Shown: positions 1 through 64,000 of the stretch, piece by piece
Numbering within the stretch: the first letter of the stretch is position 1
Layout: every line of letters starts with the position of its first letter
Source of the DNA: Eledone cirrhosa
Taxonomy: Eukaryota
Length of the DNA stretch: 64,000 nt
Assembly (NCBI GenBank): GCA_964016885.1
Contig: OZ024740.1
Span: forward strand, 403,682,001-403,746,000
Direction of reading: 5' to 3'
Notes under the pieces: generated by a model
The model's input: the letters and a program-made list of their open reading frames with translations, nothing else
Database searches by the model: none
What the model was told of the DNA's origin: nothing
Translations under genes and position numbers: made by a program

Positions 1-900
1 GATGACTTTGTTTACCTTAGCTGTTGTTTCTTTTAACTTTTTCCTGTCTACAAATCTTAGGTTCATAGGTCTCCCACTATCATTGTTCAATTCATCTACT
101 ACTAAATTTAGGATGTCAACCGAATCTTGTCCTAGCCCGTCAGCATTCAACTCCTCAGTGGCCGTATCTCTGTTCCAGGTATTATTTATCTCAGTACTCA
201 GATCATTGTCTGCTTCGGGTGGTTCCTCCGTTCTCAGGACCTCCTCACCTTCATTTCCCACCGGCTCGCTTGTCTGGCATACTACACCCGCCATCTCCAA
301 GCCATTCTCTCTGCTCAGTTCCTCCAGTTCCAGCTCGCTTATCCACCCATTAGTTCTTATTACCCGAGCCTGCCCGGCCAATTTTTGTTCATCTAATTTA
401 AATAAACCAATCTCGTTCCAGATGTTATGCATCCGTCTCCTGTAGCCCCTCTCCTTGGGGTTACTTTTCAGGTAGCATTGCATAACAGTTCTATTCAATT
501 CTTTCGTCCAGTTGGTTCTGGCCCCTTTCCTTCTTCTCCTTCCTCCAACATCAGCAGTATTTGGTTGACAGTCAGGTTCCTGCTGCTGAGCCAGGGGGCA
601 CCTGTTGGGTGAGAGTCTGTCACATGACGTTCTAGTCTCCATTTCACCGTTATTCGAACTGTTTATGTTCGATATTTAAACACTCTTATCGAGGATTGGC
701 GAATGTATGTTTACATAGCCATCTGTGGATCCGCCATCCCACTTGGCCCTTGTGTGGCATTATCACCACGCTGTATACGAACACACATAAACAAACAAAC
801 ACACAGGCAGAAAGGCCCCCAAAAATGAATAAGCATAAGTTTCATTGTAATGTAGTGTTCGAATGTCTGACTTAGTTTTAGTTTTTTAAGTTTTACTTTT
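1..900 (-). mobile_element. 5' part of an R4/Dong-type (RLE) non-LTR retrotransposon, running off the window start
   Basis: Reverse complement aligns by eye to 27790-28680 (shared AACTAAGTCAGACATTC, CATACATTC.CCAATCCTCGAT and the coding stretch WNEIGLFKLDEQKLAGQARVIRTNGW). Confidence 0.8.
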
Positions 901-999
901 TCCCCCCTCTTCTCTGTCCGTCCGCCTGCTTCTCTCTTCATTCTTATTTTCTTTACGTTTTTGGGGTTTCTTTTTTTTTTGTTTTTGTTTTTCTCTGTT

Positions 1000-2032
<1,033 letters not shown>

Positions 2033-2184
2033 CATATATATATAGGGACTGAAACATCAAGTTAAAACAGAGGTCAGATGAGCTTTTTGTTCCAGAGCCG
2101 AGCCCGATCGATGGAGACGGACCTTGAGTCGATCAATCGTGAAACGCGCGTCACACTTGAATAAACTTAATGAACATTTGACAC

Positions 2185-2365
2185 CAGTATCGGTAGACGG
2201 CTGGACGTCATGCTTTCTAGCATAGTTACGTCCCTTTACGGTCTGAGTTCAAATCCTGTCGGGGTTAACTTTGCCTTTCATCCTTATGGGGTCGATAAAA
2301 TAAAGTACCAGTAATGTACTGGGTAATTGCTGGCCTTGTGCCAAAAGTAGAAACAATTATTAATT
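2185..2365 (+). mobile_element. tRNA-derived SINE (Meta-domain-like)
   Basis: B-box GAGTTCAAATCC, then GCCTTTCATCCTTATGGGGTCGATAAAATAAAGTACC, recurring about 10 times in the window. Confidence 0.8.
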
Positions 2366-2369
2366 ATAT

Positions 2370-2437
<68 letters not shown>

Positions 2438-2801
2438 TGTTATACTTGGGGAGGGTCATATTTGTGTAATAATATTGCCAGAATTAATAACGGAACACAC
2501 TCTCTGTTTGGTTGGTTTTCGCTTGTGTCTTTTATATCGGTTAATTTAATTTATTCGGTCCTCAATGTTACCATTGACTGACCAACGGTCAAACATACAG
2601 ATACAATATAGACACAAACACATATATATAGTCTAACAAAGTTCTTTCGTTGCACATCTGCAACATCGTCAGTGGTGCTATTATGTTTCCTCCCTTTGCA
2701 TTATATGCCTACGCCATCTTTATTTATTAATCTGTCATTAATTCCGTTATTAATTCTGGCAATATTATTACACAAATATGACCCTCCCCAAGTATAACAA
2801 T
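2438..2801 (-). mobile_element. Mini PLE-like element (family C) with ~60-bp inverted termini and an internal hammerhead-like motif
   Basis: TTGTTATACTTGGGGAGGGTCATATTTG...AATAACGGAA at 2438-2495 is inverted at 2741-2800; related termini at about 39211 and 63006. Confidence 0.6.
2635..2676 (-). ncRNA. Minimal type I hammerhead-like motif with weak stem I
   Basis: Minus strand CTGACGA-TGTTGCA GATG TGCAAC-GAAA-GAAC-TT; stem I pairs poorly. Confidence 0.5.
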
Positions 2802-3364
2802 ATTTGTTTCGACACACGATTTCATATCAAAAACCTCGCAAAACTATATATATATATATATATATATACATACATATATGAGAGAGAGAGAGGGGCATGT
2901 ATATATATGCAAGAAGAAGTGGAAGAAGAAATGAAGAAGTGATGAGGAGGGTGAGGAGGAGGAGGAGAAGGAGGAGGGGGAAGAGGATGTTGATGATGAT
3001 GATGATGATAATTAAGAAGGGGGAAAAGAGTGGTGCTATGGTGGTCAGTATTTTGGATGAAGAATGTGGTAAGGTAAAAGGAAAGGGCGGCCTTTGAAGT
3101 TTAGTAGTAATGTGGGAATTGTTGTGGGGTAAATATAAAGATAGCTGGTTGATGTCCAGCTGAAATAAGTTATCCAATACATTAGTAGTGAAGGTAAAAA
3201 TAACTAAAACAAGACTATAAATACGAATTTGTCAGAGAGCAGATTCTTTGTTTATATAAGTTATTGATGAGGTAGGGCCAGAATATAGGGAAAGATGATG
3301 GATTCATTACTCGATTTCCCACTTAATGGACAAATAGCATATACACACATGTACACCAGGTCGT

Positions 3365-3510
3365 GAAGGCGCATGGCTTAGTGGTTAGAGCATTGGGCTT
3401 GCAATCGAAAGGTTGTGAGCTCAATTCTCGGACCGGGTGATGTGTTGTTTCCTTGAGCAAGACACTTTATTTCACGTTGCTCCAGTTTATTCAGCTGTAG
3501 AAATGAGATG
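3365..3510 (+). mobile_element. tRNA-derived CORE-type SINE
   Basis: A-box TGGCTTAGTGG, degenerate B-box, CORE-like CCTTGAGCAAGACACTTTATTTC. Confidence 0.65.
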
Positions 3511-3984
3511 ATAGGACTGGGGTCCCTATCATTAAATCACCCAAGACACCTGCAACGAGATATACTTTGGAGGATGCCAGCTAAACCTGCATAGGTGTGA
3601 GCTGTAACAACAATAACAATACCAAGTCCGAACACAGAGGAACCAATCTCCCACTGTCATCGCCTCCGTCTCTCCCACCCTCCCCATCTATCACTATTAT
3701 GCGCAAATGGGGTCCCACGCACTGGCCGCCCCACGACCCCGACGGACAGAATATAGAAGGCGTTTCCCGGAGGATGGTGAGGAAGATGCACAGGAAGAGC
3801 ATTTTCAGCTCGCGAGGTTCACACCTGTGGCTATCAGCTCTGATTCTATGGTAGTGAATAAGGAGGTGGCCCTAGGGCCAAGGGCACCAGAAGTCTCCAT
3901 TGCTAGAGGCTCGACTGCAAACCTATCTATCAACCTATCTATCTATTTATCTACCTCGAGTGCCTTCGGACGCTCACAGCCCTC

Positions 3985-4441
3985 TAACAAGCGTAAAGAC
4001 ATTCTATAGGGGATTAGTGGAGCATAAGTGCGACGACGCTCTCGGAGAGATTCGAAGAGGACGAACTGGCCAGTCTGTTCGGGAGGACTTTGGTTAACTT
4101 CCAGAGGTATCTGGCTATGGCTAACTTCCAGAGGTATCTGGCCTGGCAGTGCTACCGAGGAGCTCTACAAGTTCGAGACAAAATCTAGAGGCACGGACGC
4201 CCTGGCAGAGATCCTGCCAAAATGACCTGTCCAAGATGCGAGCAGGACATTGAAACCGCCCTGCACGCAATTGTTCAATGCCCTGGAGTGACCGACCTGT
4301 GGCAGTATGTCGAACAGCTACTGTCACGCGTGGGTACGCATCCAGTTGTCAGCCGAGTCCATTGTGAGGATCACTCTGCCGCCTTCATTTAAGAATGAAG
4401 GAGAGGTGGTTTTCCTTTGCCTGGCGGCTATGGCGAAAGAG
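3985..4441 (+). mobile_element. Tx1/L1-clade ORF2 3' fragment, degenerate
   Basis: TFYRGLVEHKCDDALG and the CPRC...ETALHAIVQC zinc-knuckle region match the C-terminus of the 11439-14453 ORF. Confidence 0.75.
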
Positions 4442-4442
4442 G

Positions 4443-6143
4443 TAACATTTGTAGACAATATTACTGGAGAGGCATTTCCCGGATAGAGGGCAGTCTTCCC
4501 GATACCTAAAATTACAGTTTTTACTATCTACAGAGTTGCTCGTGTTACTACGGCTAAGTAATTTATCTAAATTTGATGCAGTGATGTCGTGTGCAAAGTT
4601 AGGAGTCGTAGAGTAAGATATTTTAATGGTATTTCTATTAAAATGTTATTATATTTATGTGCTGAGGGGAAATGCTTCTTAACTAGGGAGAGAAAGATGT
4701 TAGCTAATGGTGTGGCCGCCTCCATATTATATGGTGGGTTATACCATACAATGCGTCGGGATCTATTTTTCCTAGGTTTATGCTCATACTTAGTATATGC
4801 TACCTTATCGACAAATCCACTCCGAGCATTGTAGATAGACGAGAAAGCCGCAATGGAACGTTTCTTACCAGGTTCTTGGTTATGCTGGTAGGATGGTTAG
4901 AATGCTTACTGATGTAATTAAGCGTATCATTCGGCTTTCTTTGCGGGTAGTGCAAGCCATTCGACAAATTGAGGGTAACATTGAGATAGTTTACGACAGA
5001 AAGGTTGGCCTCAACTTGTATGGAGAGGTTGAAGTCTTTAAAGAAAGTTGTGAGTTCTTTTCTAAACCTGTTGCAAGCGCGGGGACCGCACTTGGTCATG
5101 GTCAAAAGATCGTCATTGCGGTACAGGCCTCCACCTTCATTAGGGAATTCTTCCTTGATACAGAAAAGAAGGATAAGATCCGATAAGATCAGTAACCTCC
5201 GCCGAATCGCTGGCGCCCATACTCACGTCGAATAGGGTACTATTAGATTTTTTATCCAAATAGAGTCGTCGAAATTAATCACCGACTTACGGGGATTTAG
5301 GATGACCTCAACTTCGAAATTCTTAATCACCGTGAGCGTTTTAGCGAAATTGATAGCTCTAAGAAGTGGTAAAGTGATGGAGGAGTAGTAGTTGTTGATG
5401 TCGAATTGGATAAAACGGCAATGTTCCTTGTTGCATATGCCATTGAACTAATCAATCGCCGCGAAAGAATTATTCTACAGTGCAAGAGGGGCCTAGCGCC
5501 TAATTTCAGGTATAATTCTATTTAAAATTCTTTTACTAAGTCTACCTAAATCAGACTTCGTAGGGTTAATTAGCCGAATAGAAGGGTTGTTAGCGAAATT
5601 GGGTTTGTGATCCTTCAGGGTAAAGTGGGGAAAATAGGGTCCAGATGTTCGGTCCGGTCCTGGATGTTGAGTTCTGAAGTGATTTTAAACCCAGCATCGT
5701 TGATGTCATTAATAACACTCCGATCAGTTTTCCGGTAATCCTTGGTCACAGCATTATGTAGCAGTTGATGGGATGTACTGCGCTCCACTTGATATAGATT
5801 ACCAGTTTTGTCATAGTGGACGTGCACGGCATTAGAATCCTTAATAGAACGAGTTCTATTCTTCAGGTCCTGTTGGAAGGAGTTGCTCCTGTTCCGAAAT
5901 TTGATAGTCCGTATGAGTTCCAGGACATCGTTTTAGAAAAGTAACAAAGCTGGATTACTCATTATAAGTGTTAAATCCTAATTTATCCTGTTTATTGTCC
6001 GCTTTATCCTGGTTAACAAAATAAAAGGTGCGCCAACTCAACCTTTTAAAGAAAGAATCTGTTTTTTTTTTTTTGTATGAGTAGCTTTAAATACTAGGCA
6101 CGGGTATGTTCTTTGTAGAAATATTCAGGTATTGTTTCTGCAT
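4443..6143 (-). pseudogene. Penelope-like reverse transcriptase ORF (family B), disrupted and 3'-truncated
   Basis: Minus-strand translation gives [67 protein letters not shown] and RKPNDTLNYISKHSNHP, with stops and frameshifts. Confidence 0.88.
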
Positions 6144-6297
6144 ATTGATTATAAATTAATAGAGTGCTCAACCGAGTGAGCCAAATAGTAATAATAATAA
6201 ATGTGAAGAGTAAAATCCAAAGAGGGCTCGATAAGGATAAATATATATCGAATATATAAGAACCATAGAGCAAATATTTATTAAAATAACAGATTAA

Positions 6298-6348
6298 AGT
6301 TTAATCAAAGAATAGTTGCTTTCACCTTTAACGGGATCTTCTGAGACT
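6298..6348 (-). ncRNA. Family B hammerhead (CAGAAGA core) in the pLTR about 150 nt upstream of the RT start codon
   Basis: AGTCT-CAGAAGA-TCCCGTTAAAGGT-GAAA-GCAAC...-AAACT; degenerate copy of the motif at 51501. Confidence 0.55.
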
Positions 6349-6465
6349 AAAAAAAATGTATCTGTGAACGCAGAAGTAAATATTTCGAAAAACCACTGCT
6401 TTCACCATTGACGGGGGAAAGCAGTGATTCTTTGCTTAAACTTTGATCTATTCTTATAATAAATA

Positions 6466-7123
<658 letters not shown>

Positions 7124-10100
7124 GATATGTTTCTTTTATTTGCCACCAGGGCATCAAAAGTGGGACAAGTACAATGGGGGGAGTTTACAAAACAAGGCGT
7201 CCTCAATAAGGAGGAGGCAATAACAATATATAAAAATAAAATATAACAAAAAATAAGATTTATAACAAAGTCCTCAATAGATAGGAGGCGCCTTGGGGGG
7301 TCGCACGCACCCCCCAAAAAAAGTGTGCAACCCCTTTCCTCGGGAGGACAGAGAAGGGGTGCTCCCTTGGTCTTTCATCTTCCTCACCTATAGTCTGATG
7401 TAGAGTGAAGGCCCATTCACACGGGCCATTCTCGCCACTTTCACCCATCTTTCATAAAAACGGCTGGGGTGCAGCACCTCTCTCTCCATCCTGATCCTTC
7501 TTCCGAAATGATATCGGAAGAAACGGACCAGTTGTTGGCCAGAGAGAAAGGTATCAATGCCCGAGCAGTGTACCAATGCGTGTGCAACGGTTTCCTCGTC
7601 GCACACGCATCTGGGACAGATCTTTTTCGAGGGGTCCCTACCCGGGCGCCCGTGTCTGTAGAGCTTTTCTCGAACGGGCAGAGCCCTTCTGTAGCATTGC
7701 CAGGTCAGGGACCTCTGGAAGTTATCCATGGGTCCCGGGATGAATGTCTTACCGAACAGGTTGGCCAGTTCGTCTTCCTCCATGCCTAGGGCTTCTCTGA
7801 GGGCGTCGTCGCACCTGCTAACCACCAGCCCTCTATAGAATGACGAGGTGGATTCTCCACTGACAGCCGGGTCCGCCTGCCAGAGAGCCGTGAGCGCCTG
7901 GGCACATTCGGTGTGCCAGGCGCCCAGTTTTCTCGGTCTTTGCTTGACCCAGGATTGCAGCTCGGTGAGTGAGAGGAGTCTGGGAAAGGCTCGCCTCACA
8001 AACGGGGCCCACACCGGTTGACCGGAGAGGAATACCTGAAGGTGCCGTAGCCTTAATGCGTGTTTACGTATCATTAGCCACGGCATCCCCAGCCCTCCTT
8101 TCGAAGGGTGTTGACAGCAGATGGATCTCCTACCATAGGAGCCCGCTTCTTCCAAAGGAATTGGAAGAGTGCGCGCTCCATTTTGGCGAGCGTTTCCCTT
8201 GGGCAAGGCACAACGGTCAGGCGGTAGTAGATGACGGACGCTATATAAGTGTTCGCCACCTCCGCCCGACCTTTCCGGGACAGTTTGCACTCGGCCCACT
8301 TCTGGGTCAGTGCAAACACCCTGTTCGTTACCTCACCCCAGTTCTTCTCCACCTGGAGGTCTGGTCCGAACCAGACCCCGAGCAACTTCACCGGGCCCTC
8401 CGTCCAGCGCCCGACGACGCCATCGGAGGGCATCGATCTGCCCCTCCATGTGCCGAGTTAGAGACCGATCGACTTGTCCCGGTTCAGCTTAGCCCCTGTA
8501 AACCTTCGTACTCCTCCAGTAATTTGCCGATCGCCCCGATTTCCGAGGCCGTCGACACCATTACTGTTACATCATCGGCGTAGGCTGACACCGCTTTCCG
8601 CAATCCCGGTTCCAACGGGATGCCCTGCAACAACTCCAACTTCCGCAGCAGTGGATCTAGAGTCACTACATACAGAAGGGAGGAGAGAGGGCACCACTGT
8701 CGGATGGACCGCGCGATTTCGAACGGCTCCGAGAGGTAGCCGTTCACCTTGACCCTAGAGCAGATACGGCTGCTGTGCATGGCATTGATCCAGCCCCTGG
8801 AAACGGGTCCGAAGCCTGCCGCCGCTAGCACCGCATCCAGGTAACCATGGTCGACCCTATCGAATGCCTTAGATTGATCCAAGTTGATCAGGGCCACACC
8901 AAAGCCGGGTTCGTTCCCAACCCTCTCTATGATGTATCGCATGAGGTGGAGGTTGTCGTGGATGGACCTGGACGGGATAGCACATGTCTGCGCATCTCCC
9001 ACCAGGTTGCCCACGACAAGCGCCAACCTCTTTGCTAGCACCTTGGCCAAAATCTGTAACTCTGTATTTAGCAGAGTTATGGGCCTGAAATTATTTATAT
9101 CGTACCCCTTGTTCTCGTCCTTCCTCACTAGCGTGACTACGCCCTTGGCTACAGCACAGGGAATTCTCCCGTTCTGTTGCCAGTTGTAGTAGACCGCCTC
9201 GAGGAGATCGGGGAACAAGTCCGGCATAGCTAGATATAGTTCGTATGGAAGACCATCGAGACCCGGGGATTTGCGTTTGCCGCATTGGCTCAGCACGTCC
9301 TCTATCTCAGCGGCTGAAATCGGCCCCTCGCAGGACTTCGCCTTCCTGTCCGAGAGACGCGGCAGGCCGTCGAGGTATGGACCGAAGTCTACATCCCCAA
9401 CCGGCTCCCCGCCCCTTCCGAACAATCGGGCAAAGTGCTTTTGAAAAGCCTCGCACATCTGCTTAGGTTCAAGGATCACCCGTCCATCCTGGTCTCGCAA
9501 AGACCGGATAGTGGATCTGCTCCCTCTTTTGGCTTCTGTCACGCGGGCCCAGCTAACAGCTTTGGTCCCCTCGTTTCCCAGAGCACGTATTTTGCTTCGG
9601 ACGATGCAGCCTTCGTGTTTCGCGTCGAAGAACTGGCCCAGGGCCGTTCTCAACGCTACCACTCTGGCCACGTCACCGTTCCTAATTGCCTCTTCTACAC
9701 TATCTACCAACTCCCTTTCATTCCTATTTCTATTTGAGGCTAACTCCTTACTAAATTCTATAGAGACTACTCTAATCTCTCTTTTGAGAGATCCCACCAC
9801 CTGCTGTTGACGATGGCGCCCGTCAACCGCTCTTTAACTAAAGTGTTAATCCGGTCCCTGTAAGCCTTACTTGCCGGTAAGGACAAGTTGAGCTTCCAGT
9901 AACCGGGTCCTTGTCTATGAGTTCTGTCAAGGTTGACCATGCAGGTCACTAATTTGTGGTCTGAATAGCCAACCATGCGCATTTTTGGACAACTTAAAAA
10001 GTCATTATACTTAATTCTAACTAAGAACCTATCTAGGTACGACCTAGATGATCCGCTACGATTTGCCCAAGTCCAGGTTGGCGCAGTCGGAAAATCTAGT

Positions 10101-11165
10101 CGATATCTATCGGCCAGGTCAAATCGACCGATTAACCCTTTGAGGCTATTATACCCCTCTCTATCGGGACAGGCCCCTACGTAGTCCCAGCGTGCATCTA
10201 GGATACCATTCTAGTCCCCACTAATAGCAAGGAGCGGGACGTCCCTAGAAAAGTCTCCAGACGATGGAAGAAGTCCGGCCGCATTGACCCGAAAGGGCCG
10301 TAGGCGGCTACCAACCTAAACGCTCCGCCTTTACCACTGCCAAGGTCCAGAACCACTAGTTGACCCTCCGGGTCCAAATGTACTGTCTGTGTTGCGAGAC
10401 CCAGATGTTTTTGCAGAAGAACGACAACCCCACCCCCACCTCCGGGCTGACAGAGAGATGCGTGCATCTCAAAGTCATCAAAGGTGGGGGCCAGCTGTCG
10501 CACGTTGCTGATCCGGGCCTCGCAAATAACCATCACATCTATGCGTTGTGACCTGAGGTCATTTAGAAGCATTGCTTGCTTCCAAGTTGAGCCCAGGCCA
10601 CGCGCATTTAAACAGCCTACTCTTAGCATAGCCATTTTTGTGGTGAAGAGAAAAGGCACTTACCTCTCTGCATCCCGGGTATCGGGCTGCACAATTTCCA
10701 TTAGGGTGGGGGATGGGTTGTTGGGTGGGGTGGTGGTTTGTGGAAGTGTAGGGGTATCAGTGTGTTGTGTGGTTGGGGAGTTTGGAATTGTGTGGGTATT
10801 TGGGGAGGGGGTGGGTAGTTTTTTAGGAGGACGCGGTTAATGGGCCCGACGCAGGGGGGACCCACGTCCTCTTTAAAGTTGTTTTTTAAAGTTTTATAGG
10901 TGTCCTGTGGGGCCTTAATCATTTTGAGGTGGGGGAAATCCCCTGCCTGGGTGAAGTTAGGCCCTTGGGTTTTTATTAGATTGTTGTTGTACACAATGTT
11001 TAACAGTTTTTTGTTTCTTGTGTTTATGTATGTGTATGCATGTTTTTGTTTTTGTGTGGTGTTTTTTGTTTGCTGTTGTTGTGAACTCTTTTGTGTTGGT
11101 GTCAGTGTTATGTTTTGGGGAGGGTTGTTTTCATTTGTGTGTCTGAGGTGTGTTTTCTTTTTTCT
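7124..11165 (-). mobile_element. Tx1/L1-clade LINE copy 1: ORF1 3' part, ORF2 (APE endonuclease, RT, Zn knuckle) and 3' UTR; frameshifted
   Basis: MLRVGCLNARGL APE start (ATG 10635), SDH, GPGYWKLN, RPITLLN, LDQSKAFDRVDH, YADD, CPRC...HALVHC; ~200-bp deletion near 7553; 3' AATAAA then (TA)n. Confidence 0.92.
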
Positions 11166-11167
11166 AT

Positions 11168-14100
11168 ATAGATATGTTTCTTTTATTTGCCACCAGGGCA
11201 TCAAAAGTGGGACAAGTACAAAGGGGGGAGTTTACACAAAAAGGCGTCCTCAATAAGGAGGAGGCAATAACAAAATATTAAAATAAAATAAAATATAACA
11301 AAAAATAAAATTTATAACAAAATCCTCAATAGAGAGGAGGCGCCTTGGGGGATCGCACACACCCCCGAAAAAAGTGTGCAACCCTTTTCCTCAGGAGCAC
11401 AGAGAGGGGGTGCTCCCTCGTTCCTTCCTCTTTTCCACCTACAGGCTTATGTAAAGAGAAGGCCCATTCACACGGGTCATTCTCGCCACTTTCACCCACC
11501 TTTCATAAAAACGACTGGGGTGGAGCACCTCTCTCTCCATCCTGATCCTTCTTCCGAAATGATATCGGAAGAAACGGACCAGTTGTTGGCCAGCGAGAAA
11601 GGTGCCTGACCTCAGTCCTTTCAGACGCGTCCACCATACAACCTCTTTCGCCATGGCTATTACGCACAGAAACACCGCCTCTGCTTCATCTTTGAAGGGG
11701 GGAGGCGGCTTGATCATTACAATAGACTCGGTGGTCAACCGGATCGGTCCCACCCTTGACGGCAGTTGTTCGACATAGCCCCACAGATCGGCTACGCCCG
11801 AGCAGTGTACCAATGCGTGTGCAACGGTTTCCTCGTCGCACACGCATCTGGGACAGATCTTTTTGGCGGGGTCCCTACCCGGGCGCCCGTGTCTGTAGAG
11901 CCTTTCTCGAACGGGTAAAGCCCCTCGGTAGCACTGCCAGGCCAGGGACTTCTGGAAGTTGTCCATAGGTCCCGGGCTGAATGTCCTACCGAACAGGCTG
12001 GCCAGTTCGTCTTCCTCCATGTCTAGGGCTTCTCCGAGGGTGTCGTCGCACCTGCTGCGTACCAGCCCTCTATAGAATGTTGCGGTGGAGTCTCCACTGA
12101 TAACCGGATCCGCCTGCCAGAGGGCGGTGAGCGCCCGGGCACACTCAGTGTGCCAGGCGCCCAGTTTTCTCGGTCTTTGCTTGACCCAGGATTGCAGCTC
12201 GGTGAGTGAGACGAGTCTGGGAAAGGTTCGTCTCACAAACGAGGCCCACACCGGTTGACCGGTGAGGAATACGTAGAGGTGCCGTAGCCTTAATGCGTGT
12301 TTACGCATCATTAGCCACGGCATCCCCAGCCCTCCTTTCGAAGGGTGTTGACAGCAGATGGATCTCCTCACCATAGGAGCCCGCCTCTTCCAAAGGAATT
12401 GGAAGAGTGCGCGCTCCATCTTGGTGAGGGTTTCCCTTCGGCAGGGCACTACGGTCAGGCGGTAGTAGATGACGGACGCTATGTAGGTGTTCGCCACCTC
12501 CGCCCGACCTTTCAGGGATAGTTTGCAACTGGCCCACTTCTGGGTCAGTGCAAACACCCTGTTCGTAACCTCCGCCCAGTTTTTCTCCACCGGGAGGCCC
12601 GGTCCGAACCAGACCCCGAGCAACTTCACCGGGCCCTCCGTCCAGCGTCCGACGACGCCATTGGAGGGCATCGGTCTGCCCCTCCACGTGCCGAGTTGCA
12701 AACCGATCGACTTGTCCCGGTTCAGCTTAGCCCCTGTGAACCTTTCGTACTCCTCCAGTAAGGTGCCAACCGCCTCGATTTCCGAGGCCGTCGACACCAT
12801 TACTGTCACATCATCGGCGTAGGCCGACACCGCTTTCCGCAATCCCGGTTCCAAAGGGATGCCCTGCAACAACTCCAACTTCCGCAGTAGTGGCTCGAGA
12901 GTCAACACATACAGAAGGGAGGAGAGAGGGCACCCTTGTCGGATGGACCGCGCGATTTTGAACGGCTCCGAGAAGTAGCCGTTCACCTTGACCCTAGAGC
13001 AGATGCGGCTGCTGTGCATAGCAGTGATCCAGCCCCTGAAAACGGGTCCGAAGCCTGCCGCCGCTAGCACCGCATCCAGGTAACCATGGTCGACCCTATC
13101 GAACGCCTTAGATTGATCCAAGTTGATCAGAGCCCCACCAAAGCCGGGTTCGTTCCCAACCCTCTCTATGATGTATCGCATGAGGTGGAGGTTGTAATGG
13201 ATGGACCTAGACGGGATAGCGCATGTCTGCGCATCTCCCACCAGGTTGCCCACGACAAGCGCCAACCTCTTTGCTAGCACCTTGGCCAAAATCTGTAACT
13301 CTGTATTTAGCAGAGTTATGGGCCTGAAGTTACTTATTTCGTCCCCCTTGTTCTCGTCCTTCCTCCCTAGCGTGACTACGCCCTTGGTCACAGTACAGGG
13401 AATTCTCCCGTTCTGTTGCCAGTTGCAGTAGACCGCCTCGAGGAGATCGGGGAACAAGTCCGGCATAACTAGATATAATTCGTAAGGAAAACCATCGAGA
13501 CCCGGGGATTTGCGTTTGCCGCATTGGCTCAGCACGTCCTCTATCTCAGCGGCCGAAATCGGCCCCTCGCAGGACTTCGCCTCCCTGTCCGAGAGGCGCG
13601 GCAGGCCGTCGAGGTATGGACCGAAGTCCACGTTCCCAACCGGCTCCCCGCCCCTCCCGAACAGTCGGGCAAAGTGCCTTTGAAAGGCCTCACACATCTG
13701 CTTAGGCTCAAGAATCGCCCGTCCATCCAGGTCTCGCAAAGACCGGATGGTGGATTTAGTTCCACTGTTGGCCTCTGTCACGCGGGCCCAGCTAACAGCT
13801 TTGGTCCCCTCGTTCCCTAGAGCACGTATTTTACTTCGGACAACGCAGCCTTCGTGCTTCGCGTCGAAAAACTGGCTCAAAGCCGTTCTCGACGCTAGCA
13901 CTCTGGCCACGTCGCCGCTTCTAATTGCCTCTTCTACTCTATCTATTAGCTCCCTTTTTTTCCTATTCCTATCCGCAGCTAGAACCTTACTAAATTCTAT
14001 CGAGACTACTCTAATCTCTCTCTTTAGAGATACCCACCACCTGCTGTTGACGATCGCTCCAGTCAACCGTTCCTTAACTAACGTACTAATCCGATCCCTG

Positions 14101-14800
14101 TAGGCTCTACTTGCCGGCAAGGACAAGTTGAGCTTCCAGTAACCGGGGCCCTGTCTATGCGTTCTATTAAGGTTGACCATGCAGGTCACCAACTTGTGGT
14201 CTGAATAGCCAACCATGAGCATTTCTGGACAACTTAAAAAGTCCCTGTCCTTATTTCTAACTAAAAATCTATCTAGGTACGACCTAGATGATCCGCTGAG
14301 ATTTGACCAAGACCAGGTTGGCACCGTCGGAAAATCTAGTCGAAATCTATCGGCCAGGTCAAATCGGCCGAGTAACCCCTTGAGGCTGTTGCACCCCTCT
14401 CTATCGGGACATGCCCTGCATAGTCCCCACGTGCATCCAGGATACCATTCCAATCCCCCACTAAAAGCAGGGAACGGGACGTCCCTAGAAAAGACTCCAG
14501 ACGCTGGAAAAAGTCGGGCCGCTCTGTCCTAAAAGGGGCATATGCGGCTATCAGCCTAAAGGCTCTACCTTCACCACTGCCAAGGTCCAGCACCACCAGT
14601 CGACCCCCTGGGTCCAAGTGAGCTATCTGTGTTGCAAGGCCCATATGTTTTTGCAGCAGAACGACAATCCCACCCCACCTCCGGGCTGACAGAGAGATGC
14701 GTGCATCTCAAAGTCGTCAAAGGTGGGGGCTAACTGTCGCATGCTGCTGATCCGGGCCTCGCAGATAACCATCACATTTATAGATTGTGACCTGAGGTCA
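11168..14800 (-). mobile_element. Tx1/L1-clade LINE copy 2, 5'-truncated within the endonuclease, head-to-tail with copy 1
   Basis: Close paralogue of copy 1; its 3' UTR end at 11168-11250 is nearly identical to 7120-7200. Confidence 0.92.
11439..14453 (-). CDS. LINE ORF2 remnant: C-terminal APE half, reverse transcriptase and Zn knuckle (1004 aa open)
   Basis: YLDRFL...SDH, KSPGLDG, QGCPLS, YADD, GGLG, CPRCVCDEETVAHALVHC; N-terminus frameshifted. Confidence 0.88.
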   Translation of the reverse strand: MEWYPGCTWGLCRACPDREGCNSLKGLLGRFDLADRFRLDFPTVPTWSWSNLSGSSRSYLDRFLVRNKDRDFLSCPEMLMVGYSDHKLVTCMVNLNRTHRQGPGYWKLNLSLPASRAYRDRISTLVKERLTGAIVNSRWWVSLKREIRVVSIEFSKVLAADRNRKKRELIDRVEEAIRSGDVARVLASRTALSQFFDAKHEGCVVRSKIRALGNEGTKAVSWARVTEANSGTKSTIRSLRDLDGRAILEPKQMCEAFQRHFARLFGRGGEPVGNVDFGPYLDGLPRLSDREAKSCEGPISAAEIEDVLSQCGKRKSPGLDGFPYELYLVMPDLFPDLLEAVYCNWQQNGRIPCTVTKGVVTLGRKDENKGDEISNFRPITLLNTELQILAKVLAKRLALVVGNLVGDAQTCAIPSRSIHYNLHLMRYIIERVGNEPGFGGALINLDQSKAFDRVDHGYLDAVLAAAGFGPVFRGWITAMHSSRICSRVKVNGYFSEPFKIARSIRQGCPLSSLLYVLTLEPLLRKLELLQGIPLEPGLRKAVSAYADDVTVMVSTASEIEAVGTLLEEYERFTGAKLNRDKSIGLQLGTWRGRPMPSNGVVGRWTEGPVKLLGVWFGPGLPVEKNWAEVTNRVFALTQKWASCKLSLKGRAEVANTYIASVIYYRLTVVPCRRETLTKMERALFQFLWKRRAPMVRRSICCQHPSKGGLGMPWLMMRKHALRLRHLYVFLTGQPVWASFVRRTFPRLVSLTELQSWVKQRPRKLGAWHTECARALTALWQADPVISGDSTATFYRGLVRSRCDDTLGEALDMEEDELASLFGRTFSPGPMDNFQKSLAWQCYRGALPVRERLYRHGRPGRDPAKKICPRCVCDEETVAHALVHCSGVADLWGYVEQLPSRVGPIRLTTESIVMIKPPPPFKDEAEAVFLCVIAMAKEVVWWTRLKGLRSGTFLAGQQLVRFFRYHFGRRIRMEREVLHPSRFYERWVKVARMTRVNGPSLYISL

Positions 14801-14965
14801 TAAATAGATAAATATACACGGTGTGTATGATTGTGTATAGAAGATTATATTAATAAGAGGAATTCCAACTTTGTCTGATTTACTCGTTTTATTTACAATC
14901 CTTTAACATTTATAATGGTATTATAATGAAATAGTATGATAGAATATTAAATTCTAAGTGTTAAT

Positions 14966-15004
14966 TGAACAAGTACTTTCATGCTTTCGCAATCTTCAGG
15001 TTCA
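14966..15004 (-). ncRNA. Minimal type I hammerhead (mirror copy)
   Basis: Reverse complement of 15078-15116. Confidence 0.8.
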
Positions 15005-15077
15005 TAATATGTGGTGACAGTCAAGTTTGCAATTTTCGACAGTTGAAAATTGCAAACTTGACTGTCACCACATATTA

Positions 15078-15116
15078 TGAACCTGAAGATTGCGAAAGCA
15101 TGAAAGTACTTGTTCA
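15078..15116 (+). ncRNA. Minimal type I hammerhead ribozyme
   Basis: TGAAC-CTGAAGA-TTGC GAAA GCAT-GAAA-GTAC-TT-GTTCA: perfect stem I, GNRA-capped stem II, palindromic stem III. Confidence 0.82.
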
Positions 15117-15251
15117 ATTAACACTTAGAATTTAATATTCTATCATACTATTTCATTATAATACCATTATAAATGTTAAAGGATTGTAAATAAAACGAGT
15201 AAATCAGACAAAGTTGGAATTCCTCTTATTAATATATATATATATATATAT

Positions 15252-15398
<147 letters not shown>

Positions 15399-15724
15399 TA
15401 TAGAGAAAAATACTGCAGGTAGCACATGGTAACATGTAATAAAATAAGTCCCTCATCAGTGATTTGCCGAAGATCATAGATATTTCATTGCATTAAAAAT
15501 CATATATCTCACTTCGGTGCAATAATAACCAAAATAAGTTATTAGGACAATTAAAACGCGTAAAGCGAGTGAGACAGGAGAACAACAGAAAATATAGCAT
15601 ACCGTAGGGGAGAAACAAGCTTCAAAAATTATTATGTTTAGCATAAGCTAGGTGAATATATGAGCGCTTAGAGAATAGTACCAACACGAACGAAGGCTAT
15701 TGAGCAGAGAGAGAAAAAATAGCG

Positions 15725-15769
<45 letters not shown>

Positions 15770-15862
15770 TATTTATATGTATATATATATATATATGTAT
15801 ATTTATAATTTTCGTTAGGTTATTTATTAATATATATATGTATATATATAGGAACAAGTAAG

Positions 15863-15956
15863 ACCCCGACGGCTGAGCTCAAGCCGTTTCGACGGCTAAT
15901 TCTGGACTGAATGAAAATTTATTCTGGTATTTAAATAGCCGAGCTTATCAAGGGGT
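15863..15956 (-). ncRNA. Type I hammerhead, U3-A8 core variant
   Basis: Reverse complement of 18016-18109. Confidence 0.75.
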
Positions 15957-16340
15957 AATTCCATATATGGTCAAAGAGATAATCACCAGGATTGGTCACA
16001 TCACAAGTTAGTAGTAAATCTGTGATGGCAAATTGGTGGGGGAAGGGGTAGCTGAACCTGCCGGTAGGAGAAAAAGGGAGAGGGGGTGGAGTAGACCCAT
16101 TCGTGCGTTGGTAGTGCCGGCTACAGCTGGGTGTGAGGTCAAAGAGGATACTGGGGAGGGGGAGGGGGAGGAAGTCGAAACGGTAAGTAGAACAATGAAA
16201 GGTAAAACTATAAAAAGTACTGAGAGAGAAAAAAAATAAGCAGTCTGATTACTAAGACTTAAGTCTCTCGCTATTGCTAGGCTAAAGAAATACATAAATA
16301 AATAAACAAATAAGTGAATAAAAGAATAGATAAATAAATT

Positions 16341-16371
<31 letters not shown>

Positions 16372-17145
16372 TAATGAAGAATAAAAAATAAATAAAAATA
16401 AACTAGGTGGGACGGAATTAAAGGGACACTTATACGAGGTATAAATGCGTGTATCGTACGGTGACGGGTCAACAAAGGGGGGGGGGGGGCAAAATACTAA
16501 AGAAACTACCACGAAATAATAAAGGTTCCTACCCCAATCACAGGGCCAGCAACCACCCAGAGCAAGAAAGTAAACTAGTACGAGAATATAATTCAGGGTC
16601 CCGCAAAAAAATACTCGTGCTAACTCTAAGGGTACCGCCACGAAACAAAAAGTCTTATACAAGCTACATGAAAGATCGTACGAAGTAAAAGTAAAGAACG
16701 GAAAATTAATACAGAACCCCCCCCCCCCCCCCCCCCCCCCAAAAAAAGGGAAAAAGAGGAAAGAAATACTGGATAAACGAGAAATTAAAGCAAAGATGCC
16801 ACTAAGAAATATAGAAGGCACGGAAAAAAGGGACAGCGGTCGGAGAAGGGGGCAAGTATCCGAAGTCTAACACCTCTGCTATAAAAAGCGGAGTCAGCCA
16901 AATCTATCATAGAATAGGGGAGGGGTGGTGGTGCTGAAGCTACAAGGGACCGAGGGGCTACCTCGGGTGGGCGAGAAAAAGACGACGACAAAGAAAGGGA
17001 ACTGGGGTAGAAGGACTAGGGAGGGATGGGGAAGAAGGAAATATAGAGGAAGCGATAAAAGAATGTAAAAGAAGATCTTACGTCTCCATTGGCAAGCAGG
17101 GGTTACCCCTTACAAAATAGGCAAGTGGGGTGTTATAGCCCTAGT

Positions 17146-17850
17146 CTACCTCCCCGGGTCATTATGGGGTTTGAGGGCGAGGTAAGTCTTACGTAATCGG
17201 TGTTTACATGCAGTAACCAGTTCATCTTTCTTGTTTAGGAGTTGGTCCGTCGAAAACAGCATTTGTAAAGTTTCCTCCGAGCATAAATTGCACGGACGGC
17301 GTCCTCCCGTGTAAGAGTTGGCTCTGGACAGTAATTTCCAAGTGAGATCATAGTTGATGTTGTTGTCTTTGAGGTCCCATATGTGGCCCGAAAGTGTAGT
17401 GGCGTGACGCCGGGCCGGGTATCGGAAGGTATGTCTGTGTTGGTATAGCCGGGTCTTGAAGTCACATGCGGTTAATCCTATATAAGCTTTGTTGGAGGTG
17501 TCAGTGCTCACGTTGCACTGGTAGATCACATTACGGTATCTGCATCTGTTGTCGAGGGGGCAACTGGATCTATCAGGACAGTTGCACCTCCTGGTCGGCT
17601 CTCCACTGCTATTTAGGTTGTTTCTTCCATCGGGGTTGAGTTTTTTGTTGTTGGAGGAGACGATGTTTTGTGCGAAGTTAGGTGTAGTGCTGTAAGAGAG
17701 TTTGATGGTATTTTTGTTAATTATGTCGTGGTAGCGGTGTTGAGGTGGGAACTGTTTTTCAATGAGCCTAAAGAAAATTTTCCCGATGGGAGTTGTCACC
17801 TCGGCGTTGTGGGGAGGATTGAACCATGTTACATTGCGTGAGCGGCGGTG
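17146..17850 (-). CDS. Penelope C-terminal GIY-YIG endonuclease domain
   Basis: VTWFNPP, KLSYS, CNC...CPLDNRC, NVIYQC...YIGLT...FKTRLYQH, CNLCSEE, LLNKKDEL..CKH. Confidence 0.9.
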   Translation of the reverse strand, partial: HRRSRNVTWFNPPHNAEVTTPIGKIFFRLIEKQFPPQHRYHDIINKNTIKLSYSTTPNFAQNIVSSNNKKLNPDGRNNLNSSGEPTRRCNCPDRSSCPLDNRCRYRNVIYQCNVSTDTSNKAYIGLTACDFKTRLYQHRHTFRYPARRHATTLSGHIWDLKDNNINYDLTWKLLSRANSYTGGRRPCNLCSEETLQMLFSTDQLLNKKDELVTACKHRLRKTYLALKPHNDPGR

Positions 17851-18015
17851 TCGCCTGCTGGTTCCGCTAATGGGAGCTGGACAGTAGGATATTTCCTCCC
17901 GCTAATGGGAGCTGGACAGTAGGATATTTTCCCCACCAATTTGCCATCACAGATTTATTACTAACTTGTGATGTGACCAATCCTGGTGATTATCTCTTTG
18001 ACCATATATGGAATT

Positions 18016-18109
18016 ACCCCTTGATAAGCTCGGCTATTTAAATACCAGAATAAATTTTCATTCAGTCCAGAATTAGCCGTCGAAACGGCTTGAGCTCAGC
18101 CGTCGGGGT
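18016..18109 (+). ncRNA. Type I hammerhead, U3-A8 core variant
   Basis: ACCCC-TTGATAA-GCTCGGCTA...TAGCCGTC-GAAA-CGGCT TGAGCTC AGCCG-TC-GGGGT; GUC cleavage triplet. Confidence 0.75.
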
Positions 18110-18429
18110 CTTACTTGTTCCTGTGCGTTATGGTCCACCTGGTTCCTTACCACATTTCCTTCGTTATGTATATATATATATATATATATATGATTGGGGC
18201 GGGTGCATATTTTTATACATATATATATACATTTATGTGTGGATTTCCCGCATGTTAGATGCGATTCTGTAAGTGCTATACAGACTGCTTGATTCACATA
18301 TGGCTACGTCTCTCAGATGCATCATTTCACATCTGTTGCTAAGTTATACTAGGCATATTGCATTTAGTAGTAGTATTGGTGTGATGTATGCGTACATGAA
18401 TGCATAGATACATACATACATAAATATAT

Positions 18430-18838
18430 GGTGGCTGCCAACTCGTTTTCGAGTACGGCCACTACTCTATATCCATGTAGGAGAACCCCTACCGAAGTGG
18501 TGAACGAGTGTGACTTTTTAGTCCAGCCAGCGACTTGAATACTCTGGTACAAACACTACACTTGTGACAATTATTGACACATAATGCTGGGCTCATGGTA
18601 CCATGTGACGACAAGTGCAGAGAGATCTCCAGATATAAAGCACTGCCTGTACCGTGAAGCTTTTATAGTGAGCAAAGGCACTGCACAAAGCCAGTCCCAC
18701 TCTCTTAACCAAGATGATATTTACCAAAAAGAAGAACAAGTCAACATCATTGGATACCATCAGGGTTGCAGGTGTTATATCAGAGTTTTCCTTCTCCTAG
18801 AATTCTGCCTTGACAAAGGCTAAGGGGTCATCTCTCCC
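18430..18838 (-). mobile_element. Short non-autonomous RTE-derived element
   Basis: Close copy at 63210-63610; RTE-like C-terminal CxxCTRVFKSLAGLKSH joined to a TTTTCCTTCTCCTAG...AAGGCTA block typical of RTE 5' UTRs. Confidence 0.6.
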
Positions 18839-19129
18839 GTATAAATATATACATACATACGTACATACTTACGTACATACATACGTACATACATACGTAC
18901 ATACATACGTACATACATACGTACATACATACGTACATACATACGTACATACATACGTACATACATACGTAACATACATACATACATTTCATTTCTTTTA
19001 CAACCTTGCCACCAGGAAGGTGCCGGTCAAAAAAATATACTCGAAATTAAGAGAAAGAGATAATACATACATACATACATACATACATACATACATACAT
19101 ACATACATACTTACATACATACATACATG

Positions 19130-19435
19130 ATGGCTGCCCCCTCGTTATCGTTATGGCCATTGCACGATATACCATTATTAATAATTATTAATCAATTCTG
19201 TCGTGCAATGCCTGTGTGTGAAGATATATTTTAAAGTGAGGGAAAAACTGTGCACTGAGTCAATCCCACTCTCTGAGCGAGAGTAGCTATAACCCGAAAA
19301 GAAGAAAAGATCAACATCATCGCTGACTACTGAGCCGCAGGTTTTATATCGGGAGTTATCCCAGTTTCCTGAGTTGCCTTCTCCTAGAAGAATGCCCTGA
19401 CAAAGGCTAGGGGTCCTCTTCACTCCCAGTGGTTT
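19130..19435 (-). mobile_element. Related RTE-derived short element
   Basis: Shares GCCTTCTCCTAGAA...TGACAAAGGCTAGGGGTC and the TGGCTGCC end with 18430-18838; flanked by (TACA)n. Confidence 0.5.
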
Positions 19436-19737
19436 AACATACATACATGCATACACACATACATACACATACACACGTATCTAAGGGTATTTATTTGCTT
19501 ACATATTACTTATATTATTCGGGTTGGAGTGCCTTAGTATGGTAGTTTGATATTATAAGAAAGCAATAAGATCAAGTGTGTTTTCACGGTAAGTTTCCAA
19601 ACATGAGAAAAAAATATCATTATTCTACTATAAAACATTATCAACAGCAAATAGGTAAAAATCTCTCTTTTTGAAGATTTTCTATGAAAAATATCATATA
19701 CGTATTTATATGAATACTTATATATATATATATATAT

Positions 19738-19895
19738 AAATGTAATCTGAGTTTTTCGAATATTAATAATATTCGATTCGTTTGCAATTATGCTAACAAG
19801 CCTCACTTTTAAAGACATGTCAGCAGAATGAGCCCCTCATAATTGCAAACGAATCGAATATTATTATTAATATTCGAAAAACTCAGATTGCATTT
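19738..19895. mobile_element. MITE-like hairpin
   Basis: AATCTGAGTTTTTCGAATATTAATAATATTCGATTCGTTTGCAATTATG is inverted around a ~40-nt spacer. Confidence 0.6.
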
Positions 19896-20045
19896 CAGAA
19901 TATTATTATTAATAAAAAACTGAGAATATTATTATTAATGTTCAAAATTTTTTTTAATTTACACATATATATATATATATATATGTAAAGAGATAGAGAT
20001 AGAGAGAGAGGGAGAGAGAGAGACTGAAAGAGAGAGAGAGAGAGG

Positions 20046-20114
<69 letters not shown>

Positions 20115-20377
20115 AGTAGAATCGAAGTCAGTGTTGCAACATATATATAAAATTTAATAGCATTTTACAATTGTTTCGATATCGATCAGCTCAGGTCATA
20201 ATGACGTGGCCCGACTCATTTTCGACATCTCCTCAGATATGCGAGTTTATATGTGCAAAGACATCTAAACTGTTGACAGATACCCCGGGATCCTTTTATA
20301 TACAATTATTATACAGAGATAGTAAAATACGAAAAAAACTAAAAAATAATAAAGGATAAAAGATAAATAATAATAGT

Positions 20378-20584
20378 AATGGTTTTTGATTTAGGCACAA
20401 GGCCAGCAATTTTGGAGGAGGAGAAAGTTGATTAAATTTACCCCAGTGCATTACTGGTGCTTTATTTTATCGAACCCGTAAAGATGAAAGGCAAAGTTAA
20501 CCTTGTCGGGATTTGAACTCAGAAGGCAAAGAGCCATAACTCTATGCTGCAAAGCATGTTATCTGACGCTCTACCGATTCTACC

Positions 20585-20585
<1 letters not shown>
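20378..20585 (-). mobile_element. tRNA-derived SINE
   Basis: Reverse of the 2185 consensus (GATGAAAGGCAAAGTTAACC...GATTTGAACTC). Confidence 0.75.
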
Positions 20586-20654
<69 letters not shown>

Positions 20655-20656
<2 letters not shown>

Positions 20657-20870
20657 GTTTCTTATTTAGGCACAAGGCCAGCAATTTGGGGAGAGGGGGA
20701 GTGGACCAAATCGACCCCAGTGCGTGACTGATACTTTATTTTATTGACCCCGTGGGGATGAAAGGCAAAGTTAACCTCGGCGGGATTTGAACTCAGACCG
20801 TAAAGGACCGTAACTCTATGATGCAAATCATAGCGTCCGACCCTCCACCGATACTGCCAATTTACCGCCC

Positions 20871-20872
<2 letters not shown>
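20655..20872 (-). mobile_element. tRNA-derived SINE between (TAA)n tracts
   Basis: Same consensus; (AAT)n at 20586-20654 and 20871-20922. Confidence 0.78.
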
Positions 20873-20922
<50 letters not shown>

Positions 20923-20923
<1 letters not shown>

Positions 20924-21057
20924 CTTACTTTATTAACCACAAGGGTTGACACAAAGTACAACATTAAGGACAACACAGGACAATACAAATGGGCATTTCT
21001 GCGTGTAAAAAAACAAAAACAGAGCGTGACAAAAGGAAACAATGAAAATTCCCAATA
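20923..21057 (-). mobile_element. Tx1 3' UTR terminal fragment
   Basis: Matches 21780-21925 (CAAATGGGCATTTCTGCGTGTAAAAAAA). Confidence 0.65.
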
Positions 21058-21410
21058 GTAATAATGATAATCTATTTATTAATTTCAAGAACGTCAGTAT
21101 TCCGTGTGTCATAATTCTCGATTATCATTGGTTCATAGGTTTCAAACGACTCCGCCCACCTCAACGATGCCAAACAGAAATTAATATGCATAATGCCAAT
21201 GAGGGAGTGAGAGGGGAGAGTAAGAAACAGAGAGGCAAAGTAAACGCTGTAACTATTACCATGTGTGCGTGTGTATACGTGCGCGTATGTTTATGTGTGT
21301 GTGCGAGCGTGCAGCGTTCCACAGAAAGTAAAAACTATCAACATGTGTGAGTGTGGAAGTGTGTGTAAGTTGAACACGAACTGGCTGAGCATCATCTTTT
21401 ATATTAATTA

Positions 21411-21768
21411 TCTATATCTATATCAACATATAATATAAAAGATTGGAACTTCCATCATCCTTTTGAGAAACGTGGAACAGCTACGTCTATGCAATGATAC
21501 ACGTTTTGCAGTCAGGAAGAAGATGAACCATCTCCTAGAAGTCACTATTCTAGGTGGGAGCACCTAGAATTGTTCATATACTATGCACAAACGGTACAAC
21601 GAAGAATCTGGTATATCTGGAAGAATTTTAAAACTGTTTTCTGTATCACACAGATACCACGGACTCGCCTCATACTGTAAACAGACAAACATCAATACAG
21701 TCATTTTCTATTTTACCTGTCTTCTCTTATCATCTGTTTACCCGGGCGAAGCTGGGTACGTCAGCTAG
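21411..21768 (+). mobile_element. Non-autonomous Helitron
   Basis: A|TCTATAT 5' end, subterminal hairpin CCCGGGCGAAGCTGGG, CTAG|T 3' end. Confidence 0.65.
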
Positions 21769-21777
21769 TAATAATAA

Positions 21778-24700
21778 TGCTTTCTTTATTGACCACAAGT
21801 GTTTACACAATGTAAGACATTAAGGACAATACAGGACAATACAGGATGGAACAAATGGGCATTTCTGCGTGTAAAAAAAAAAAACAGAGGATGTAACAAA
21901 AAAGAAACAATGAAAAATTCCCCAATAGGGGGGAGACTTCCGAGGGACATTCGTGGAGAAAGCCCATTAAAAAGCCACGGTGACCCTGACCACCAGGGCA
22001 AGTGCCATCTCACAGTTTTCCACCTTCAATTTACAGACACATACTCAGAGTAGGCCCATTCACTCGGGTCATGCTTGCCTCTCTCACCCATCTTTCAACA
22101 AAATGCTGGGAAGAGAGCACTTCCCTCTCTACCCTGAATTTCAAATGAAATTTGAAAAAGTTAATCAGAGCATCACCGAAGAGGTAAGTGCTCGTCTTCA
22201 GCCCTTTCAAACGCGACCACCACACTATCTCTTTCGCCATAGCCACCTGACAGATAAAAACTGCCTGCCCTTCCTGGCTAAAGAAAGAGGGCAAGGAAAT
22301 ACTCACGATAGACTCAGCTGATAACCGGATCCGTCCTACACGCGACAGCAGGTTCGACATAAACCCACAAGTCAGCAATGCTCGGACACTGGCCGAGTGC
22401 GTGCAGGACGGTTTCGTCGCCCTGCGCGCATCTCGGACATGCCCGGCTGACGGCATCTCCATGCCTGTAGACTTTATCCCGAACTGGCAAAGCTCCTCGG
22501 TAGCACTGCCAGGCCAGGGATTTCTGGAAGTTGTCCATAGACCCCGGCCTGAAAGTTCTTCCGAAGAGATAGGCTAGTTGATTTTCGTCGACGCCTAGAG
22601 TTTCCCCAAGTACGTCGTCGATCTTCCCCTACACTAATCCTCTATAGAACGCCAAGGTGAAGTTTCCAACGATCACATTGCCCGACTGGTCGAAGGCTAT
22701 GATAGCCTGAAGACATTCCAGTCTCCAAGCGCTCCTTCTCGGTCTTCGCTTGACCCAGGACTGCAGCTCCGTCAAGGAGACAAGCTGGGGAAAGACGCGT
22801 CTAGCAAACGGCGACCACACCTGATCACCGTCGACGAAGAGGTGGAGATGTCGTAGCCTACTGCGTGTCTGCGCATCATCAGCCACGGCATGCCCAGCCC
22901 TCCACGTAGCGGGTGTTGACAGCAGATGGACCGTCTGACCATTGGAGTGCGTCCCTTCCACAAAAAGCGAAAGAGCAAACGCTCCAGCGCAGTCAGGCGA
23001 GGCTTAGGACAAGGCACGACAGTCAGGTGGTAGTAGATGACGGACGCGATGTACGTATTCGCCACCTCCGCACGACCTTTCAGGGATATCTTCCTCTCTG
23101 CCAATTTCTGGGTGAGAGAAGCCACCCTGCTCGTCACCTCGTCCCAGTTTTTGTCCGTCCGGAGGTCCGGACCGAACCAGACCCCTAGCAATTTAACCGG
23201 TCCGTCCGTCCAGCGCCCGACGACGCTGTTGGACGGCAATAACCTGTCTCTCCAGGTGCTGAGCTGCAGGCCCACCGACCTTTCCTGGTTGATCATTGCT
23301 CCTGTCACCGCTTCGTATTCTCTTAGTGTAGTGCCGATCGCCTCGATGTGTTTGGCGTTCGACACCACTACGGTGGCATCGTCCGCATATACTGACACAG
23401 ATCTTCCGCATCCTAGTTCGCGTCCCCCCCCCCTCAACGTCTCCAGTTTGTGCAGTAATAGCTCGAGAGTCAATACGTACAACAGGAACGAGAGGGAGTC
23501 ATCCTTGGCGGACGGTGCGCATGATGTTGAACGGTTCCGAAAGGTGACCGTTCACTCTCACCACAGAGCAGATGTCGCTGTGCATGGCAGCGATCCAGCC
23601 TCTGAAGACTAGACCAAAGCCAGCCGCCCTCATGACTGCCGCCAGATAATGATGGTCGACCCTATCGAAAGCTTTGGACTGATCTAAATTGATCAAGGAC
23701 CCACCCGTGCCAGGTTCCCTAGCTACTCTCTCCACGATGTATCGTATGAGGTGGAGGTTGTCGTGGATGGATCTGTCTGGAATGGCGCATGTCTGCGCCT
23801 CTCCCACCAGACCACCAACGACAAGCACTAACCTCTTTGCTAGCACCTTGCCAAAATCTTAAACTCTGTGTTTAGCAGCGTTATGGGCCTGAAATTATCT
23901 GTTATGCCCCTTGTTCGGATCCTTTCTCAGCACCCCCACCGCTCCTCGGTTCACAGAGCTAGGAATTCTCCCGTTCTGTTGCCAGTTGCAGTAGACGTCC
24001 GCCAAAGGCCTCCGAACAAGTCTGGAATCAGTATATAAAGTTCATAGGGCAGACCATCCAAACCAGGCGATACACCCCTTGTGCAGCCAGTCATTGCCTC
24101 TCGTACTTCAGCGGCTGTTATCGGCTTTTCGCAACAGCTGAGCGAAGTGTCGCTGAAAAGCTTCACACATTTGCCCTGGATCGAATAGCATTCACCCGTC
24201 GAGGTCCACCAAAGACCGGATTGTGGCTTTGTTGCCACGACACGCCTCCGCCACTCGGGCCCATTGAACAGCTTTCGTCCCCTCGTGTCTGAGAGCACGC
24301 ACCCTAGCTCTGACAACGCAGCCTTCGTGCTTTGCATTGAAGAATTGGTCAAGGGCCAATTTCGCCGCAAGTACGTCGGTCGCGATGCCTTTACTAAGTG
24401 CCTCGTCTAATTTTCTAACTAGTTCTCCCTCTGCTCTATTTTTCTCTATTGCTAAAGCATTACTAAACCTAATTGACTCTATTCTAATCGCTCTTTTTAG
24501 AGCAAACAACCATTTGTTGTTGTCGATGGAGCCCGTCAACACCCGCTTAACTAATTCGCTAATCCGGTCACTGTAGACCTTGCGCGCTGTTAATGACGCG
24601 TTTAGCTTCCAGTAGCCAGGTCCCTGTCTATGAAACCTATCTAAGTCAAGCACACAGATCACGAATTTGTTGTCCGTGTAGTCGACTATTTTGAAATGTG

Positions 24701-27631
24701 GACAGCCTATGCTAGACCTATCTATTTCCCTACAAAATACCCTATCTAGATATGATCTGGATGACCCGACGCGGTTTGTCCATGTCCACATTGGCACATT
24801 CGGGAAATCCAGACGGTACCTGTCAGACAGTTGAAACCATTTGAGCAGGTTTGCGAGGCTTTTACACCCTCCTCCCCTATCCGCTAATCCCACACTGTCC
24901 CAGCGTTCATCTAAGATTTCGTTCAAGTCGCCTACTAACACTAAAGAGCGGGACGTTCCAAGAAAAGTCTCCAGATGCCGAAAGAAATCAGGCCGCCTTG
25001 CTCCTGTCGGGGCATAGTCGGCCACTAGCCTGAAAGCTTGCCCGTCTCCGCTGGTCACGTCCAGCACCACCAACTTACCTTCTGGGTCCAGGAAGATGGC
25101 CCGTATGGCGAGATCCAAACGTCTCCGAAAAAGCACAGCAACTCCTCCCCCCGATCCAGGACAGTTGGAAGATGCGTACACATCGTAGCCGCCGAAAACC
25201 TGTGCGAAGGCTCGTGTTTCGGAGATTCTAGTCTCGCTGAGATTCTGAGGTCGTTGAGCAGGTGGCTCTGCTTCCAAGACGATCCCAGGCCCACGCATTT
25301 ATGCTGCCTATTCTGAGAGAGGTCATGTTGAAAAGGAGTGGAAAAGATGGGAAAGACCACTTACCTTACTTCTCGTAGAGGAAGGATGGTTTCTTCATCC
25401 TTCTCACTGCTTGTGGTCTCCTCCGGAAGGATGTCCTTATAAATCCTCCTGGAGAGTGTTTGTCGGAAGTCTCTGATGTCTTTGGGGAATTTTTGTTTTA
25501 GTGTCGTGTACGTTTTCTGTGTGATGCGAGTGATTTGTATGTGTGGAGGTGGTGTGAATTTTTGGGGTGTTGTGTAGTGTGTTTCTGTGATGCTGGTGTT
25601 GTGTTGGATGTAGTGTAATAATTGGTTGTTGTTCAAATTTAATTGTTTCTACTTTAGGCAGAAGGCCAGCAATTACCCAGTGCATTACTGGTACTTTAGT
25701 TGTTGTTCAAATTTAATGCTGTGTAGTGTGTATCGTTTTGGTTGTTTTGTTTTGTTTGAGTTTGTTGTGCGTTTGTTTCTGTTTCGCTTTTTGGTGATTT
25801 TTGTGGTATTGGTGGTGTTGGGGTTAATGATGGTGATGGTGTTGGTGTTTGTGGTGATGGGGCTGGTGATGCTGGTGTGGGTGGTGGCATAGCTGTCTTA
25901 ACTTTTTTGTTTGTTTGCTTATTTGATTCCCCCTGCATTTTGTTTTTGGAGGGAGAAGGAAGAGAATTTTTTCTTTTTTGGGTTCTTTTTTTTTTCTTTT
26001 TTACTGATATCGTTTCCCACTCCTCCTCATCGTCACAATATGTCTCCAGTTGGGATAGGTCGGGAGTGGAAAATCCTCCACATGCGTTGGTTTTAGTTGT
26101 GGCGTGGTGGATTGTGGAAGCGCTGGTGCTAATTCTGGCGCAGTGGGTGGTGGTGGTGTTGGTTTTGCTACTGTTGCTGCTACAGTTGCTTCTGTTGTTG
26201 CTGCTATAGTTGTTGCTGCCATTTCTGCTGCTGGTGGTTTTGATGGTTGAGTCACTGGGGTGGGTAGGTGAGATGGCCTCAACTTTTTAGCCTGAGGGCA
26301 GAAAGCCTTTAGGTGGGTTCCTTCGCCACAAACGACACACCTAGGCCTTCTACTCCCAACGATTACGGTGAGGTGGTTGCCGTCATTGAGGTCTATCACC
26401 TCTGGAATTTCCGCAATGTTTTTTTGGTCCGCTTGGATCAGGAGCTCCATCCCAGATCCGGACCAGTTCTCCTGCTTTTCGTTTGTTACCTCAATTATTT
26501 TCGTGTTGTCCTCGATTCCGGCGAAGACAGCCATTAGCCAGGGAATTTCGATGGCCGGAGGATCGTGGGTCACCCTGACCTTCACGAGTCTCTGGCCACA
26601 ACAGCTTGGGACGAGTGTGAACTTATCACTTCTTAATTGGGCCATAGAGTGCTCTCTGGCTTCCTGTCGGGTTCCAAAGAACACGTTCACGGTTCCATAT
26701 TTCTGCCCACGTCTGATGTGGGATTTTTTCGCCCACACATGTCCCAAAGCTTTTTGTATCTAGGACTCGAATGTCCGTTCCACTCGGCGTGATTTTGTGT
26801 TTATCGTCCGATATGACAGGGTGCATAGGCGCCGATGCTCCATTTTATTAGCTGTGTGTGTGTGTGTGTGGGGGGGGGGGGCTTACCTTGTAGCCGTCTT
26901 TTTTTTACCATTCCCTTGGATTCATTTAATTCATCCTGGCTTACTTCGATTGTTTACGCTTTTCTTGGCTGCTTTGGCAAACGACACATTTTGTTTTACG
27001 CTGGTGTTGATGTTGTTGTTGTTATTCTCATTGTTGTTGTTGCTGTTGTTGTTATTGTTATTTTTGTTATTGTTATTTTTAGTTTCAGTTGTGGTGGTGG
27101 TGGTGGTGGTGGTGATGATGGTGTCAGTGGTGCTCGGTGTGGAAGAGTCGATTCTGGGTGAATCCATTTCGATGTCACGAAATAATAATTTTTTTTTTGT
27201 TTCCGTTGTCGCTGTGGTGGTGGTGGTGGAGGTGGCGGCTTTAACACCTGCAGTTATTGGTAATGGCGGGAAATGAATGTATGCATGTGAAAAATTTAAA
27301 TTATTGCCACTGCTTATATTTTTAGTGTTGGCAACCGTAGTAATGTTTACAATGGTGGTGTTGGTGTGAGGTGTTAGTTTGTGAGGAAGGCTGTCAGCTT
27401 TGTATGGCTGAGAGGCGTCCATGTTTTTTTTCAAAGAACGTTTTTGTTTGATAATTATGAAAGTTTAAATTTTGGGCTCAAGGCCCCAATATTATTTACT
27501 GTCCTTTTCAGAAAGTAATATATGTGAACTTATAGACACTTAACAACAAAAATTTTCTACCAATTTGAAACAACTGAAAACAACAAACCTTTGCGGAGAT
27601 CACGATAATACGATTTCCTACGTAGGTCGCC
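21778..27631 (-). mobile_element. Tx1/L1-clade LINE copy 3, near full length and decayed (ORF1 with CCHC knuckle, ORF2 APE-RT)
   Basis: ORF1 CVVCGEGTHLKAFC; ORF2 ISETRI, LVGDLN, GPGYWKLN, DQSKAFDRVDH, YADD, CPRC...HALGQC; (TAA)n at both ends; SINE fragment at about 25640-25700. Confidence 0.9.

Positions 27632-27693
<62 letters not shown>
27632..27693. repeat. (TAA)n microsatellite between two divergent LINE 5' ends
   Basis: Direct reading. Confidence 0.95.
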
Positions 27694-27694
<1 letters not shown>

Positions 27695-30420
27695 CCCTAC
27701 TTCCCTTAGCAGCAGCAGCAACAGCAACAATAGTAACCGATGTTACTGGCCTTGTAAAACGAAAACGCAATGGAAAAAAACAAACAAACAAAAAAAACTA
27801 AGTCAGACATTCAAACATTACAATGAAACTTATGTTTATTTTTTTAAGTTTTTATCTATTTATTTGTTTATTTATTTATGTTCGTCTATAGCGTGATGGT
27901 GCCACGTTAAAATCACCGGGGGTGATGAAATCACTGGGGGTGATGAAATGACCGGTGGTTATGTAACCATACATTCACCAATCCTCGATATGAGTGTTTA
28001 AATGTCGAACCTAAACAGTTCGAATAACGGTGTAGAGGAGACTGGAGCGGCATGTGACAGACTCTCACTCAGCAAGTGCTCCCTGACCCAGAAGCAGGGA
28101 CCTGGCTGTCATCCAAATACTGCTGGTGTTGGAGGAAGAAGAAGAAGGAAAGGGACAAGAACCAACTGGACGAAAGAATTGAATAGAACTGTTATGCAAT
28201 GTTACCTGAAGAGTAACCCCAAGTAAAAAGGCTATATGAAACGGATGCATAACATCTGGAACGAGATTGGTCTATTTAAATTAGATGAACAAAAATTGGC
28301 CGGGCAGGCCCGGGTAATAAGAACTAATGGATGGATAATCGAGTTGGAACTGGAGGAACTGAGCAGAGAGATTAGGTTGGAAATGGAGAGTGGAGTGTGC
28401 CAGGCAAATGAGCCAGTGGGAAATGAAGGTGAAGAGGTTGAAAGACCGGAGGAAGCATCCGAAGCAGACAATGATCTGAATGCTGAAATAAATAACATCT
28501 GGAACAAAGATACGGCCATTGAGGAAATGAATGCTGACGGGCTAGGACAAGATTTGGTTGATATCCTAAACTTAGTGGTAGATGAAATTAACAATGATAG
28601 TGGGAAACCTATGAACCTAAGATTTGTAGACAGAAAAAATTAAAAGAAACAACAAAGTCAGGTAAACAAAGTCATCCCATACCCTGAGGCGAGGAACCTT
28701 CACCAATGCAACAATATCCTCAAAGCAACAGCAAATGCGGCGAGGAAATTACTTGGCATAAAAACGAGAGGAAACAACAAACAAGAAAGATCAGAACCTT
28801 GGTGGAAGAAACGACTGAATGGTCAAATCAGGGAAATGAGAAATGACATTGGAAAGCTTGAGCCCCTACTGAATGGGACACTACCAAACATAGACACTAA
28901 AAATAGACTGGAAATAAAGTACAAAACTAGGAGGAAAAAGCTAAATATGTTGGATGTACTTGTTGACACTGTCCGTATTTTCAGCAATGATATATATATG
29001 GAATTTGGTATTAATAAGTTTGGAGTCCTAGTGATGAAGAGGGGTAAGTTGAGCAGAAGCAACGGAATCCAGGTACCAACAGGTGATATGATAAAGGAAA
29101 TTGACACTGAGGAGGGATACAAATATTTAGGTGTTCTGGAGGCAGATGACATCAAGAACAAAAAAAATGAAGGAATTGATAAGATCTAAGTACATAAGGA
29201 GAGTAAGGAGCGTATTAAAATCACGTCTAAATAGTAGGAATGTCATAAGTGCAGTGAATTCCCGAGCTGTGTCTATTATTAGGTACAGTGCGGGAATTCT
29301 GATATGGAATGTTGCTGAACAAAAAGAAATGGATAGGAAGACTAGGAAGCTATTGACTATCTACAGCATGTTCCACAAGAGGAGTGATGTCGATAGACTC
29401 TACTTAAAGAGATCTGAAGGTGGAAGAGGTCTTATCAGCATAGAGGACTGTGTTCAGATGGAGAAAAACAACCTGCACAAGTATGTGACTGACAGTAGGG
29501 AGCCAATGTTCAAAATTGTACTGAAGGAGAAGACAACATACCAGGGGATGTCCAAGGAGGAAATAACAACAAGGAGGAAGAGTAACCTTCATGAAAAATC
29601 CCTTCATAGTGCCTTCTTTAAGAAAACGGAATTTAGAGATCCACAGACATGGAACTGGTTAAAAAGAGGAGACCTTAAAAAAGCTACAGAAGGAATGCTA
29701 ATGGCTGCACAAGAGCAGGCCCTCAGAACGAAGTGGGCGAAAAACCATATTGACAAGGAGGAGGCTAGCCCACTGTGCAGGATCTGCGGAGAGAGAGAGG
29801 GGACTGTGACTCACATTGTATCCGAGTGTAAACACCTAGCCCAGACTCACTATAAAGGCTGGAAACATGATGTGATGGGCAGGGTGATCCACTGGGGTCT
29901 AGGCAAAGTAAACAATTTACCACATTCGGAGAAGTGGTATTAGCATAAGCCAGAGTCGGTGATAGAAAACGATCAGGTGAAGGTGCTATGGGATTTTAGG
30001 ATACAGACGGACAAAAAATTAGAACACAATAGGCCTGACCTGGTGGTTTTGGACAAGGAAAAAAGATCGTGCTTGATTGTATATGTAGCCTGCCGATTTG
30101 ACACGAGAGTGCAAGAAAAGGAGAAGGAGAAAATTAACCGATACCAGGATTTAAAGTGGGAGTTAAAAAGGATTTGGAACTGAAATCAAGGTCGTCCCGA
30201 TTGTCATAGGCGCACTAGGTACTATCTCAAAGAGTTTCCAAGGATAGTTAAAGAAGATTAGTCCAGCCCCGCTTTTTGGAACACTTCAAAAAGCATGCTT
30301 GCTGGAAACAGCAAGAACCCTCCGATACGTCCTGAATATCTGAGGCTGCAAGTAGCGGCTTGATATTCATTTCAACAAACTTTCCAGTTAAATAACGTCA
30401 ATGACTGAGACTCAAAGAAC
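27694..30420 (+). mobile_element. R4/Dong-type RLE non-LTR retrotransposon with most of the RT deleted
   Basis: YKYLG, RLYLKRSEGGRGL, AAQEQAL, CRICGE...HIVSEC, KHD, RPDLVV...KEKEKINRYQDL (PD-D/ExK nuclease); deletion near 28945; ends in AATAATAATA. Confidence 0.9.
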
Positions 30421-30429
30421 AATAATAAT

Positions 30430-30665
30430 AATTGTTTCTACTTTTGGCACAAGGCCAGCAATTAGCTAGTGCATTACTAGTACTTTAATTTATCGACCCC
30501 GTAAGGATGAAAGGCAAAGTTAACCTCGGCGGGATATGATGGTTTCTTATATAGGCACAAGACCAGCAATTTTGGGGTGAGGGGAAAGTCGATTAAATCG
30601 ACATCAGTACGTTACTGGTACTTTATTTTATCGACCCCACCAGGATGAAAGGCAAAGTTAATCTC
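30430..30665 (-). mobile_element. Two truncated SINE copies
   Basis: TTTATCGACCCC...GATGAAAGGCAAAGTTAA occurs twice. Confidence 0.7.
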
Positions 30666-30684
30666 GTAATAACAATAATAATAA

Positions 30685-31272
30685 TTTCTTTATTGGTCAC
30701 AAGGGCTACATATTGGAGACAATACAATAGACAGGGACCGTATGTTTTACATATATAACGGGTAAAAAATATAAATAACAAAATAACAAGAAAGATTCAA
30801 CAATGAAAATTCCCCAATAGGAGGGATAACCACCCAGGAGCGACTCAGGTACCCTACCAATCCTGAAAAACCTATCTATGTGCGATCTAGATGGCCCTGC
30901 GTTTGGTCCAGATTCACACTGGCGCATTGGGAAAATTTTGTCGGTACCCGTCAGATAGTTGGAACTGGTCGATCAGGTACTTGATGATTTCCTATCAGCG
31001 CCCAAAAATGTCCCACCGACTGGCCCCGGGTCGGGGCGTAGATGGCCACCTGTCTGAAGGCACCACTTTCGCTATTTTTCACGCCCAGACCACAAACTTA
31101 CCGTCCAGAAAATTAAACTTGCCTAAAGATCCAGGGCTTTCGCTACCACCCCACCTCCCATTCCTGGGCGACTAAGAGATGCGAAAATTGGGTCTAGTGT
31201 CCGCATGTCGAAATCCTGGTCCCGCTGACGGCAATGACATCCATATCTTGTGACCTAAGGTCATTCAGCAGG
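30685..31272 (-). mobile_element. Internally deleted Tx1 element (APE start fused to the 3' UTR)
   Basis: RLLNDLRSQDMDVIAVSGTRI at 31200-31272; Tx1-type 3' UTR and AATAAAG at 30685-30850. Confidence 0.65.
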
Positions 31273-31414
<142 letters not shown>

Positions 31415-31769
31415 TATACATATATGTGCGTGTATGTTGTGTGTGTGTGTATTTACATTTGTAACGAGTTTGTATCTTGATACACTGACATACAAATATC
31501 CATATACTTAGATTGTTTTCCTTCCTTATGTTTCCCCTTTGGGACAGAATTAAATAATCGAATTCCCTGCAACTTTGTGAGCTAAGCTGAATATAATTGA
31601 ACATCAAAGTCAGGAATATGAAAATATTGACACTTCTCACTTCTGATAGTATCTTTATATGAGGTGCAGCCATGGTTGTGTGTTTAAGGAAATTGCTTCG
31701 AATTACATCATTTTTGGTTCTGTTCTACTACGTAGATTATGTGATATAATCTCGGGTTGATGTACGGAA

Positions 31770-32450
31770 ACTGCATGGACACCCGTCTGTGTTGTGACTG
31801 GGGTCCATTGTGAGATTCGGGTTTTCAACTTCATACACCATTGCTTAGCTGATGCAACAAGTTTTGATCCTGAGCATACTTGCATCCCAGCAGCAACCAG
31901 CCATGGATCAGCCCTTTTTATCCAAAGCCGCCTTGTCAGGTTATCCGGGACTTCGCTCGTGGATCAAATGTTTCTTCTTTCACTACTTGTGTAAAACCCA
32001 ATCAGTTGAAGACCTTCCTGAAAGAGCCTCTACAACACATCTCAAAAGGTTAATAACATGTTTTCCAGCTTCAGTCCTGGTACGTATCTCCCAGTTGATG
32101 GTAGTTTCTGTGTTTTCTCCCGTTACCCATCTCAATGCTTTCTTAGAGCACTTTAACTTCCAGCATGATGAATTGTCTCATTGATTCCGATGCGATCATA
32201 TCTGGCATGATAAATTTCGGTACGATGGAAACTTCAACAACTTGCTTAAATTGACATTTAACCTCTGACAGCTGCCTGTCAGAAGCCATTGTTCTTGGAT
32301 GTGTACAAAGCGTTCCAACTACTTGATTAAATGGACATGCAGCTGTCAGTCAGAGGCCATTGTTCTTGGCTGTGTACAAAGCATTCCTCCAGTTTTAATA
32401 AAGGCAATGGATTTCATTTTGGCATGTAGTTATTTAAGTGAGCCGATGTT
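31770..32450 (-). mobile_element. Hero-clade RLE retrotransposon 3' fragment, decayed
   Basis: Manual translation: MPDMIASESMRQFIMLEVKV...GRKHRNY...WKTCY*PFEMCCRG...RRLWIKRADPW, matching the Hero endonuclease C-terminus as recalled. Confidence 0.7.
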
Positions 32451-32812
32451 AGTGGATATGCTTCCTTCCAGCAAAAGTTCTAAGCTTTTGGTCATGTGCG
32501 TATCATATAAAGACCACACAAATGTAAATATTCTGCTTAAAGACAATTAGAAACCAACAGATGAAAATAGCTTCTGAAACAATATTTCTGTTCTGTAGTA
32601 ACTACTTCAAAATATTAAACCTAAAATGTTTCAGATAAATAAATATGCTTATACAGTATATGGTTAACCGTATAAATCTAATTGTATGTCTTTAGCTCTA
32701 CTGATTAGATGATTTGTACAGTTTTGAAATGATGCACAAGTGTTTGAAGGTGCAATAAATATAGTGGTGGCCATATGATGAATCTATATATATAATATAT
32801 ATATATATATAA

Positions 32813-33282
<470 letters not shown>

Positions 33283-33559
33283 CATTATCTATAAAAGGCA
33301 GATTGTTGTTGTTGTTGTGTGTGTGTGTGCATGTTCCATGTTTATACATTTGCACAATTTCAAACCAATTCGACTGAAAGTCTGTAAGAATGTTGTAAAT
33401 GGTCTAACTTAGGTCAATGACTATTTATTTCATTCAAACTCACCCAAAGGTACGGAAATAATCGATAAAACTAAATACATGACGCTTTAGCCCTCTAATA
33501 CCTTCTGATTTACTCTTCCTAACTTCCCTTAAAAATCGAAAAAAAAAAATACATGCTGA

Positions 33560-33852
33560 AACCTACCCACTCCTTACTAATTTCCTTTAGAGAGAGAGAG
33601 AAAAAAATAAAGGAGTGAGCCAGAGACAAACGTTAAATACATGACGCTTATAAACCCACTCCTTAATAATTTCCTTTAGAGAGAGAGATAAAAATAAAGG
33701 AGTGAGCTAGAGAGTGAGAAACAGAGACAAACGTTAAATACATGACGCTTATAAACCCACTCCTTAATCATTTCCTTTAGAGAGAGAGAAAAAATAAAGG
33801 AGTGAGCTAGAGAGTGAGAGACAGAGACAAACGTTAAATACCTGACGCTTAC
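33560..33852 (+). repeat. Three ~90-100-bp tandem repeats in the Helitron 5' region
   Basis: ACCCACTCCTTA...TTTCCTTTAGAGAGAG...GGAGTGAGC...ACAAACGTTAAATACATGACGCTTA three times. Confidence 0.85.
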
Positions 33853-34201
33853 ATTTTATACCAAACTACAATTATTCAAAAGCAACAGATAAATTTATTC
33901 AACAATATCTTATATACGCTTAAAATCTTTTTTTTAAACATCTATCATTCAACTCACACACAATTACATTTTGTGTATAACATATTTACACGTTTATTGA
34001 GTGGAAAAAAAAACCACATAGGGATTTTTGGCCAAACAACTTGAAATTGCTGACAAGCGCGCTTTCAACAAACTGTGAGTTATTTATTTGCCGTTCGTTC
34101 TCCCATTTTTCCCCCTGCGGAACGCAGACAGTTTTCAGCCTTATACTTTCAAAGGCAATTTTGCTGTAGAAGTAATTTTCACCCTTTCTTTTTCATATAA
34201 A

Positions 34202-37200
34202 ATGCCACCTAAAAAGAGAAGTCGCCTCGGTCGCCATACCGCGCCAGCGGCGGCGCAGAGGGCGATTACAGCAAACGAGTCCCCCGAGGAAACTGCTTTA
34301 AGACTTTCACAGAGCGCCTTACGTTCAGCGGAATGCAGAGCTGCTGAAAGTTTTCAACAACGCACTGCACGCCTAGCCAAGATGGCTTCATACGACGCCT
34401 CGAGACGTGCTGCGATGTGCGATTCAGAGCGGGCGATACGCCATTCCCCCCAAAACGCTTCTACTGCTACTTCCAGAGCTTCAGAGGGCCCGGAAAAAAG
34501 GTCGACTCGCCTGAATAGAAACGCTGCTGCTACTGCTGTTTCCAGGGCTTCAGAGGGCCCGGAACAAAGGGCGGCTCGACTGACTAGAAACGCTGCAGCT
34601 ACTGCTGCTTCCAGGGCTTTGGAAGGTTTGGAACGGCGGACGAATCGCCTTGCTAGGAACGCTGCGTCTATGACTGCTTCATGGCTTCTGAAGATGCAGA
34701 CGGGCGCTCCATTAGGATTGCAAGGGTGGCTTCTGCTACTGCTGCGAGAGCTTCCCACGACCCACAGGAGCAACATTCTACGTTGGAGCGGAACAGTCGA
34801 CGACAAGAAGCTGCCCGCGGTGTGACGAGCCCCAACAGCCCATACTGACACCTACGGGCTTTCAAGTATGAGCCCAACGTTAACTACTCGATGCGTGCCG
34901 ACATAAATATAGGGGAAATGCGATTCAATTGCAAATTCTGCAATGCTAAAAAGTGGGCTGGGGAGCCACCTGCAATGTGCTGCTTAAACGGTAAGGTCAG
35001 CTTGCCCCCTCTTGGGGAACCACCAGAGCCTTTGAAGGAATTACTTACTGGTTCTACCTCAAGGTCATCCAATTCCTTCAACTCATCAGGAAGTACAATT
35101 GTGCGTTTCAAATGACTTCTTTCGGGGCTAACGTTGTCGGAGAAAGTGGTTGGATGCCTACTTTCAAGGTTCAGGGGCAGGTGTACTATCTTATTGGGTC
35201 GCTACAAAATTGCAAGCCTTCGTTCCTTCAAATTTACTTCATTTCTAACTACAGTAGGCTAGTTTATGCGCGGTTCGGCGTTATTCCAACACCTGCAAAC
35301 ACTGACGCTGACACTTTTGAAAGGGACGTGCTGCTCGGTCTTCAAAACCTGCTTCATGAGCACAACAGTTATATTCGCAGTTTCAAATACACATTGGAAA
35401 CAAATCCTTCACCAAACTTCACCATTGTCATCGATGCTGACAAAAGACCATCTGGGGAGCACGCACGCCGTTATAACGCTCCATCGTGCAATGAAGTGGC
35501 CGTAGTTATCCATGGTGAACAGCACAATAAGCAAGACATAGTTCTTCAAAGTCGTGACAGTGGTCTTCGACGTATTAATGAGACGCATCGTTCATACGAC
35601 GCCCTGCAGTATCCCCTTCTTTTTGCATACGGAGAAGACGGGTACCATTTCGGCATTCCTCAGCGCAAACCAAACGAGCCCACTGCTGCGACATCTAAAA
35701 CTGTTTCATGCATGGCTTTATACTCATACCGCTTCATGACGAGGCCTAACGATTTCAGCACCCTACACAGGTCACGGGAACTGTTTCACCAGTTTGCAGT
35801 TGACATGGCTGCAAAGATGGAGACGAAGAGACTGTGCTTCATAAAATTGAATCAGAAGCAGCTGCGCTCAGACTCCTACATCCATTTGCGTGACGGCATC
35901 AGGAATGACACTGACCCCCGGAACATCGGCAAAATGTGCATTCTCCCCTCAATCTATACGGGGGGGGGGGGGCTGTACATGCACGAGTGCACACAGGACG
36001 CTATGACGTTCGTTCGGCCTTTATTCATCACGTTTACGTGTAACCCCAAGTGGGTTGAGGTTACGCGGGAACTTATCCCAGGGCAGCAGTACTGCCATCG
36101 GCATGATATTATTGCCAGGGTTTTCAGGCAGAAGCTGGCTAAGCTAATTGATCTAATAAAAAAGGGAAGGTTTTCGGGCTTGTTAGGTGCCACATGTATA
36201 CTGTTGAGTAGCAGAAGAGAGGGTTGCTACACGCGCACATTTTGGTGTGATTGGTCATCAAAATAGACCCTACAGTTCTAGATGACGTCATCGCAGCGGA
36301 AATACCGGACCCCGTTGTTGACCGGCAGCTGTACGACATTGTGAATGCATACATGGTGCACGGTCCGTACGGTCCCGGTTTTCAGGAGTTCTCTTCATGC
36401 CACAAGGACCATGTGTGCACTAAACGATACCCAAAGAGGTTAGTTGAGGAGATCCACACCGGCGGCGACGGATACCCACTGTACAGACGAAGGCGGCCTG
36501 AGAACGGTGGATTCACTATTACGTTACAGGGTCATCAAGTTGATAATAGGTGGGTGGTCCCGTACTGTCCATTTCTGATGAAAACTTTCAACGCTCATAT
36601 AAATGTGGAGTTCTGTCATTCAGTGAAGTCGATAAAGTACATATGTAAATATGTTAACAAGGGTTCCGACGATGCCATGTTCGGCCTTCAAAACGACAAT
36701 AGCAGGGACGAAGTCTCGGAGTACTTGGCAGGTCGATATATCAGCAATGGTGAATCTTTTTGGCGGATATTCGGGTTTCCAGTTCACCAAAGGCACCCCG
36801 CCATCATACAACTAGCGGTTCATTTGGAAAACGGCCCGCGGGCTTACTTTACTGAACAGACTGCTGCTCATTTGGCGGCCAATCCAAAAGAAACAACTTT
36901 GATTGTTTTTTTTACGCTTTGCCAAATTGACATATTTGCAAAAACACTTTCATATCCTCAGGTCCCGTCCTACTACGTGTGGTCAAACAACACTTGGGTG
37001 CGTAGGAAGTCAGGTCAGGATGTTGAAGGACATCTTGGTGTCAAGTTTGACAGCTGTATAGGAAGAGTGTACACTGTACCTCCCAACCAGCATGAGTGTT
37101 TTCACCTGCGCATTCTCCTCCATGAGGTTTTTGGCCCACAAAGCTTTCGAGACATAAGAACTGTTGACGGTGAATTATGTGATACTTTCCGGGAAGCCTG

Positions 37201-38415
37201 CTTTAGGCATGGCCTTTTGGAGGATGATTCACAATGGGGCGCCACTATGGCAGAGGGCGTTTTGTAGAAATCTCCTAAAAGACTAAGATCGCTTTTCACT
37301 ATTCAACTCGACTTGGGTGATCCGGCCTCTTTATGGCTTAGCTACAAAGATTACATGTCTGAATATTTCCTGCGTCACGCTCAGTTGCTAAACCCATCGA
37401 TGGAGGTCGGGTACAGTGACCTCATTTACAACAGGGCGCTGCTTGAAATCGAAGATACTGTTCTCGATATGGGCGGTAGTGCGTTGGCGGTGTATGGCCT
37501 ACCTTCAACGTTATTTCCAAGGGGACTAGATCTGATGCAGAACGTGCGTGTCTTAAGTCATCCGCATTGTGGCCCTTGGTGAAGACACTGAAACTTCACA
37601 CTAACATGCGTGCACATATGCGAGGTGATATCGCATCAGCAGCATTTTCTCACACCCTCCTTGCACTTGGCGAAGGCGTTTTGCCCGGGGATGAAAAGGG
37701 TAATATTGCCATCGACTCACTTTGTACCGTTGTTAGTACGCCTTCTGATCTCAGGGATGCAGTGTTCCCATATCTCCAAGCAAATTATCAGAATATGGAT
37801 TGGCTTGCCCAAAGGGCTATTCTGGCCCCGAGGAATAAAACTGTTAACCATATTAATGATCAAATGCTAAAACTTATTCCTGGAGATGGCTACGTATATA
37901 AGTCTATCGATAGAACTCCTGACCCCGAGGACGTCATCAACTATCCAATAGAGGTACTAAATTCCTTTGAGCCCCCCGGATTACCCCCACACATTTTGAA
38001 ACTTAAAGTTGGTGAGCCTATAATGCTCATTCGAAATTTGGTTCCGCCGAAACAATGTAATGGCACACGTTTGGTCGTTAAGTCCTTAGCTCCCAATCTG
38101 ATTGAGGCCACGATAATCACAGGGTGCGGTCGGGGCAAGGTTGTGCTCATACCGAGGATGCATCTTTTCCCATCAGGAGCAGACCTACCTTTCACATTTC
38201 GGAGGTCCCAGTTCCCGGTCAGGCCATGCTTCGCAATGTCAATTAATAAAGCGCAGGGGCAAACACTGTCTGTCGCGGTAATACATTTGGGGGAGCCATG
38301 TTTCTCTCATGGTCAGCTTTACGTTTGCTGCTCGCCTGTCGGCAGTAAGAGTGATGATTTCGCGTTCGTTCCGCAAGGAAAAACAAAAAACATTGTGTAC
38401 AAGGAGGTTTTATAG
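34202..38415 (+). pseudogene. Helitron RepHel transposase (Zn finger, HUH Rep domain, Pif1-like helicase), frameshifted
   Basis: CKFCNAKKWAGEPPAMCCLNGKV; FITFTCNP; VE*QKRGLLHAHIL; KYICKYVNKG; LHTNMR; RAILAPRN; CNGTRL; FAMSINKAQGQT...FSHGQLYV. Confidence 0.92.
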
Positions 38416-38810
38416 GATTACCTCGATTCCTAATTTTATAACTTTTTTATTTTTTTATTTTTTGCCCTTTCGTGAGTACTTTCTAAGTAGGTTAACCTTC
38501 ACTGCAGTGCACTGGACACTCCCCACCATCTGCCGTACAAAGGCTGATTCTCGCGGCGTTACAAAGCTTCATTGCAACTCCCACCCTACCCAAATATCAG
38601 GTGTTGCTCCTCACCAACCCCCGTTTGGTGGGCCTCGGAGGACCGTGGACAGGTTAGTATTTAATTTCCGTACGACTCTCAAAGGGTGAACAATGCTTTA
38701 ATGAGGGGATTTACATTTTTAGGCGATTCCTTGCAATATACTGTCGAGTGCTTCTAATCTATTGTAAAATTGTATTCGTTGAATAATCAACGAACCATAT
38801 TAATCTTTGG

Positions 38811-38846
<36 letters not shown>

Positions 38847-38931
38847 GAAAGTATAGAAATTATTGTGAGCGTGAGGCCAACAGTATTTCATAATATATAA
38901 TGATTATATATATATATATATATATATAATG

Positions 38932-38986
<55 letters not shown>

Positions 38987-39108
38987 GTAAGAAACACAGT
39001 AAACCGTGTGTCTAAAATTACAAGGGTTGAAAAACCACATTTGTTTGAAATATTTAACCAAGAAGCAGACAGAATGATAAAATATACAAACGGCCTCAAT
39101 AACCATTT

Positions 39109-39146
<38 letters not shown>

Positions 39147-39150
39147 CAAT

Positions 39151-39183
<33 letters not shown>

Positions 39184-39237
39184 ATATATATATATAATTA
39201 TATATATATATTGTTATACTTTGGGAGGGTCATGTTG

Positions 39238-39305
<68 letters not shown>

Positions 39306-40165
39306 CAATTATATATATATATATATATATATATACTTAATTATATAGAAACATAATTTTAGTATGCTTATACACATTTTTTCTTCTAAATTTGATTTTG
39401 TACCTAATTGTGTATGGTTGACGATATATCTAATCGATTTCCACGTGCTATTAGAAATGCTGGGTAAATATTCTATGGCTGTTGATCGCGGATAGATAGC
39501 TATCGTTTATTTATCTATTGTTTCTTCATAGGTGCCTTTTAATCTTATAGCCCTTTTTAATTGTTTTTTTTTTTGTGTGGTTGATTATGCTGATTGGGAG
39601 AGGAAATAATGTATATATTTTATCAAATGATTCTATGGACATACTTTATCGTATATAATTATATATATATAAATATATTCTTTTCTCTCGCACGCTTGGC
39701 CAGGCCGGTTCCCCTTTTTTCTCTCTCTCGTCTACGATTTCACAGAACTTATGTTCACCGAATTCACGGACTGGACTCCTTCTTCCTCCCGTTTGACCTG
39801 TGCGGAATTCCTTCCTTGCTCACATTTCAACCAGGTTTGATGGTCTTTATTCTCTCTCGTTCACGATTTCACCGAACTTATATTCATGGAAATTTGGGAC
39901 TTGACTCGTTCTTCCTCACTTTTCGTTGCTTTACCATCTTTGTTTATTTACACTCTCGCTGTTCCCTTTATTTACGTGTCCCAACGACTATCTTTAGCCG
40001 TTGCTCGCACCAACCGGAGGTATATGGTCTTTAAAGCGATGAAATACCGATGATGGTTGGAAGATCACTGATGAAGGACTAACTTTATTCATATATATAT
40101 ATATATATACAATTATATATAAAATTATATATATGTATATATATATACAATTATATATATATAAT

Positions 40166-40216
<51 letters not shown>

Positions 40217-40217
40217 G

Positions 40218-40343
<126 letters not shown>

Positions 40344-40370
40344 CACACATATATATATATACATATATAC

Positions 40371-40501
<131 letters not shown>

Positions 40502-40511
40502 AACGAGTAGG

Positions 40512-40607
40512 ACCCCGACGGCTGAGCTCAAGCCGTTTCGACGGCTAATTCTGGACTAAATGAACATTTTTATCCTGGTGTATGAAAAGGCGAGCTTCTC
40601 AGGAGGT
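40512..40607 (-). ncRNA. Family A hammerhead with a CTGAGAA core
   Basis: Inverted copy of 42515-42610 with extra mutations. Confidence 0.55.
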
Positions 40608-40829
40608 AATTCCATATATGGTAAAAGTGATTGTCACAAGGATTGGTCAAAAGTTTGTTGTTGAGACATAATAATTCTATCATGGGAATTTGTGGAGGGA
40701 AGGGGTAGCTGAACCTGCCAGTAGAAGAAAGAGGGAGAGGGGGTGGAGGAAACCCAGTCGTGCGTTGATAGTGCCAACTACAGCTGGGCAGGAGGTCAAA
40801 GAAGATACTAGGGAGGGGGAGGGGGAAAC

Positions 40830-41340
40830 ACTTGTGCCCATCACCGACCAGGAAACAAACATCATCCTCCACGCCAGGAAGACAGTCTTACTCTTCGACA
40901 ACTCCAAATGGATAAAGAGAGCTCCCGACTCACCCTTCGACGTCAGCATGGGCGCGACGGATTCGGCTGAGGTCACAGATCTTATAGGATTATTCCTAAT
41001 AGCCAAACCCACCGATATGTTTCCTGCATTCGGCGGTGGATTGTACCGTGATGATGGGCTCCTTACCCTTAAAGGGTACAACCCCAGTAGTACAGATCGG
41101 GTCCGTAAACAATTAATCAGCTTCTTCCGCGACTGGGGATTTAAAATAACCCTACAAACGTCCCTGACCCGAGTAAACTTCCTGGACGTTACCCTTGACC
41201 TCGATGATGATCTGTACTAACCATACAGGAAACCTAACGACAACCTGCACTACATCCACCGCCGGTCAAACCATCCTAGAAACATCACCAATAACCTGGT
41301 TAAAAACATCTCCCTCCGCATATCTCGTTTGTCAGCTAAT
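40830..41340 (+). pseudogene. Penelope RT palm/thumb fragment
   Basis: FDVSMGATDSAEVTDLIG, GGLYRDDGL, VNFLDVTLDL, PYRKPND...SNHP. Confidence 0.88.
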
Positions 41341-42514
41341 AGACTAGGGCTATAACACCCCACTTGCCGATTTTGTAATGGATAACCCCTGCTTGCAAAG
41401 GTAGATGTAAGATCTTCTTTTATATCTTTTCATCGCTTCCTCTATATTTCCTTCTTCCCCCCATCCCTCCCTAGTCCTTCCACCCCAGTCCTCTTTCTTT
41501 GTCGTCGTCCTTTTCACTTTCTCGCCCACCCGAGGCAGCTCCTCGGTCCTTTGTAGCCTCAGTACCCCCACCCCTTCCCCTATTCTATGAAAGATTTGGC
41601 CGACTCCGCTTTTTATAGCAGATGTGTTAGACCCCGGATACTTGCCTTCTTATCCGATGGAAAAGGCTGCCCCTTTTCCGTGCTTTCTATATTTCTTAGT
41701 GGTATATTTGCTTTAATTTCTCGTATATCAGTATTTATTTTTTTTTTTCCGGGGGGGGGGGGGGGGGGGATTCTGAATTAATTTTTCGTATCAAATTTTA
41801 CATATACTTCGTACGAGCATTTATGTAGGTTGCACTAGAATTTTTGTATCGTGGCGGCACCCTTAGAGATAGTATTAGTATTCTTTTTCGGGATTCTGAA
41901 TTATTATTTCGTATTAGTTTATTTTTTTTGCACTGGGTGGTTACTGGCCTTGTGCCTGGGGTAGAAACCTTTATTTCGTACTGGTCTCGGGACTCTGAAT
42001 TATTATTTCGTGGTAGTTTCTTTAGTATTTTGCCCCCCCCCCCCCCCACTTGTTGACCCGTCACCGTAAGATATACTCGGTCGATTACTTATACCTCTTA
42101 AAAGGGTCTCATCATAATTCCATCCCACCTAGTAAACCTTTCTTTAGTCTAGCAGTACCAGTGAGAGACTTGATAGCTGTCCTTAGGTTATAGTAACCAG
42201 AAATTGTTTTTTTTTTACATTTAATTGTTTTTTAACACTCTCGGTATTTTTCTATATATTTACCCCATATTGTTCTACTTATTGTTTCGACTTCCACCCC
42301 CTCCCCCTCCCTAGTATCTTCTTTGACCTCCTGCCCAGCTGTAGTTGGCACTATCAACGCACGACTGGGTTTCCTCCACCCCCTCTCCCTCTTTCTTCTA
42401 CTGGCAGGTTCAGCTACCTCTTCCCTCCACAAATTGCCATGATAGAATTATTATGTCTCAACAACAAACTTTTGACCAATCCTTGTGACAATCACTTTTA
42501 CCATATATGGAATT

Positions 42515-42610
42515 ACCCCCTGAGAAGCTCGGCTATTCATATACCAGGATAAAAATTTTCATTTAGTCCAGAATTAGCCGTCGAAACAGCTTGAGCTCAG
42601 CCGTCGGGGT
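42515..42610 (+). ncRNA. Family A hammerhead with a CTGAGAA core
   Basis: ACCCC-CTGAGAA-GCTCGGCTA...TAGCCGTC-GAAA-CAGCT TGAGCTC AGCCG-TC-GGGGT. Confidence 0.62.
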
Positions 42611-42700
42611 CCTACTCGTTCCTATTACCCACTCTACTACCCTAAGTATTGAGTACTTTGGTGCGTTATGGTCCACCTGGTTCCTTACCACATTTCCTTC

Positions 42701-42758
<58 letters not shown>

Positions 42759-42759
42759 T

Positions 42760-44602
42760 ATTGAAATTTCCGTTGGAAACAGAAAAGGTCATAGAAATGA
42801 AGAGTGTTCTATGTAAGTATCAGAGCAAAATTTAATGTATAAAAATCAATACAATATAATTACCTCATTACCAGAGGTTTCCCGAATGAAGCGAATACGA
42901 AATAAACGACTTCATTCGTTCGTCAGACGAGGCAATATAAAACATGGGCAAATACTTAGAAAAAACACATCAAGAAAATCAAAAAAAGATATAGATAAAT
43001 GAAATAGAAATTGAAATATATAAAAATCTATCAAGAAATATAGTTAGGTGTGTGTATATGTATGTATATACGCTCCCAGATGTGCATATATGTATATGTG
43101 TACATGTACATGTATAGTGAGAAAGTGTGCGTAATTCTAAAATAGGGCAAATGTATCTATATGTCTGTATTATACAAACAGAAATGGTTACATCGTAAAT
43201 ATACGAATATGAAGGCGCGCGCATAAAACGCCTGGACACTCGTACGCTTAGGTGCGGAAAGAAAGGAGGTAAGGGAGTGTAATAATTAAAAGAAAAGGGT
43301 CAGTCTCGATATATTTATAAAAATATAATAACGATAAATTAGAAAGAAAAAATTAAAGAAAACAAAAAAGGGGGGTATATACATACACAGACACGCGTGT
43401 CTCACAAAAGAAATGTAAAAATAATTATGCTTATATAAACACGCGCACTTACACTTCCATACGTTCGATACGTATATACACACACACACACACACATACC
43501 TATACTCACGCATATAAACCTGTTTACATGCCCACGTATGAAACTGAGTAAGTAAAAAAAGGAAGGGGGGAGAAGAAAAAAGGAACAAAACATAAAACCG
43601 AGATGTCAAAAACACGGATATAAAGACACGTACACATACGCATAATATATACATACACACACACACAAACACCTGTACACACACACACATATACACATAC
43701 ACACACACATATACATACACACACATACACACACGCACGCGCGCGCACATACGTAGTCACTCATGTACATATATAAAAAGTATACACACATTAAGGCGTT
43801 CAGCCATATTGAAATGTGGATAAATAAGTACAAATATAAAATTGTAAGATAGGCTGCGCAAAAATAAAATAAAAATGAAAATATCTGGATTGAAAAACAC
43901 AAAAGACATGTGTAATCAGTTAGTGGAGGAAAAGGGGAAGTAAAAGAAGGGGAAGTAAAAAATAGAAAATAGGAAGTGGATCGGAGAATAAAGGGGGGGG
44001 GGGAAATGTGAAGTAAAAATAAATAAAAGTGAAAATAAATGAAATTATTGACAAGGATAAAAATGAAAGTAAGTCAGAAAGGGTAATTAAAAAGAGAATA
44101 ATAAGAGTTTATGGAGGATAAGTATCTGAAAGTGTGTTAAGTTTATATGAGCTGGAAAGCAGGTGTGATTTCATGTGTGGGCAACTGGTGAAAATTTCCG
44201 TCTTTGTGTTCAGGCAGGTCTTTGGTGATTTAAGATTTTGCAATATCCAAAATTTTTCATTTATGCAGAGCGTGCATTTTCTTGTTCCTCTAGCATATTT
44301 TTTAGATTGGTTCAAAATTGACCAATCTAGTTTATATTGGATGCCTTGGTCTTTCAAATCCCAAATTCTGCTAGCCAGAGCTGTTGTAAATCTTTTTTCT
44401 GGATGTCGAAAGGATGCGACATGTGAGTAATAACGCGTTTTGAATCTGTCTTGCGTCATACCCACATATCGTTCACTGGTGGCTGGATGGTTGTTGCTGA
44501 TGGTTGTCACTTTAGCCGCATATACAATGGCTTTGGTGTTGCATTTACCTTGTAATGGGCATTCACTTTTGATTCTACAGGAGCAAGTTTGATTTTCTCT
44601 AG
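42760..44602 (-). mobile_element. Penelope family D 3' fragment (GIY-YIG, 3' UTR and hammerhead)
   Basis: 44109-44600: CSC...CPLQGKC, IVYAA...YVGMT...[17 protein letters not shown]...CPH; hammerhead downstream on the same strand. Confidence 0.82.
42863..42932 (-). ncRNA. Canonical type I hammerhead ribozyme
   Basis: CCTCGT-CTGACGA-ACGAATGAAG...CTTCATTCGG-GAAA-CC TCT GG-TA-ATGAGG; GUA triplet; all three stems pair. Confidence 0.85.
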
Positions 44603-44684
44603 GTATATATATACATATATATATATACATATATATATATATACATATATATATATACATATATATATATACATATATATATAC

Positions 44685-44715
<31 letters not shown>

Positions 44716-44774
44716 CATATATATATAAATATATACATATATATATATAAATACATATATATATACGTACATAC

Positions 44775-44809
<35 letters not shown>

Positions 44810-45209
44810 CATATATATACATATATATATACATATATATATACATATATATACATATATACATATTCAAATCAACAGACAGCGAAAGACGCGTTCCGAG
44901 TTGTCCGACAGACAACCTTTTCCCCCACCCCGGAAAAAACCCCAGTTGATGGATGTGAATCCGAAATATATAGGGACTATTAAATCTCTCCCAAGGTAAC
45001 TCTCTCTCTTGTGTTGTTATTATTATTTTTATTCTTTTACTCTTCCCTTCATTCTACACATCTCACACATCTTATACACACCACGCATCTCAACGTACAC
45101 CCACTTACATATCTCTCTCTCCACCACCGGACCTTGTTACCCGGAGATTTACCCATTTGCATTGTCGAGGTTTCCAAACGACTTATAAATATTTACTATA
45201 TACATATAT

Positions 45210-45285
<76 letters not shown>

Positions 45286-45639
45286 GCCTGTGCCTGCGCG
45301 TGTGCTTGGAACGATGAGAGTTGACATACACGCAATGACCCCCAGCACCAACACCACTACCAACACAAGGGAGGAGGTCAGCTCTACTTAACAAAACCAA
45401 CCACAACAGATTACCTTGCCTCAGAAAAAATTTCGATAGACTTTTGACTGAGGAATGTCCTCACAACTGACCAATGGGAGGAGAGAGTGTCCTTTGACGC
45501 CGAAATTCGTTTGTTCGAATTCATATGATTCCAGTTCCTCAGAGAAATAACAAACCAACCAGGAACTGGGCATATCGGAGTATTGACGGAGTTAAACACC
45601 CCAGCAACATGTGTACCTGTCTCTAGCACACCAATTCGG

Positions 45640-45694
45640 ACTGCCTGAAGAGGTCACAGCCAAGGATGGCTGTCACCGAAATATATATAGCAGT
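45640..45694 (+). ncRNA. Type I hammerhead ribozyme
   Basis: ACTGC-CTGAAGA-GGTCACAGCCA AGGA TGGCTGTCACC-GAAA-TATATA-TA-GCAGT, followed by AATAAA. Confidence 0.85.
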
Positions 45695-45844
45695 ACACCT
45701 TTAATAAACGGAGCCAAATTTTAAATATTTGACTTATTTATTTTATTTTACATTACTCCGGAGTAAAACTACCAACCTGCGCACTTCGTCGAGTGCTCCA
45801 AACTGCATACTTAGGTGTCGGTAAACAACCAACATAAACTCAAA

Positions 45845-45881
<37 letters not shown>

Positions 45882-45940
45882 GAGAGAGGAAGAAGGGGAG
45901 AGAGAGTGAAAGAAAGCGAGGGAGAGGGAGAGAAAGAAAT

Positions 45941-46013
<73 letters not shown>

Positions 46014-46037
46014 CCTAACATAAAGGAATATGTTGTT

Positions 46038-46087
46038 TCTGTCTGAGGAACCGGCTGTGCTCACCGGGTAAACTCCATAGTAACAGA
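46038..46087 (+). ncRNA. Hammerhead-like motif with GAAA changed to TAAA
   Basis: TCTGT-CTGAGGA-ACCGG...CCGGG-TAAA-CT CCAT AG-TA-ACAGA. Confidence 0.5.
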
Positions 46088-46384
46088 CTCCCGGATCAGC
46101 CGAAATAAATGTATCAATTCATCAGTTATAATAATTTCCGTTGTGTATTTTTTTAATATTTCCTGTAATGTAGTACGAAGCGTTTAAACCACAAGGTCTC
46201 TCTCTCTCTATATATATATACATGTAAAGTTATATTTAAAAATTGTTGGGTTACAACTAGTAAATATTTATAACTGATATAAAAGCACTCGACAAATATT
46301 TGGAGTATATTTACAATATTAAATATGAAGTCGATGTTTATTACGGTATGTCGAATATATTTATCTATAAAACTGTTTATATTG

Positions 46385-46450
46385 TATTTTGTCTGATGAA
46401 GGCATAGCATATTGTTAATATGATATCCCCGAAATATATATAATGAAATA
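46385..46450 (+). ncRNA. Type I hammerhead motif
   Basis: TATTTTGT-CTGATGA-AGGCATAGCATATT GTT AATATGATATCCCC-GAAA-TATATA-TA-ATGAAATA. Confidence 0.7.
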
Positions 46451-46977
46451 GATATGGTTTTATAAATATAGTTTTCCATTTATTTAATATTGTATATATA
46501 TATATATATATATATATTTATTTATTTATCTATTACTCCTTCTCTCTCGCCCTCAAACCCACATTTGTGATCATATGAATTTGTTTCGTAGTTTATATCT
46601 CGATATATCACTGTATACGAAAGTATGTAAAAGGAAAATTATAAGAACTAACATTGACATATTTGATTTTGCGGTTTAATACAATAATGTTTGTTCTCTA
46701 CACAATAGCGAAGGTGATAGATTAGCAGAATCGTTAGAGCATCGGATATAATAATTTACGACGTTTGTTCCCGCTTTTTACATTGTGAGTTGAAATTCCG
46801 CGGGGGACAACTTTGTTTTTCATCATTTTGGAGTATAATTCAAATACTGAGGTCAATATAATCCACTTTCCCCTTCCCGCTAATTGCTGGCCTTATGCCT
46901 TTATTACAAACCATTTCCTCCTAAACAGTAGGCTGGTTGGTGTTCATTATTCACAAACAGTGGAAACATTAATCAGA

Positions 46978-47172
46978 AAGGCGGTGGATTGGCAGTATCA
47001 GTAGAGGGTCTGACGCCATGCTTTATAGCAAAGAGTTACGGCCCTTTACGGCCTGAGTTCAAATCCCGCCGAGGTTAACTTTGCCTTTCATCCTTACGGG
47101 GTCGATAAAATAAACTACCAGTAATACACTAGGATAATTGCTGGCCTTGTGCCAAAAGTAGAAACAATTAAC
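46978..47172 (+). mobile_element. tRNA-derived SINE
   Basis: GAGTTCAAATCCCGCCGAGGTTAACTTTGCCTTTCATCC; degenerate relatives at 46705-46900, 47400-47715 and 49295-49460. Confidence 0.8.
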
Positions 47173-47714
47173 CAGAAACAGTATACAAACCAGAACGGAA
47201 GTGATGATCGATGTGATTAGTAGAGACTTGAAATAGCCCAGCACCAAACTCCTAATGATATTCAAAATGGTATCGATTTTCAAATGAAATCGCTTTTTTT
47301 CGTTTTTCTAGAAACCCACTGATACTCCATCCCGTACTTTCAGAGTAAATACTTTGTAGTGAATTACATATTGTTTCCAGCATAGAAATAACAATTCTAG
47401 ATGTGTGAAAGGCAAAGCTGATCTCAGCGGTATTAGAACTCAGAACGTACAGGATCATAACTAAATACCGCAAAGCATTTTGTCCAATGCCCTAAAGATA
47501 CTGCCAATGTACCACTCAAAGCGAATCCCTTATATTCATTTCTTATTTAGACACAAGGCCAACACATTTTGACGGGTACTTTATTTTATCGGCTCCGGAA
47601 GAATGAATGACAAAATTGATTTCGGCAGGATCTGAACTCAAAAAGTAAATAGCTAGAACCAATACTGAAATGGACTTTTTCCGATGCTCTACCAATTCTG
47701 CCAATCTACCGCCC

Positions 47715-47990
47715 TTCGGGAGCCTCCCAAAAGTCAGCTCGAAAGTAACACAGAGGAGACTGAGGTTAGCTGGACATGCTCACCGACATCCAGAGTTGAC
47801 ACTGCACTCAGTGCTCCTGCGGGAGCCCCTGCATGGACACACTGGAAGAGGAAAACCGAGGTTAACATATGTTGATGCCCTAAGGACAGACTCTGGTCTG
47901 TTGGAGACGCAGGACATGGCAGCGATAATGAGGGACAGAACCGCTGGAGAGAACTCGTCCATGGATCGTGAATTTTACCCGCCTTAGATA
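47715..47990 (+). mobile_element. RTE-clade LINE 3' fragment
   Basis: QRRLRLAGHAHRHPE...GRGKPRLTYVD, ending in (GATA)n. Confidence 0.65.
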
Positions 47991-50329
47991 GATAGATAGA
48001 TATTTTCAATATTGTTAATCAGTTTTAAAATCAATGTCTTTGAGATAATGAAGAACAATTCTCTTGGAAATTTTAAACGGATTATCGAGAATAACTGCTA
48101 TGTATCATAAAATTATAACATAACGGAAATTAACTATTCCAAAACGGTTATACCGACATACCTATGTATTAGGCATCACCTCCCGTCATTAGATAGAAAT
48201 TAATAACTTAAAAAATTTAATTGCATGTTTGAAAATATATATGGTGTTGTTATTGATTTAATATCGTTGCTCATTGTTGAATGAGGTCTAAATAAGATAA
48301 TAACACAAGTTTTTGTGGGTGAGGATTCATGTCTGTCGAATGTTTAAGAAGTTTGCTTTTCAATCATAAAGTGCGGGGTTCGATCCAACTAACATGGAGA
48401 AGTGTCATTTAACATAGCCTCGAGTTGACCTAAGTTTTGTGGGTGAAACCGAATAGATGGAAGCTGTGTTACTTCTTGTTGAATAGACTGTATCTGTAAT
48501 TCAAAGGTCCAGACTTGTTACACAGTGTCATGTAGAATCTCCCTGAGAATTACGCACTGGCACGTGTATTTGTAGAATTCTCAATCACTTGCACATGAAT
48601 CTCACGAGAAGATTGTTCCGTAGATAGAACAGCTGGAATATTCATCATCGTAACCGACGGAGATTTATTCTATTCTATGAATTTGTGTCTGTCATTCTAA
48701 ACATGTCGGTCCTGAAAAGGTTCATTAAAGTGTTTGAGAAAGAAGGAAGCTGGTCACATCAGTATTAATTGGGACCACATGAAGATAATGAAAAAGGACC
48801 AACAAAATATTTCAATTTTACATGTGAACAATTAGGTATTAACACAGTGGCTCAGCCTGATACACTTTCAGCAAATGAACTCAATTCTACCCAAATATTA
48901 TTATAATAGGTGAACATACCGGAATAATACTGAATGTAGCAAGCAAAACAAAATCGAGCTAGGTACGATTTGAATACCGTTAGAATGATGCAGATTTATC
49001 GCATACAAATACGTGCACTGTCAGAACGTAACAAGCAATGGGTCTACCCGAAATGAGATAGAATTCCCTTGAATGGTGTTTTCAAAAATACTCAGACAAA
49101 TACAATCAAACAAGAGCATTTACAAAACAATTCATATAGATACACAATTTTATAGTAATAATAATCGTTTCTGGTTGTTACTCAAAATTTAGTAGTCATA
49201 ATCAATGGAGGATTTGCTCTAATGATTTCAGATGAGGGATAGCTAGTTTATTTAATAAAGCTAGGGATATTCAAGCACTTCTAAAGTAACAGCGAAGGCA
49301 ATGAATTAATAGAGTCATTGGTATATCGGGGGGCAGAATGCTTTGCGTTATTCGTTCCGGCTCACTGGGCTATGAGTCTAAATGCCACCGAGGTTAAATA
49401 TGCTTTTCATCCTTTCGGGGTGAATAAAACAGTACCAGTTCAATATAGGGTCGATTCTTCCGCTATATCTCTTTCTTACTTTCTTTCTGACACTTCCCTT
49501 TTCTGGAAGAAATAGATTGTGTTCAAACCTGAAGAAGAGATGGGCTGTGGCTGGTGTAAAATATCTACGAAACACTATATGTCACTACGGCACCCCTACA
49601 ACTTCACATGAAGTTGTGGGAGTAAAAGAAGAAAGTTACAACATACTTGGAGGTCATACTTGTGTTTACTATCTACCGTGTTATAAAACCTTTAATGGTT
49701 TTAGCTGGATGGACAGAGCCATTAAAACATAAGACCCGAAAGACTTATTAGCTCTCAGAATGCAATATCATGATATTATATTATCTCCCATCCACTCAAA
49801 ATCATCATGACTTAGAACGACATATTTAATTGCTTATACATCTTTGGATATTTCTAAATCTGAAGCAGCTGCATTTGAAGTGTTTATCGGGGAATTCGCA
49901 ACTCTGAATCGTGTTTATATGAATTGAGTTAACCTATATGTTTAATGTCCTGTCTGGATTGATCACATATTACATTCGTCCTCTGTTTTGATTAGAGTAT
50001 AAAACAACACCAATTCTTTCAATAGGAGTTATTTTAAGTCCATCTGATGCTTTTTGCAAGTACAGACATGCTATATTGTCTCCTGGTCAAATATAGATTA
50101 AATGACTAGACAAGTGAAGACGATAGTACATATTAATGGCCTTCATTTCTAAACCCATCCTCTCTTTCCTTTTCCACATTTCTTCTTTTGTCTTCCACCT
50201 TTTTGTTTTAGAATCTTTGTTTATGAAAATGTATTTTATAACTATAACTGAACTTTTAAGATATGACTATCCACATTTATGAGATCAGCTAATTTCCTTG
50301 ATCTCTTTTAGAAAAACAAATCTGAAAAG

Positions 50330-50550
50330 GCATTCGTAAGTTTTATATCGAATAATGATGATATTCGATTCGTTTGTAAGCAAACAGACTCATTAAGTTT
50401 TTTTTTTTTTTAATGACCATCGCCATCCTTTTGTTCTAGCAATGACTGCTAGAACAAAAGGATGGTGATGGCCATCTAAAAACACATGAGACTGTTTGCT
50501 TGTAAACGAATCGAATATTATTGCTACTCTATATAAAACTCACGAATGCA
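50330..50550. mobile_element. MITE-like hairpin
   Basis: CCATCCTTTTGTTCTAGCA/TGCTAGAACAAAAGGATGG core; arms share ATATTCGATTCGTTTG with 19738-19895. Confidence 0.65.
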
Positions 50551-50778
50551 TTTATGTATCTGCTATGTTAGAGCGAAAAACTAAATTCTAAATCTGAAAA
50601 AATTACCAATGAATCAAGGAATGAAATATATTTGGTTTTAGCTTTAATGGAATACTAGCAGAATGGCTCGGCGTTGCTCGGGATTTGCTCTAGGGTTCTT
50701 ATATATTTTATATATATTTATCCTTCTCGAGCCTCGTAAAGTAAATACGTTTGTTTATATTTTGACACTGACAAAGGG

Positions 50779-51397
50779 TGTTGAACAAACGAGCAACGAT
50801 GGTTGCTAGACACTACGGCTTAATACGGGATGTTTGTTTACAAACACACCGAGCATTAAAATAAATGTTCGGTGAATCCATACGTACATATATATATATG
50901 TGTGCATGTATGTATATATATATATACATACTACTGTACGTCTGAATACATATATGTATGTACGTATACATACTTATATTTAAGTAACAGCCGTACTAAG
51001 AGTGGGAAATGAAATTTCGTTTCATTTTTTTCCGTTTATCGTTTTCGGTGCACCCGGCCGATTAACCCACACGATATGCAAATTAGACTGCTCAGCCGTT
51101 AATATGCATAAGGAAAGTATATACTTTCAGACGTTCAATCATCTGGCAGGAAGGTATACGTTGCTGACGATAGCTAATAAGCTTGAAACTAGTACAGCGT
51201 TCCTTTGTCAGTGTTGAACAAAAGAGCAACGATGGTTGCTAGACACTACGGCTTAATACGGGATGTTTGTTTACAAACACACCGAGCATTATAATAAATG
51301 TTCGGTGAATCCATACGTACATATATATGTGCATGTATGTATATATATATACATACTACTGTACGTCTGTAGACATATATGTATGTACGTATACATA

Positions 51398-51400
<3 letters not shown>
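50779..51400 (+). repeat. ~433-bp direct repeat (about 1.5 units) containing a hammerhead
   Basis: TGTTGAACAAA.GAGCAACGATGGTTGCTAGAC... at 50779 and 51212. Confidence 0.85.
51158..51200 (+). ncRNA. Minimal type I hammerhead ribozyme
   Basis: ACGTTG-CTGACGA-TAGCT AATA AGCTT-GAAA-CTAG-TA-CAGCGT; palindromic stem III, GUA triplet. Confidence 0.85.
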
Positions 51401-51489
<89 letters not shown>

Positions 51490-51500
51490 TAACAGATTAA

Positions 51501-51551
51501 AGTTTAAACAAAGAATCGCTGCTTTCACCCTTAACGGGATCTTCTGAAACT
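51501..51551 (-). ncRNA. Family B hammerhead (U4A core)
   Basis: AGTTT-CAGAAGA-TCCC GTTAA GGGT-GAAA-GCA GCGATTCTT TGT-TT-AAACT, in a solo pLTR piece at 51484-51600. Confidence 0.65.
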
Positions 51552-51600
51552 AAAATAATAAATCTGTGAACGCAGAAGTAAATATTTCGAAAAACGTTAC

Positions 51601-51736
<136 letters not shown>

Positions 51737-52579
51737 CGTCATAATGACGTAATGCAGATATTATAAGGGCGCAACGTAATATTTTTGTATCTATCTAAAA
51801 AGAGAAAGACTAAGAGAGAGAGAAAGACATCGTTAAATCGCCTAACGCGGTCCCTAGGGCATTGAAAATTTGGAATTTTTTTGCTCAAAACACTCAATAG
51901 GACCATAAGTATTACATGTGTAAACTTTGAAATCAATCGGTTGGGTAGTTCTCGAGTTTTAGTGATTTTACAGACAGACAGACAGACAAACAGACATTCT
52001 CTGTTTTAGATGACGTATATTCTTGCGGCTAATATGTTACGTGACATATTCCAGTTCGTTTATATTAGGATTGTGCTCTTGTTATCATGCCTCTCCCTTT
52101 TTGCAACAATTACTCATTGCTATTCCCCTACGACATGTTAGTATATGTACTTTGTACAAAATTAGTCATAAATACTACAGCTATAATAGAAAATACTTAC
52201 TCTATATACCAAACAGTTGGATTCATCTTGAAACCAAACAGTTGCTAAACGAAACTATTACTCTTACAGTCAGTGGCGGACTGTCCAGGTTGCCAGGTTG
52301 CCCAATGTCACGTGGGCCCCAGGTGGTCCATGGTAGCATTGCAAGAACCCACAGTAGCATTGCTTCATGAACTTGTTGAGTGCTCTAAATCTGCTATAAG
52401 CATTTATACCCTTTTCTAAATATATATTTTTTTATTTATTATTTGTCGTATTCCCAACTTTTAATTTTCACTTTTATTTTTATTTTTATATATACAATAT
52501 TTTTTTAATATATATACAATATTTATTTTTTATATATATATATATAATAATAATGTTCTTTCTCATATATATATATATA

Positions 52580-54480
52580 TATTGAGTCCTGAGTTTGAGA
52601 AATTTTTGCGTTAGACGTATTTTCTCGTAGTCTCGGCGATGGTGGTATGACCTGTCTATATCGACGGAGATGACTCTGGACAGAGGTTCTGGGGTTTCAG
52701 CGAGTTGTGGTACAAGGCTGGAAATAGTCCGTATGTGTTGTTGTAGCGTGCAGTGTAGGTGTTGTATGAGTTTTCTTAGGCAGAATTTTTGTATGTAACT
52801 AAGTGATCGTTTGAGGCCTGGTGATTTGAAGCATGTTGGTAGGTGCAAATTTTTGATAGTTTTTGGGATGATGTTATTCAGGCATCGTTTTAGGAAGTTT
52901 ATTTGGCAGCCGACTTTGGCGCGCTTTTCAGATAGCTGGAAGAGTTTCTTTACAGTTGTAAACTGGGCCTGGCTCAGGCGTAAGGAAAGGAGGAGGTTAT
53001 AGTTCACTTGAAGCATTGTGTAATGAGGTATAAACGTTTGTATATGTATAATAAAGCCAAAACGTGAGAAGGCAGATAAAATATACACTACATTCTCCAG
53101 CATGGACGCCAGTATAAAGTGAAGCATGGAACACCCCGATGACCGCGGATCCCTATTCCTACTGGACTTCCAACTCAGGGTAACAGAGGAAGGCAACATC
53201 CACACCTGCTTTTATAAAAAAAAGCCGCCAGCAGGGACCTGTTCGTACATTTCAGATCGGCCTCCCCACTCGGTGCCAAGTTCGGATACATAAGGAATGA
53301 ACTGGCACGTATCCGGAACAAATGCACCGACGCTAGAGACCGAGACACACACACCACACATTTCCTGGAAGTACTCAAACTGAACGGATACACGACATCC
53401 ACCACAAACCGTGCCAGAAAGAACAGAGGACACCACACCCGAGGCACTAACACTTGCTTCCTGAAGCTCCCACACTTCAATGAAGAAACAACAACAACCA
53501 TCCGCAGAGCTATCAGACGAGAGGGACTAGATATCCAAATGGCCCACTCAGGTCCTTCTCTACGCGGACAGCTAACCAAAAGACACTCCACCAGACATGA
53601 CAACTGCTGCAGACTAGCCAACTACCCCATCAACGACACAGACCTATGCCACCAGGCTTACGTCGTATACAGACTAGAGTGTGACAAATGCAACAACTTC
53701 TACGTAGGTAGCACCATCAGACCACTCCACATAAGAATAAAAGAACACCTCAATACTAACGCTTCCTCATTTAAGAAACACCTAGTTAAATGCAAAAACA
53801 CCGACAAAACCATAACAGTTAGGATAGAAACCAAAGAAAGAAACCTCGGCAATCTTAGAATTAATGAAGCACTAATTATAGACAAAACACTACCACCAAT
53901 CAATAATAGACTAGAACTCAACACCCAATTTATAACTTGATAGAGCTTCTAGCCCCATATTTACACACACACCCCACACACACACGCACACACGCACGCA
54001 CGCACACACACACACACACGCTTACACCTCCACTTATTCTCTCTCACACATACACACACAAAACCAGTTCTAACACGAAATAACACCTATCCCCCACATT
54101 TACGAATAGACATATCTTCTCACACTCACACACACACACTCACATACTTACACCGTCATGCATTCTCCCACACACTTAAACAGGCATGTATATAACCCCC
54201 CCCCTTTAAAGGGAGACTACTCTTTATCCACCTAATCTTAACTCTTTGACATTAGAGATAGAACAGATACTCTATACCATTTCCTGGCAAGCAATTTAGA
54301 ACACTGGTTGACAACTTTACTTCGCTCTGAAGAAGAGATATTATCTCTAAAATTAAGGACATTTAAATAAATCTAAGGTAAAAGACTAATTGTCAACAAT
54401 ATCTTTTGCATTTGCATTCTTTATTCTATGTCCATACCTGCATTGTTTTGGCTTTATTATACATATACAAACGTTTATAT
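52580..54480. mobile_element. Penelope-like element family E: inverted pLTR/ORF start (minus) joined to RT thumb and GIY-YIG (plus)
   Basis: Minus 52580-53015 QINFLKRCLNNIIPKTI; plus 53100-53940 LDFQL, FYKK, HFRSASP, VVYRLECDKCNNFYVGSTIRPLHIRIKEH, EALII...IN; 53028-53065 is inverted at 54443-54478. Confidence 0.85.
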
Positions 54481-55354
54481 ATATAGGAACGATCGACTTT
54501 CGTCAAATCGGACCGAAGAAACATTGTTTCCGTTGGTCTTTCCAATTGCTAATACTATCTATCGGTCGCTACTCCAGGTAGAAGGAGCAACATGAAATAA
54601 AGTGTCTTGCTCAAGGACATAACGCATCGCCTGGTCTATTTCGTACGTATGTATGTATACGTGCTTTTTTGTGTGTATTACTTACCACGCGTGTCTGTCC
54701 TGTTAGCTGGGTCATGTATCGCTGTCAAAAATTTTTTAAATAAAATATATAGATATATAATATATATATATATATATATATTTTTTTTTTTTCTTATATT
54801 TATTTGCGTGTGTGAATATGTAGAGGAGTGCATTCATGTATGTGTATGTATGTACGTTTTGTACGTTTGTGTGAATGTATGTATGTGTATATATATGTGT
54901 GTGTGTATGGCTATGTTTGTGTATGTGTATGCTTGTACACACACATGTGTATGTGTGTGTATGTGTATGTGTGTATATGTATATATATGTATATATATAT
55001 ATATATATGTACATATATATATATGTGTGTGGATATGTGCGTGTGTGTGTGTGTGTGTGTGTGCGCGTGTGTGTATATGTATTAATGTATGTATGTGTAT
55101 ATGTGTGTATATATGTGTTTGTGTAGGTAAGTGTACGTTTTATATATATGTGTATATGTATATATGTATGCGTACACACACATATATATATGTATATATA
55201 TATGTGTGTAAGTATGCTTTGGGTTTTTTTTGTGTGTGTGTTTGCATGCGTAGTTTTATTTTACTTTTCCTTTCCTTCTCCCTTCTCCAGCCTCACTTTC
55301 ATATAGATTGCATTTTTGGTTTTGTAATCCAAATTCAATAAACAAACCAGCTTT

Positions 55355-55413
55355 TTCCGTTCTGATGATTGAAAGCAAAACCTTTTGCTTTAAGAAACCA
55401 CTGGTAAATGGAA
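55355..55413 (+). ncRNA. Canonical type I hammerhead ribozyme
   Basis: TTCCGTT-CTGATGA-TTGAAAGCAAAA CC TTTTGCTTTAA-GAAA-CC ACT GG-TA-AATGGAA. Confidence 0.87.
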
Positions 55414-55452
55414 TAATTGCCTTGTGTTGTTTATTACATAATAATAATAATA

Positions 55453-55483
<31 letters not shown>

Positions 55484-55620
55484 TTTTAGAGTTAAATAAG
55501 GTTCATATGAATTATCTAAGAATGAGTTTTACACACATATATATGTGTGTGTTTGTATTTGTATGTACGTGTTTGTGATATGTATGTATATGTATGTGTA
55601 TATTTGTATGGTTATGTATG

Positions 55621-55681
<61 letters not shown>

Positions 55682-56143
55682 ATATATGTATATGTGTGTG
55701 TGTGTGTGTATGTATTTGTGTATGGGTATGTGTATGTATTTATGTATTTGTATATGTATATTTATGTATGAGAGTGTGTGTATGTATTTATTTTTACGTA
55801 TGTATGTGTACGTGCATTTGTGTGTATTGCTTACCACGTGTGTCTGTTAATTTATTTGTTGCCTGTATCGCTGTCAACATTATAATAGTCTTTATATTCA
55901 TTTTTATGTTTTTTATTATTATATATTTTTTCTTATATTTATTTGTGTGTGTGAGTATGTAGAGGTGTGTGTATATATTTCTATGTTTGTGCATGCGTAT
56001 GTATGCGTGTATATATGTGTGTATGTATGTGTATGTATGTACGTGTGTATATACGTATGATTGTGTGTATGTATGTATGTATGTATGTATGTATGTATGT
56101 ATGTATGTGTATGTATATGTATATGTGTATGTATATGTATGTG

Positions 56144-56197
<54 letters not shown>

Positions 56198-56510
56198 GTT
56201 GTATTTATGTATGTGTATGTATGGATATGTTGATATTTATGTGTGTATGTATGTATGTGTATATGTATGTGTATGTATATATATACACATATATATGTGT
56301 GTGTGCGTGTGTATATATGTGTGTGTATGTATGTGTGTGTATATATATATATATACATATATATGTGTATGTATATAATTGTGTGTGTGTGTGTATTTGC
56401 ATGTGTGTTTTTATTTTATTTTTCCTTTCCTTCTTCCTTTTCCAGCCTCAATTTCATATAGATTGCATTTTTGTTTTTAAAATCCAACGTCAATAAATAC
56501 ACCAGGATTT

Positions 56511-56570
56511 TTTCATTCTGATGATTGAAAGCAACATTTTTTGCTTTTAAGAAACCACTGGTAAATGAAA
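56511..56570 (+). ncRNA. Canonical type I hammerhead ribozyme
   Basis: TTTCATT-CTGATGA-TTGAAAGCAA...TTGCTTTTAA-GAAA-CC ACT GG-TA-AATGAAA. Confidence 0.87.
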
Positions 56571-56621
56571 TAATTGCCTTATGTTGTTTATTACATAACT
56601 ATATATATATATATATATATA

Positions 56622-57649
56622 TTAAAATAACAGATTAAACTTTAAGCAAAGAATCGCTGCTTTCACCCTTAACGGGATCTTCTGAAACTAACAAAGTCAA
56701 TCTGTAAACGCAGAAGTGGATATTTCAAAAAACGTTGCAACCGGAGGAAGACAGGAAGACGATACTTTGGTTCGTGGAAACGTTCCCTTCACAAAACATA
56801 CAGGTAATATATACTTACCTATGCAAATAAGTAATGGTATAAACATAACATATACTTAGCTACCACATCAAGACGTAAAATATCCACGTATAGATCGTAC
56901 TATCCGTTAGGGTATAATGTGGGGCTGTAATACAGGAAAGTGTTGTGCAATTTATGTTTACAAGCCGAAATTGCCTCAAATTTTTTGTTTAAGATGTGGT
57001 TTGTGGCGTAGAGTATTTCCAGGGCCTCAGCGCAGAGGTCACATGGTCTAGTATTTCCGTTATACGATCTAGCCCTAGCTAGGATCTCCCAATAGATTCA
57101 AGCAGCGTCTTTACATGCATACCCATTCTTTTCGTTACCCTCTAAGAAGGAATATGACGTCACTTTCAGCTTATATCCGGAGTCTAAAAGACAACCACGC
57201 CCAATATAAGTTACACTGGGAGATCCTAGCGAGGGCTAGATCGTATAACGGAAATAAAAGACCTTGTGACCTCTGCGCCGCTGATGCCCTGGAAATACTC
57301 TATGCCACAGACCACATCTTAAAAAAAAATCTGAGGCAATTTCGGCTTGTAAACATAAATTGCACAAAACTTTCCTGTATTACAGCCCCACATTATACCC
57401 TAACAGATAGTACGATCTATACGGGGATATTTTACGTCTTGATGTGGTAGCTAAGTATATGTTATGTTTATACCATTCCTTATTTGCATAGGTAAGTATA
57501 TATTACCTGTATGTTTTGTGAAGGAACGTTTCCTAGAACCAAAGTATCGTCTTCCTGTCTTTCTCCGGTTGCAACGTTTTTTGAAATATCCACTTCTGCG
57601 TTTACAGATTGACTTTGTTAGTTTCAGAAGATCCCGTTAAGGGTGAAAG
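56622..57649. mobile_element. Penelope family B 3' end as a ~1-kb fold-back (GIY-YIG C-terminal remnants, pLTR hammerheads in both arms)
   Basis: 56659-57092 is inverted at 57215-57649; WEILARARSYNG..RPCDLC remnant; CAGAAGA hammerheads at 56640-56689 (-) and 57620-57649 (+, cut by the gap). Confidence 0.8.
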
Positions 57650-57849
57650 NNNNNNNNNNNNNNNNNNNNNNNNNNNNNNNNNNNNNNNNNNNNNNNNNNN
57701 NNNNNNNNNNNNNNNNNNNNNNNNNNNNNNNNNNNNNNNNNNNNNNNNNNNNNNNNNNNNNNNNNNNNNNNNNNNNNNNNNNNNNNNNNNNNNNNNNNNN
57801 NNNNNNNNNNNNNNNNNNNNNNNNNNNNNNNNNNNNNNNNNNNNNNNNN
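57650..57849. other. Assembly gap
   Basis: Run of N. Confidence 1.
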
Positions 57850-59510
57850 ATGGACCGTATGGCGAGATCCAAGCCTCTCCGAAAAAGCACAGCAACTCTT
57901 CCCCCGCTTCCGGGCGGCTGGGAGATGCGTATACATAGTAGCCGCCGAAGATCGGTGCGAAGGCTCGTGCTTCGGAAATTCTGGTCTCGCTGATGGCCAC
58001 CACATCTATGTTTAGTGACCTGAGGTCGTTAAGCAGACGGCCCTGCTTCCAAGATGACCCCAGGCCACGCACATTTACACTGCCTATTCTAAGTAATACC
58101 ATGTTGGGTGAGGAACGGGGTAAGTGAGAAGGATCACTTACCTTGATCGTGTGGGAGAGGGACAGTTGAAACGTCCCTTTGCCTTGTCATCGGTGTCTCC
58201 AAGATAATATCCGTGCATATTCTCTTTATATGTTCCATGAGTTATTTATTTGCAATGTTTATGGCTGTGTAATTTTTGGGGGGAGGGGGGAGGGGCTGTT
58301 TTCTTGTTGCTGCTGTTGGGTGTATGTGCCTTGACGTGTTTGCGATGTTGGTATTTGTGGTGATGCTGGTGGTGGTATGGTTGTTGGTAGTGATGCTTGT
58401 GGTGGTGATGGTGTTGCTGCAAGTCACCTTGTTGGATTCGTGGGGTCTGGGAGGGATATGAGCTCCACGGCTGTTGGTGGTGGTAATGGAGCCCGCTCCG
58501 GTAATTTTGCCGCCGGTGTAGCTACTGCGACTGTTGGTGTTGCCGCCACTGCTGTCGCTGTTTTAGTTGTTCGTGGCCTTCGTATGGGTGCCACGGACGC
58601 TGCCCTCCTACTCACCGCAGAAAGGTCTGACGCCTCTGTTGCCTGTCCTGCTTCTGATAGCAGCGGACCAGGCGTCGGAAGGAAGGGCAGGGGCTTCTCC
58701 TTTGCTGTCTTCTGCGGACAAAAGCCCCTGAGGTGACCCTTCAACCCACAGAGATAGCACTTTCTTCCTTCCACGCTTATGGGGAGTTGAACTCCCTCTT
58801 CGAGGTCTATGACGTCCGGGATAGCCTCGATACACTCCTGGTCAATTTGGATTAGCATTTGCATTCCATTACCTGACCAATTCTCCCTCCCTATCCTCTG
58901 CACTTGCAGCGTGGTCGTTCTATCCTCGACTCCCGCGAGGACAGATGTGGCCAGACAATGTATAAGCACGTCGGGCGGGACCTGGATCACCTTGACCCTC
59001 ACAATCTTTTGCCCACAGTAGGAGGACACTAACACTATCTCCTCACTCTTTAGGGTTACCGAAGGGTGAGACTTCTCCTGTTTAGGTGTGGCAAAAAGTA
59101 CCTACCCGGTGCCATACGTTTTGCCTCGGGTGATGTGGGTTTTGCGTGCCTACACGCACCTCAAGGCCTTTTGAATTTGAGCCTCCGTGGCTCTCTCCAC
59201 CCGATGTGATTTTTTGCTTATCGTGCAGTATATAACCGTACGTAACTGTTGATCTTTGAAAAACTCTGATGGAGATTTCAGGGAGACTCTATTTTCTTTC
59301 CTAGTCACAATGGCCCTTGCGACCTCCATCTCCTCCTCCGTGACTACCACTGTCTCTATCTTCTGGGCCAGACCCACAAAAGAAATGGTTATTTTTTCAG
59401 TGGCTCCATTATAGCTGCCGCTACTGCTGCTACTGGTCTTGTTGTTGATGCTAGAATCGTTGTTACTGTCATTGATGTTGTTATTGTTGTTATTGTTGTT
59501 GTTTTAGTCG
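57850..59510 (-). mobile_element. Tx1/L1-clade LINE copy 4: ORF1 (CCHC knuckle) and start of the ORF2 APE domain
   Basis: CYLCGLKGHLRGFC; MVLLRIGSVNVRGL...AISETRI. Confidence 0.85.
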
Positions 59511-60134
59511 AAACTGCTGTATATATGAATATATATTCATATATGTAAGTTTATGAAACTCACGCAAAAGCCACAACAAACGTAAAACTACCATCACCCC
59601 ATTTACACCTCACACTCAACAAGAAAACTAAAATTACAATATAGAACATAACGCTGGAGAAGCAACTCCAATAAGCTACAATGTCACCCTCCCCACTACC
59701 ACTCCCAGTCCCCCCACCCCCATTATCAATCCCCCCGCTACCAACACCGACACCACTCAAACTACAGGAACAGTTGAGAAAATTCTCTTGCACCTGTTAC
59801 AGCTGCAACCATAATAACATCACCTCAATCAACAACTGCAATGGACATAACTATACCGTTGTTATATTGGTAATAATGATTTCACTGCTGGCCAACCAAT
59901 GCACTACCCATAGAGCCGGGCAACATTCCATGGACTTCCAATTCCATGCGTAACACAAGTATATATTGCGAGAAGAATAAATAAAAATTAATACAGAACA
60001 CCAAATCGCTTGTCCTATGATTAATCAGGAAGCACGTCCCTCGGGAAGGTGCCAACCTGAGATTGAAAAGTCCTCCTCTGGCACAAACTCTTCTCCCATT
60101 ATTAACCTGGATGGTTACTTGAACGGGGATTGCC

Positions 60135-60990
60135 CCAACTCGAACGAGTGGTTAAAAGCAGAGAGCGAAGGCTTCATCTTAGCTGCCAAAGATCAAACCT
60201 TACTGACGCATAATTATCAGGCCTATTTGATGAGAAATGGAGTAAATCCAAAGTTCCGATTCTGCAATGTTGAGTTTGAAACAGTGGACCACCTAGTTTC
60301 TGGATGTAAAGTTTTAGCCCCAGTAGAGTACAAATATCGACATGACGGAGTTGGCCAATATCTACACTGGCTAATATGTCGGCATTTGGATTGGCAGTAT
60401 CGGTAGAGGGTCGGCCGCCATGCTTTGACGCAAAGAGTTACGTCCCTTTACGATCTGAGTTCAAATCTCGCCGAGGTTAACTTTGCCTTTCATCCTTACG
60501 GGGTCGATAAAATAAAGTACCAGTAATGTACTGGGTAATTGCTGGCCTTGTACCAAAAGTAGAAACAATTATTAAATCAAAGATGCTAACAAGTGGTACA
60601 ATTATCACCCTGAAGCTGTAACAATTCTTTGGAACTTTCCTGGACATACTGACCGGACCAGAAAAGCTAATAGACCAGATATCATTGGAAAAGACCAACG
60701 TAGCAAGGTCTGTTTATTGATTGATATGAGCATCCCATGTGATCACAATATCGTGGCAAAAGAATTTGTCAAGCTAAGAAAATATAAATATCTGCTTATT
60801 GAAATCGAAAAAATTGTGGCACCTCAAGGCCGTTACAATACCAGTGATTGTGGGAGGACTGGGAATGATCAAGAAAGGAACAGAACAGTATTTGCGAATG
60901 ATTCCTGGTTCACCCTCTCTGCACGAGGTGTAAAAAACAGTTTTGACTGGTACTGCAGACGTATTGAGAAGAGCACTATCTCAATAAGAA
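60135..60990 (+). mobile_element. R4/Dong-type RLE LINE 3' fragment interrupted by a SINE
   Basis: ESEGFILAAKDQ, ETVDHLVSGC, RHD, RPDII, IDMSIP...KLRKY; SINE at 60385-60572. Confidence 0.8.
60385..60572 (+). mobile_element. tRNA-derived SINE
   Basis: Near-identical to 46978-47172. Confidence 0.82.
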
Positions 60991-61020
60991 TGACATCCCT
61001 CCTTGTGTGGATGTGTGGAT

Positions 61021-61060
<40 letters not shown>

Positions 61061-61154
61061 GCGCATGGATATTTTTTATTTTTATATATGTATATGTATG
61101 TGTATGTATGTGTATATATGTATATGGATATGTATTTGTATCTGTGAGTGTATG

Positions 61155-61189
<35 letters not shown>

Positions 61190-61190
<1 letters not shown>

Positions 61191-61370
61191 ATTGTTTCTA
61201 CGTTTGGCACAAGGCCAGCAATTACCCAGTACATTACTGGTACTTTATTTTATCGACCCCGTAAGGATGAAAGGCAAAATTAACCTCGGCGGGATTTGAA
61301 CTCAGAATGGCAAGGGCCGTAACTCTATGCGTCAAAGCATGGCGTCCGACCCTCTATCGATACTGCCAAT
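61190..61370 (-). mobile_element. tRNA-derived SINE
   Basis: Reverse complement of the 60385 copy. Confidence 0.82.
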
Positions 61371-61560
61371 AATGAGTGTATGTGCGTATGTGCGTGGATG
61401 TGTATATGTGTGTATGTATGTGTATATTTGTGTGAGTATATATGTATGTGTACATGTGTGTGTATATATATGTGTGTATGCATATGCATGTATATGTGTG
61501 TATGTATATATGTGTGTGTATATATGTGTATGTGTATGTGTGTGTATATATATGTGTATG

Positions 61561-61593
<33 letters not shown>

Positions 61594-61779
61594 CTGTATA
61601 TATGTATGTATATATGTTTCTTTTATCTAAGCTGTAAATTATAATCAATGTGGTGTGTTAACTGGTTTACCAATGTATTCAGCGAATTTATTTGCCGTAG
61701 GTGTCAGGAAGACACTCGGCATATATCATCAGAAATAATACTGAAGGAAAACCAAAAACAATAAAAATAATAATAATAA

Positions 61780-62340
61780 AAATTTCCTTGTTAGCCACAC
61801 AGTGCTCACATTAAGAAAACATTAAACACAGTACAGAACGATACAGTGTGGGTTTTGTGTGTAAAATAAAATTTATAATAGAGATTAAGAAAATAAACAT
61901 TTAAAACAAACATAACAAATACGCCAAAGGTGAGGAGACTCCAAGGGTTAGTCGTTGAGAAAGACCACAAAAACACGGTCACCCTGACCACTAGGGCAAG
62001 CGCCCTCTCCCAGTTGTCCTCCTTCAGTACTACAAGCACATGCTTAGGGAAGGCCCATTCACACGGACAATTCTTACCTCTCTCACCTACCTTTCAACAA
62101 ACTGGCTGGAAAGCAGTACTTCCCTCTCCCATCTGATTTTCCTTTTCATGTGTAACCTGAGAGCGATGCCGAAGAAGAAAGTTCCCGTCTTCAAACCTTT
62201 CAGACGCGTTCACCATACGACTTCTTTCACCATGGCCACCGGACAGATAAAAACTACCTGTTTTTCCTGGTTAAAAGAGGGCAGCTGGGCATTCTTCATA
62301 GCTGGATCCGTCCTACACGCGACAGCAGATGTTCGACATA
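61780..62340 (-). mobile_element. Tx1 3' fragment
   Basis: AMVKEVVW, VNGPSL and a Tx1-like 3' UTR. Confidence 0.75.
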
Positions 62341-63032
62341 AAATAGGAACATGACTTACATAGGTGAGACGGCCCGTAGCATAAGAGAAAGGAAAAACGA
62401 ACACTGACGAGAACTCTAAGATGTGAAAAACTCATCAGTACTCCACCAACATGCCAGAATCGTACATGGAGGAACACTAGAGAACAGACGCAATTATTCG
62501 ACAGAGTAGAGAAGCGACAAATATAAACGAACAGCAACCAAGACTAAACTGAAACCATGAGGGAAATAACACCAACGTCACAACGTAGTAAACAAGGACA
62601 CGATACAGACACACAGAGACACAAAAAAACTAAACTAATAAAACAAACAAGACTCACACAGATACAACAAGTAACCAACTAGTGGCAAGTAAATAAACGT
62701 ATAAATAAACAAATAGATATATCAAAATAGATAAATAAATAAGTAATTAATTAAATAAAGACGCACAAACACACCACACACAAATCCGGATATAACACAT
62801 GCATAGCCCAAGTACCCAGCTCATATAAACAAGAAGGCGCAGGACAGAACAAGGGGAGAGACAAAATAACAACAAAAGAGATCACAAAATGTGTGACGAA
62901 AGAGCTTTGACAATCAACAACTAAACAACGATCTGGTTATTAGATTAACCGATCGGGAGTTTATGATAAATTGAAGTGAAATCCAACAGATGCATGCGTT
63001 TCTATTGGCAACATTACCCTCCCAAAGTATAA

Positions 63033-63064
<32 letters not shown>

Positions 63065-63125
63065 CGGGTTCAATCGGGAGTAACTATAGTAAGTAAGATT
63101 ACACATACACACACATATATATAAA

Positions 63126-63163
<38 letters not shown>

Positions 63164-63209
63164 ATGTATATGTATATATATATGTATGTATATGTATATA
63201 TATACATAT

Positions 63210-63610
63210 GGTGGCTGCCAACTCGTTTTCGAGTACGGCCACTACTTTATATCCATGTAGGAGAACCTCTACCGATGCGCTGAACAAGTGTGACTTTTTA
63301 GTCCAGCCAGCGACTTGAAAACTCTGGTACAAACACTACACTGGTGACAATTATTGACACATAGTGCTGGTACCATGTGACGACAAGTGCGGAGAGATCT
63401 CCAGATATAAAACAATGCCTGTGCCGTGAATGTTTTATAGTGAGAAAAGGCACTGCACAAAGCCAGTCCCACTCCCTTAACCAAGATGATATTTACCAAA
63501 AAGAAGAACAAGTCAACATCATTGGATACCATCAGGGTTGCAGGTGTTATATCAGAGTTTTCCTTCTCCTAGAATTCTGACTTGACAAAGACTAAGGGGT
63601 CATCTCTCCC
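63210..63610 (-). mobile_element. Short RTE-derived element (second copy)
   Basis: Close match to 18430-18838. Confidence 0.65.
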
Positions 63611-63664
63611 GGTGATTTTGGATGTCCATTGACTCTTAAGAGCTCCTTTGCCCTTTATATATAC

Positions 63665-63697
<33 letters not shown>

Positions 63698-63698
63698 C

Positions 63699-63777
<79 letters not shown>

Positions 63778-63917
63778 ACGAAGGAAATGTGGTAAGGAAC
63801 CAGGTGGACCATAACGCACCAAAGTACTCAATACTTGAGGTAGTAGAGTGGGTAATAGGAACCAGTAAGACCCCGACAGCTGAGCTCAAGCCGTTTCGAC
63901 GGCTAATTCTGGACTAA

Positions 63918-63918
<1 letters not shown>
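63778..63918 (-). repeat. Family A pLTR terminal fragment within (TA)n
   Basis: Nearly identical to 6599-6729. Confidence 0.82.
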
Positions 63919-63989
<71 letters not shown>

Positions 63990-64000
63990 TACATACATAT

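Follow-up and report, generated by a model that had tools for sequence, protein, structure and literature searches.

A conserved splice-donor motif and a predicted RNA clamp around ORF2 in L1/Tx1-type LINEs from Eledone cirrhosa

Results

Three LINE copies in the window

The window, a stretch of 64,000 nucleotides from Eledone cirrhosa (contig OZ024740.1), carries three copies of AGGTAAGTG on its minus strand, at 10657-10665, 25358-25366 and 58135-58143. All three belong to L1/Tx1-type LINEs. Markov models of orders 1-3 for the window give an expectation of 0.12-0.28 occurrences per strand; the plus strand holds two further occurrences, both in unrelated sequence. The motif matches the 5′ splice-site consensus. 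Reading of the sequence bears out the arrangement described in the original prediction: the motif stands at these positions, spacers of 21, 31 and 32 nt separate it from the ORF2 ATG in copies 1, 2 and 3, respectively, codon 5 of ORF2 is AGA in every copy, and the corresponding GT..AG spans are 42, 52 and 53 nt.

Copy 1 (7131..11163; minus strand, as for all features of the three copies) is a family-A element with EN, RT and zf-RVT domains. It is a dead copy, being truncated from the 5′ side within ORF1 and frameshifted. Its donor, AG|GTAAGTG, would be cut between 10664 and 10663 and contains the ORF1 stop TAA (10660-10662), which is shown to be the stop by intact relatives. The ORF2 start codon lies at 10633..10635 and the ORF2 stop TAG, a possible distal acceptor, at 7388-7390. 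A 5′ arm at 10636..10671, comprising the ORF1 end, the donor and the pyrimidine spacer, is predicted to pair with the element's own 3′ arm at 7341..7390, which consists of the TAG followed by 47 nt of 3′ UTR (duplex energy −31.0 kcal/mol). A second family-A copy (11178..14801) stands in tandem upstream, truncated just inside ORF2 and lacking the junction. Copy 2, of family C2, has its donor in phase 2 of ORF1, the ORF2 ATG at 25324-25326, the ORF2 stop TAA at 22031-22033 and a predicted 3′ arm at 21984..22033 (−29.3 kcal/mol). Copy 3, of family D type, has its donor in phase 1 and the ORF2 ATG at 58100-58102. It is interrupted by a gap of 200 N at 57650-57849, which cuts it early in ORF2, and it has no 3′ arm in place. 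The inverted 3′ end of a related copy lies at 61761-62342 on the plus strand.

Other mobile elements share the window. Helitron remains with STPR, Helitron_like_N and PIF1 helicase domains occupy 34079-38415 (plus strand), and fragments of Penelope-like GIY-YIG endonucleases occur at 17146-17901 (minus), 44109-45053 (minus), 53218-53940 (plus) and 56921-57407. The sequence AGGTAAGT at 17180, 56820 and 57490 falls in Penelope-like fragments.

Identity of the elements

The ORF2 of an intact copy (L035) matches Pfam PF03372, PF00078 and PF13966, corresponding to an N-terminal APE endonuclease, a reverse transcriptase and a C-terminal zinc domain. The best solved-structure match of ORF2 is human L1 ORF2p (E 8e-48), ahead of R2. 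The upstream ORF1 has a visible CCHC motif, for which the Pfam zf-CCHC match is weak (E 0.05, below cut-off). Together with this CCHC ORF1, the 5′-truncated copies, the 3′ poly(A) signal and the simple-repeat tail place the elements in the L1/Tx1 type. The repeat target preference of the Tx1 clade is also apparent in the copies seen: these are flanked by (TCTA)n or (ATT)n and often stand in tandem. Families A, B, E, G and J lie in (TCTA)n microsatellites and C, D and H in (ATT)n, as judged from 7060-7135 and 11150-11185 of the window and from other genomic loci, and different subfamilies can be stacked in tandem at one site.

Family A is represented in the genome by 2,441 3′ ends, 738 junctions and 355 5′ ends. 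Intact relatives of copy 1 encode a 593-aa ORF1 that stops at the TAA within the donor motif, and because many genomic copies keep the 1,153-aa ORF2 frame open, the family must be young. Young intact families in general number hundreds of copies with open ORF2 frames of ∼1,150 aa. The nearest named protein comes from Argonauta hians. A protein word search with ORF2 residues 1-260 and a metagenome scan with one protein each returned no match, and viral contigs yielded no relatives. In the tree of subfamilies and distant relatives the latter are unlabelled, with no labelled Tx1 reference among them.

Conservation of the donor

ORF2 starts were gathered through searches, from the neighbours of matches and from 20 blind 10-kb stretches, giving 149 and later 214 starts in a sample biased towards the queried families. 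Twelve representatives (A, B, C, C2, D, D2, E, F, G, H, H2 and J) were distinguished, together with an old copy, I. For J, H2, D2 and F a single complete copy was available in each case, and copies truncated within the spacer were dropped. ORF2 DNA identity is 68-85% among nine representatives and 96% between C and C2.

When the subfamilies are aligned over the junction, a check proposed at the outset, the donor core G|GTR(A/G)GT proves to be kept in all 12 representatives. Positions −1 G, +1 G, +2 T, +5 G and +6 T show no variation across 8/8 subfamilies, whereas columns −15 to −4 are variable. The forms encountered are AG|GTAAGT, GG|GTGAGT, CG|GTAAGT, AG|GTAGGT and GG|GTAGGT, and the variants GTGAGT and GTAGGT remain inside the splice consensus. 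In each of nine elements the donor is the best, or tied-best, donor match. Its position relative to the ORF1 reading frame varies, with phase 2 in A, C, C2, E and G, phase 1 in B, D, D2, F, H and H2, and phase 0 in the single J copy. The ORF1 stop that follows is TAA, TAG or TGA depending on the subfamily, and indels alter both phase and spacer length (28-45 nt) while the five donor columns stay fixed. Because the core is kept in all three phases, neither an ORF1 residue nor the stop codon accounts for it, and it is the nucleotides that are selected. As judged from these alignments, the donor motif is a conserved RNA-level signal under selection.

This conservation does not extend to the whole clade. 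A strong donor near the ORF2 start was found at 3 of 43 distant L1/Tx1-like loci, a set from which 37 of 80 loci lacking a usable ORF2 start had been excluded, versus 17 of 763 background windows. Pan-clade conservation was therefore rejected, and the donor arrangement is lineage-restricted. One distant L1/Tx1 relative on a metagenome contig (L294, ∼3985-4000) has AAA|GTGAGT overlapping its ORF1 stop TGA and shows no predicted helix. A copy with AG|GTATGG that is open into ORF2 (L081) turned out to be a point mutant of family E.

Genomic copies and the proposed intron

The original prediction held that splicing from the donor to the AG of ORF2 codon 5 would remove 42-53 nt, including the ORF1 stop, and fuse ORF1 to ORF2 in frame. 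The frame is as proposed in C and C2, with YAG as the acceptor, and in A and E, with AAG, but not in the phase-1 families, copy 3 among them. ORF1 of copy 3's family ends in ...HDQGK* (GGT AAG TGA); since its donor is in phase 1, a join to codon 5 would give one codon and then a stop. The acceptor of copy 1 is the AAG anticipated for it, a form shared by several subfamilies, while YAG at this position is confined to C, C2 and D-type copies. In family G codon 5 is CGA, which leaves no acceptor AG. The codon-5 AG is explained by the conservation of Leu-Arg codons.

Retrotransposons copy RNA into the genome, and a spliced RNA should therefore leave genomic copies that lack the segment. In the search for such copies, 0 precisely spliced junctions were found versus ∼5,260 unspliced ones, among them 0 short-gap copies versus 738 in family A, 0 versus 3,406 in C/C2 and 0 versus 585 in D/F. 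The C/C2 set contains one unrelated deletion in which the donor is retained, and 9 further donor-anchored matches inspected in these families were not spliced. Under cis preference (PMC5860796), an RNA translated into ORF2p should itself be the template for new copies, which makes this absence count against the fusion. The short fusion intron is thus largely refuted by the genomic sequences, and we consider it scarcely tenable.

Joins of the donor to other acceptors were sought with donor-anchored patterns, that is, the sequence after the exon end where it differs from the consensus. These are exact-match patterns, which miss older, mutated copies, and those for family A left out G followed by non-T. 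Family A gave 6 and 4 matches, all of them small local changes, and family B (534 junctions) gave 9 and 8 with no precise splice. None of the matches inspected was spliced in C/C2 (39/39, 30/73, 9/9 and 3/3), in D/F (3/3) or in E (21/21, a family with no denominator). From the 3′ side, 3 matches versus 2,441 family-A 3′ ends were all point mutants, and no ORF2-less copy was among them. Six sequencing runs of unrecorded kind contained no GT..AG joint at the donor among the joints inspected (15 of 238, and 9 of 9 at the family B junction); read depth in these runs increases towards the 3′ end as expected of genomic DNA and has no bearing on expression. Since exact patterns overlook some copies, and since an ORF2-less RNA would go unseen in the genome under cis preference, the absence of such copies limits skipping of ORF2 rather than dismissing it.

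One family-B copy (L195; L247, G000:C3:364829166, minus strand) has the donor joined 1 nt off a CAG in ORF2, with GT microhomology. It was rejected as a splice and classed as a deletion; the event may represent a microhomology deletion or an imprecise splice. In two subfamilies whose ORF2 ends in TAA (L169 and L182), a strong acceptor-like tract with a T-run and ACACGCAG lies 162-182 nt past the ORF2 stop, and no copy was found spliced to this 3′ UTR site.

A predicted long-range helix

In nine subfamilies, the segment from donor position −8 to the ORF2 ATG is predicted to pair with the first 50 nt past the ORF2 stop, with energies of −34 to −48 kcal/mol that 0-8 of 500 shuffles reach. An element's own 3′ arm is the best of ∼400-510 windows in 7/9 subfamilies (B and E being the exceptions) and in 3/3 examined subsequently. 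Matched arms give −42.1 kcal/mol versus −31.8 kcal/mol for arms swapped between families, an outcome given by 1 of 40,320 permutations of 8 families. With flanks of 100-200 nt the pairing persists in 8/9, and in family J the helix loses to local folds. The own partner ranks third or better in 11/12 subfamilies versus 0/23 distant L1/Tx1-like elements of metagenomic origin. The C/D/F/I group aligns over 28 pairs, in which 152 of 166 cells can pair and 4 pairs are changed on both sides and 9 on one; covariation is modest by column, and the other group could be aligned over 3 pairs only. In these statistics, as in those on phase, the subfamilies are related by descent and are not independent. The two arms co-vary by subfamily, and the clamp that they would form is well supported as a prediction from sequence.

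In the predicted fold the start and the stop of ORF2 come to lie side by side, and the outer end of the helix covers the donor. The partner of the donor varies by family, and positions +2 to +4 of the donor are unpaired in A and H. With partner bases that differ or are absent, pairing does not explain the conservation of the donor.

A separate, local structure is seen in copy 3 (58113-58141, minus strand) and family D, where part of the spacer is almost perfectly complementary to the donor and would form a 9-bp hairpin with it. Such a hairpin is present in all folds, but it exceeds spacer shuffles only in D (4/150) and weakly in C (12/150), and it was rejected as a general feature. An Rfam search gave a single sub-threshold match.

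Additional donor-like sites occur near the 5′ ends of the elements. Within 100 nt after the flanking microsatellite, GTRAGT is present in 6 of 18 rows (P 3e-4); only 10 of the 18 represent genuine 5′ ends, and the motif is present in 5 of those. Donor-like GTRAG(T) lies 30-85 nt from the 5′ end in L035 (2461-2530) and also in L034, L081, L130 and L135. In family A, 67 nt of AT-rich sequence and then TTTTGTAG come after the site; this intron-like stretch of the 5′ UTR, which could be lost with both ORFs left intact, is retained in 355/355 copies. These observations fit donors that serve for U1 docking, or else donor-like promoter elements.

Discussion

Sequence comparison indicates that the signal is real and that the intron proposed for it is wrong, and it predicts a clamp. 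The alternative offered in the original prediction, a U1-binding site, appears to be the reading that survives. By analogy with the donors of foamy virus and EVD discussed below, we favor, tentatively, a role in which U1 snRNP docks on the donor, the RNA that serves as template for new copies stays unspliced, and pairing with the first part of the 3′ UTR masks the donor once transcription of ORF2 is complete. While the 3.4 kb of ORF2 are being transcribed, the donor would be free and U1 would restrain early 3′-end formation. The 50 nt past the ORF2 stop would emerge ∼200 nt before AATAAA and then pair with the spacer and donor, displacing U1 and blocking splicing. With U1 released, the full-length RNA carrying both genes could be polyadenylated and exported. 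In this RNA the fold would bring together the start and the stop of ORF2 and draw the poly(A) end towards the ORF1 stop, and translation of ORF2 would begin at its own ATG. A donor kept in three phases, arms that co-vary and genomic copies that are unspliced all speak for U1 docking. The proposal is weakest with regard to poly(A) signals, which show no excess near the donor and would leave little for U1 to suppress: ORF2 contains 10 versus 9.9 expected, and an apparent excess before the donor (22 versus 10.1) was rejected because it vanishes against synonymous shuffles (13 versus 11.7).

Skipping of ORF2 follows close behind as a possible, somewhat less probable, explanation. The donor would be joined to an acceptor that coincides with the ORF2 stop or lies beyond it, so that the reverse transcriptase gene as a whole becomes a conditional intron, an ORF1-only mRNA is produced and the co-evolving clamp, by blocking the splice, sets the ratio of the two RNAs. 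ORF2 does end in an acceptor-like TAG, as TAG|G or TAG|N, in 7/9 subfamilies, at ranks 1-19 of ∼260 AGs by a crude score, yet the G of this TAG also pairs in the predicted helix, confounding the signal, and the pyrimidines before it are no richer than the codons require (1/12 at P 0.01 after synonymous recoding). In 6 of 11 subfamilies, which are kin, the join would rebuild an ORF1 stop within one codon (expected 3.0, P ∼0.03). These stops arise from different sequences and in both phases, and they would speak for real skipping and against a donor used for U1 alone; C, C2, D and G, conversely, have no early stop after the join. For C and C2, whose ORF2 ends in TAA, the strong acceptor is instead the one in the 3′ UTR, 162-182 nt past the stop. 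The ORF2-less junction would lie only ∼250 nt from the 3′ end, yet no such copy was found among 2,441 family-A 3′ ends, nor in B, C, D/F or E, an absence that strict cis preference would equally predict. Moreover, a two-gene LINE RNA already yields ORF1p in excess. The splicing of shGAG in the Arabidopsis element EVD provides an analogue (PMC5580714).

It is unlikely, in our estimate, that function resides in the helix itself and is exerted in the cytoplasm, by folding the poly(A) end to the ORF1 stop against NMD and looping ORF2 for reinitiation, with the donor as a by-product or a site for some other factor. The energy, swap and rank statistics of the arms would suit such a role. A poly(A) tail folded near a stop suppresses NMD (PMC2689704), and SART1 depends on RNA structure for ORF2 translation, with looping raised for L1 (PMC5972666). 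Ribosomes at the ORF1 end and at the ends of ORF2 would, however, need to melt the helix, and the GT, +5 G and +6 T that are invariant in three phases go unexplained where partner bases differ or are unpaired. Both ORF2 skipping and a cytoplasmic role of the helix are compatible with U1 docking, and the three are not mutually exclusive. That the motif is a neutral ancestral leftover is very unlikely: the tree gives all subfamilies a single common ancestor, and their ORF2s are still ∼70% or more identical, but five columns stay fixed amid scrambled flanks and amid indels that alter both phase and spacer length.

How the RNAs of two-gene LINEs escape early polyadenylation, splicing and NMD, and how ORF2 is translated, are standing questions. 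The donor and the co-evolving arms around ORF2 would offer a precise, mutable handle on them, and the young intact families allow testing. If ORF2 skipping were true, a clamp that closes only on a complete ORF2 would switch between the two-gene RNA and an ORF1-only mRNA.

A literature search, with supplements and Repbase reports outside its scope, returned no description of the donor or the clamp. A paper on Octopus vulgaris repeats lists active L1-Tx1 families, and its main text does not contain ‘splic’ (PMC13282606). Microsatellite LINEs of the Tx1 clade, such as Kibi, Koshi and crocodilian Tx1, share two ORFs, a zinc knuckle in ORF1, an EN-RT ORF2 and insertion into microsatellites with our elements (PMC4494074). 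They differ in that a donor combined with a clamp was not found for them in the literature searched, just as none of the 23 distant relatives has the helix. The Arabidopsis Ty1/copia element EVD resembles our elements in having a conserved donor at the end of its structural gene, and roles in both splicing and anti-termination are ascribed to that donor (PMC5580714). EVD is an LTR element with a polyprotein, however, whose short intron and early termination are seen in RNA, whereas the present elements have two separate ORFs and yielded no spliced product.

Human L1 is likewise a LINE that keeps a conserved, rarely used donor, for which sequestration in structure has been suggested (PMC5860796). 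That donor, known from SpIREs, lies in the 5′ UTR and overlaps a RUNX3 site, and ∼2% of copies are spliced, as against 0 versus thousands here. The donor of foamy virus offers a close parallel to the reading that we favor: U1 bound to the major splice donor suppresses polyadenylation, and RNA structure blocks U1 (PMC3694450). A U1 action apart from splicing, and a structure that hides the donor and so allows polyadenylation, are what we propose by analogy. The foamy virus structure is a local fold in the LTR of a retrovirus, whereas that predicted here is a helix of 3.4-kb range around a LINE ORF2.

What the first reader, a model, noticed from the sequence alone, without database searches (positions are those of the whole stretch)
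15863..18109. U3-A8 covariant hammerhead with a long loop 2 in Penelope family A
Seen: the core reads TTGATAA instead of CTGANGA in both pLTRs, with intact stem I (ACCCC/GGGGT), stem III (CGGCT/AGCCG around a self-complementary TGAGCTCA) and a GUC site. Established: positions 3 and 8 form a tertiary Watson-Crick pair, so U3-A8 is compensatory. The sister copies at 40512 and 42515 read CTGAGAA (C3-A8 mismatch). Standard CUGANGA searches would miss this family.
Basis: partly seen in the sequence, partly recalled or inferred. Interest (0 to 1): 0.72.

Follow-up and report, generated by a model that had tools for sequence, protein, structure and literature searches.

The report
Penelope hammerhead ribozyme, known U3-A8 variant
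The two ends of a Penelope-like jumping gene carry a hammerhead-ribozyme motif that is predicted to cut itself; its unusual U3-A8 core pair is already published, and about half of the family's copies lack that pair, so it is a fairly ordinary new member of a known kind.

Summary
Window 15850-16044 (-) and 17928-18122 (+) are 99% complementary ends of one Penelope-like element (PLE). Each holds a 94-nt type I hammerhead motif with core UUGAUAA, GAAA, a GUC site, and helices I, II and III. Loop 2 is 37-39 nt. The predicted cut is after C18104 (C15868 on the - strand).

- Genome-wide, 2249 copies match the 5' core pattern: U3/A8 in 1108, C3/A8 in 1094, G8 in 13 (11 of those U3/G8).
- So A8 is fixed, position 3 splits about 50:50, and there is no 3/8 covariation inside the family.
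- An older sister family has C3 in 0 of 33 copies, so U3-A8 is ancestral. C3-A8 is a later loss of the pair, not an intermediate.
- Differences fixed between subfamilies avoid core and stems (0 of 43 columns against 11-13 of 56). N7 varies freely, as expected for a hammerhead.

Natural U3-A8 hammerheads were published in 2011, and in PLEs in 2014. This scan has also noted U3-A8 hammerheads on other DNA (148 notes, at least 12 genomes, including this genome), but not this sequence. Cleavage is untested because no RNA runs were listed. Verdict: new member of a known kind.

The parts
15850..18168 (.). One Penelope-like insertion in a (TA)n tract. It is a 5'-truncated copy on the - strand (15850-about 17900) joined head-to-head to a short inverted copy on the + strand (17928-18122), plus a tail.
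   Evidence: Inverted repeat I1; (TA)n on both sides; the same -/+ pairing at variable spacing recurs genome-wide.
17928..18122 (+). Right pseudo-LTR arm (3' end of the short inverted copy), ending ...GTTCC.
   Evidence: 100% identical over 133 nt to all 40 genomic copies that were scored, out of 1502 candidates.
18016..18109 (+). Hammerhead motif, + copy. Helix I 18016-18020/18105-18109; core UUGAUAA 18021-18027 (U3 18021, N7 18025, A8 18026); helix II G18028-C18081 and 18031-18036/18074-18079; loop 2 18037-18073; GAAA 18082-18085; helix III 18085-18090/18098-18103 with loop UGAGCUC; predicted cut after C18104.
15850..16044 (-). Left pseudo-LTR arm (3' end of the - strand copy).
15863..15956 (-). 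Hammerhead motif, - copy (U3 15951, A8 15946). Predicted cut after C15868, read on the - strand.
17146..17901 (-). Open frame of 251 codons: the C-terminal part of the element's protein (Cys-rich linker and a VIY...YIG endonuclease-type motif). The upstream RT part is missing through 5' truncation.
   Evidence: it aligns with the C-terminus of the 801-aa frame of full-length copy L032. Pfam gives no hit.
16045..17145 (-). About 1.1 kb of low-complexity 3' untranslated region (poly-G/poly-C runs, A-rich tracts) between the stop codon and the pseudo-LTR.
   Evidence: the same layout is seen in L032.
17864..17933 (+). 35-nt tandem duplication at the junction of the two inverted copies.
   Evidence: family D3, 94% identity.
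18123..18168 (+). Tail: a run-on into the element's 5' region with an internal deletion, present at this end only.
   Evidence: compared with window 42611-42695 and L031.
42515..42610 (+). Sister copy with the C3-A8 core CUGAGAA (subfamily F1); helix III carries a G-to-A change.
40512..40607 (-). Sister copy with the C3-A8 core CUGAGAA (subfamily F1); helix II has a mismatch and helix I a C-to-U change.

Best explanation
This is the type I hammerhead motif in the pseudo-LTR of a Penelope-like retrotransposon with a C-terminal endonuclease, of the already published U3-A8 core variant, and it is predicted to cleave its own transcript after C17 of the GUC site (after 18104 on the + strand, 15868 on the - strand). 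Shown directly: the motif; its place about 17 nt from the 3' end of the element; a stable helix III; a 37-39-nt loop 2; A8 fixed across the family; and U3 as the ancestral state. Inferred: the RNA folds into the three-way junction, U3 pairs with A8 in place of C3-G8, and the 2'-OH of C17 attacks its phosphate. By analogy with the Anolis Poseidon element this probably needs help from the element's own protein. Cleavage would process read-through or multimeric element transcripts, but is likely not needed for insertion itself. Every genomic copy spans the cut site, and the C3-A8 subfamily, which lacks the 3-8 pair, reached as many copies as the U3-A8 ones.
For: All hammerhead elements occur in the right order, and 0 of 200 simulated windows give a hit.

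Element context: full-length copies show pLTR-ORF-pLTR units of 3496 and 3631 nt. One has an 801-aa frame with YRDD and VIY..YIG motifs, and there are inverted 5'-truncated partners, a one-sided tail and (TA)n targets. The nearest Atlas clusters carry RVT_1 and GIY-YIG.

Lineage-level constraint: differences fixed between subfamilies F1-F4 fall in 0 of 43 core and stem columns against 11-13 of 56 loop columns (Fisher p 0.0005-0.002). N7 reads G, U or A in different subfamilies while U4 G5 A6 A8 A9 stay fixed. G12 A13 A14 are invariant in 73 distinct copies that were not selected on those bases.

One F4 copy has a compensatory C15.2G/G16.2C change, and some F4 copies have a U.G wobble in helix II.

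The hammerhead fold at -22.5 kcal/mol lies within 2.4 kcal/mol of the minimum-free-energy fold.

The U3-A8 subfamily F3 is young: all 40 scored copies are 100% identical over 133 nt, and one copy has an intact frame.

Literature: hammerheads are universal in canonical PLE pLTRs (PMC4209133 text; PMC8557442 passages). U3-A8 occurs in nature and 3/8 covariants are active in vitro (PMC3088659 section 8). In a Poseidon PLE the single changes C3G or G8C abolish cutting and the double change restores it; cutting is protein-assisted and dispensable for insertion in vitro (PMC11167929 passages).
Against: No cleavage data exist: no RNA run was listed, so nothing could be laid.

Rfam hammerhead models give no hit even at E<=10.

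The minimum-free-energy fold (-24.9 kcal/mol) is not the hammerhead. Helices II and III use the same words (CGGCU/AGCCG), so a local hairpin AGCCGU/ACGGCU can sequester GAAA.

Covariation support for the helices is weak: 95% of cells are paired but only 2 double-sided changes occur, each in a single copy.

The U-A pair at the top of helix III is unpaired in 21 of 73 copies, the count of F4 rows in that alignment.

Half of the copies (1094 of 2249) have a C3-A8 mismatch, which corresponds to the G8A single mutant and is expected to be strongly impaired. Yet that lineage proliferated.

Part of the invariance of the 5' core is built in, because copies were picked with a pattern that fixes TGA..AGCTCG.

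Pfam does not recognise the protein.
Confidence: 0.75

Rival explanations
1. The motif descends from a hammerhead but no longer works as a ribozyme. Its conserved stems and 3' terminal sequence are kept because the element's reverse transcriptase or endonuclease recognises them for target-primed reverse transcription, or because they lie in the internal promoter.
For: The 3' half alone occurs in 32,604 exact copies against 2249 5' cores, so the 3' hairpin and tail are what every insertion shares. All copies span the uncut site. The C3-A8 lineage spread as well as the U3-A8 lineages. Hammerhead mutants did not affect insertion of a Poseidon PLE in vitro (PMC11167929 passages). Naiad PLEs proliferate without a canonical hammerhead (PMC8557442 passages). 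Constraint on stems does not by itself prove catalysis.
Against: The free variation of N7 next to invariant U4 G5 A6 A8 A9, and invariant G12 A13 A14 in single-stranded positions, is what a catalytic hammerhead core predicts rather than a simple protein-binding hairpin. U3-A8 is kept in three of four subfamilies and in the older F4 family.
Confidence: 0.2
2. One reading: 3/8 covariation within this family, with C3-A8 as the uncompensated intermediate and U3 as the later compensating change.
For: Both states exist in the same family and differ by one transition. The U3/U7 subfamily F3 contains the most recent burst.
Against: G8 is virtually absent (13 of 2249 copies, 11 of them with U3), so nothing covaries. 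The outgroup F4 has C3 in 0 of 33 copies. On the tree rooted with F4, U3 copies (F2a) form the backbone and C3 copies form a derived clade with SH-aLRT support 92. Any tree in which F1 is one group needs only one U-to-C change.
Confidence: 0.07
3. Chance resemblance to a hammerhead in a repeat.
For: A loose descriptor also hits AT-rich junk in the window. Rfam is silent.
Against: 0 hits in 200 simulated windows with the strict descriptor. The location matches where PLE hammerheads are known to lie. The core and stems are conserved across subfamilies that differ by 31-34% in the pLTR.
Confidence: 0.03

Closest known systems
U3-A8 variant minimal hammerheads of Cercyon Penelope-like elements in Schistosoma mansoni (Cervera and De la Pena 2014, PMC4209133; text read)
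   Same: Type I hammerhead in the pseudo-LTR of a PLE. U3-A8 replaces C3-G8. Helix II is long and G10.1-C11.1 is kept. Loop 3 is palindromic. Thousands of mostly truncated or solo copies occur, often as close pairs on opposite strands.
   Different: Helix III here is stable (A-U plus 4-5 bp with a 7-9-nt loop) rather than absent or 1-2 bp, so a monomer could fold. Loop 2 is 37-39 nt. Helix II has a 2x1 internal loop after G10.1-C11.1 instead of one unpaired base before 10.1. About half of the copies have C3-A8.
Natural U3-A8 covariant hammerheads (Perreault et al. 2011, PMC3088659; section 8 read)
   Same: The same compensatory exchange of the C3-G8 tertiary pair. That paper states that 3/8 covariants had been shown to be active in vitro, citing Przybilski and Hammann 2007, which is not held in the library and was not read.
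   Different: Those examples are not described there as PLE-borne. No activity data exist for this sequence.
Hammerhead of the Poseidon PLE of Anolis carolinensis (PAc; PMC11167929; passages read)
   Same: A PLE pLTR hammerhead whose activity depends on the 3-8 pair. Insertions carry a tail, and the uncut RNA is the insertion substrate.
   Different: PAc has the canonical C3-G8 pair and overlaps the start of the ORF. Protein assistance and dispensability for insertion were measured there and are only inferred here.
Hammerheads of fungal and protist PLEs with a large helix III (Cervera and De la Pena 2014)
   Same: Stable helix III, predicted to be active as a monomer.
   Different: Those PLEs lack the endonuclease and are associated with telomeres. 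This element carries the endonuclease and lies in an animal-type genome.

Membership tests
Hammerhead ribozyme, type I | Three helices around a junction in the order I(5')-core-II-GAAA-III-UH-I(3'), with helix I open | tested here: met
   In 73 copies, 95% of pair cells are standard pairs, against 16-55% when the partners are slid.
Hammerhead ribozyme, type I | 5' core C3 U4 G5 A6 N7 G8 A9 | tested here: not met
   The core reads UUGAUAA. U4 G5 A6 A9 are present; positions 3 and 8 differ. A8 is present in at least 2202 of 2249 family copies.
Hammerhead ribozyme, type I | Watson-Crick pair between positions 3 and 8 (C-G or an isosteric replacement) | tested here: inconclusive
   Met as U-A in the two arms studied and in 1108 of 2249 copies. 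Not met (C-A) in 1094 of 2249 copies.
Hammerhead ribozyme, type I | 3' core G12 A13 A14, the A15.1-U16.1 pair and H17 (NUH site) | tested here: met
   GAAA and GUC are present. G12 A13 A14 are invariant in 73 copies, and A15.1-U16.1 is kept in 70 of 73.
Hammerhead ribozyme, type I | G10.1-C11.1 closing pair of helix II | tested here: met
   G-C in 69 of 73 copies and G-U in 3.
Hammerhead ribozyme, type I | Match to the curated covariance models (Rfam hammerhead families) | tested here: not met
   No hammerhead hit at the gathering score in the whole window, nor at E<=10 locally. Canonical-core PLE candidates in the same window are missed too.
Hammerhead ribozyme, type I | Site-specific self-cleavage giving 2',3'-cyclic phosphate and 5'-OH ends | not testable with these tools
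   No RNA run was listed for this DNA, and no reads were laid.
Penelope-like element with C-terminal GIY-YIG endonuclease | Single ORF with a reverse transcriptase followed by a GIY-YIG endonuclease | tested here: inconclusive
   An 801-aa frame has YRDD and, near the C-terminus, VIY...YIG after a Cys-rich linker (read by eye). Pfam and PDB sequence searches give nothing. The nearest Atlas clusters carry RVT_1, GIY-YIG, HTH_animal and DUF8422. The 396 homologues found are unnamed.
Penelope-like element with C-terminal GIY-YIG endonuclease | Pseudo-LTRs from partial tandems, an inverted 5'-truncated partner copy, and a one-sided tail | tested here: met
   Tandem units occur in L031 and L032. 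The inverted arms are shown and the tail. The layout is as described in PMC8557442 (passages).
Penelope-like element with C-terminal GIY-YIG endonuclease | Clade assignment by RT phylogeny (Neptune, Poseidon, Nematis or Hydra) | not tested
   No named reference RT sequences were available. The Cys-rich linker and the (TA)n target are only suggestive.
Minimal dimeric PLE hammerhead (min-HHR) | Helix III absent or 1-2 bp, so that activity needs a dimer | tested here: not met
   Helix III is A-U plus 4-5 bp. The helix III region could nevertheless dimerise (-32.1 kcal/mol against 2 x -7.8).

The most novel reading that the evidence does not exclude
The family is a natural mutagenesis experiment on the hammerhead 3-8 pair. 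An ancestral U3-A8 lineage gave rise to a C3-A8 lineage that lost the pair and still made about 1100 detectable copies, as many as its paired sisters. If the C3-A8 RNA does not cleave, this is in vivo evidence, on a genome scale, that hammerhead catalysis is dispensable for Penelope retrotransposition. The motif would then be kept for another role, such as protein binding, priming or dimerisation through the palindromic loop 3. If the C3-A8 RNA does cleave, a C-A+ wobble can replace the pair in a natural ribozyme.
Probability: 0.3. Interest if true: 0.55.

Novelty: new member of a known kind. Interest (0 to 1): 0.3.

Why it matters
The finding adds one abundant and partly young PLE family to the known U3-A8 class of hammerheads. 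It shows that curated RNA models miss PLE hammerheads in general. Its modest extra value is the clean 1:1 split between paired (U3-A8) and unpaired (C3-A8) sister subfamilies with otherwise identical ribozymes. That split gives ready-made constructs for asking whether PLE hammerhead cleavage matters for transposition, a question left open by Cervera and De la Pena 2014, Craig et al. 2021 and the 2024 in vitro work on Poseidon.

Tried and rejected
- RNA evidence for cutting: the look-up of sequencing runs listed no RNA holder. It returned four runs of one study, kept as contigs and of unknown kind. Contigs cannot show RNA ends.
- Rfam: no hammerhead hit at the gathering score or at E<=10.
- Pfam on the 251-aa and 801-aa frames: no family. 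PDB sequence search: none. The large protein search gave 396 unnamed homologues and no family name.
- Covariation statistics on 73 copies gave weak support only, because copies are near-identical and mostly decay neutrally.
- A comparison of private mutation rates in constrained and free columns between subfamilies was considered as a test of relaxed selection in the C3 lineage. It was dropped because numbers are small (4 against 12 changes in F3), the merged F2 group inflates loop differences, and CpG sites sit in the stems.
- An alternative register in which G7 acts as G8 with N7 deleted was rejected, because subfamilies F3 (UUGAUAA) and F4 (UUGAAAA) have no G there.
- The first dinucleotide-shuffle control timed out and was replaced by Markov-1 simulations.
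- Eight longer C3-type loci showed no intact 800-aa frame. The sample is too small and too differently chosen to conclude that the C3 lineage is dead.
- Przybilski and Hammann 2007 (PMC1986816) is not held. What is said about it comes from Perreault 2011 and PMC3884650.
- Lunse et al. 2017 on dimeric PLE hammerheads is only cited by held papers and was not read. Supplementary figures of Cervera 2014, which hold the U3-A8 structures, were not opened.
Full report
**1. What is in the sequence**

Window 15850-16044 and 17928-18122 are the two arms of a 195-nt inverted repeat, 99% complementary. Each arm ends outward in ...GTCGGGGTCTTACTTGTTCC next to a (TA)n tract.

Read 5' to 3' on its own strand, each arm contains these elements in order:
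- ACCCC (helix I, 5' strand)
- UUGAUAA (positions 3-9)
- G, then CU, then CGGCUA (helix II, 5' strand)
- 37 nt of loop
- UAGCCG, then U, then C (helix II, 3' strand)
- GAAA
- CGGCU, loop UGAGCUC, AGCCG (helix III)
- U, C17
- GGGGU (helix I, 3' strand)

On the + strand this is 18016-18109, with U3 at 18021, A8 at 18026 and C17 at 18104. On the - strand it is 15956 down to 15863, with C17 at 15868.

The half-motifs are not expected by chance: 0 matches in 100 shuffles. A strict structural descriptor found only these two arms in the window and nothing in 200 Markov-1 simulated windows.

**2. The element**

Between the arms, on the - strand, lies a 251-codon open frame (17901 to 17146). It is followed by about 1.1 kb of low-complexity sequence and then the left arm.

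Full-length relatives taken from the genome show direct pLTR-ORF-pLTR units of 3496 nt (L031) and 3631 nt (L032). L032 holds an 801-aa frame containing YRDD and, near the C-terminus, a Cys-rich stretch followed by VIY...YIG (motifs read by eye).

Several features match the layout described for Penelope-like elements (PMC8557442, passages; PMC4209133, text):
- The window copy is a 5'-truncated - strand copy joined head-to-head to a 195-nt inverted copy, with a 35-nt duplication at the junction.
- A one-sided tail at 18123-about 18168 runs into the element's 5' region.
- Pairs in -/+ orientation at variable spacing recur all over the genome.
- The element inserts into (TA)n.

The protein side is less clean. 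Pfam and PDB sequence searches give nothing. The nearest ESM Atlas clusters carry RVT_1, GIY-YIG, HTH_animal and DUF8422. The 396 homologues found are unnamed. I therefore call it a PLE with a C-terminal endonuclease, mainly on architecture. The clade was not determined.

**3. Positions 3 and 8 across the family**

The genome (3.0 Gb) holds 2249 matches to TTACCNCNTGANNAGCTCG, against 1 for the reversed control.

| State at positions 3/8 | Copies |
|---|---|
| U3/A8 | 1108 |
| C3/A8 | 1094 |
| G8 (11 U3/G8, 2 C3/G8) | 13 |
| Not resolved | 34 |

A8 is therefore fixed, position 3 is split almost evenly, and there is no covariation inside the family.

**4. Which state is older**

I took 60 copies, one per insertion, from the first 100 places listed on contig 1. 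They fall into five groups:

| Subfamily | Core | Copies | Median pairwise difference |
|---|---|---|---|
| F1 | CUGAGAA | 23 | 5.9% |
| F2a | UUGAGAA | 11 | 4.8% |
| F2b | UUGAGAA | 10 | 4.0% |
| F3 | UUGAUAA (the window's type) | 14 | 3.7% |
| F4 | UUGAAAA | 2 | differs from the rest by 31-34% |

A DNA search with an F4 copy brought 30 more loci. Among 33 distinct F4 cores, 26 read UUGAAAA, 31 have U3, 2 have A3 and none has C3 (seven cores were read by eye because helix I changes defeated the script).

A maximum-likelihood tree of 82 pLTR segments gave this picture (quick search, 195 columns):
- F4 separates from the rest with support 100.
- F2a copies sit on the backbone.
- F1 forms a clade with support 92.
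- F2b plus F3 form a clade with support 95.

With F4 as outgroup, one U-to-C change on the F1 stem explains the data. U3-A8 is ancestral, and C3-A8 is a secondary loss of the pair rather than the uncompensated intermediate.

F3 contains a very recent burst: all 40 scored copies, of 1502 candidates, are 100% identical over 133 nt. F3 also has at least one intact frame (L032). Eight longer F1 loci had none, but that sample is small.

**5. Is it a working hammerhead?**

Evidence for:
- Differences fixed between subfamilies fall in 0 of 43 core and stem columns but in 11-13 of 56 loop columns (Fisher p 0.0005-0.002).
- Inside the core the only freely varying position is N7 (G, U, A), as in hammerheads generally.
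- G12 A13 A14, on which the copies were not selected, are invariant in 73 distinct copies.
- One F4 copy has a compensatory C15.2G/G16.2C exchange, and several have a U.G wobble in helix II.
- Helix III is stable, so unlike the minimal dimeric PLE hammerheads a monomer could fold.
- The hammerhead fold (-22.5 kcal/mol) lies 2.4 kcal/mol above the minimum.

Evidence against or limiting:
- The minimum-free-energy fold is a competitor. Because helices II and III use the same words, the local hairpin AGCCGU/ACGGCU can bury GAAA.
- Helix covariation is weak, with 2 double-sided changes, each in a single copy.
- Part of the 5' core invariance is built into my selection pattern.
- The fifth helix III pair (U-A) is absent in F4.
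- Rfam does not recognise the motif. It also misses the C3-A8 copy and the CUGAUGA candidates of other PLE families in the window, so this says little.
- No RNA data were available.

**6. Mechanism**

Most likely (0.75), the transcript folds into the three-way junction, U3-A8 replaces the C3-G8 tertiary pair, and the RNA cuts after C17.

In the Anolis Poseidon PLE, the single changes C3G or G8C abolish cutting and the double change restores it. Cutting there needs the element's protein, and hammerhead mutants do not affect insertion in vitro (PMC11167929, passages). Three observations here fit that picture:
- Every genomic copy spans the cut site and runs 17 to about 80 nt beyond it, so the inserted template was uncut at that hammerhead.
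- The 3' half alone is present 32,604 times against 2249 5' cores.
- The C3-A8 lineage spread as well as its paired sisters.

Cleavage would thus process read-through or multimeric transcripts and is probably not required for insertion. The main rival (0.2) is that the motif is a hammerhead-derived protein-recognition or priming structure without catalysis.

**7. Comparison with what is known**

Perreault et al. 2011 state that C3 and G8 covary to U3 and A8 in several natural hammerheads, and that such covariants were already known to be active in vitro (PMC3088659, section 8).

Cervera and De la Pena 2014 found a U3-A8 variant in the Schistosoma Cercyon PLE and retrieved about 1300 hits with a U3-A8 descriptor (PMC4209133, text). 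A full-text search for 'hammerhead' with 'U3-A8' returned only that paper.

Notes of this scan also record U3-A8 hammerheads 148 times in at least 12 genomes. These include retrozyme-like arrays elsewhere in this genome, though none matches this sequence. Those notes were not tested here.

What differs from the published PLE cases:
- a stable helix III
- the 37-39-nt loop 2
- a 2x1 internal loop after G10.1-C11.1
- the even U3/C3 split

**8. Verdict**

This is a new member of a known kind, with interest 0.3. The most useful lead is the natural pair of sister subfamilies that differ at position 3. It offers a direct test of whether hammerhead catalysis matters for Penelope transposition.

Noticed in passing
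window 1816-1964 and 6666-6789; also 63845-63897: Mini-palindromes made of two inverted 3' ends of the same element family (about 50-70 nt each), inserted in (TA)n and without the 5' half of the hammerhead. Genome-wide, the 32-nt 3' half has 32,604 exact matches against 2249 for the 5' core, and many lie in -/+ pairs 40-70 nt apart. The commonest insertion product of this family is therefore a tiny back-to-back pair of 3' ends.
   Followed up: partly
window 55362-55420, 56518-56577 (+); 42926 region (-); 33179, 45645, 46393 (+); 33026 (-): Candidate minimal hammerheads with a canonical CUGAUGA/CUGACGA/CUGAAGA core, a long helix II and a short palindromic helix III, as in published PLE min-HHRs. 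They appear to belong to other repeat families. They were found with a loose descriptor only, and Rfam gives no hammerhead hit at E<=10 for the two regions tested.
   Followed up: partly
window 18031-18035/18075-18079 and 18086-18090/18098-18102 (same on the - arm): Helices II and III use the same words (CGGCU/AGCCG). The RNA can therefore switch to a fold in which II-3' pairs with III-5' (hairpin AGCCGU-CGAA-ACGGCU, burying GAAA) and II-5' pairs with III-3'. This alternative is the predicted minimum-free-energy fold and is conserved in the old F4 family. It may be an on/off switch for the ribozyme.
   Followed up: partly
window 18091-18098 (UGAGCUCA in loop 3): The six-base palindrome GAGCUC sits in a 7-nt hairpin loop. 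The helix III region is predicted to homodimerise strongly (-32.1 kcal/mol against 2 x -7.8). A kissing-loop or extended dimer of element RNAs is conceivable. In F4 the loop reads UGAGCUCU and keeps the GAGCUC palindrome.
   Followed up: no
window 16045-17145 (-): The 1.1-kb stretch between the stop codon and the pLTR is low-complexity: G10-12 and C20+ runs, A-rich and AT tracts. It is present in full-length copies too, and its role is unknown.
   Followed up: no
L093-L122 (G000, several contigs): The older sister family F4 has core UUGAAAA, a different tail (GGGGTCCTGAACCTTTTCC) and the same helices. Copies are 81-93% identical to the query. A subset has GUUCGGCU or GUUUGGCU at the base of helix II, a change in the internal loop and a U.G wobble.
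   Followed up: partly
window 17864-17933: A 35-nt tandem duplication (94% identical) lies exactly at the junction between the - strand copy and the short inverted + strand copy. It may be a footprint of template switching.
   Followed up: no

Follow-up and report, generated by a model that had tools for sequence, protein, structure and literature searches.

Two 5′-truncated 3′ ends of Penelope-like elements (PLEs), both from one Hydra-clade family and each carrying a terminal hammerhead ribozyme, very probably make up the repeated region described here. It lies in a window of 64,000 nt from the genome of Eledone cirrhosa (contig OZ024740.1, positions 403,682,001 to 403,746,000, forward strand); all positions below are those of the window. 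An end of one subfamily (A) likely inserted into a (TA)n tract within the 3′ UTR of a copy of another subfamily (B). A sequence-only reading had proposed a large retrozyme-like RNA, with stacked PLE 3′ ends as its alternative. It is the alternative that agrees with the subfamily identity of the two ends, with the linkage of both to a reverse transcriptase ORF and with their termination in (TA)n. As a locus this is an ordinary case of retrotransposon copies stacked in TA tracts; the family to which it belongs matters more.

Hammerheads and repeat units in the window

Two type I hammerheads were located on the plus strand from the window sequence and a motif scan. Their CTGATGA cores begin at 55362 and 56518, the spacing of 1156 nt that had been noted before, and the predicted GUA (GTA) cut sites end at 55406 and 56563, a cut-to-cut distance of 1157 nt. 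Each has the CUGANGA and GAAA core, stems I to III and an NUH site, which is GUA in both; the GAAA and stem III (ACC-ACT-GGT) are also common to the two, so the earlier statement of a shared core and stem III stands. Stem I is TTCCGTT/AATGGAA in hammerhead A and TTTCATT/AATGAAA in hammerhead B; one pair differs in both bases (C-G/U-A) and another in a single base (G-U/A-U), exactly as first read. The minimum-energy fold is a three-way junction in each case, with modest z values (-1.2 and -2.0), and no Rfam hammerhead model matched the window at gathering score. Genome-wide there are 9,188 exact matches to the core pattern, a count that takes inverted pairs twice and misses mutated copies, and 0 to its reversed control, so the motif is not a product of chance. 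Judged by sequence, both window hammerheads are confirmed as genuine motifs. Stem III comprises three pairs and a triloop, with a predicted energy of +0.4 kcal/mol as a hairpin and -8.2 kcal/mol as a near-palindromic self-duplex. Such a layout corresponds to a dimer-type design, and the hammerheads are predicted to act, probably, as dimers via the palindromic stem III. The both-strand motif scan also gave weaker hammerhead-like motifs at about 30975 (-), 33179 (+) and 45645 (+), two of which have near-identical sequence in opposite orientation.

Table 1. Features of the stacked region, in window coordinates.
Feature	Position	Strand	Remarks
Hammerhead A (type I)	55355..55413	+	Stem I 55355-55361 with 55407-55413; core 55362-55368
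Hammerhead A, continued		+	GAAA 55394-55397; predicted cut after 55406
Hammerhead B (type I)	56511..56570	+	Core 56518-56524; predicted cut after 56563
Unit 1: 5′-truncated 3′ end, subfamily A, Hydra-clade PLE	54636..55449	+	Terminal 182 nt; sharp start
Junction: (TA)n and T run	55450..55487	.	Likely the target tract of the A copy
Unit 2: terminal part of subfamily B 3′ UTR	55484..56596	+	3′ terminus as usual in the family, followed by (TA)n
Upstream piece of subfamily B 3′ UTR	52360..52590	+	Collinear with unit 2
Unrelated nested PLE fragment	52591..54485	+	Inverted 5′ part; GIY-YIG ORF 53218-53940
Short dispersed repeat	54458..54636	-	Back-to-back with 5′ end of unit 1; 89-96% to several loci
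Inverted pair of ends, other TA-associated repeat	56615..57649	.	Multi-copy; in TA tract after unit 2

The unit bodies consist of TG/TA microsatellite with short homologous unique blocks, by which a general repeat finder run on the window was swamped. As previously noted they hold no real ORF, the long open frames being low-complexity artefacts. The description of the region as tandem 1.15-kb units does not hold: unit 1 is only ~810 nt long (54636 to ~55449), with its 5′ end cut off, which leaves a single interval between ribozymes in place of two complete units. Nor are the units tandem duplicates, with 81-92% identity in their unique blocks (89% at the ends, 81% in one upstream block). The terminal 182 nt of unit 1 differ by 1.1% from A copies and by 7.8-11% on average from other copies, while the corresponding 182 nt of unit 2 differ by 1.1% from subfamily B copies. 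Unit 1 becomes homologous to A copies at a sharp boundary, position 54636, where it abuts a short repeat that is unrelated. In B copies without an interruption, the place of the junction is occupied by a (TA)n tract.

B copies carry the block that lies to the left, at 52360-52590, with 91-97% identity and immediately upstream of their head block. It is likely that this block and unit 2 are one B insertion, split by later nested insertions with the loss of ~130 nt. The nested PLE fragment is multi-copy, its ORF is assigned to GIY-YIG by Pfam (E=1e-5), and a degenerate hammerhead-like motif lies within it near 54326. The short repeat beside unit 1 presumably resembles a SINE. It and the A end stand back-to-back, on the minus and plus strands respectively, each running outward into (TA)n, and the arrangement looks like a two-template inverted insertion. 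The inverted pair of ends to the right, which includes an ORF remnant with CxxC at 57079-57450, is likely another Hydra-type PLE. Farther off, 44409-44565 matches the ORF end of the Hydra-clade family at 77%, as the remnant of another Hydra-like element. A multi-kb repeat has three copies in the window at 7650-14676 and 22459-25150, two of them at a 4.24-kb period. At 57650-59101, a 200-nt N gap is followed by minus-strand frames that presumably resemble the start of a LINE endonuclease and a protein with a CCHC knuckle.

The source family and its stem I variants

The 3.0-Gb genome was searched with each end. The two top lists do not overlap and comprise matches of 96-100%, with the 40 best matches scored per end out of 602 and 1,729 candidates. 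Each end is ~99% identical to its own dispersed subfamily and 89% to the other. One copy (locus L021) displays the order ribozyme, 5′ UTR, frameshifted ORF, 3′ UTR, ribozyme and 5′ UTR at a 4.7-kb period, that is, pLTR-ORF-3′UTR-pLTR. Two B copies (L067 and L075) are linked to the same ORF at 89-96% and are without an internal hammerhead, and subfamily A copies are likewise ORF-linked. Overall, the element has a period of 4.3-4.7 kb and a microsatellite-filled 3′ UTR of 2-3 kb, and its hammerhead sits about 230 nt upstream of the ATG. Most copies are much shorter: in a sample of 79 cores, taken by position from 60 regions around the first listed matches, 39 retain the ribozyme only, 10 the adjacent flank as well, 7 and 9 are longer, and 14 extend to the ORF or its 3′ UTR. 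This 5′-truncation ladder was read in an upstream window of 4 kb, or about 1-1.5 kb for inverted pairs, and two or three of its assignments come from short matches. The finding named in advance as contrary to a retrozyme, that the other copies are 3′ UTRs of ORFs, largely holds, as copies long enough upstream reach the PLE ORF.

The protein of the family ORF contains the motifs RWK, DKT, YRDDG, CxCx5C, CxxC and CxH. A predicted model of a natural 528-aa frame (pLDDT 87, from a 93-sequence alignment) matches reverse transcriptases and telomerase with E down to 3.5e-7, and on this predicted structure the ORF qualifies as a reverse transcriptase. A PDB sequence search with the family ORF gave no useful match, and Pfam detected neither RT nor GIY-YIG in pieces of the ORF and seven homologues, so the endonuclease is a putative assignment by motif, namely YVGMT with CxxC/CxH spotted by eye.

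The Hydra clade is defined by RWK, DKT, CxCx5C and CxxC/CxH, with (TA)n targeting and canonical hammerheads (PMC8557442); its C-terminal GIY-YIG endonuclease lacks CCHH. In the present family we see the RWK, DKT and CxCx5C linker motifs, insertion into (TA)n, a canonical hammerhead, and pLTR and inverted 5′-truncated copies. The length of less than 3 kb, a typical trait rather than a strict criterion, is exceeded by the 4.3-4.7-kb period. Placed by its motifs, and with the reference proteins compared by eye, this is a putative new and very abundant family of the clade. It combines a large copy number with a long microsatellite 3′ UTR and, in some copies, a disabled internal ribozyme. Other TA-associated elements sit within the family's 3′ UTR at several loci, and long open frames of 612-736 aa from other Hydra-type families occur in the same genome (L023:7317-9392, L077:5019-7226, L024:4622-6457).

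In 215 parsable copies, a sample that is enriched for subfamilies A and B and in which copies are not independent, the first stem I pair is U-G in 120, U-A in 64, C-G in 29 and A-A in 2, and never C-A; the second is A-U in 179 and G-U in 31. The subfamilies keep stem I paired by passing through a wobble state, and for source elements this is compatible with the earlier proposal that the fold was under selection. The proposal does not extend to selection at the window locus: the common U-G state (120/215) links the differences between subfamilies, and the changes are two or three lineage events. In related subfamilies (L201, L213 and similar), stem III and the tail are shared but stem II is another one, longer and perfectly paired, and it lends itself better to covariation analysis than stem I does.

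Origin of the junction between the two ends

The ends of copies suggest how such a stack could form. Of the 183 copies that are not internal, 106 pass into (TA)n at 36-45 nt beyond the ribozyme site and 65 end at about 100-115 nt, with 3 that run on and 9 others. These two positions match the two-site tail of a PLE studied in vitro, for which two internal start sites are described and uncut RNA is the main template (PMC11167929). No 5′ truncation falls at the cleavage site: 0 of 91 tail-anchored copies (91 recovered of 100 listed) break within 4 nt of it, which is consistent with uncut RNA as the main template in that system. The element protein would nick (TA)n and prime reverse transcription inside the RNA, with the start point some 36-45 or 100-115 nt 3′ of the ribozyme site. 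Copying would then pass the uncut (or re-joined) ribozyme and usually halt early. The element's own 2-3-kb 3′ UTR is full of (TA)n and would therefore itself be a target, and PLEs insert into or beside earlier copies according to a review (PMC6765202).

The pattern of ribozyme tail followed by B head has 6 genome matches, with the A tail only in the window. A wider pattern of GUA plus head has 24 matches: 16 are inherited internal ribozymes linked to the ORF or 3′ UTR, 2 more have that same junction, 2 are truncated at the ribozyme, 3 are unrelated, and the last is the window, alone among the 24 in having the full upstream flank. As the A-on-B junction occurs in 1 of 24 matches, a self-insertion that happened once is its likely source, rather than a retrozyme. 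The fetched loci hold 51 same-strand ribozyme pairs within 5 kb. In 45 of them, including the window, the head block follows the first ribozyme directly; an ORF lies between the two ribozymes in 2 pairs, and the remaining 4 are one-off or deleted arrangements of other types. Other one-off same-strand stacks are present at L051, L071 and L164.

The initial proposal, that of a large non-autonomous retrozyme, supposes the release of a 1157-nt RNA that circularises and then returns to the genome by reverse copying, as head-to-tail repeats. There are features in its favour, including the GUA and intact core at both sites, released ends that would re-form stem I with the U-G pair common in the family, a minor lineage with two GUA ribozymes about 1.1-1.6 kb apart, and the proposal that animal retrozymes derive from pLTRs (10.64898/2026.07.22.740005). 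A predicted circular fold of the 1157-nt interval, computed without a shuffle control, shows TG/TA pairing and carries no weight here. Rolling-circle copies are, however, expected to be near identical, and here the two units belong to subfamilies 89% alike, at an interval of 1157 nt where a monomer of 150-450 bp and near-identical tandem units would be typical. A copied-back circle should moreover give upstream flank, ribozyme and head in succession, which is seen only in the window. No ORF-free head-to-tail array of at least two like units was found among the 51 same-strand pairs in the fetched loci, nor do we see propagation as an ORF-free unit. The reciprocal cut-and-rejoin (ORF-circle) junction at the internal site is absent in 6 of 6 candidates, all of which are terminal-type with a private change. 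The retrozyme is thus already largely refuted at the DNA level, as far as sequence can speak to it, and we consider it very improbable. Two hammerheads in direct orientation are insufficient to call one.

Within the stack, the order of insertion is not given by divergence, as units 1 and 2 are each 1.1% from their nearest copies. The B copy may have come second, truncated at an internal TA tract and entering the TA run that ended an older A copy; B copies starting at this tract do exist (L048, L050), and every copy ends in a TA target. This order is unlikely, given the collinear upstream B piece 2.9 kb to the left and the fact that A is the least diverse subfamily. We prefer A as the later arrival because of the split B fragment and because A is the least diverse group (0.019), with the B copy likely split by nested TA-tract insertions, A among them.

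An inherited internal hammerhead and related systems

The same capture of a tract, fixed once in a source element, could have produced a lineage with an inherited internal hammerhead. This minor lineage has, ahead of the head block and within the TA tract that corresponds to the junction in the window, a short duplicate of its own terminus that runs from about 65 nt before the cut site to the usual 3′ end. Exact-pattern genome counts give GUG at the internal site in 361 of 385 matches and GUA in 24, compared with GUG in 107 of 8,803 elsewhere (468 of 9,188 in total). CUGANGA is kept in 399 of the 468 GUG matches, and internal copies with GUG and an intact core are exemplified by L021:5561-5660, L087-L125 and L186-L215. 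Hammerheads are not known to cleave NUG sites. A count of tail plus head (431, against 385 with the exact core) revealed no large hidden lineage with a decayed internal core. A tree built from the ends of 52 ORFs gives a best order that runs from no internal copy to internal GUA, to GUG, and to GUG with a changed loop (subfamily A). Once 9 unclassified rows are left out, internal-bearing copies form one clade (100/98) and GUG copies are grouped at 94/90 (not starred), with an alternative grouping not rejected (p=0.06). The internal site would then have changed from GUA to GUG, likely because an internal cut would part the ORF from the priming end. The pattern hints that the ribozyme may cut in vivo and that internal cutting would be harmful, with one mutation event behind it; since the GUG excess amounts to about one such event, drift could also account for it.

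A more specific proposal is that the internal hammerhead is an uncleavable, catalytically intact partner, whose stem III pairing in cis would cut the terminal site; we regard this as improbable. The internal ribozymes of the GUA lineage and subfamily A differ at five positions, with flanks that differ by 9-25%. The five leave the 11 invariant positions of the core and the 14 of stem I untouched, the sole core change being at the tolerant N7. By hand calculation the chance of no change is ~0.36 for the 11 core positions and ~0.06 for all 25, neither of them significant, so the unchanged core and stem I are at most suggestive of a helper role. If there is such a partner, the window would repeat the capture event that founded the design. 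The design would then be a ribozyme heterodimer of natural origin that works one way, and it would speak for in vivo action of PLE ribozymes. Somewhat unlikely, though less so, is that the motif persists for its RNA structure or as a signal bound by protein and seldom cuts in vivo, GUG being neutral in a relic. The lack of truncations at the site among the 91 tail-anchored copies agrees with this, as does the report that in another PLE cleavage is dispensable for in vitro insertion, with no reads ending at the site in the data described there (PMC11167929). The internal copy has also drifted in stem II and loop III, with a predicted dimer energy that goes from -8.2 to -7.0 or -5.1 kcal/mol. 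Against such a signal, the site is A, C or U in every Hydra hammerhead tabulated by Craig 2021 (PMC8557442), and GUG is nearly confined to the internal position.

Copies of the family without an internal ribozyme, with internal GUA and with internal GUG make up a natural series. Matched constructs based on it could address whether, and why, PLE hammerheads cut in vivo, a question left standing in PMC8557442 and PMC11167929. Full-text literature searches gave no inherited uncleavable internal hammerhead in a PLE among titles and abstracts, with subscription papers and bioRxiv supplements outside their scope.

The nearest described element is Hydra-1_Obim (PMC8557442), which likewise has a single ORF with RWK, DKT, CxCx5C and CxxC/CxH, (TA)n targeting and a type I hammerhead near its 3′ end, and whose N-terminal protein sequence is clearly alike by eye. 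Its palindromic stem III reads ACCA-A-TGGT, compared with ACCA-C-TGGT here, and stems I and II and the protein are otherwise unlike in the published entry, which makes the present family a separate one. It differs further in its 4.3-4.7-kb period and 2-3-kb microsatellite 3′ UTR, where the entry gives less than 3 kb, in its clear pLTR copies, and in the second hammerhead inherited in some lineages. Short palindromic stems III are shared with the dimer-acting PLE hammerheads (PMC4209133), although stems I (7 bp) and II (8-10 bp) are longer here than in the minimal forms described there, and dimer action is predicted. As in the Poseidon element PAc (PMC11167929), there are two 3′ end positions past the ribozyme and insertions read through the site; PAc belongs to a different clade, and its ribozyme overlaps the ORF start, whereas ours is about 230 nt upstream of the ATG. 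Finally, animal non-LTR retrozymes (PMC7229834; 10.64898/2026.07.22.740005) also have direct type I hammerheads, a non-coding low-GC interval and a pLTR link. They are described as near-identical tandem repeats of 150-450 bp expressed as circles, whereas here two unlike subfamily ends stand 1157 nt apart and are not propagated as a unit.
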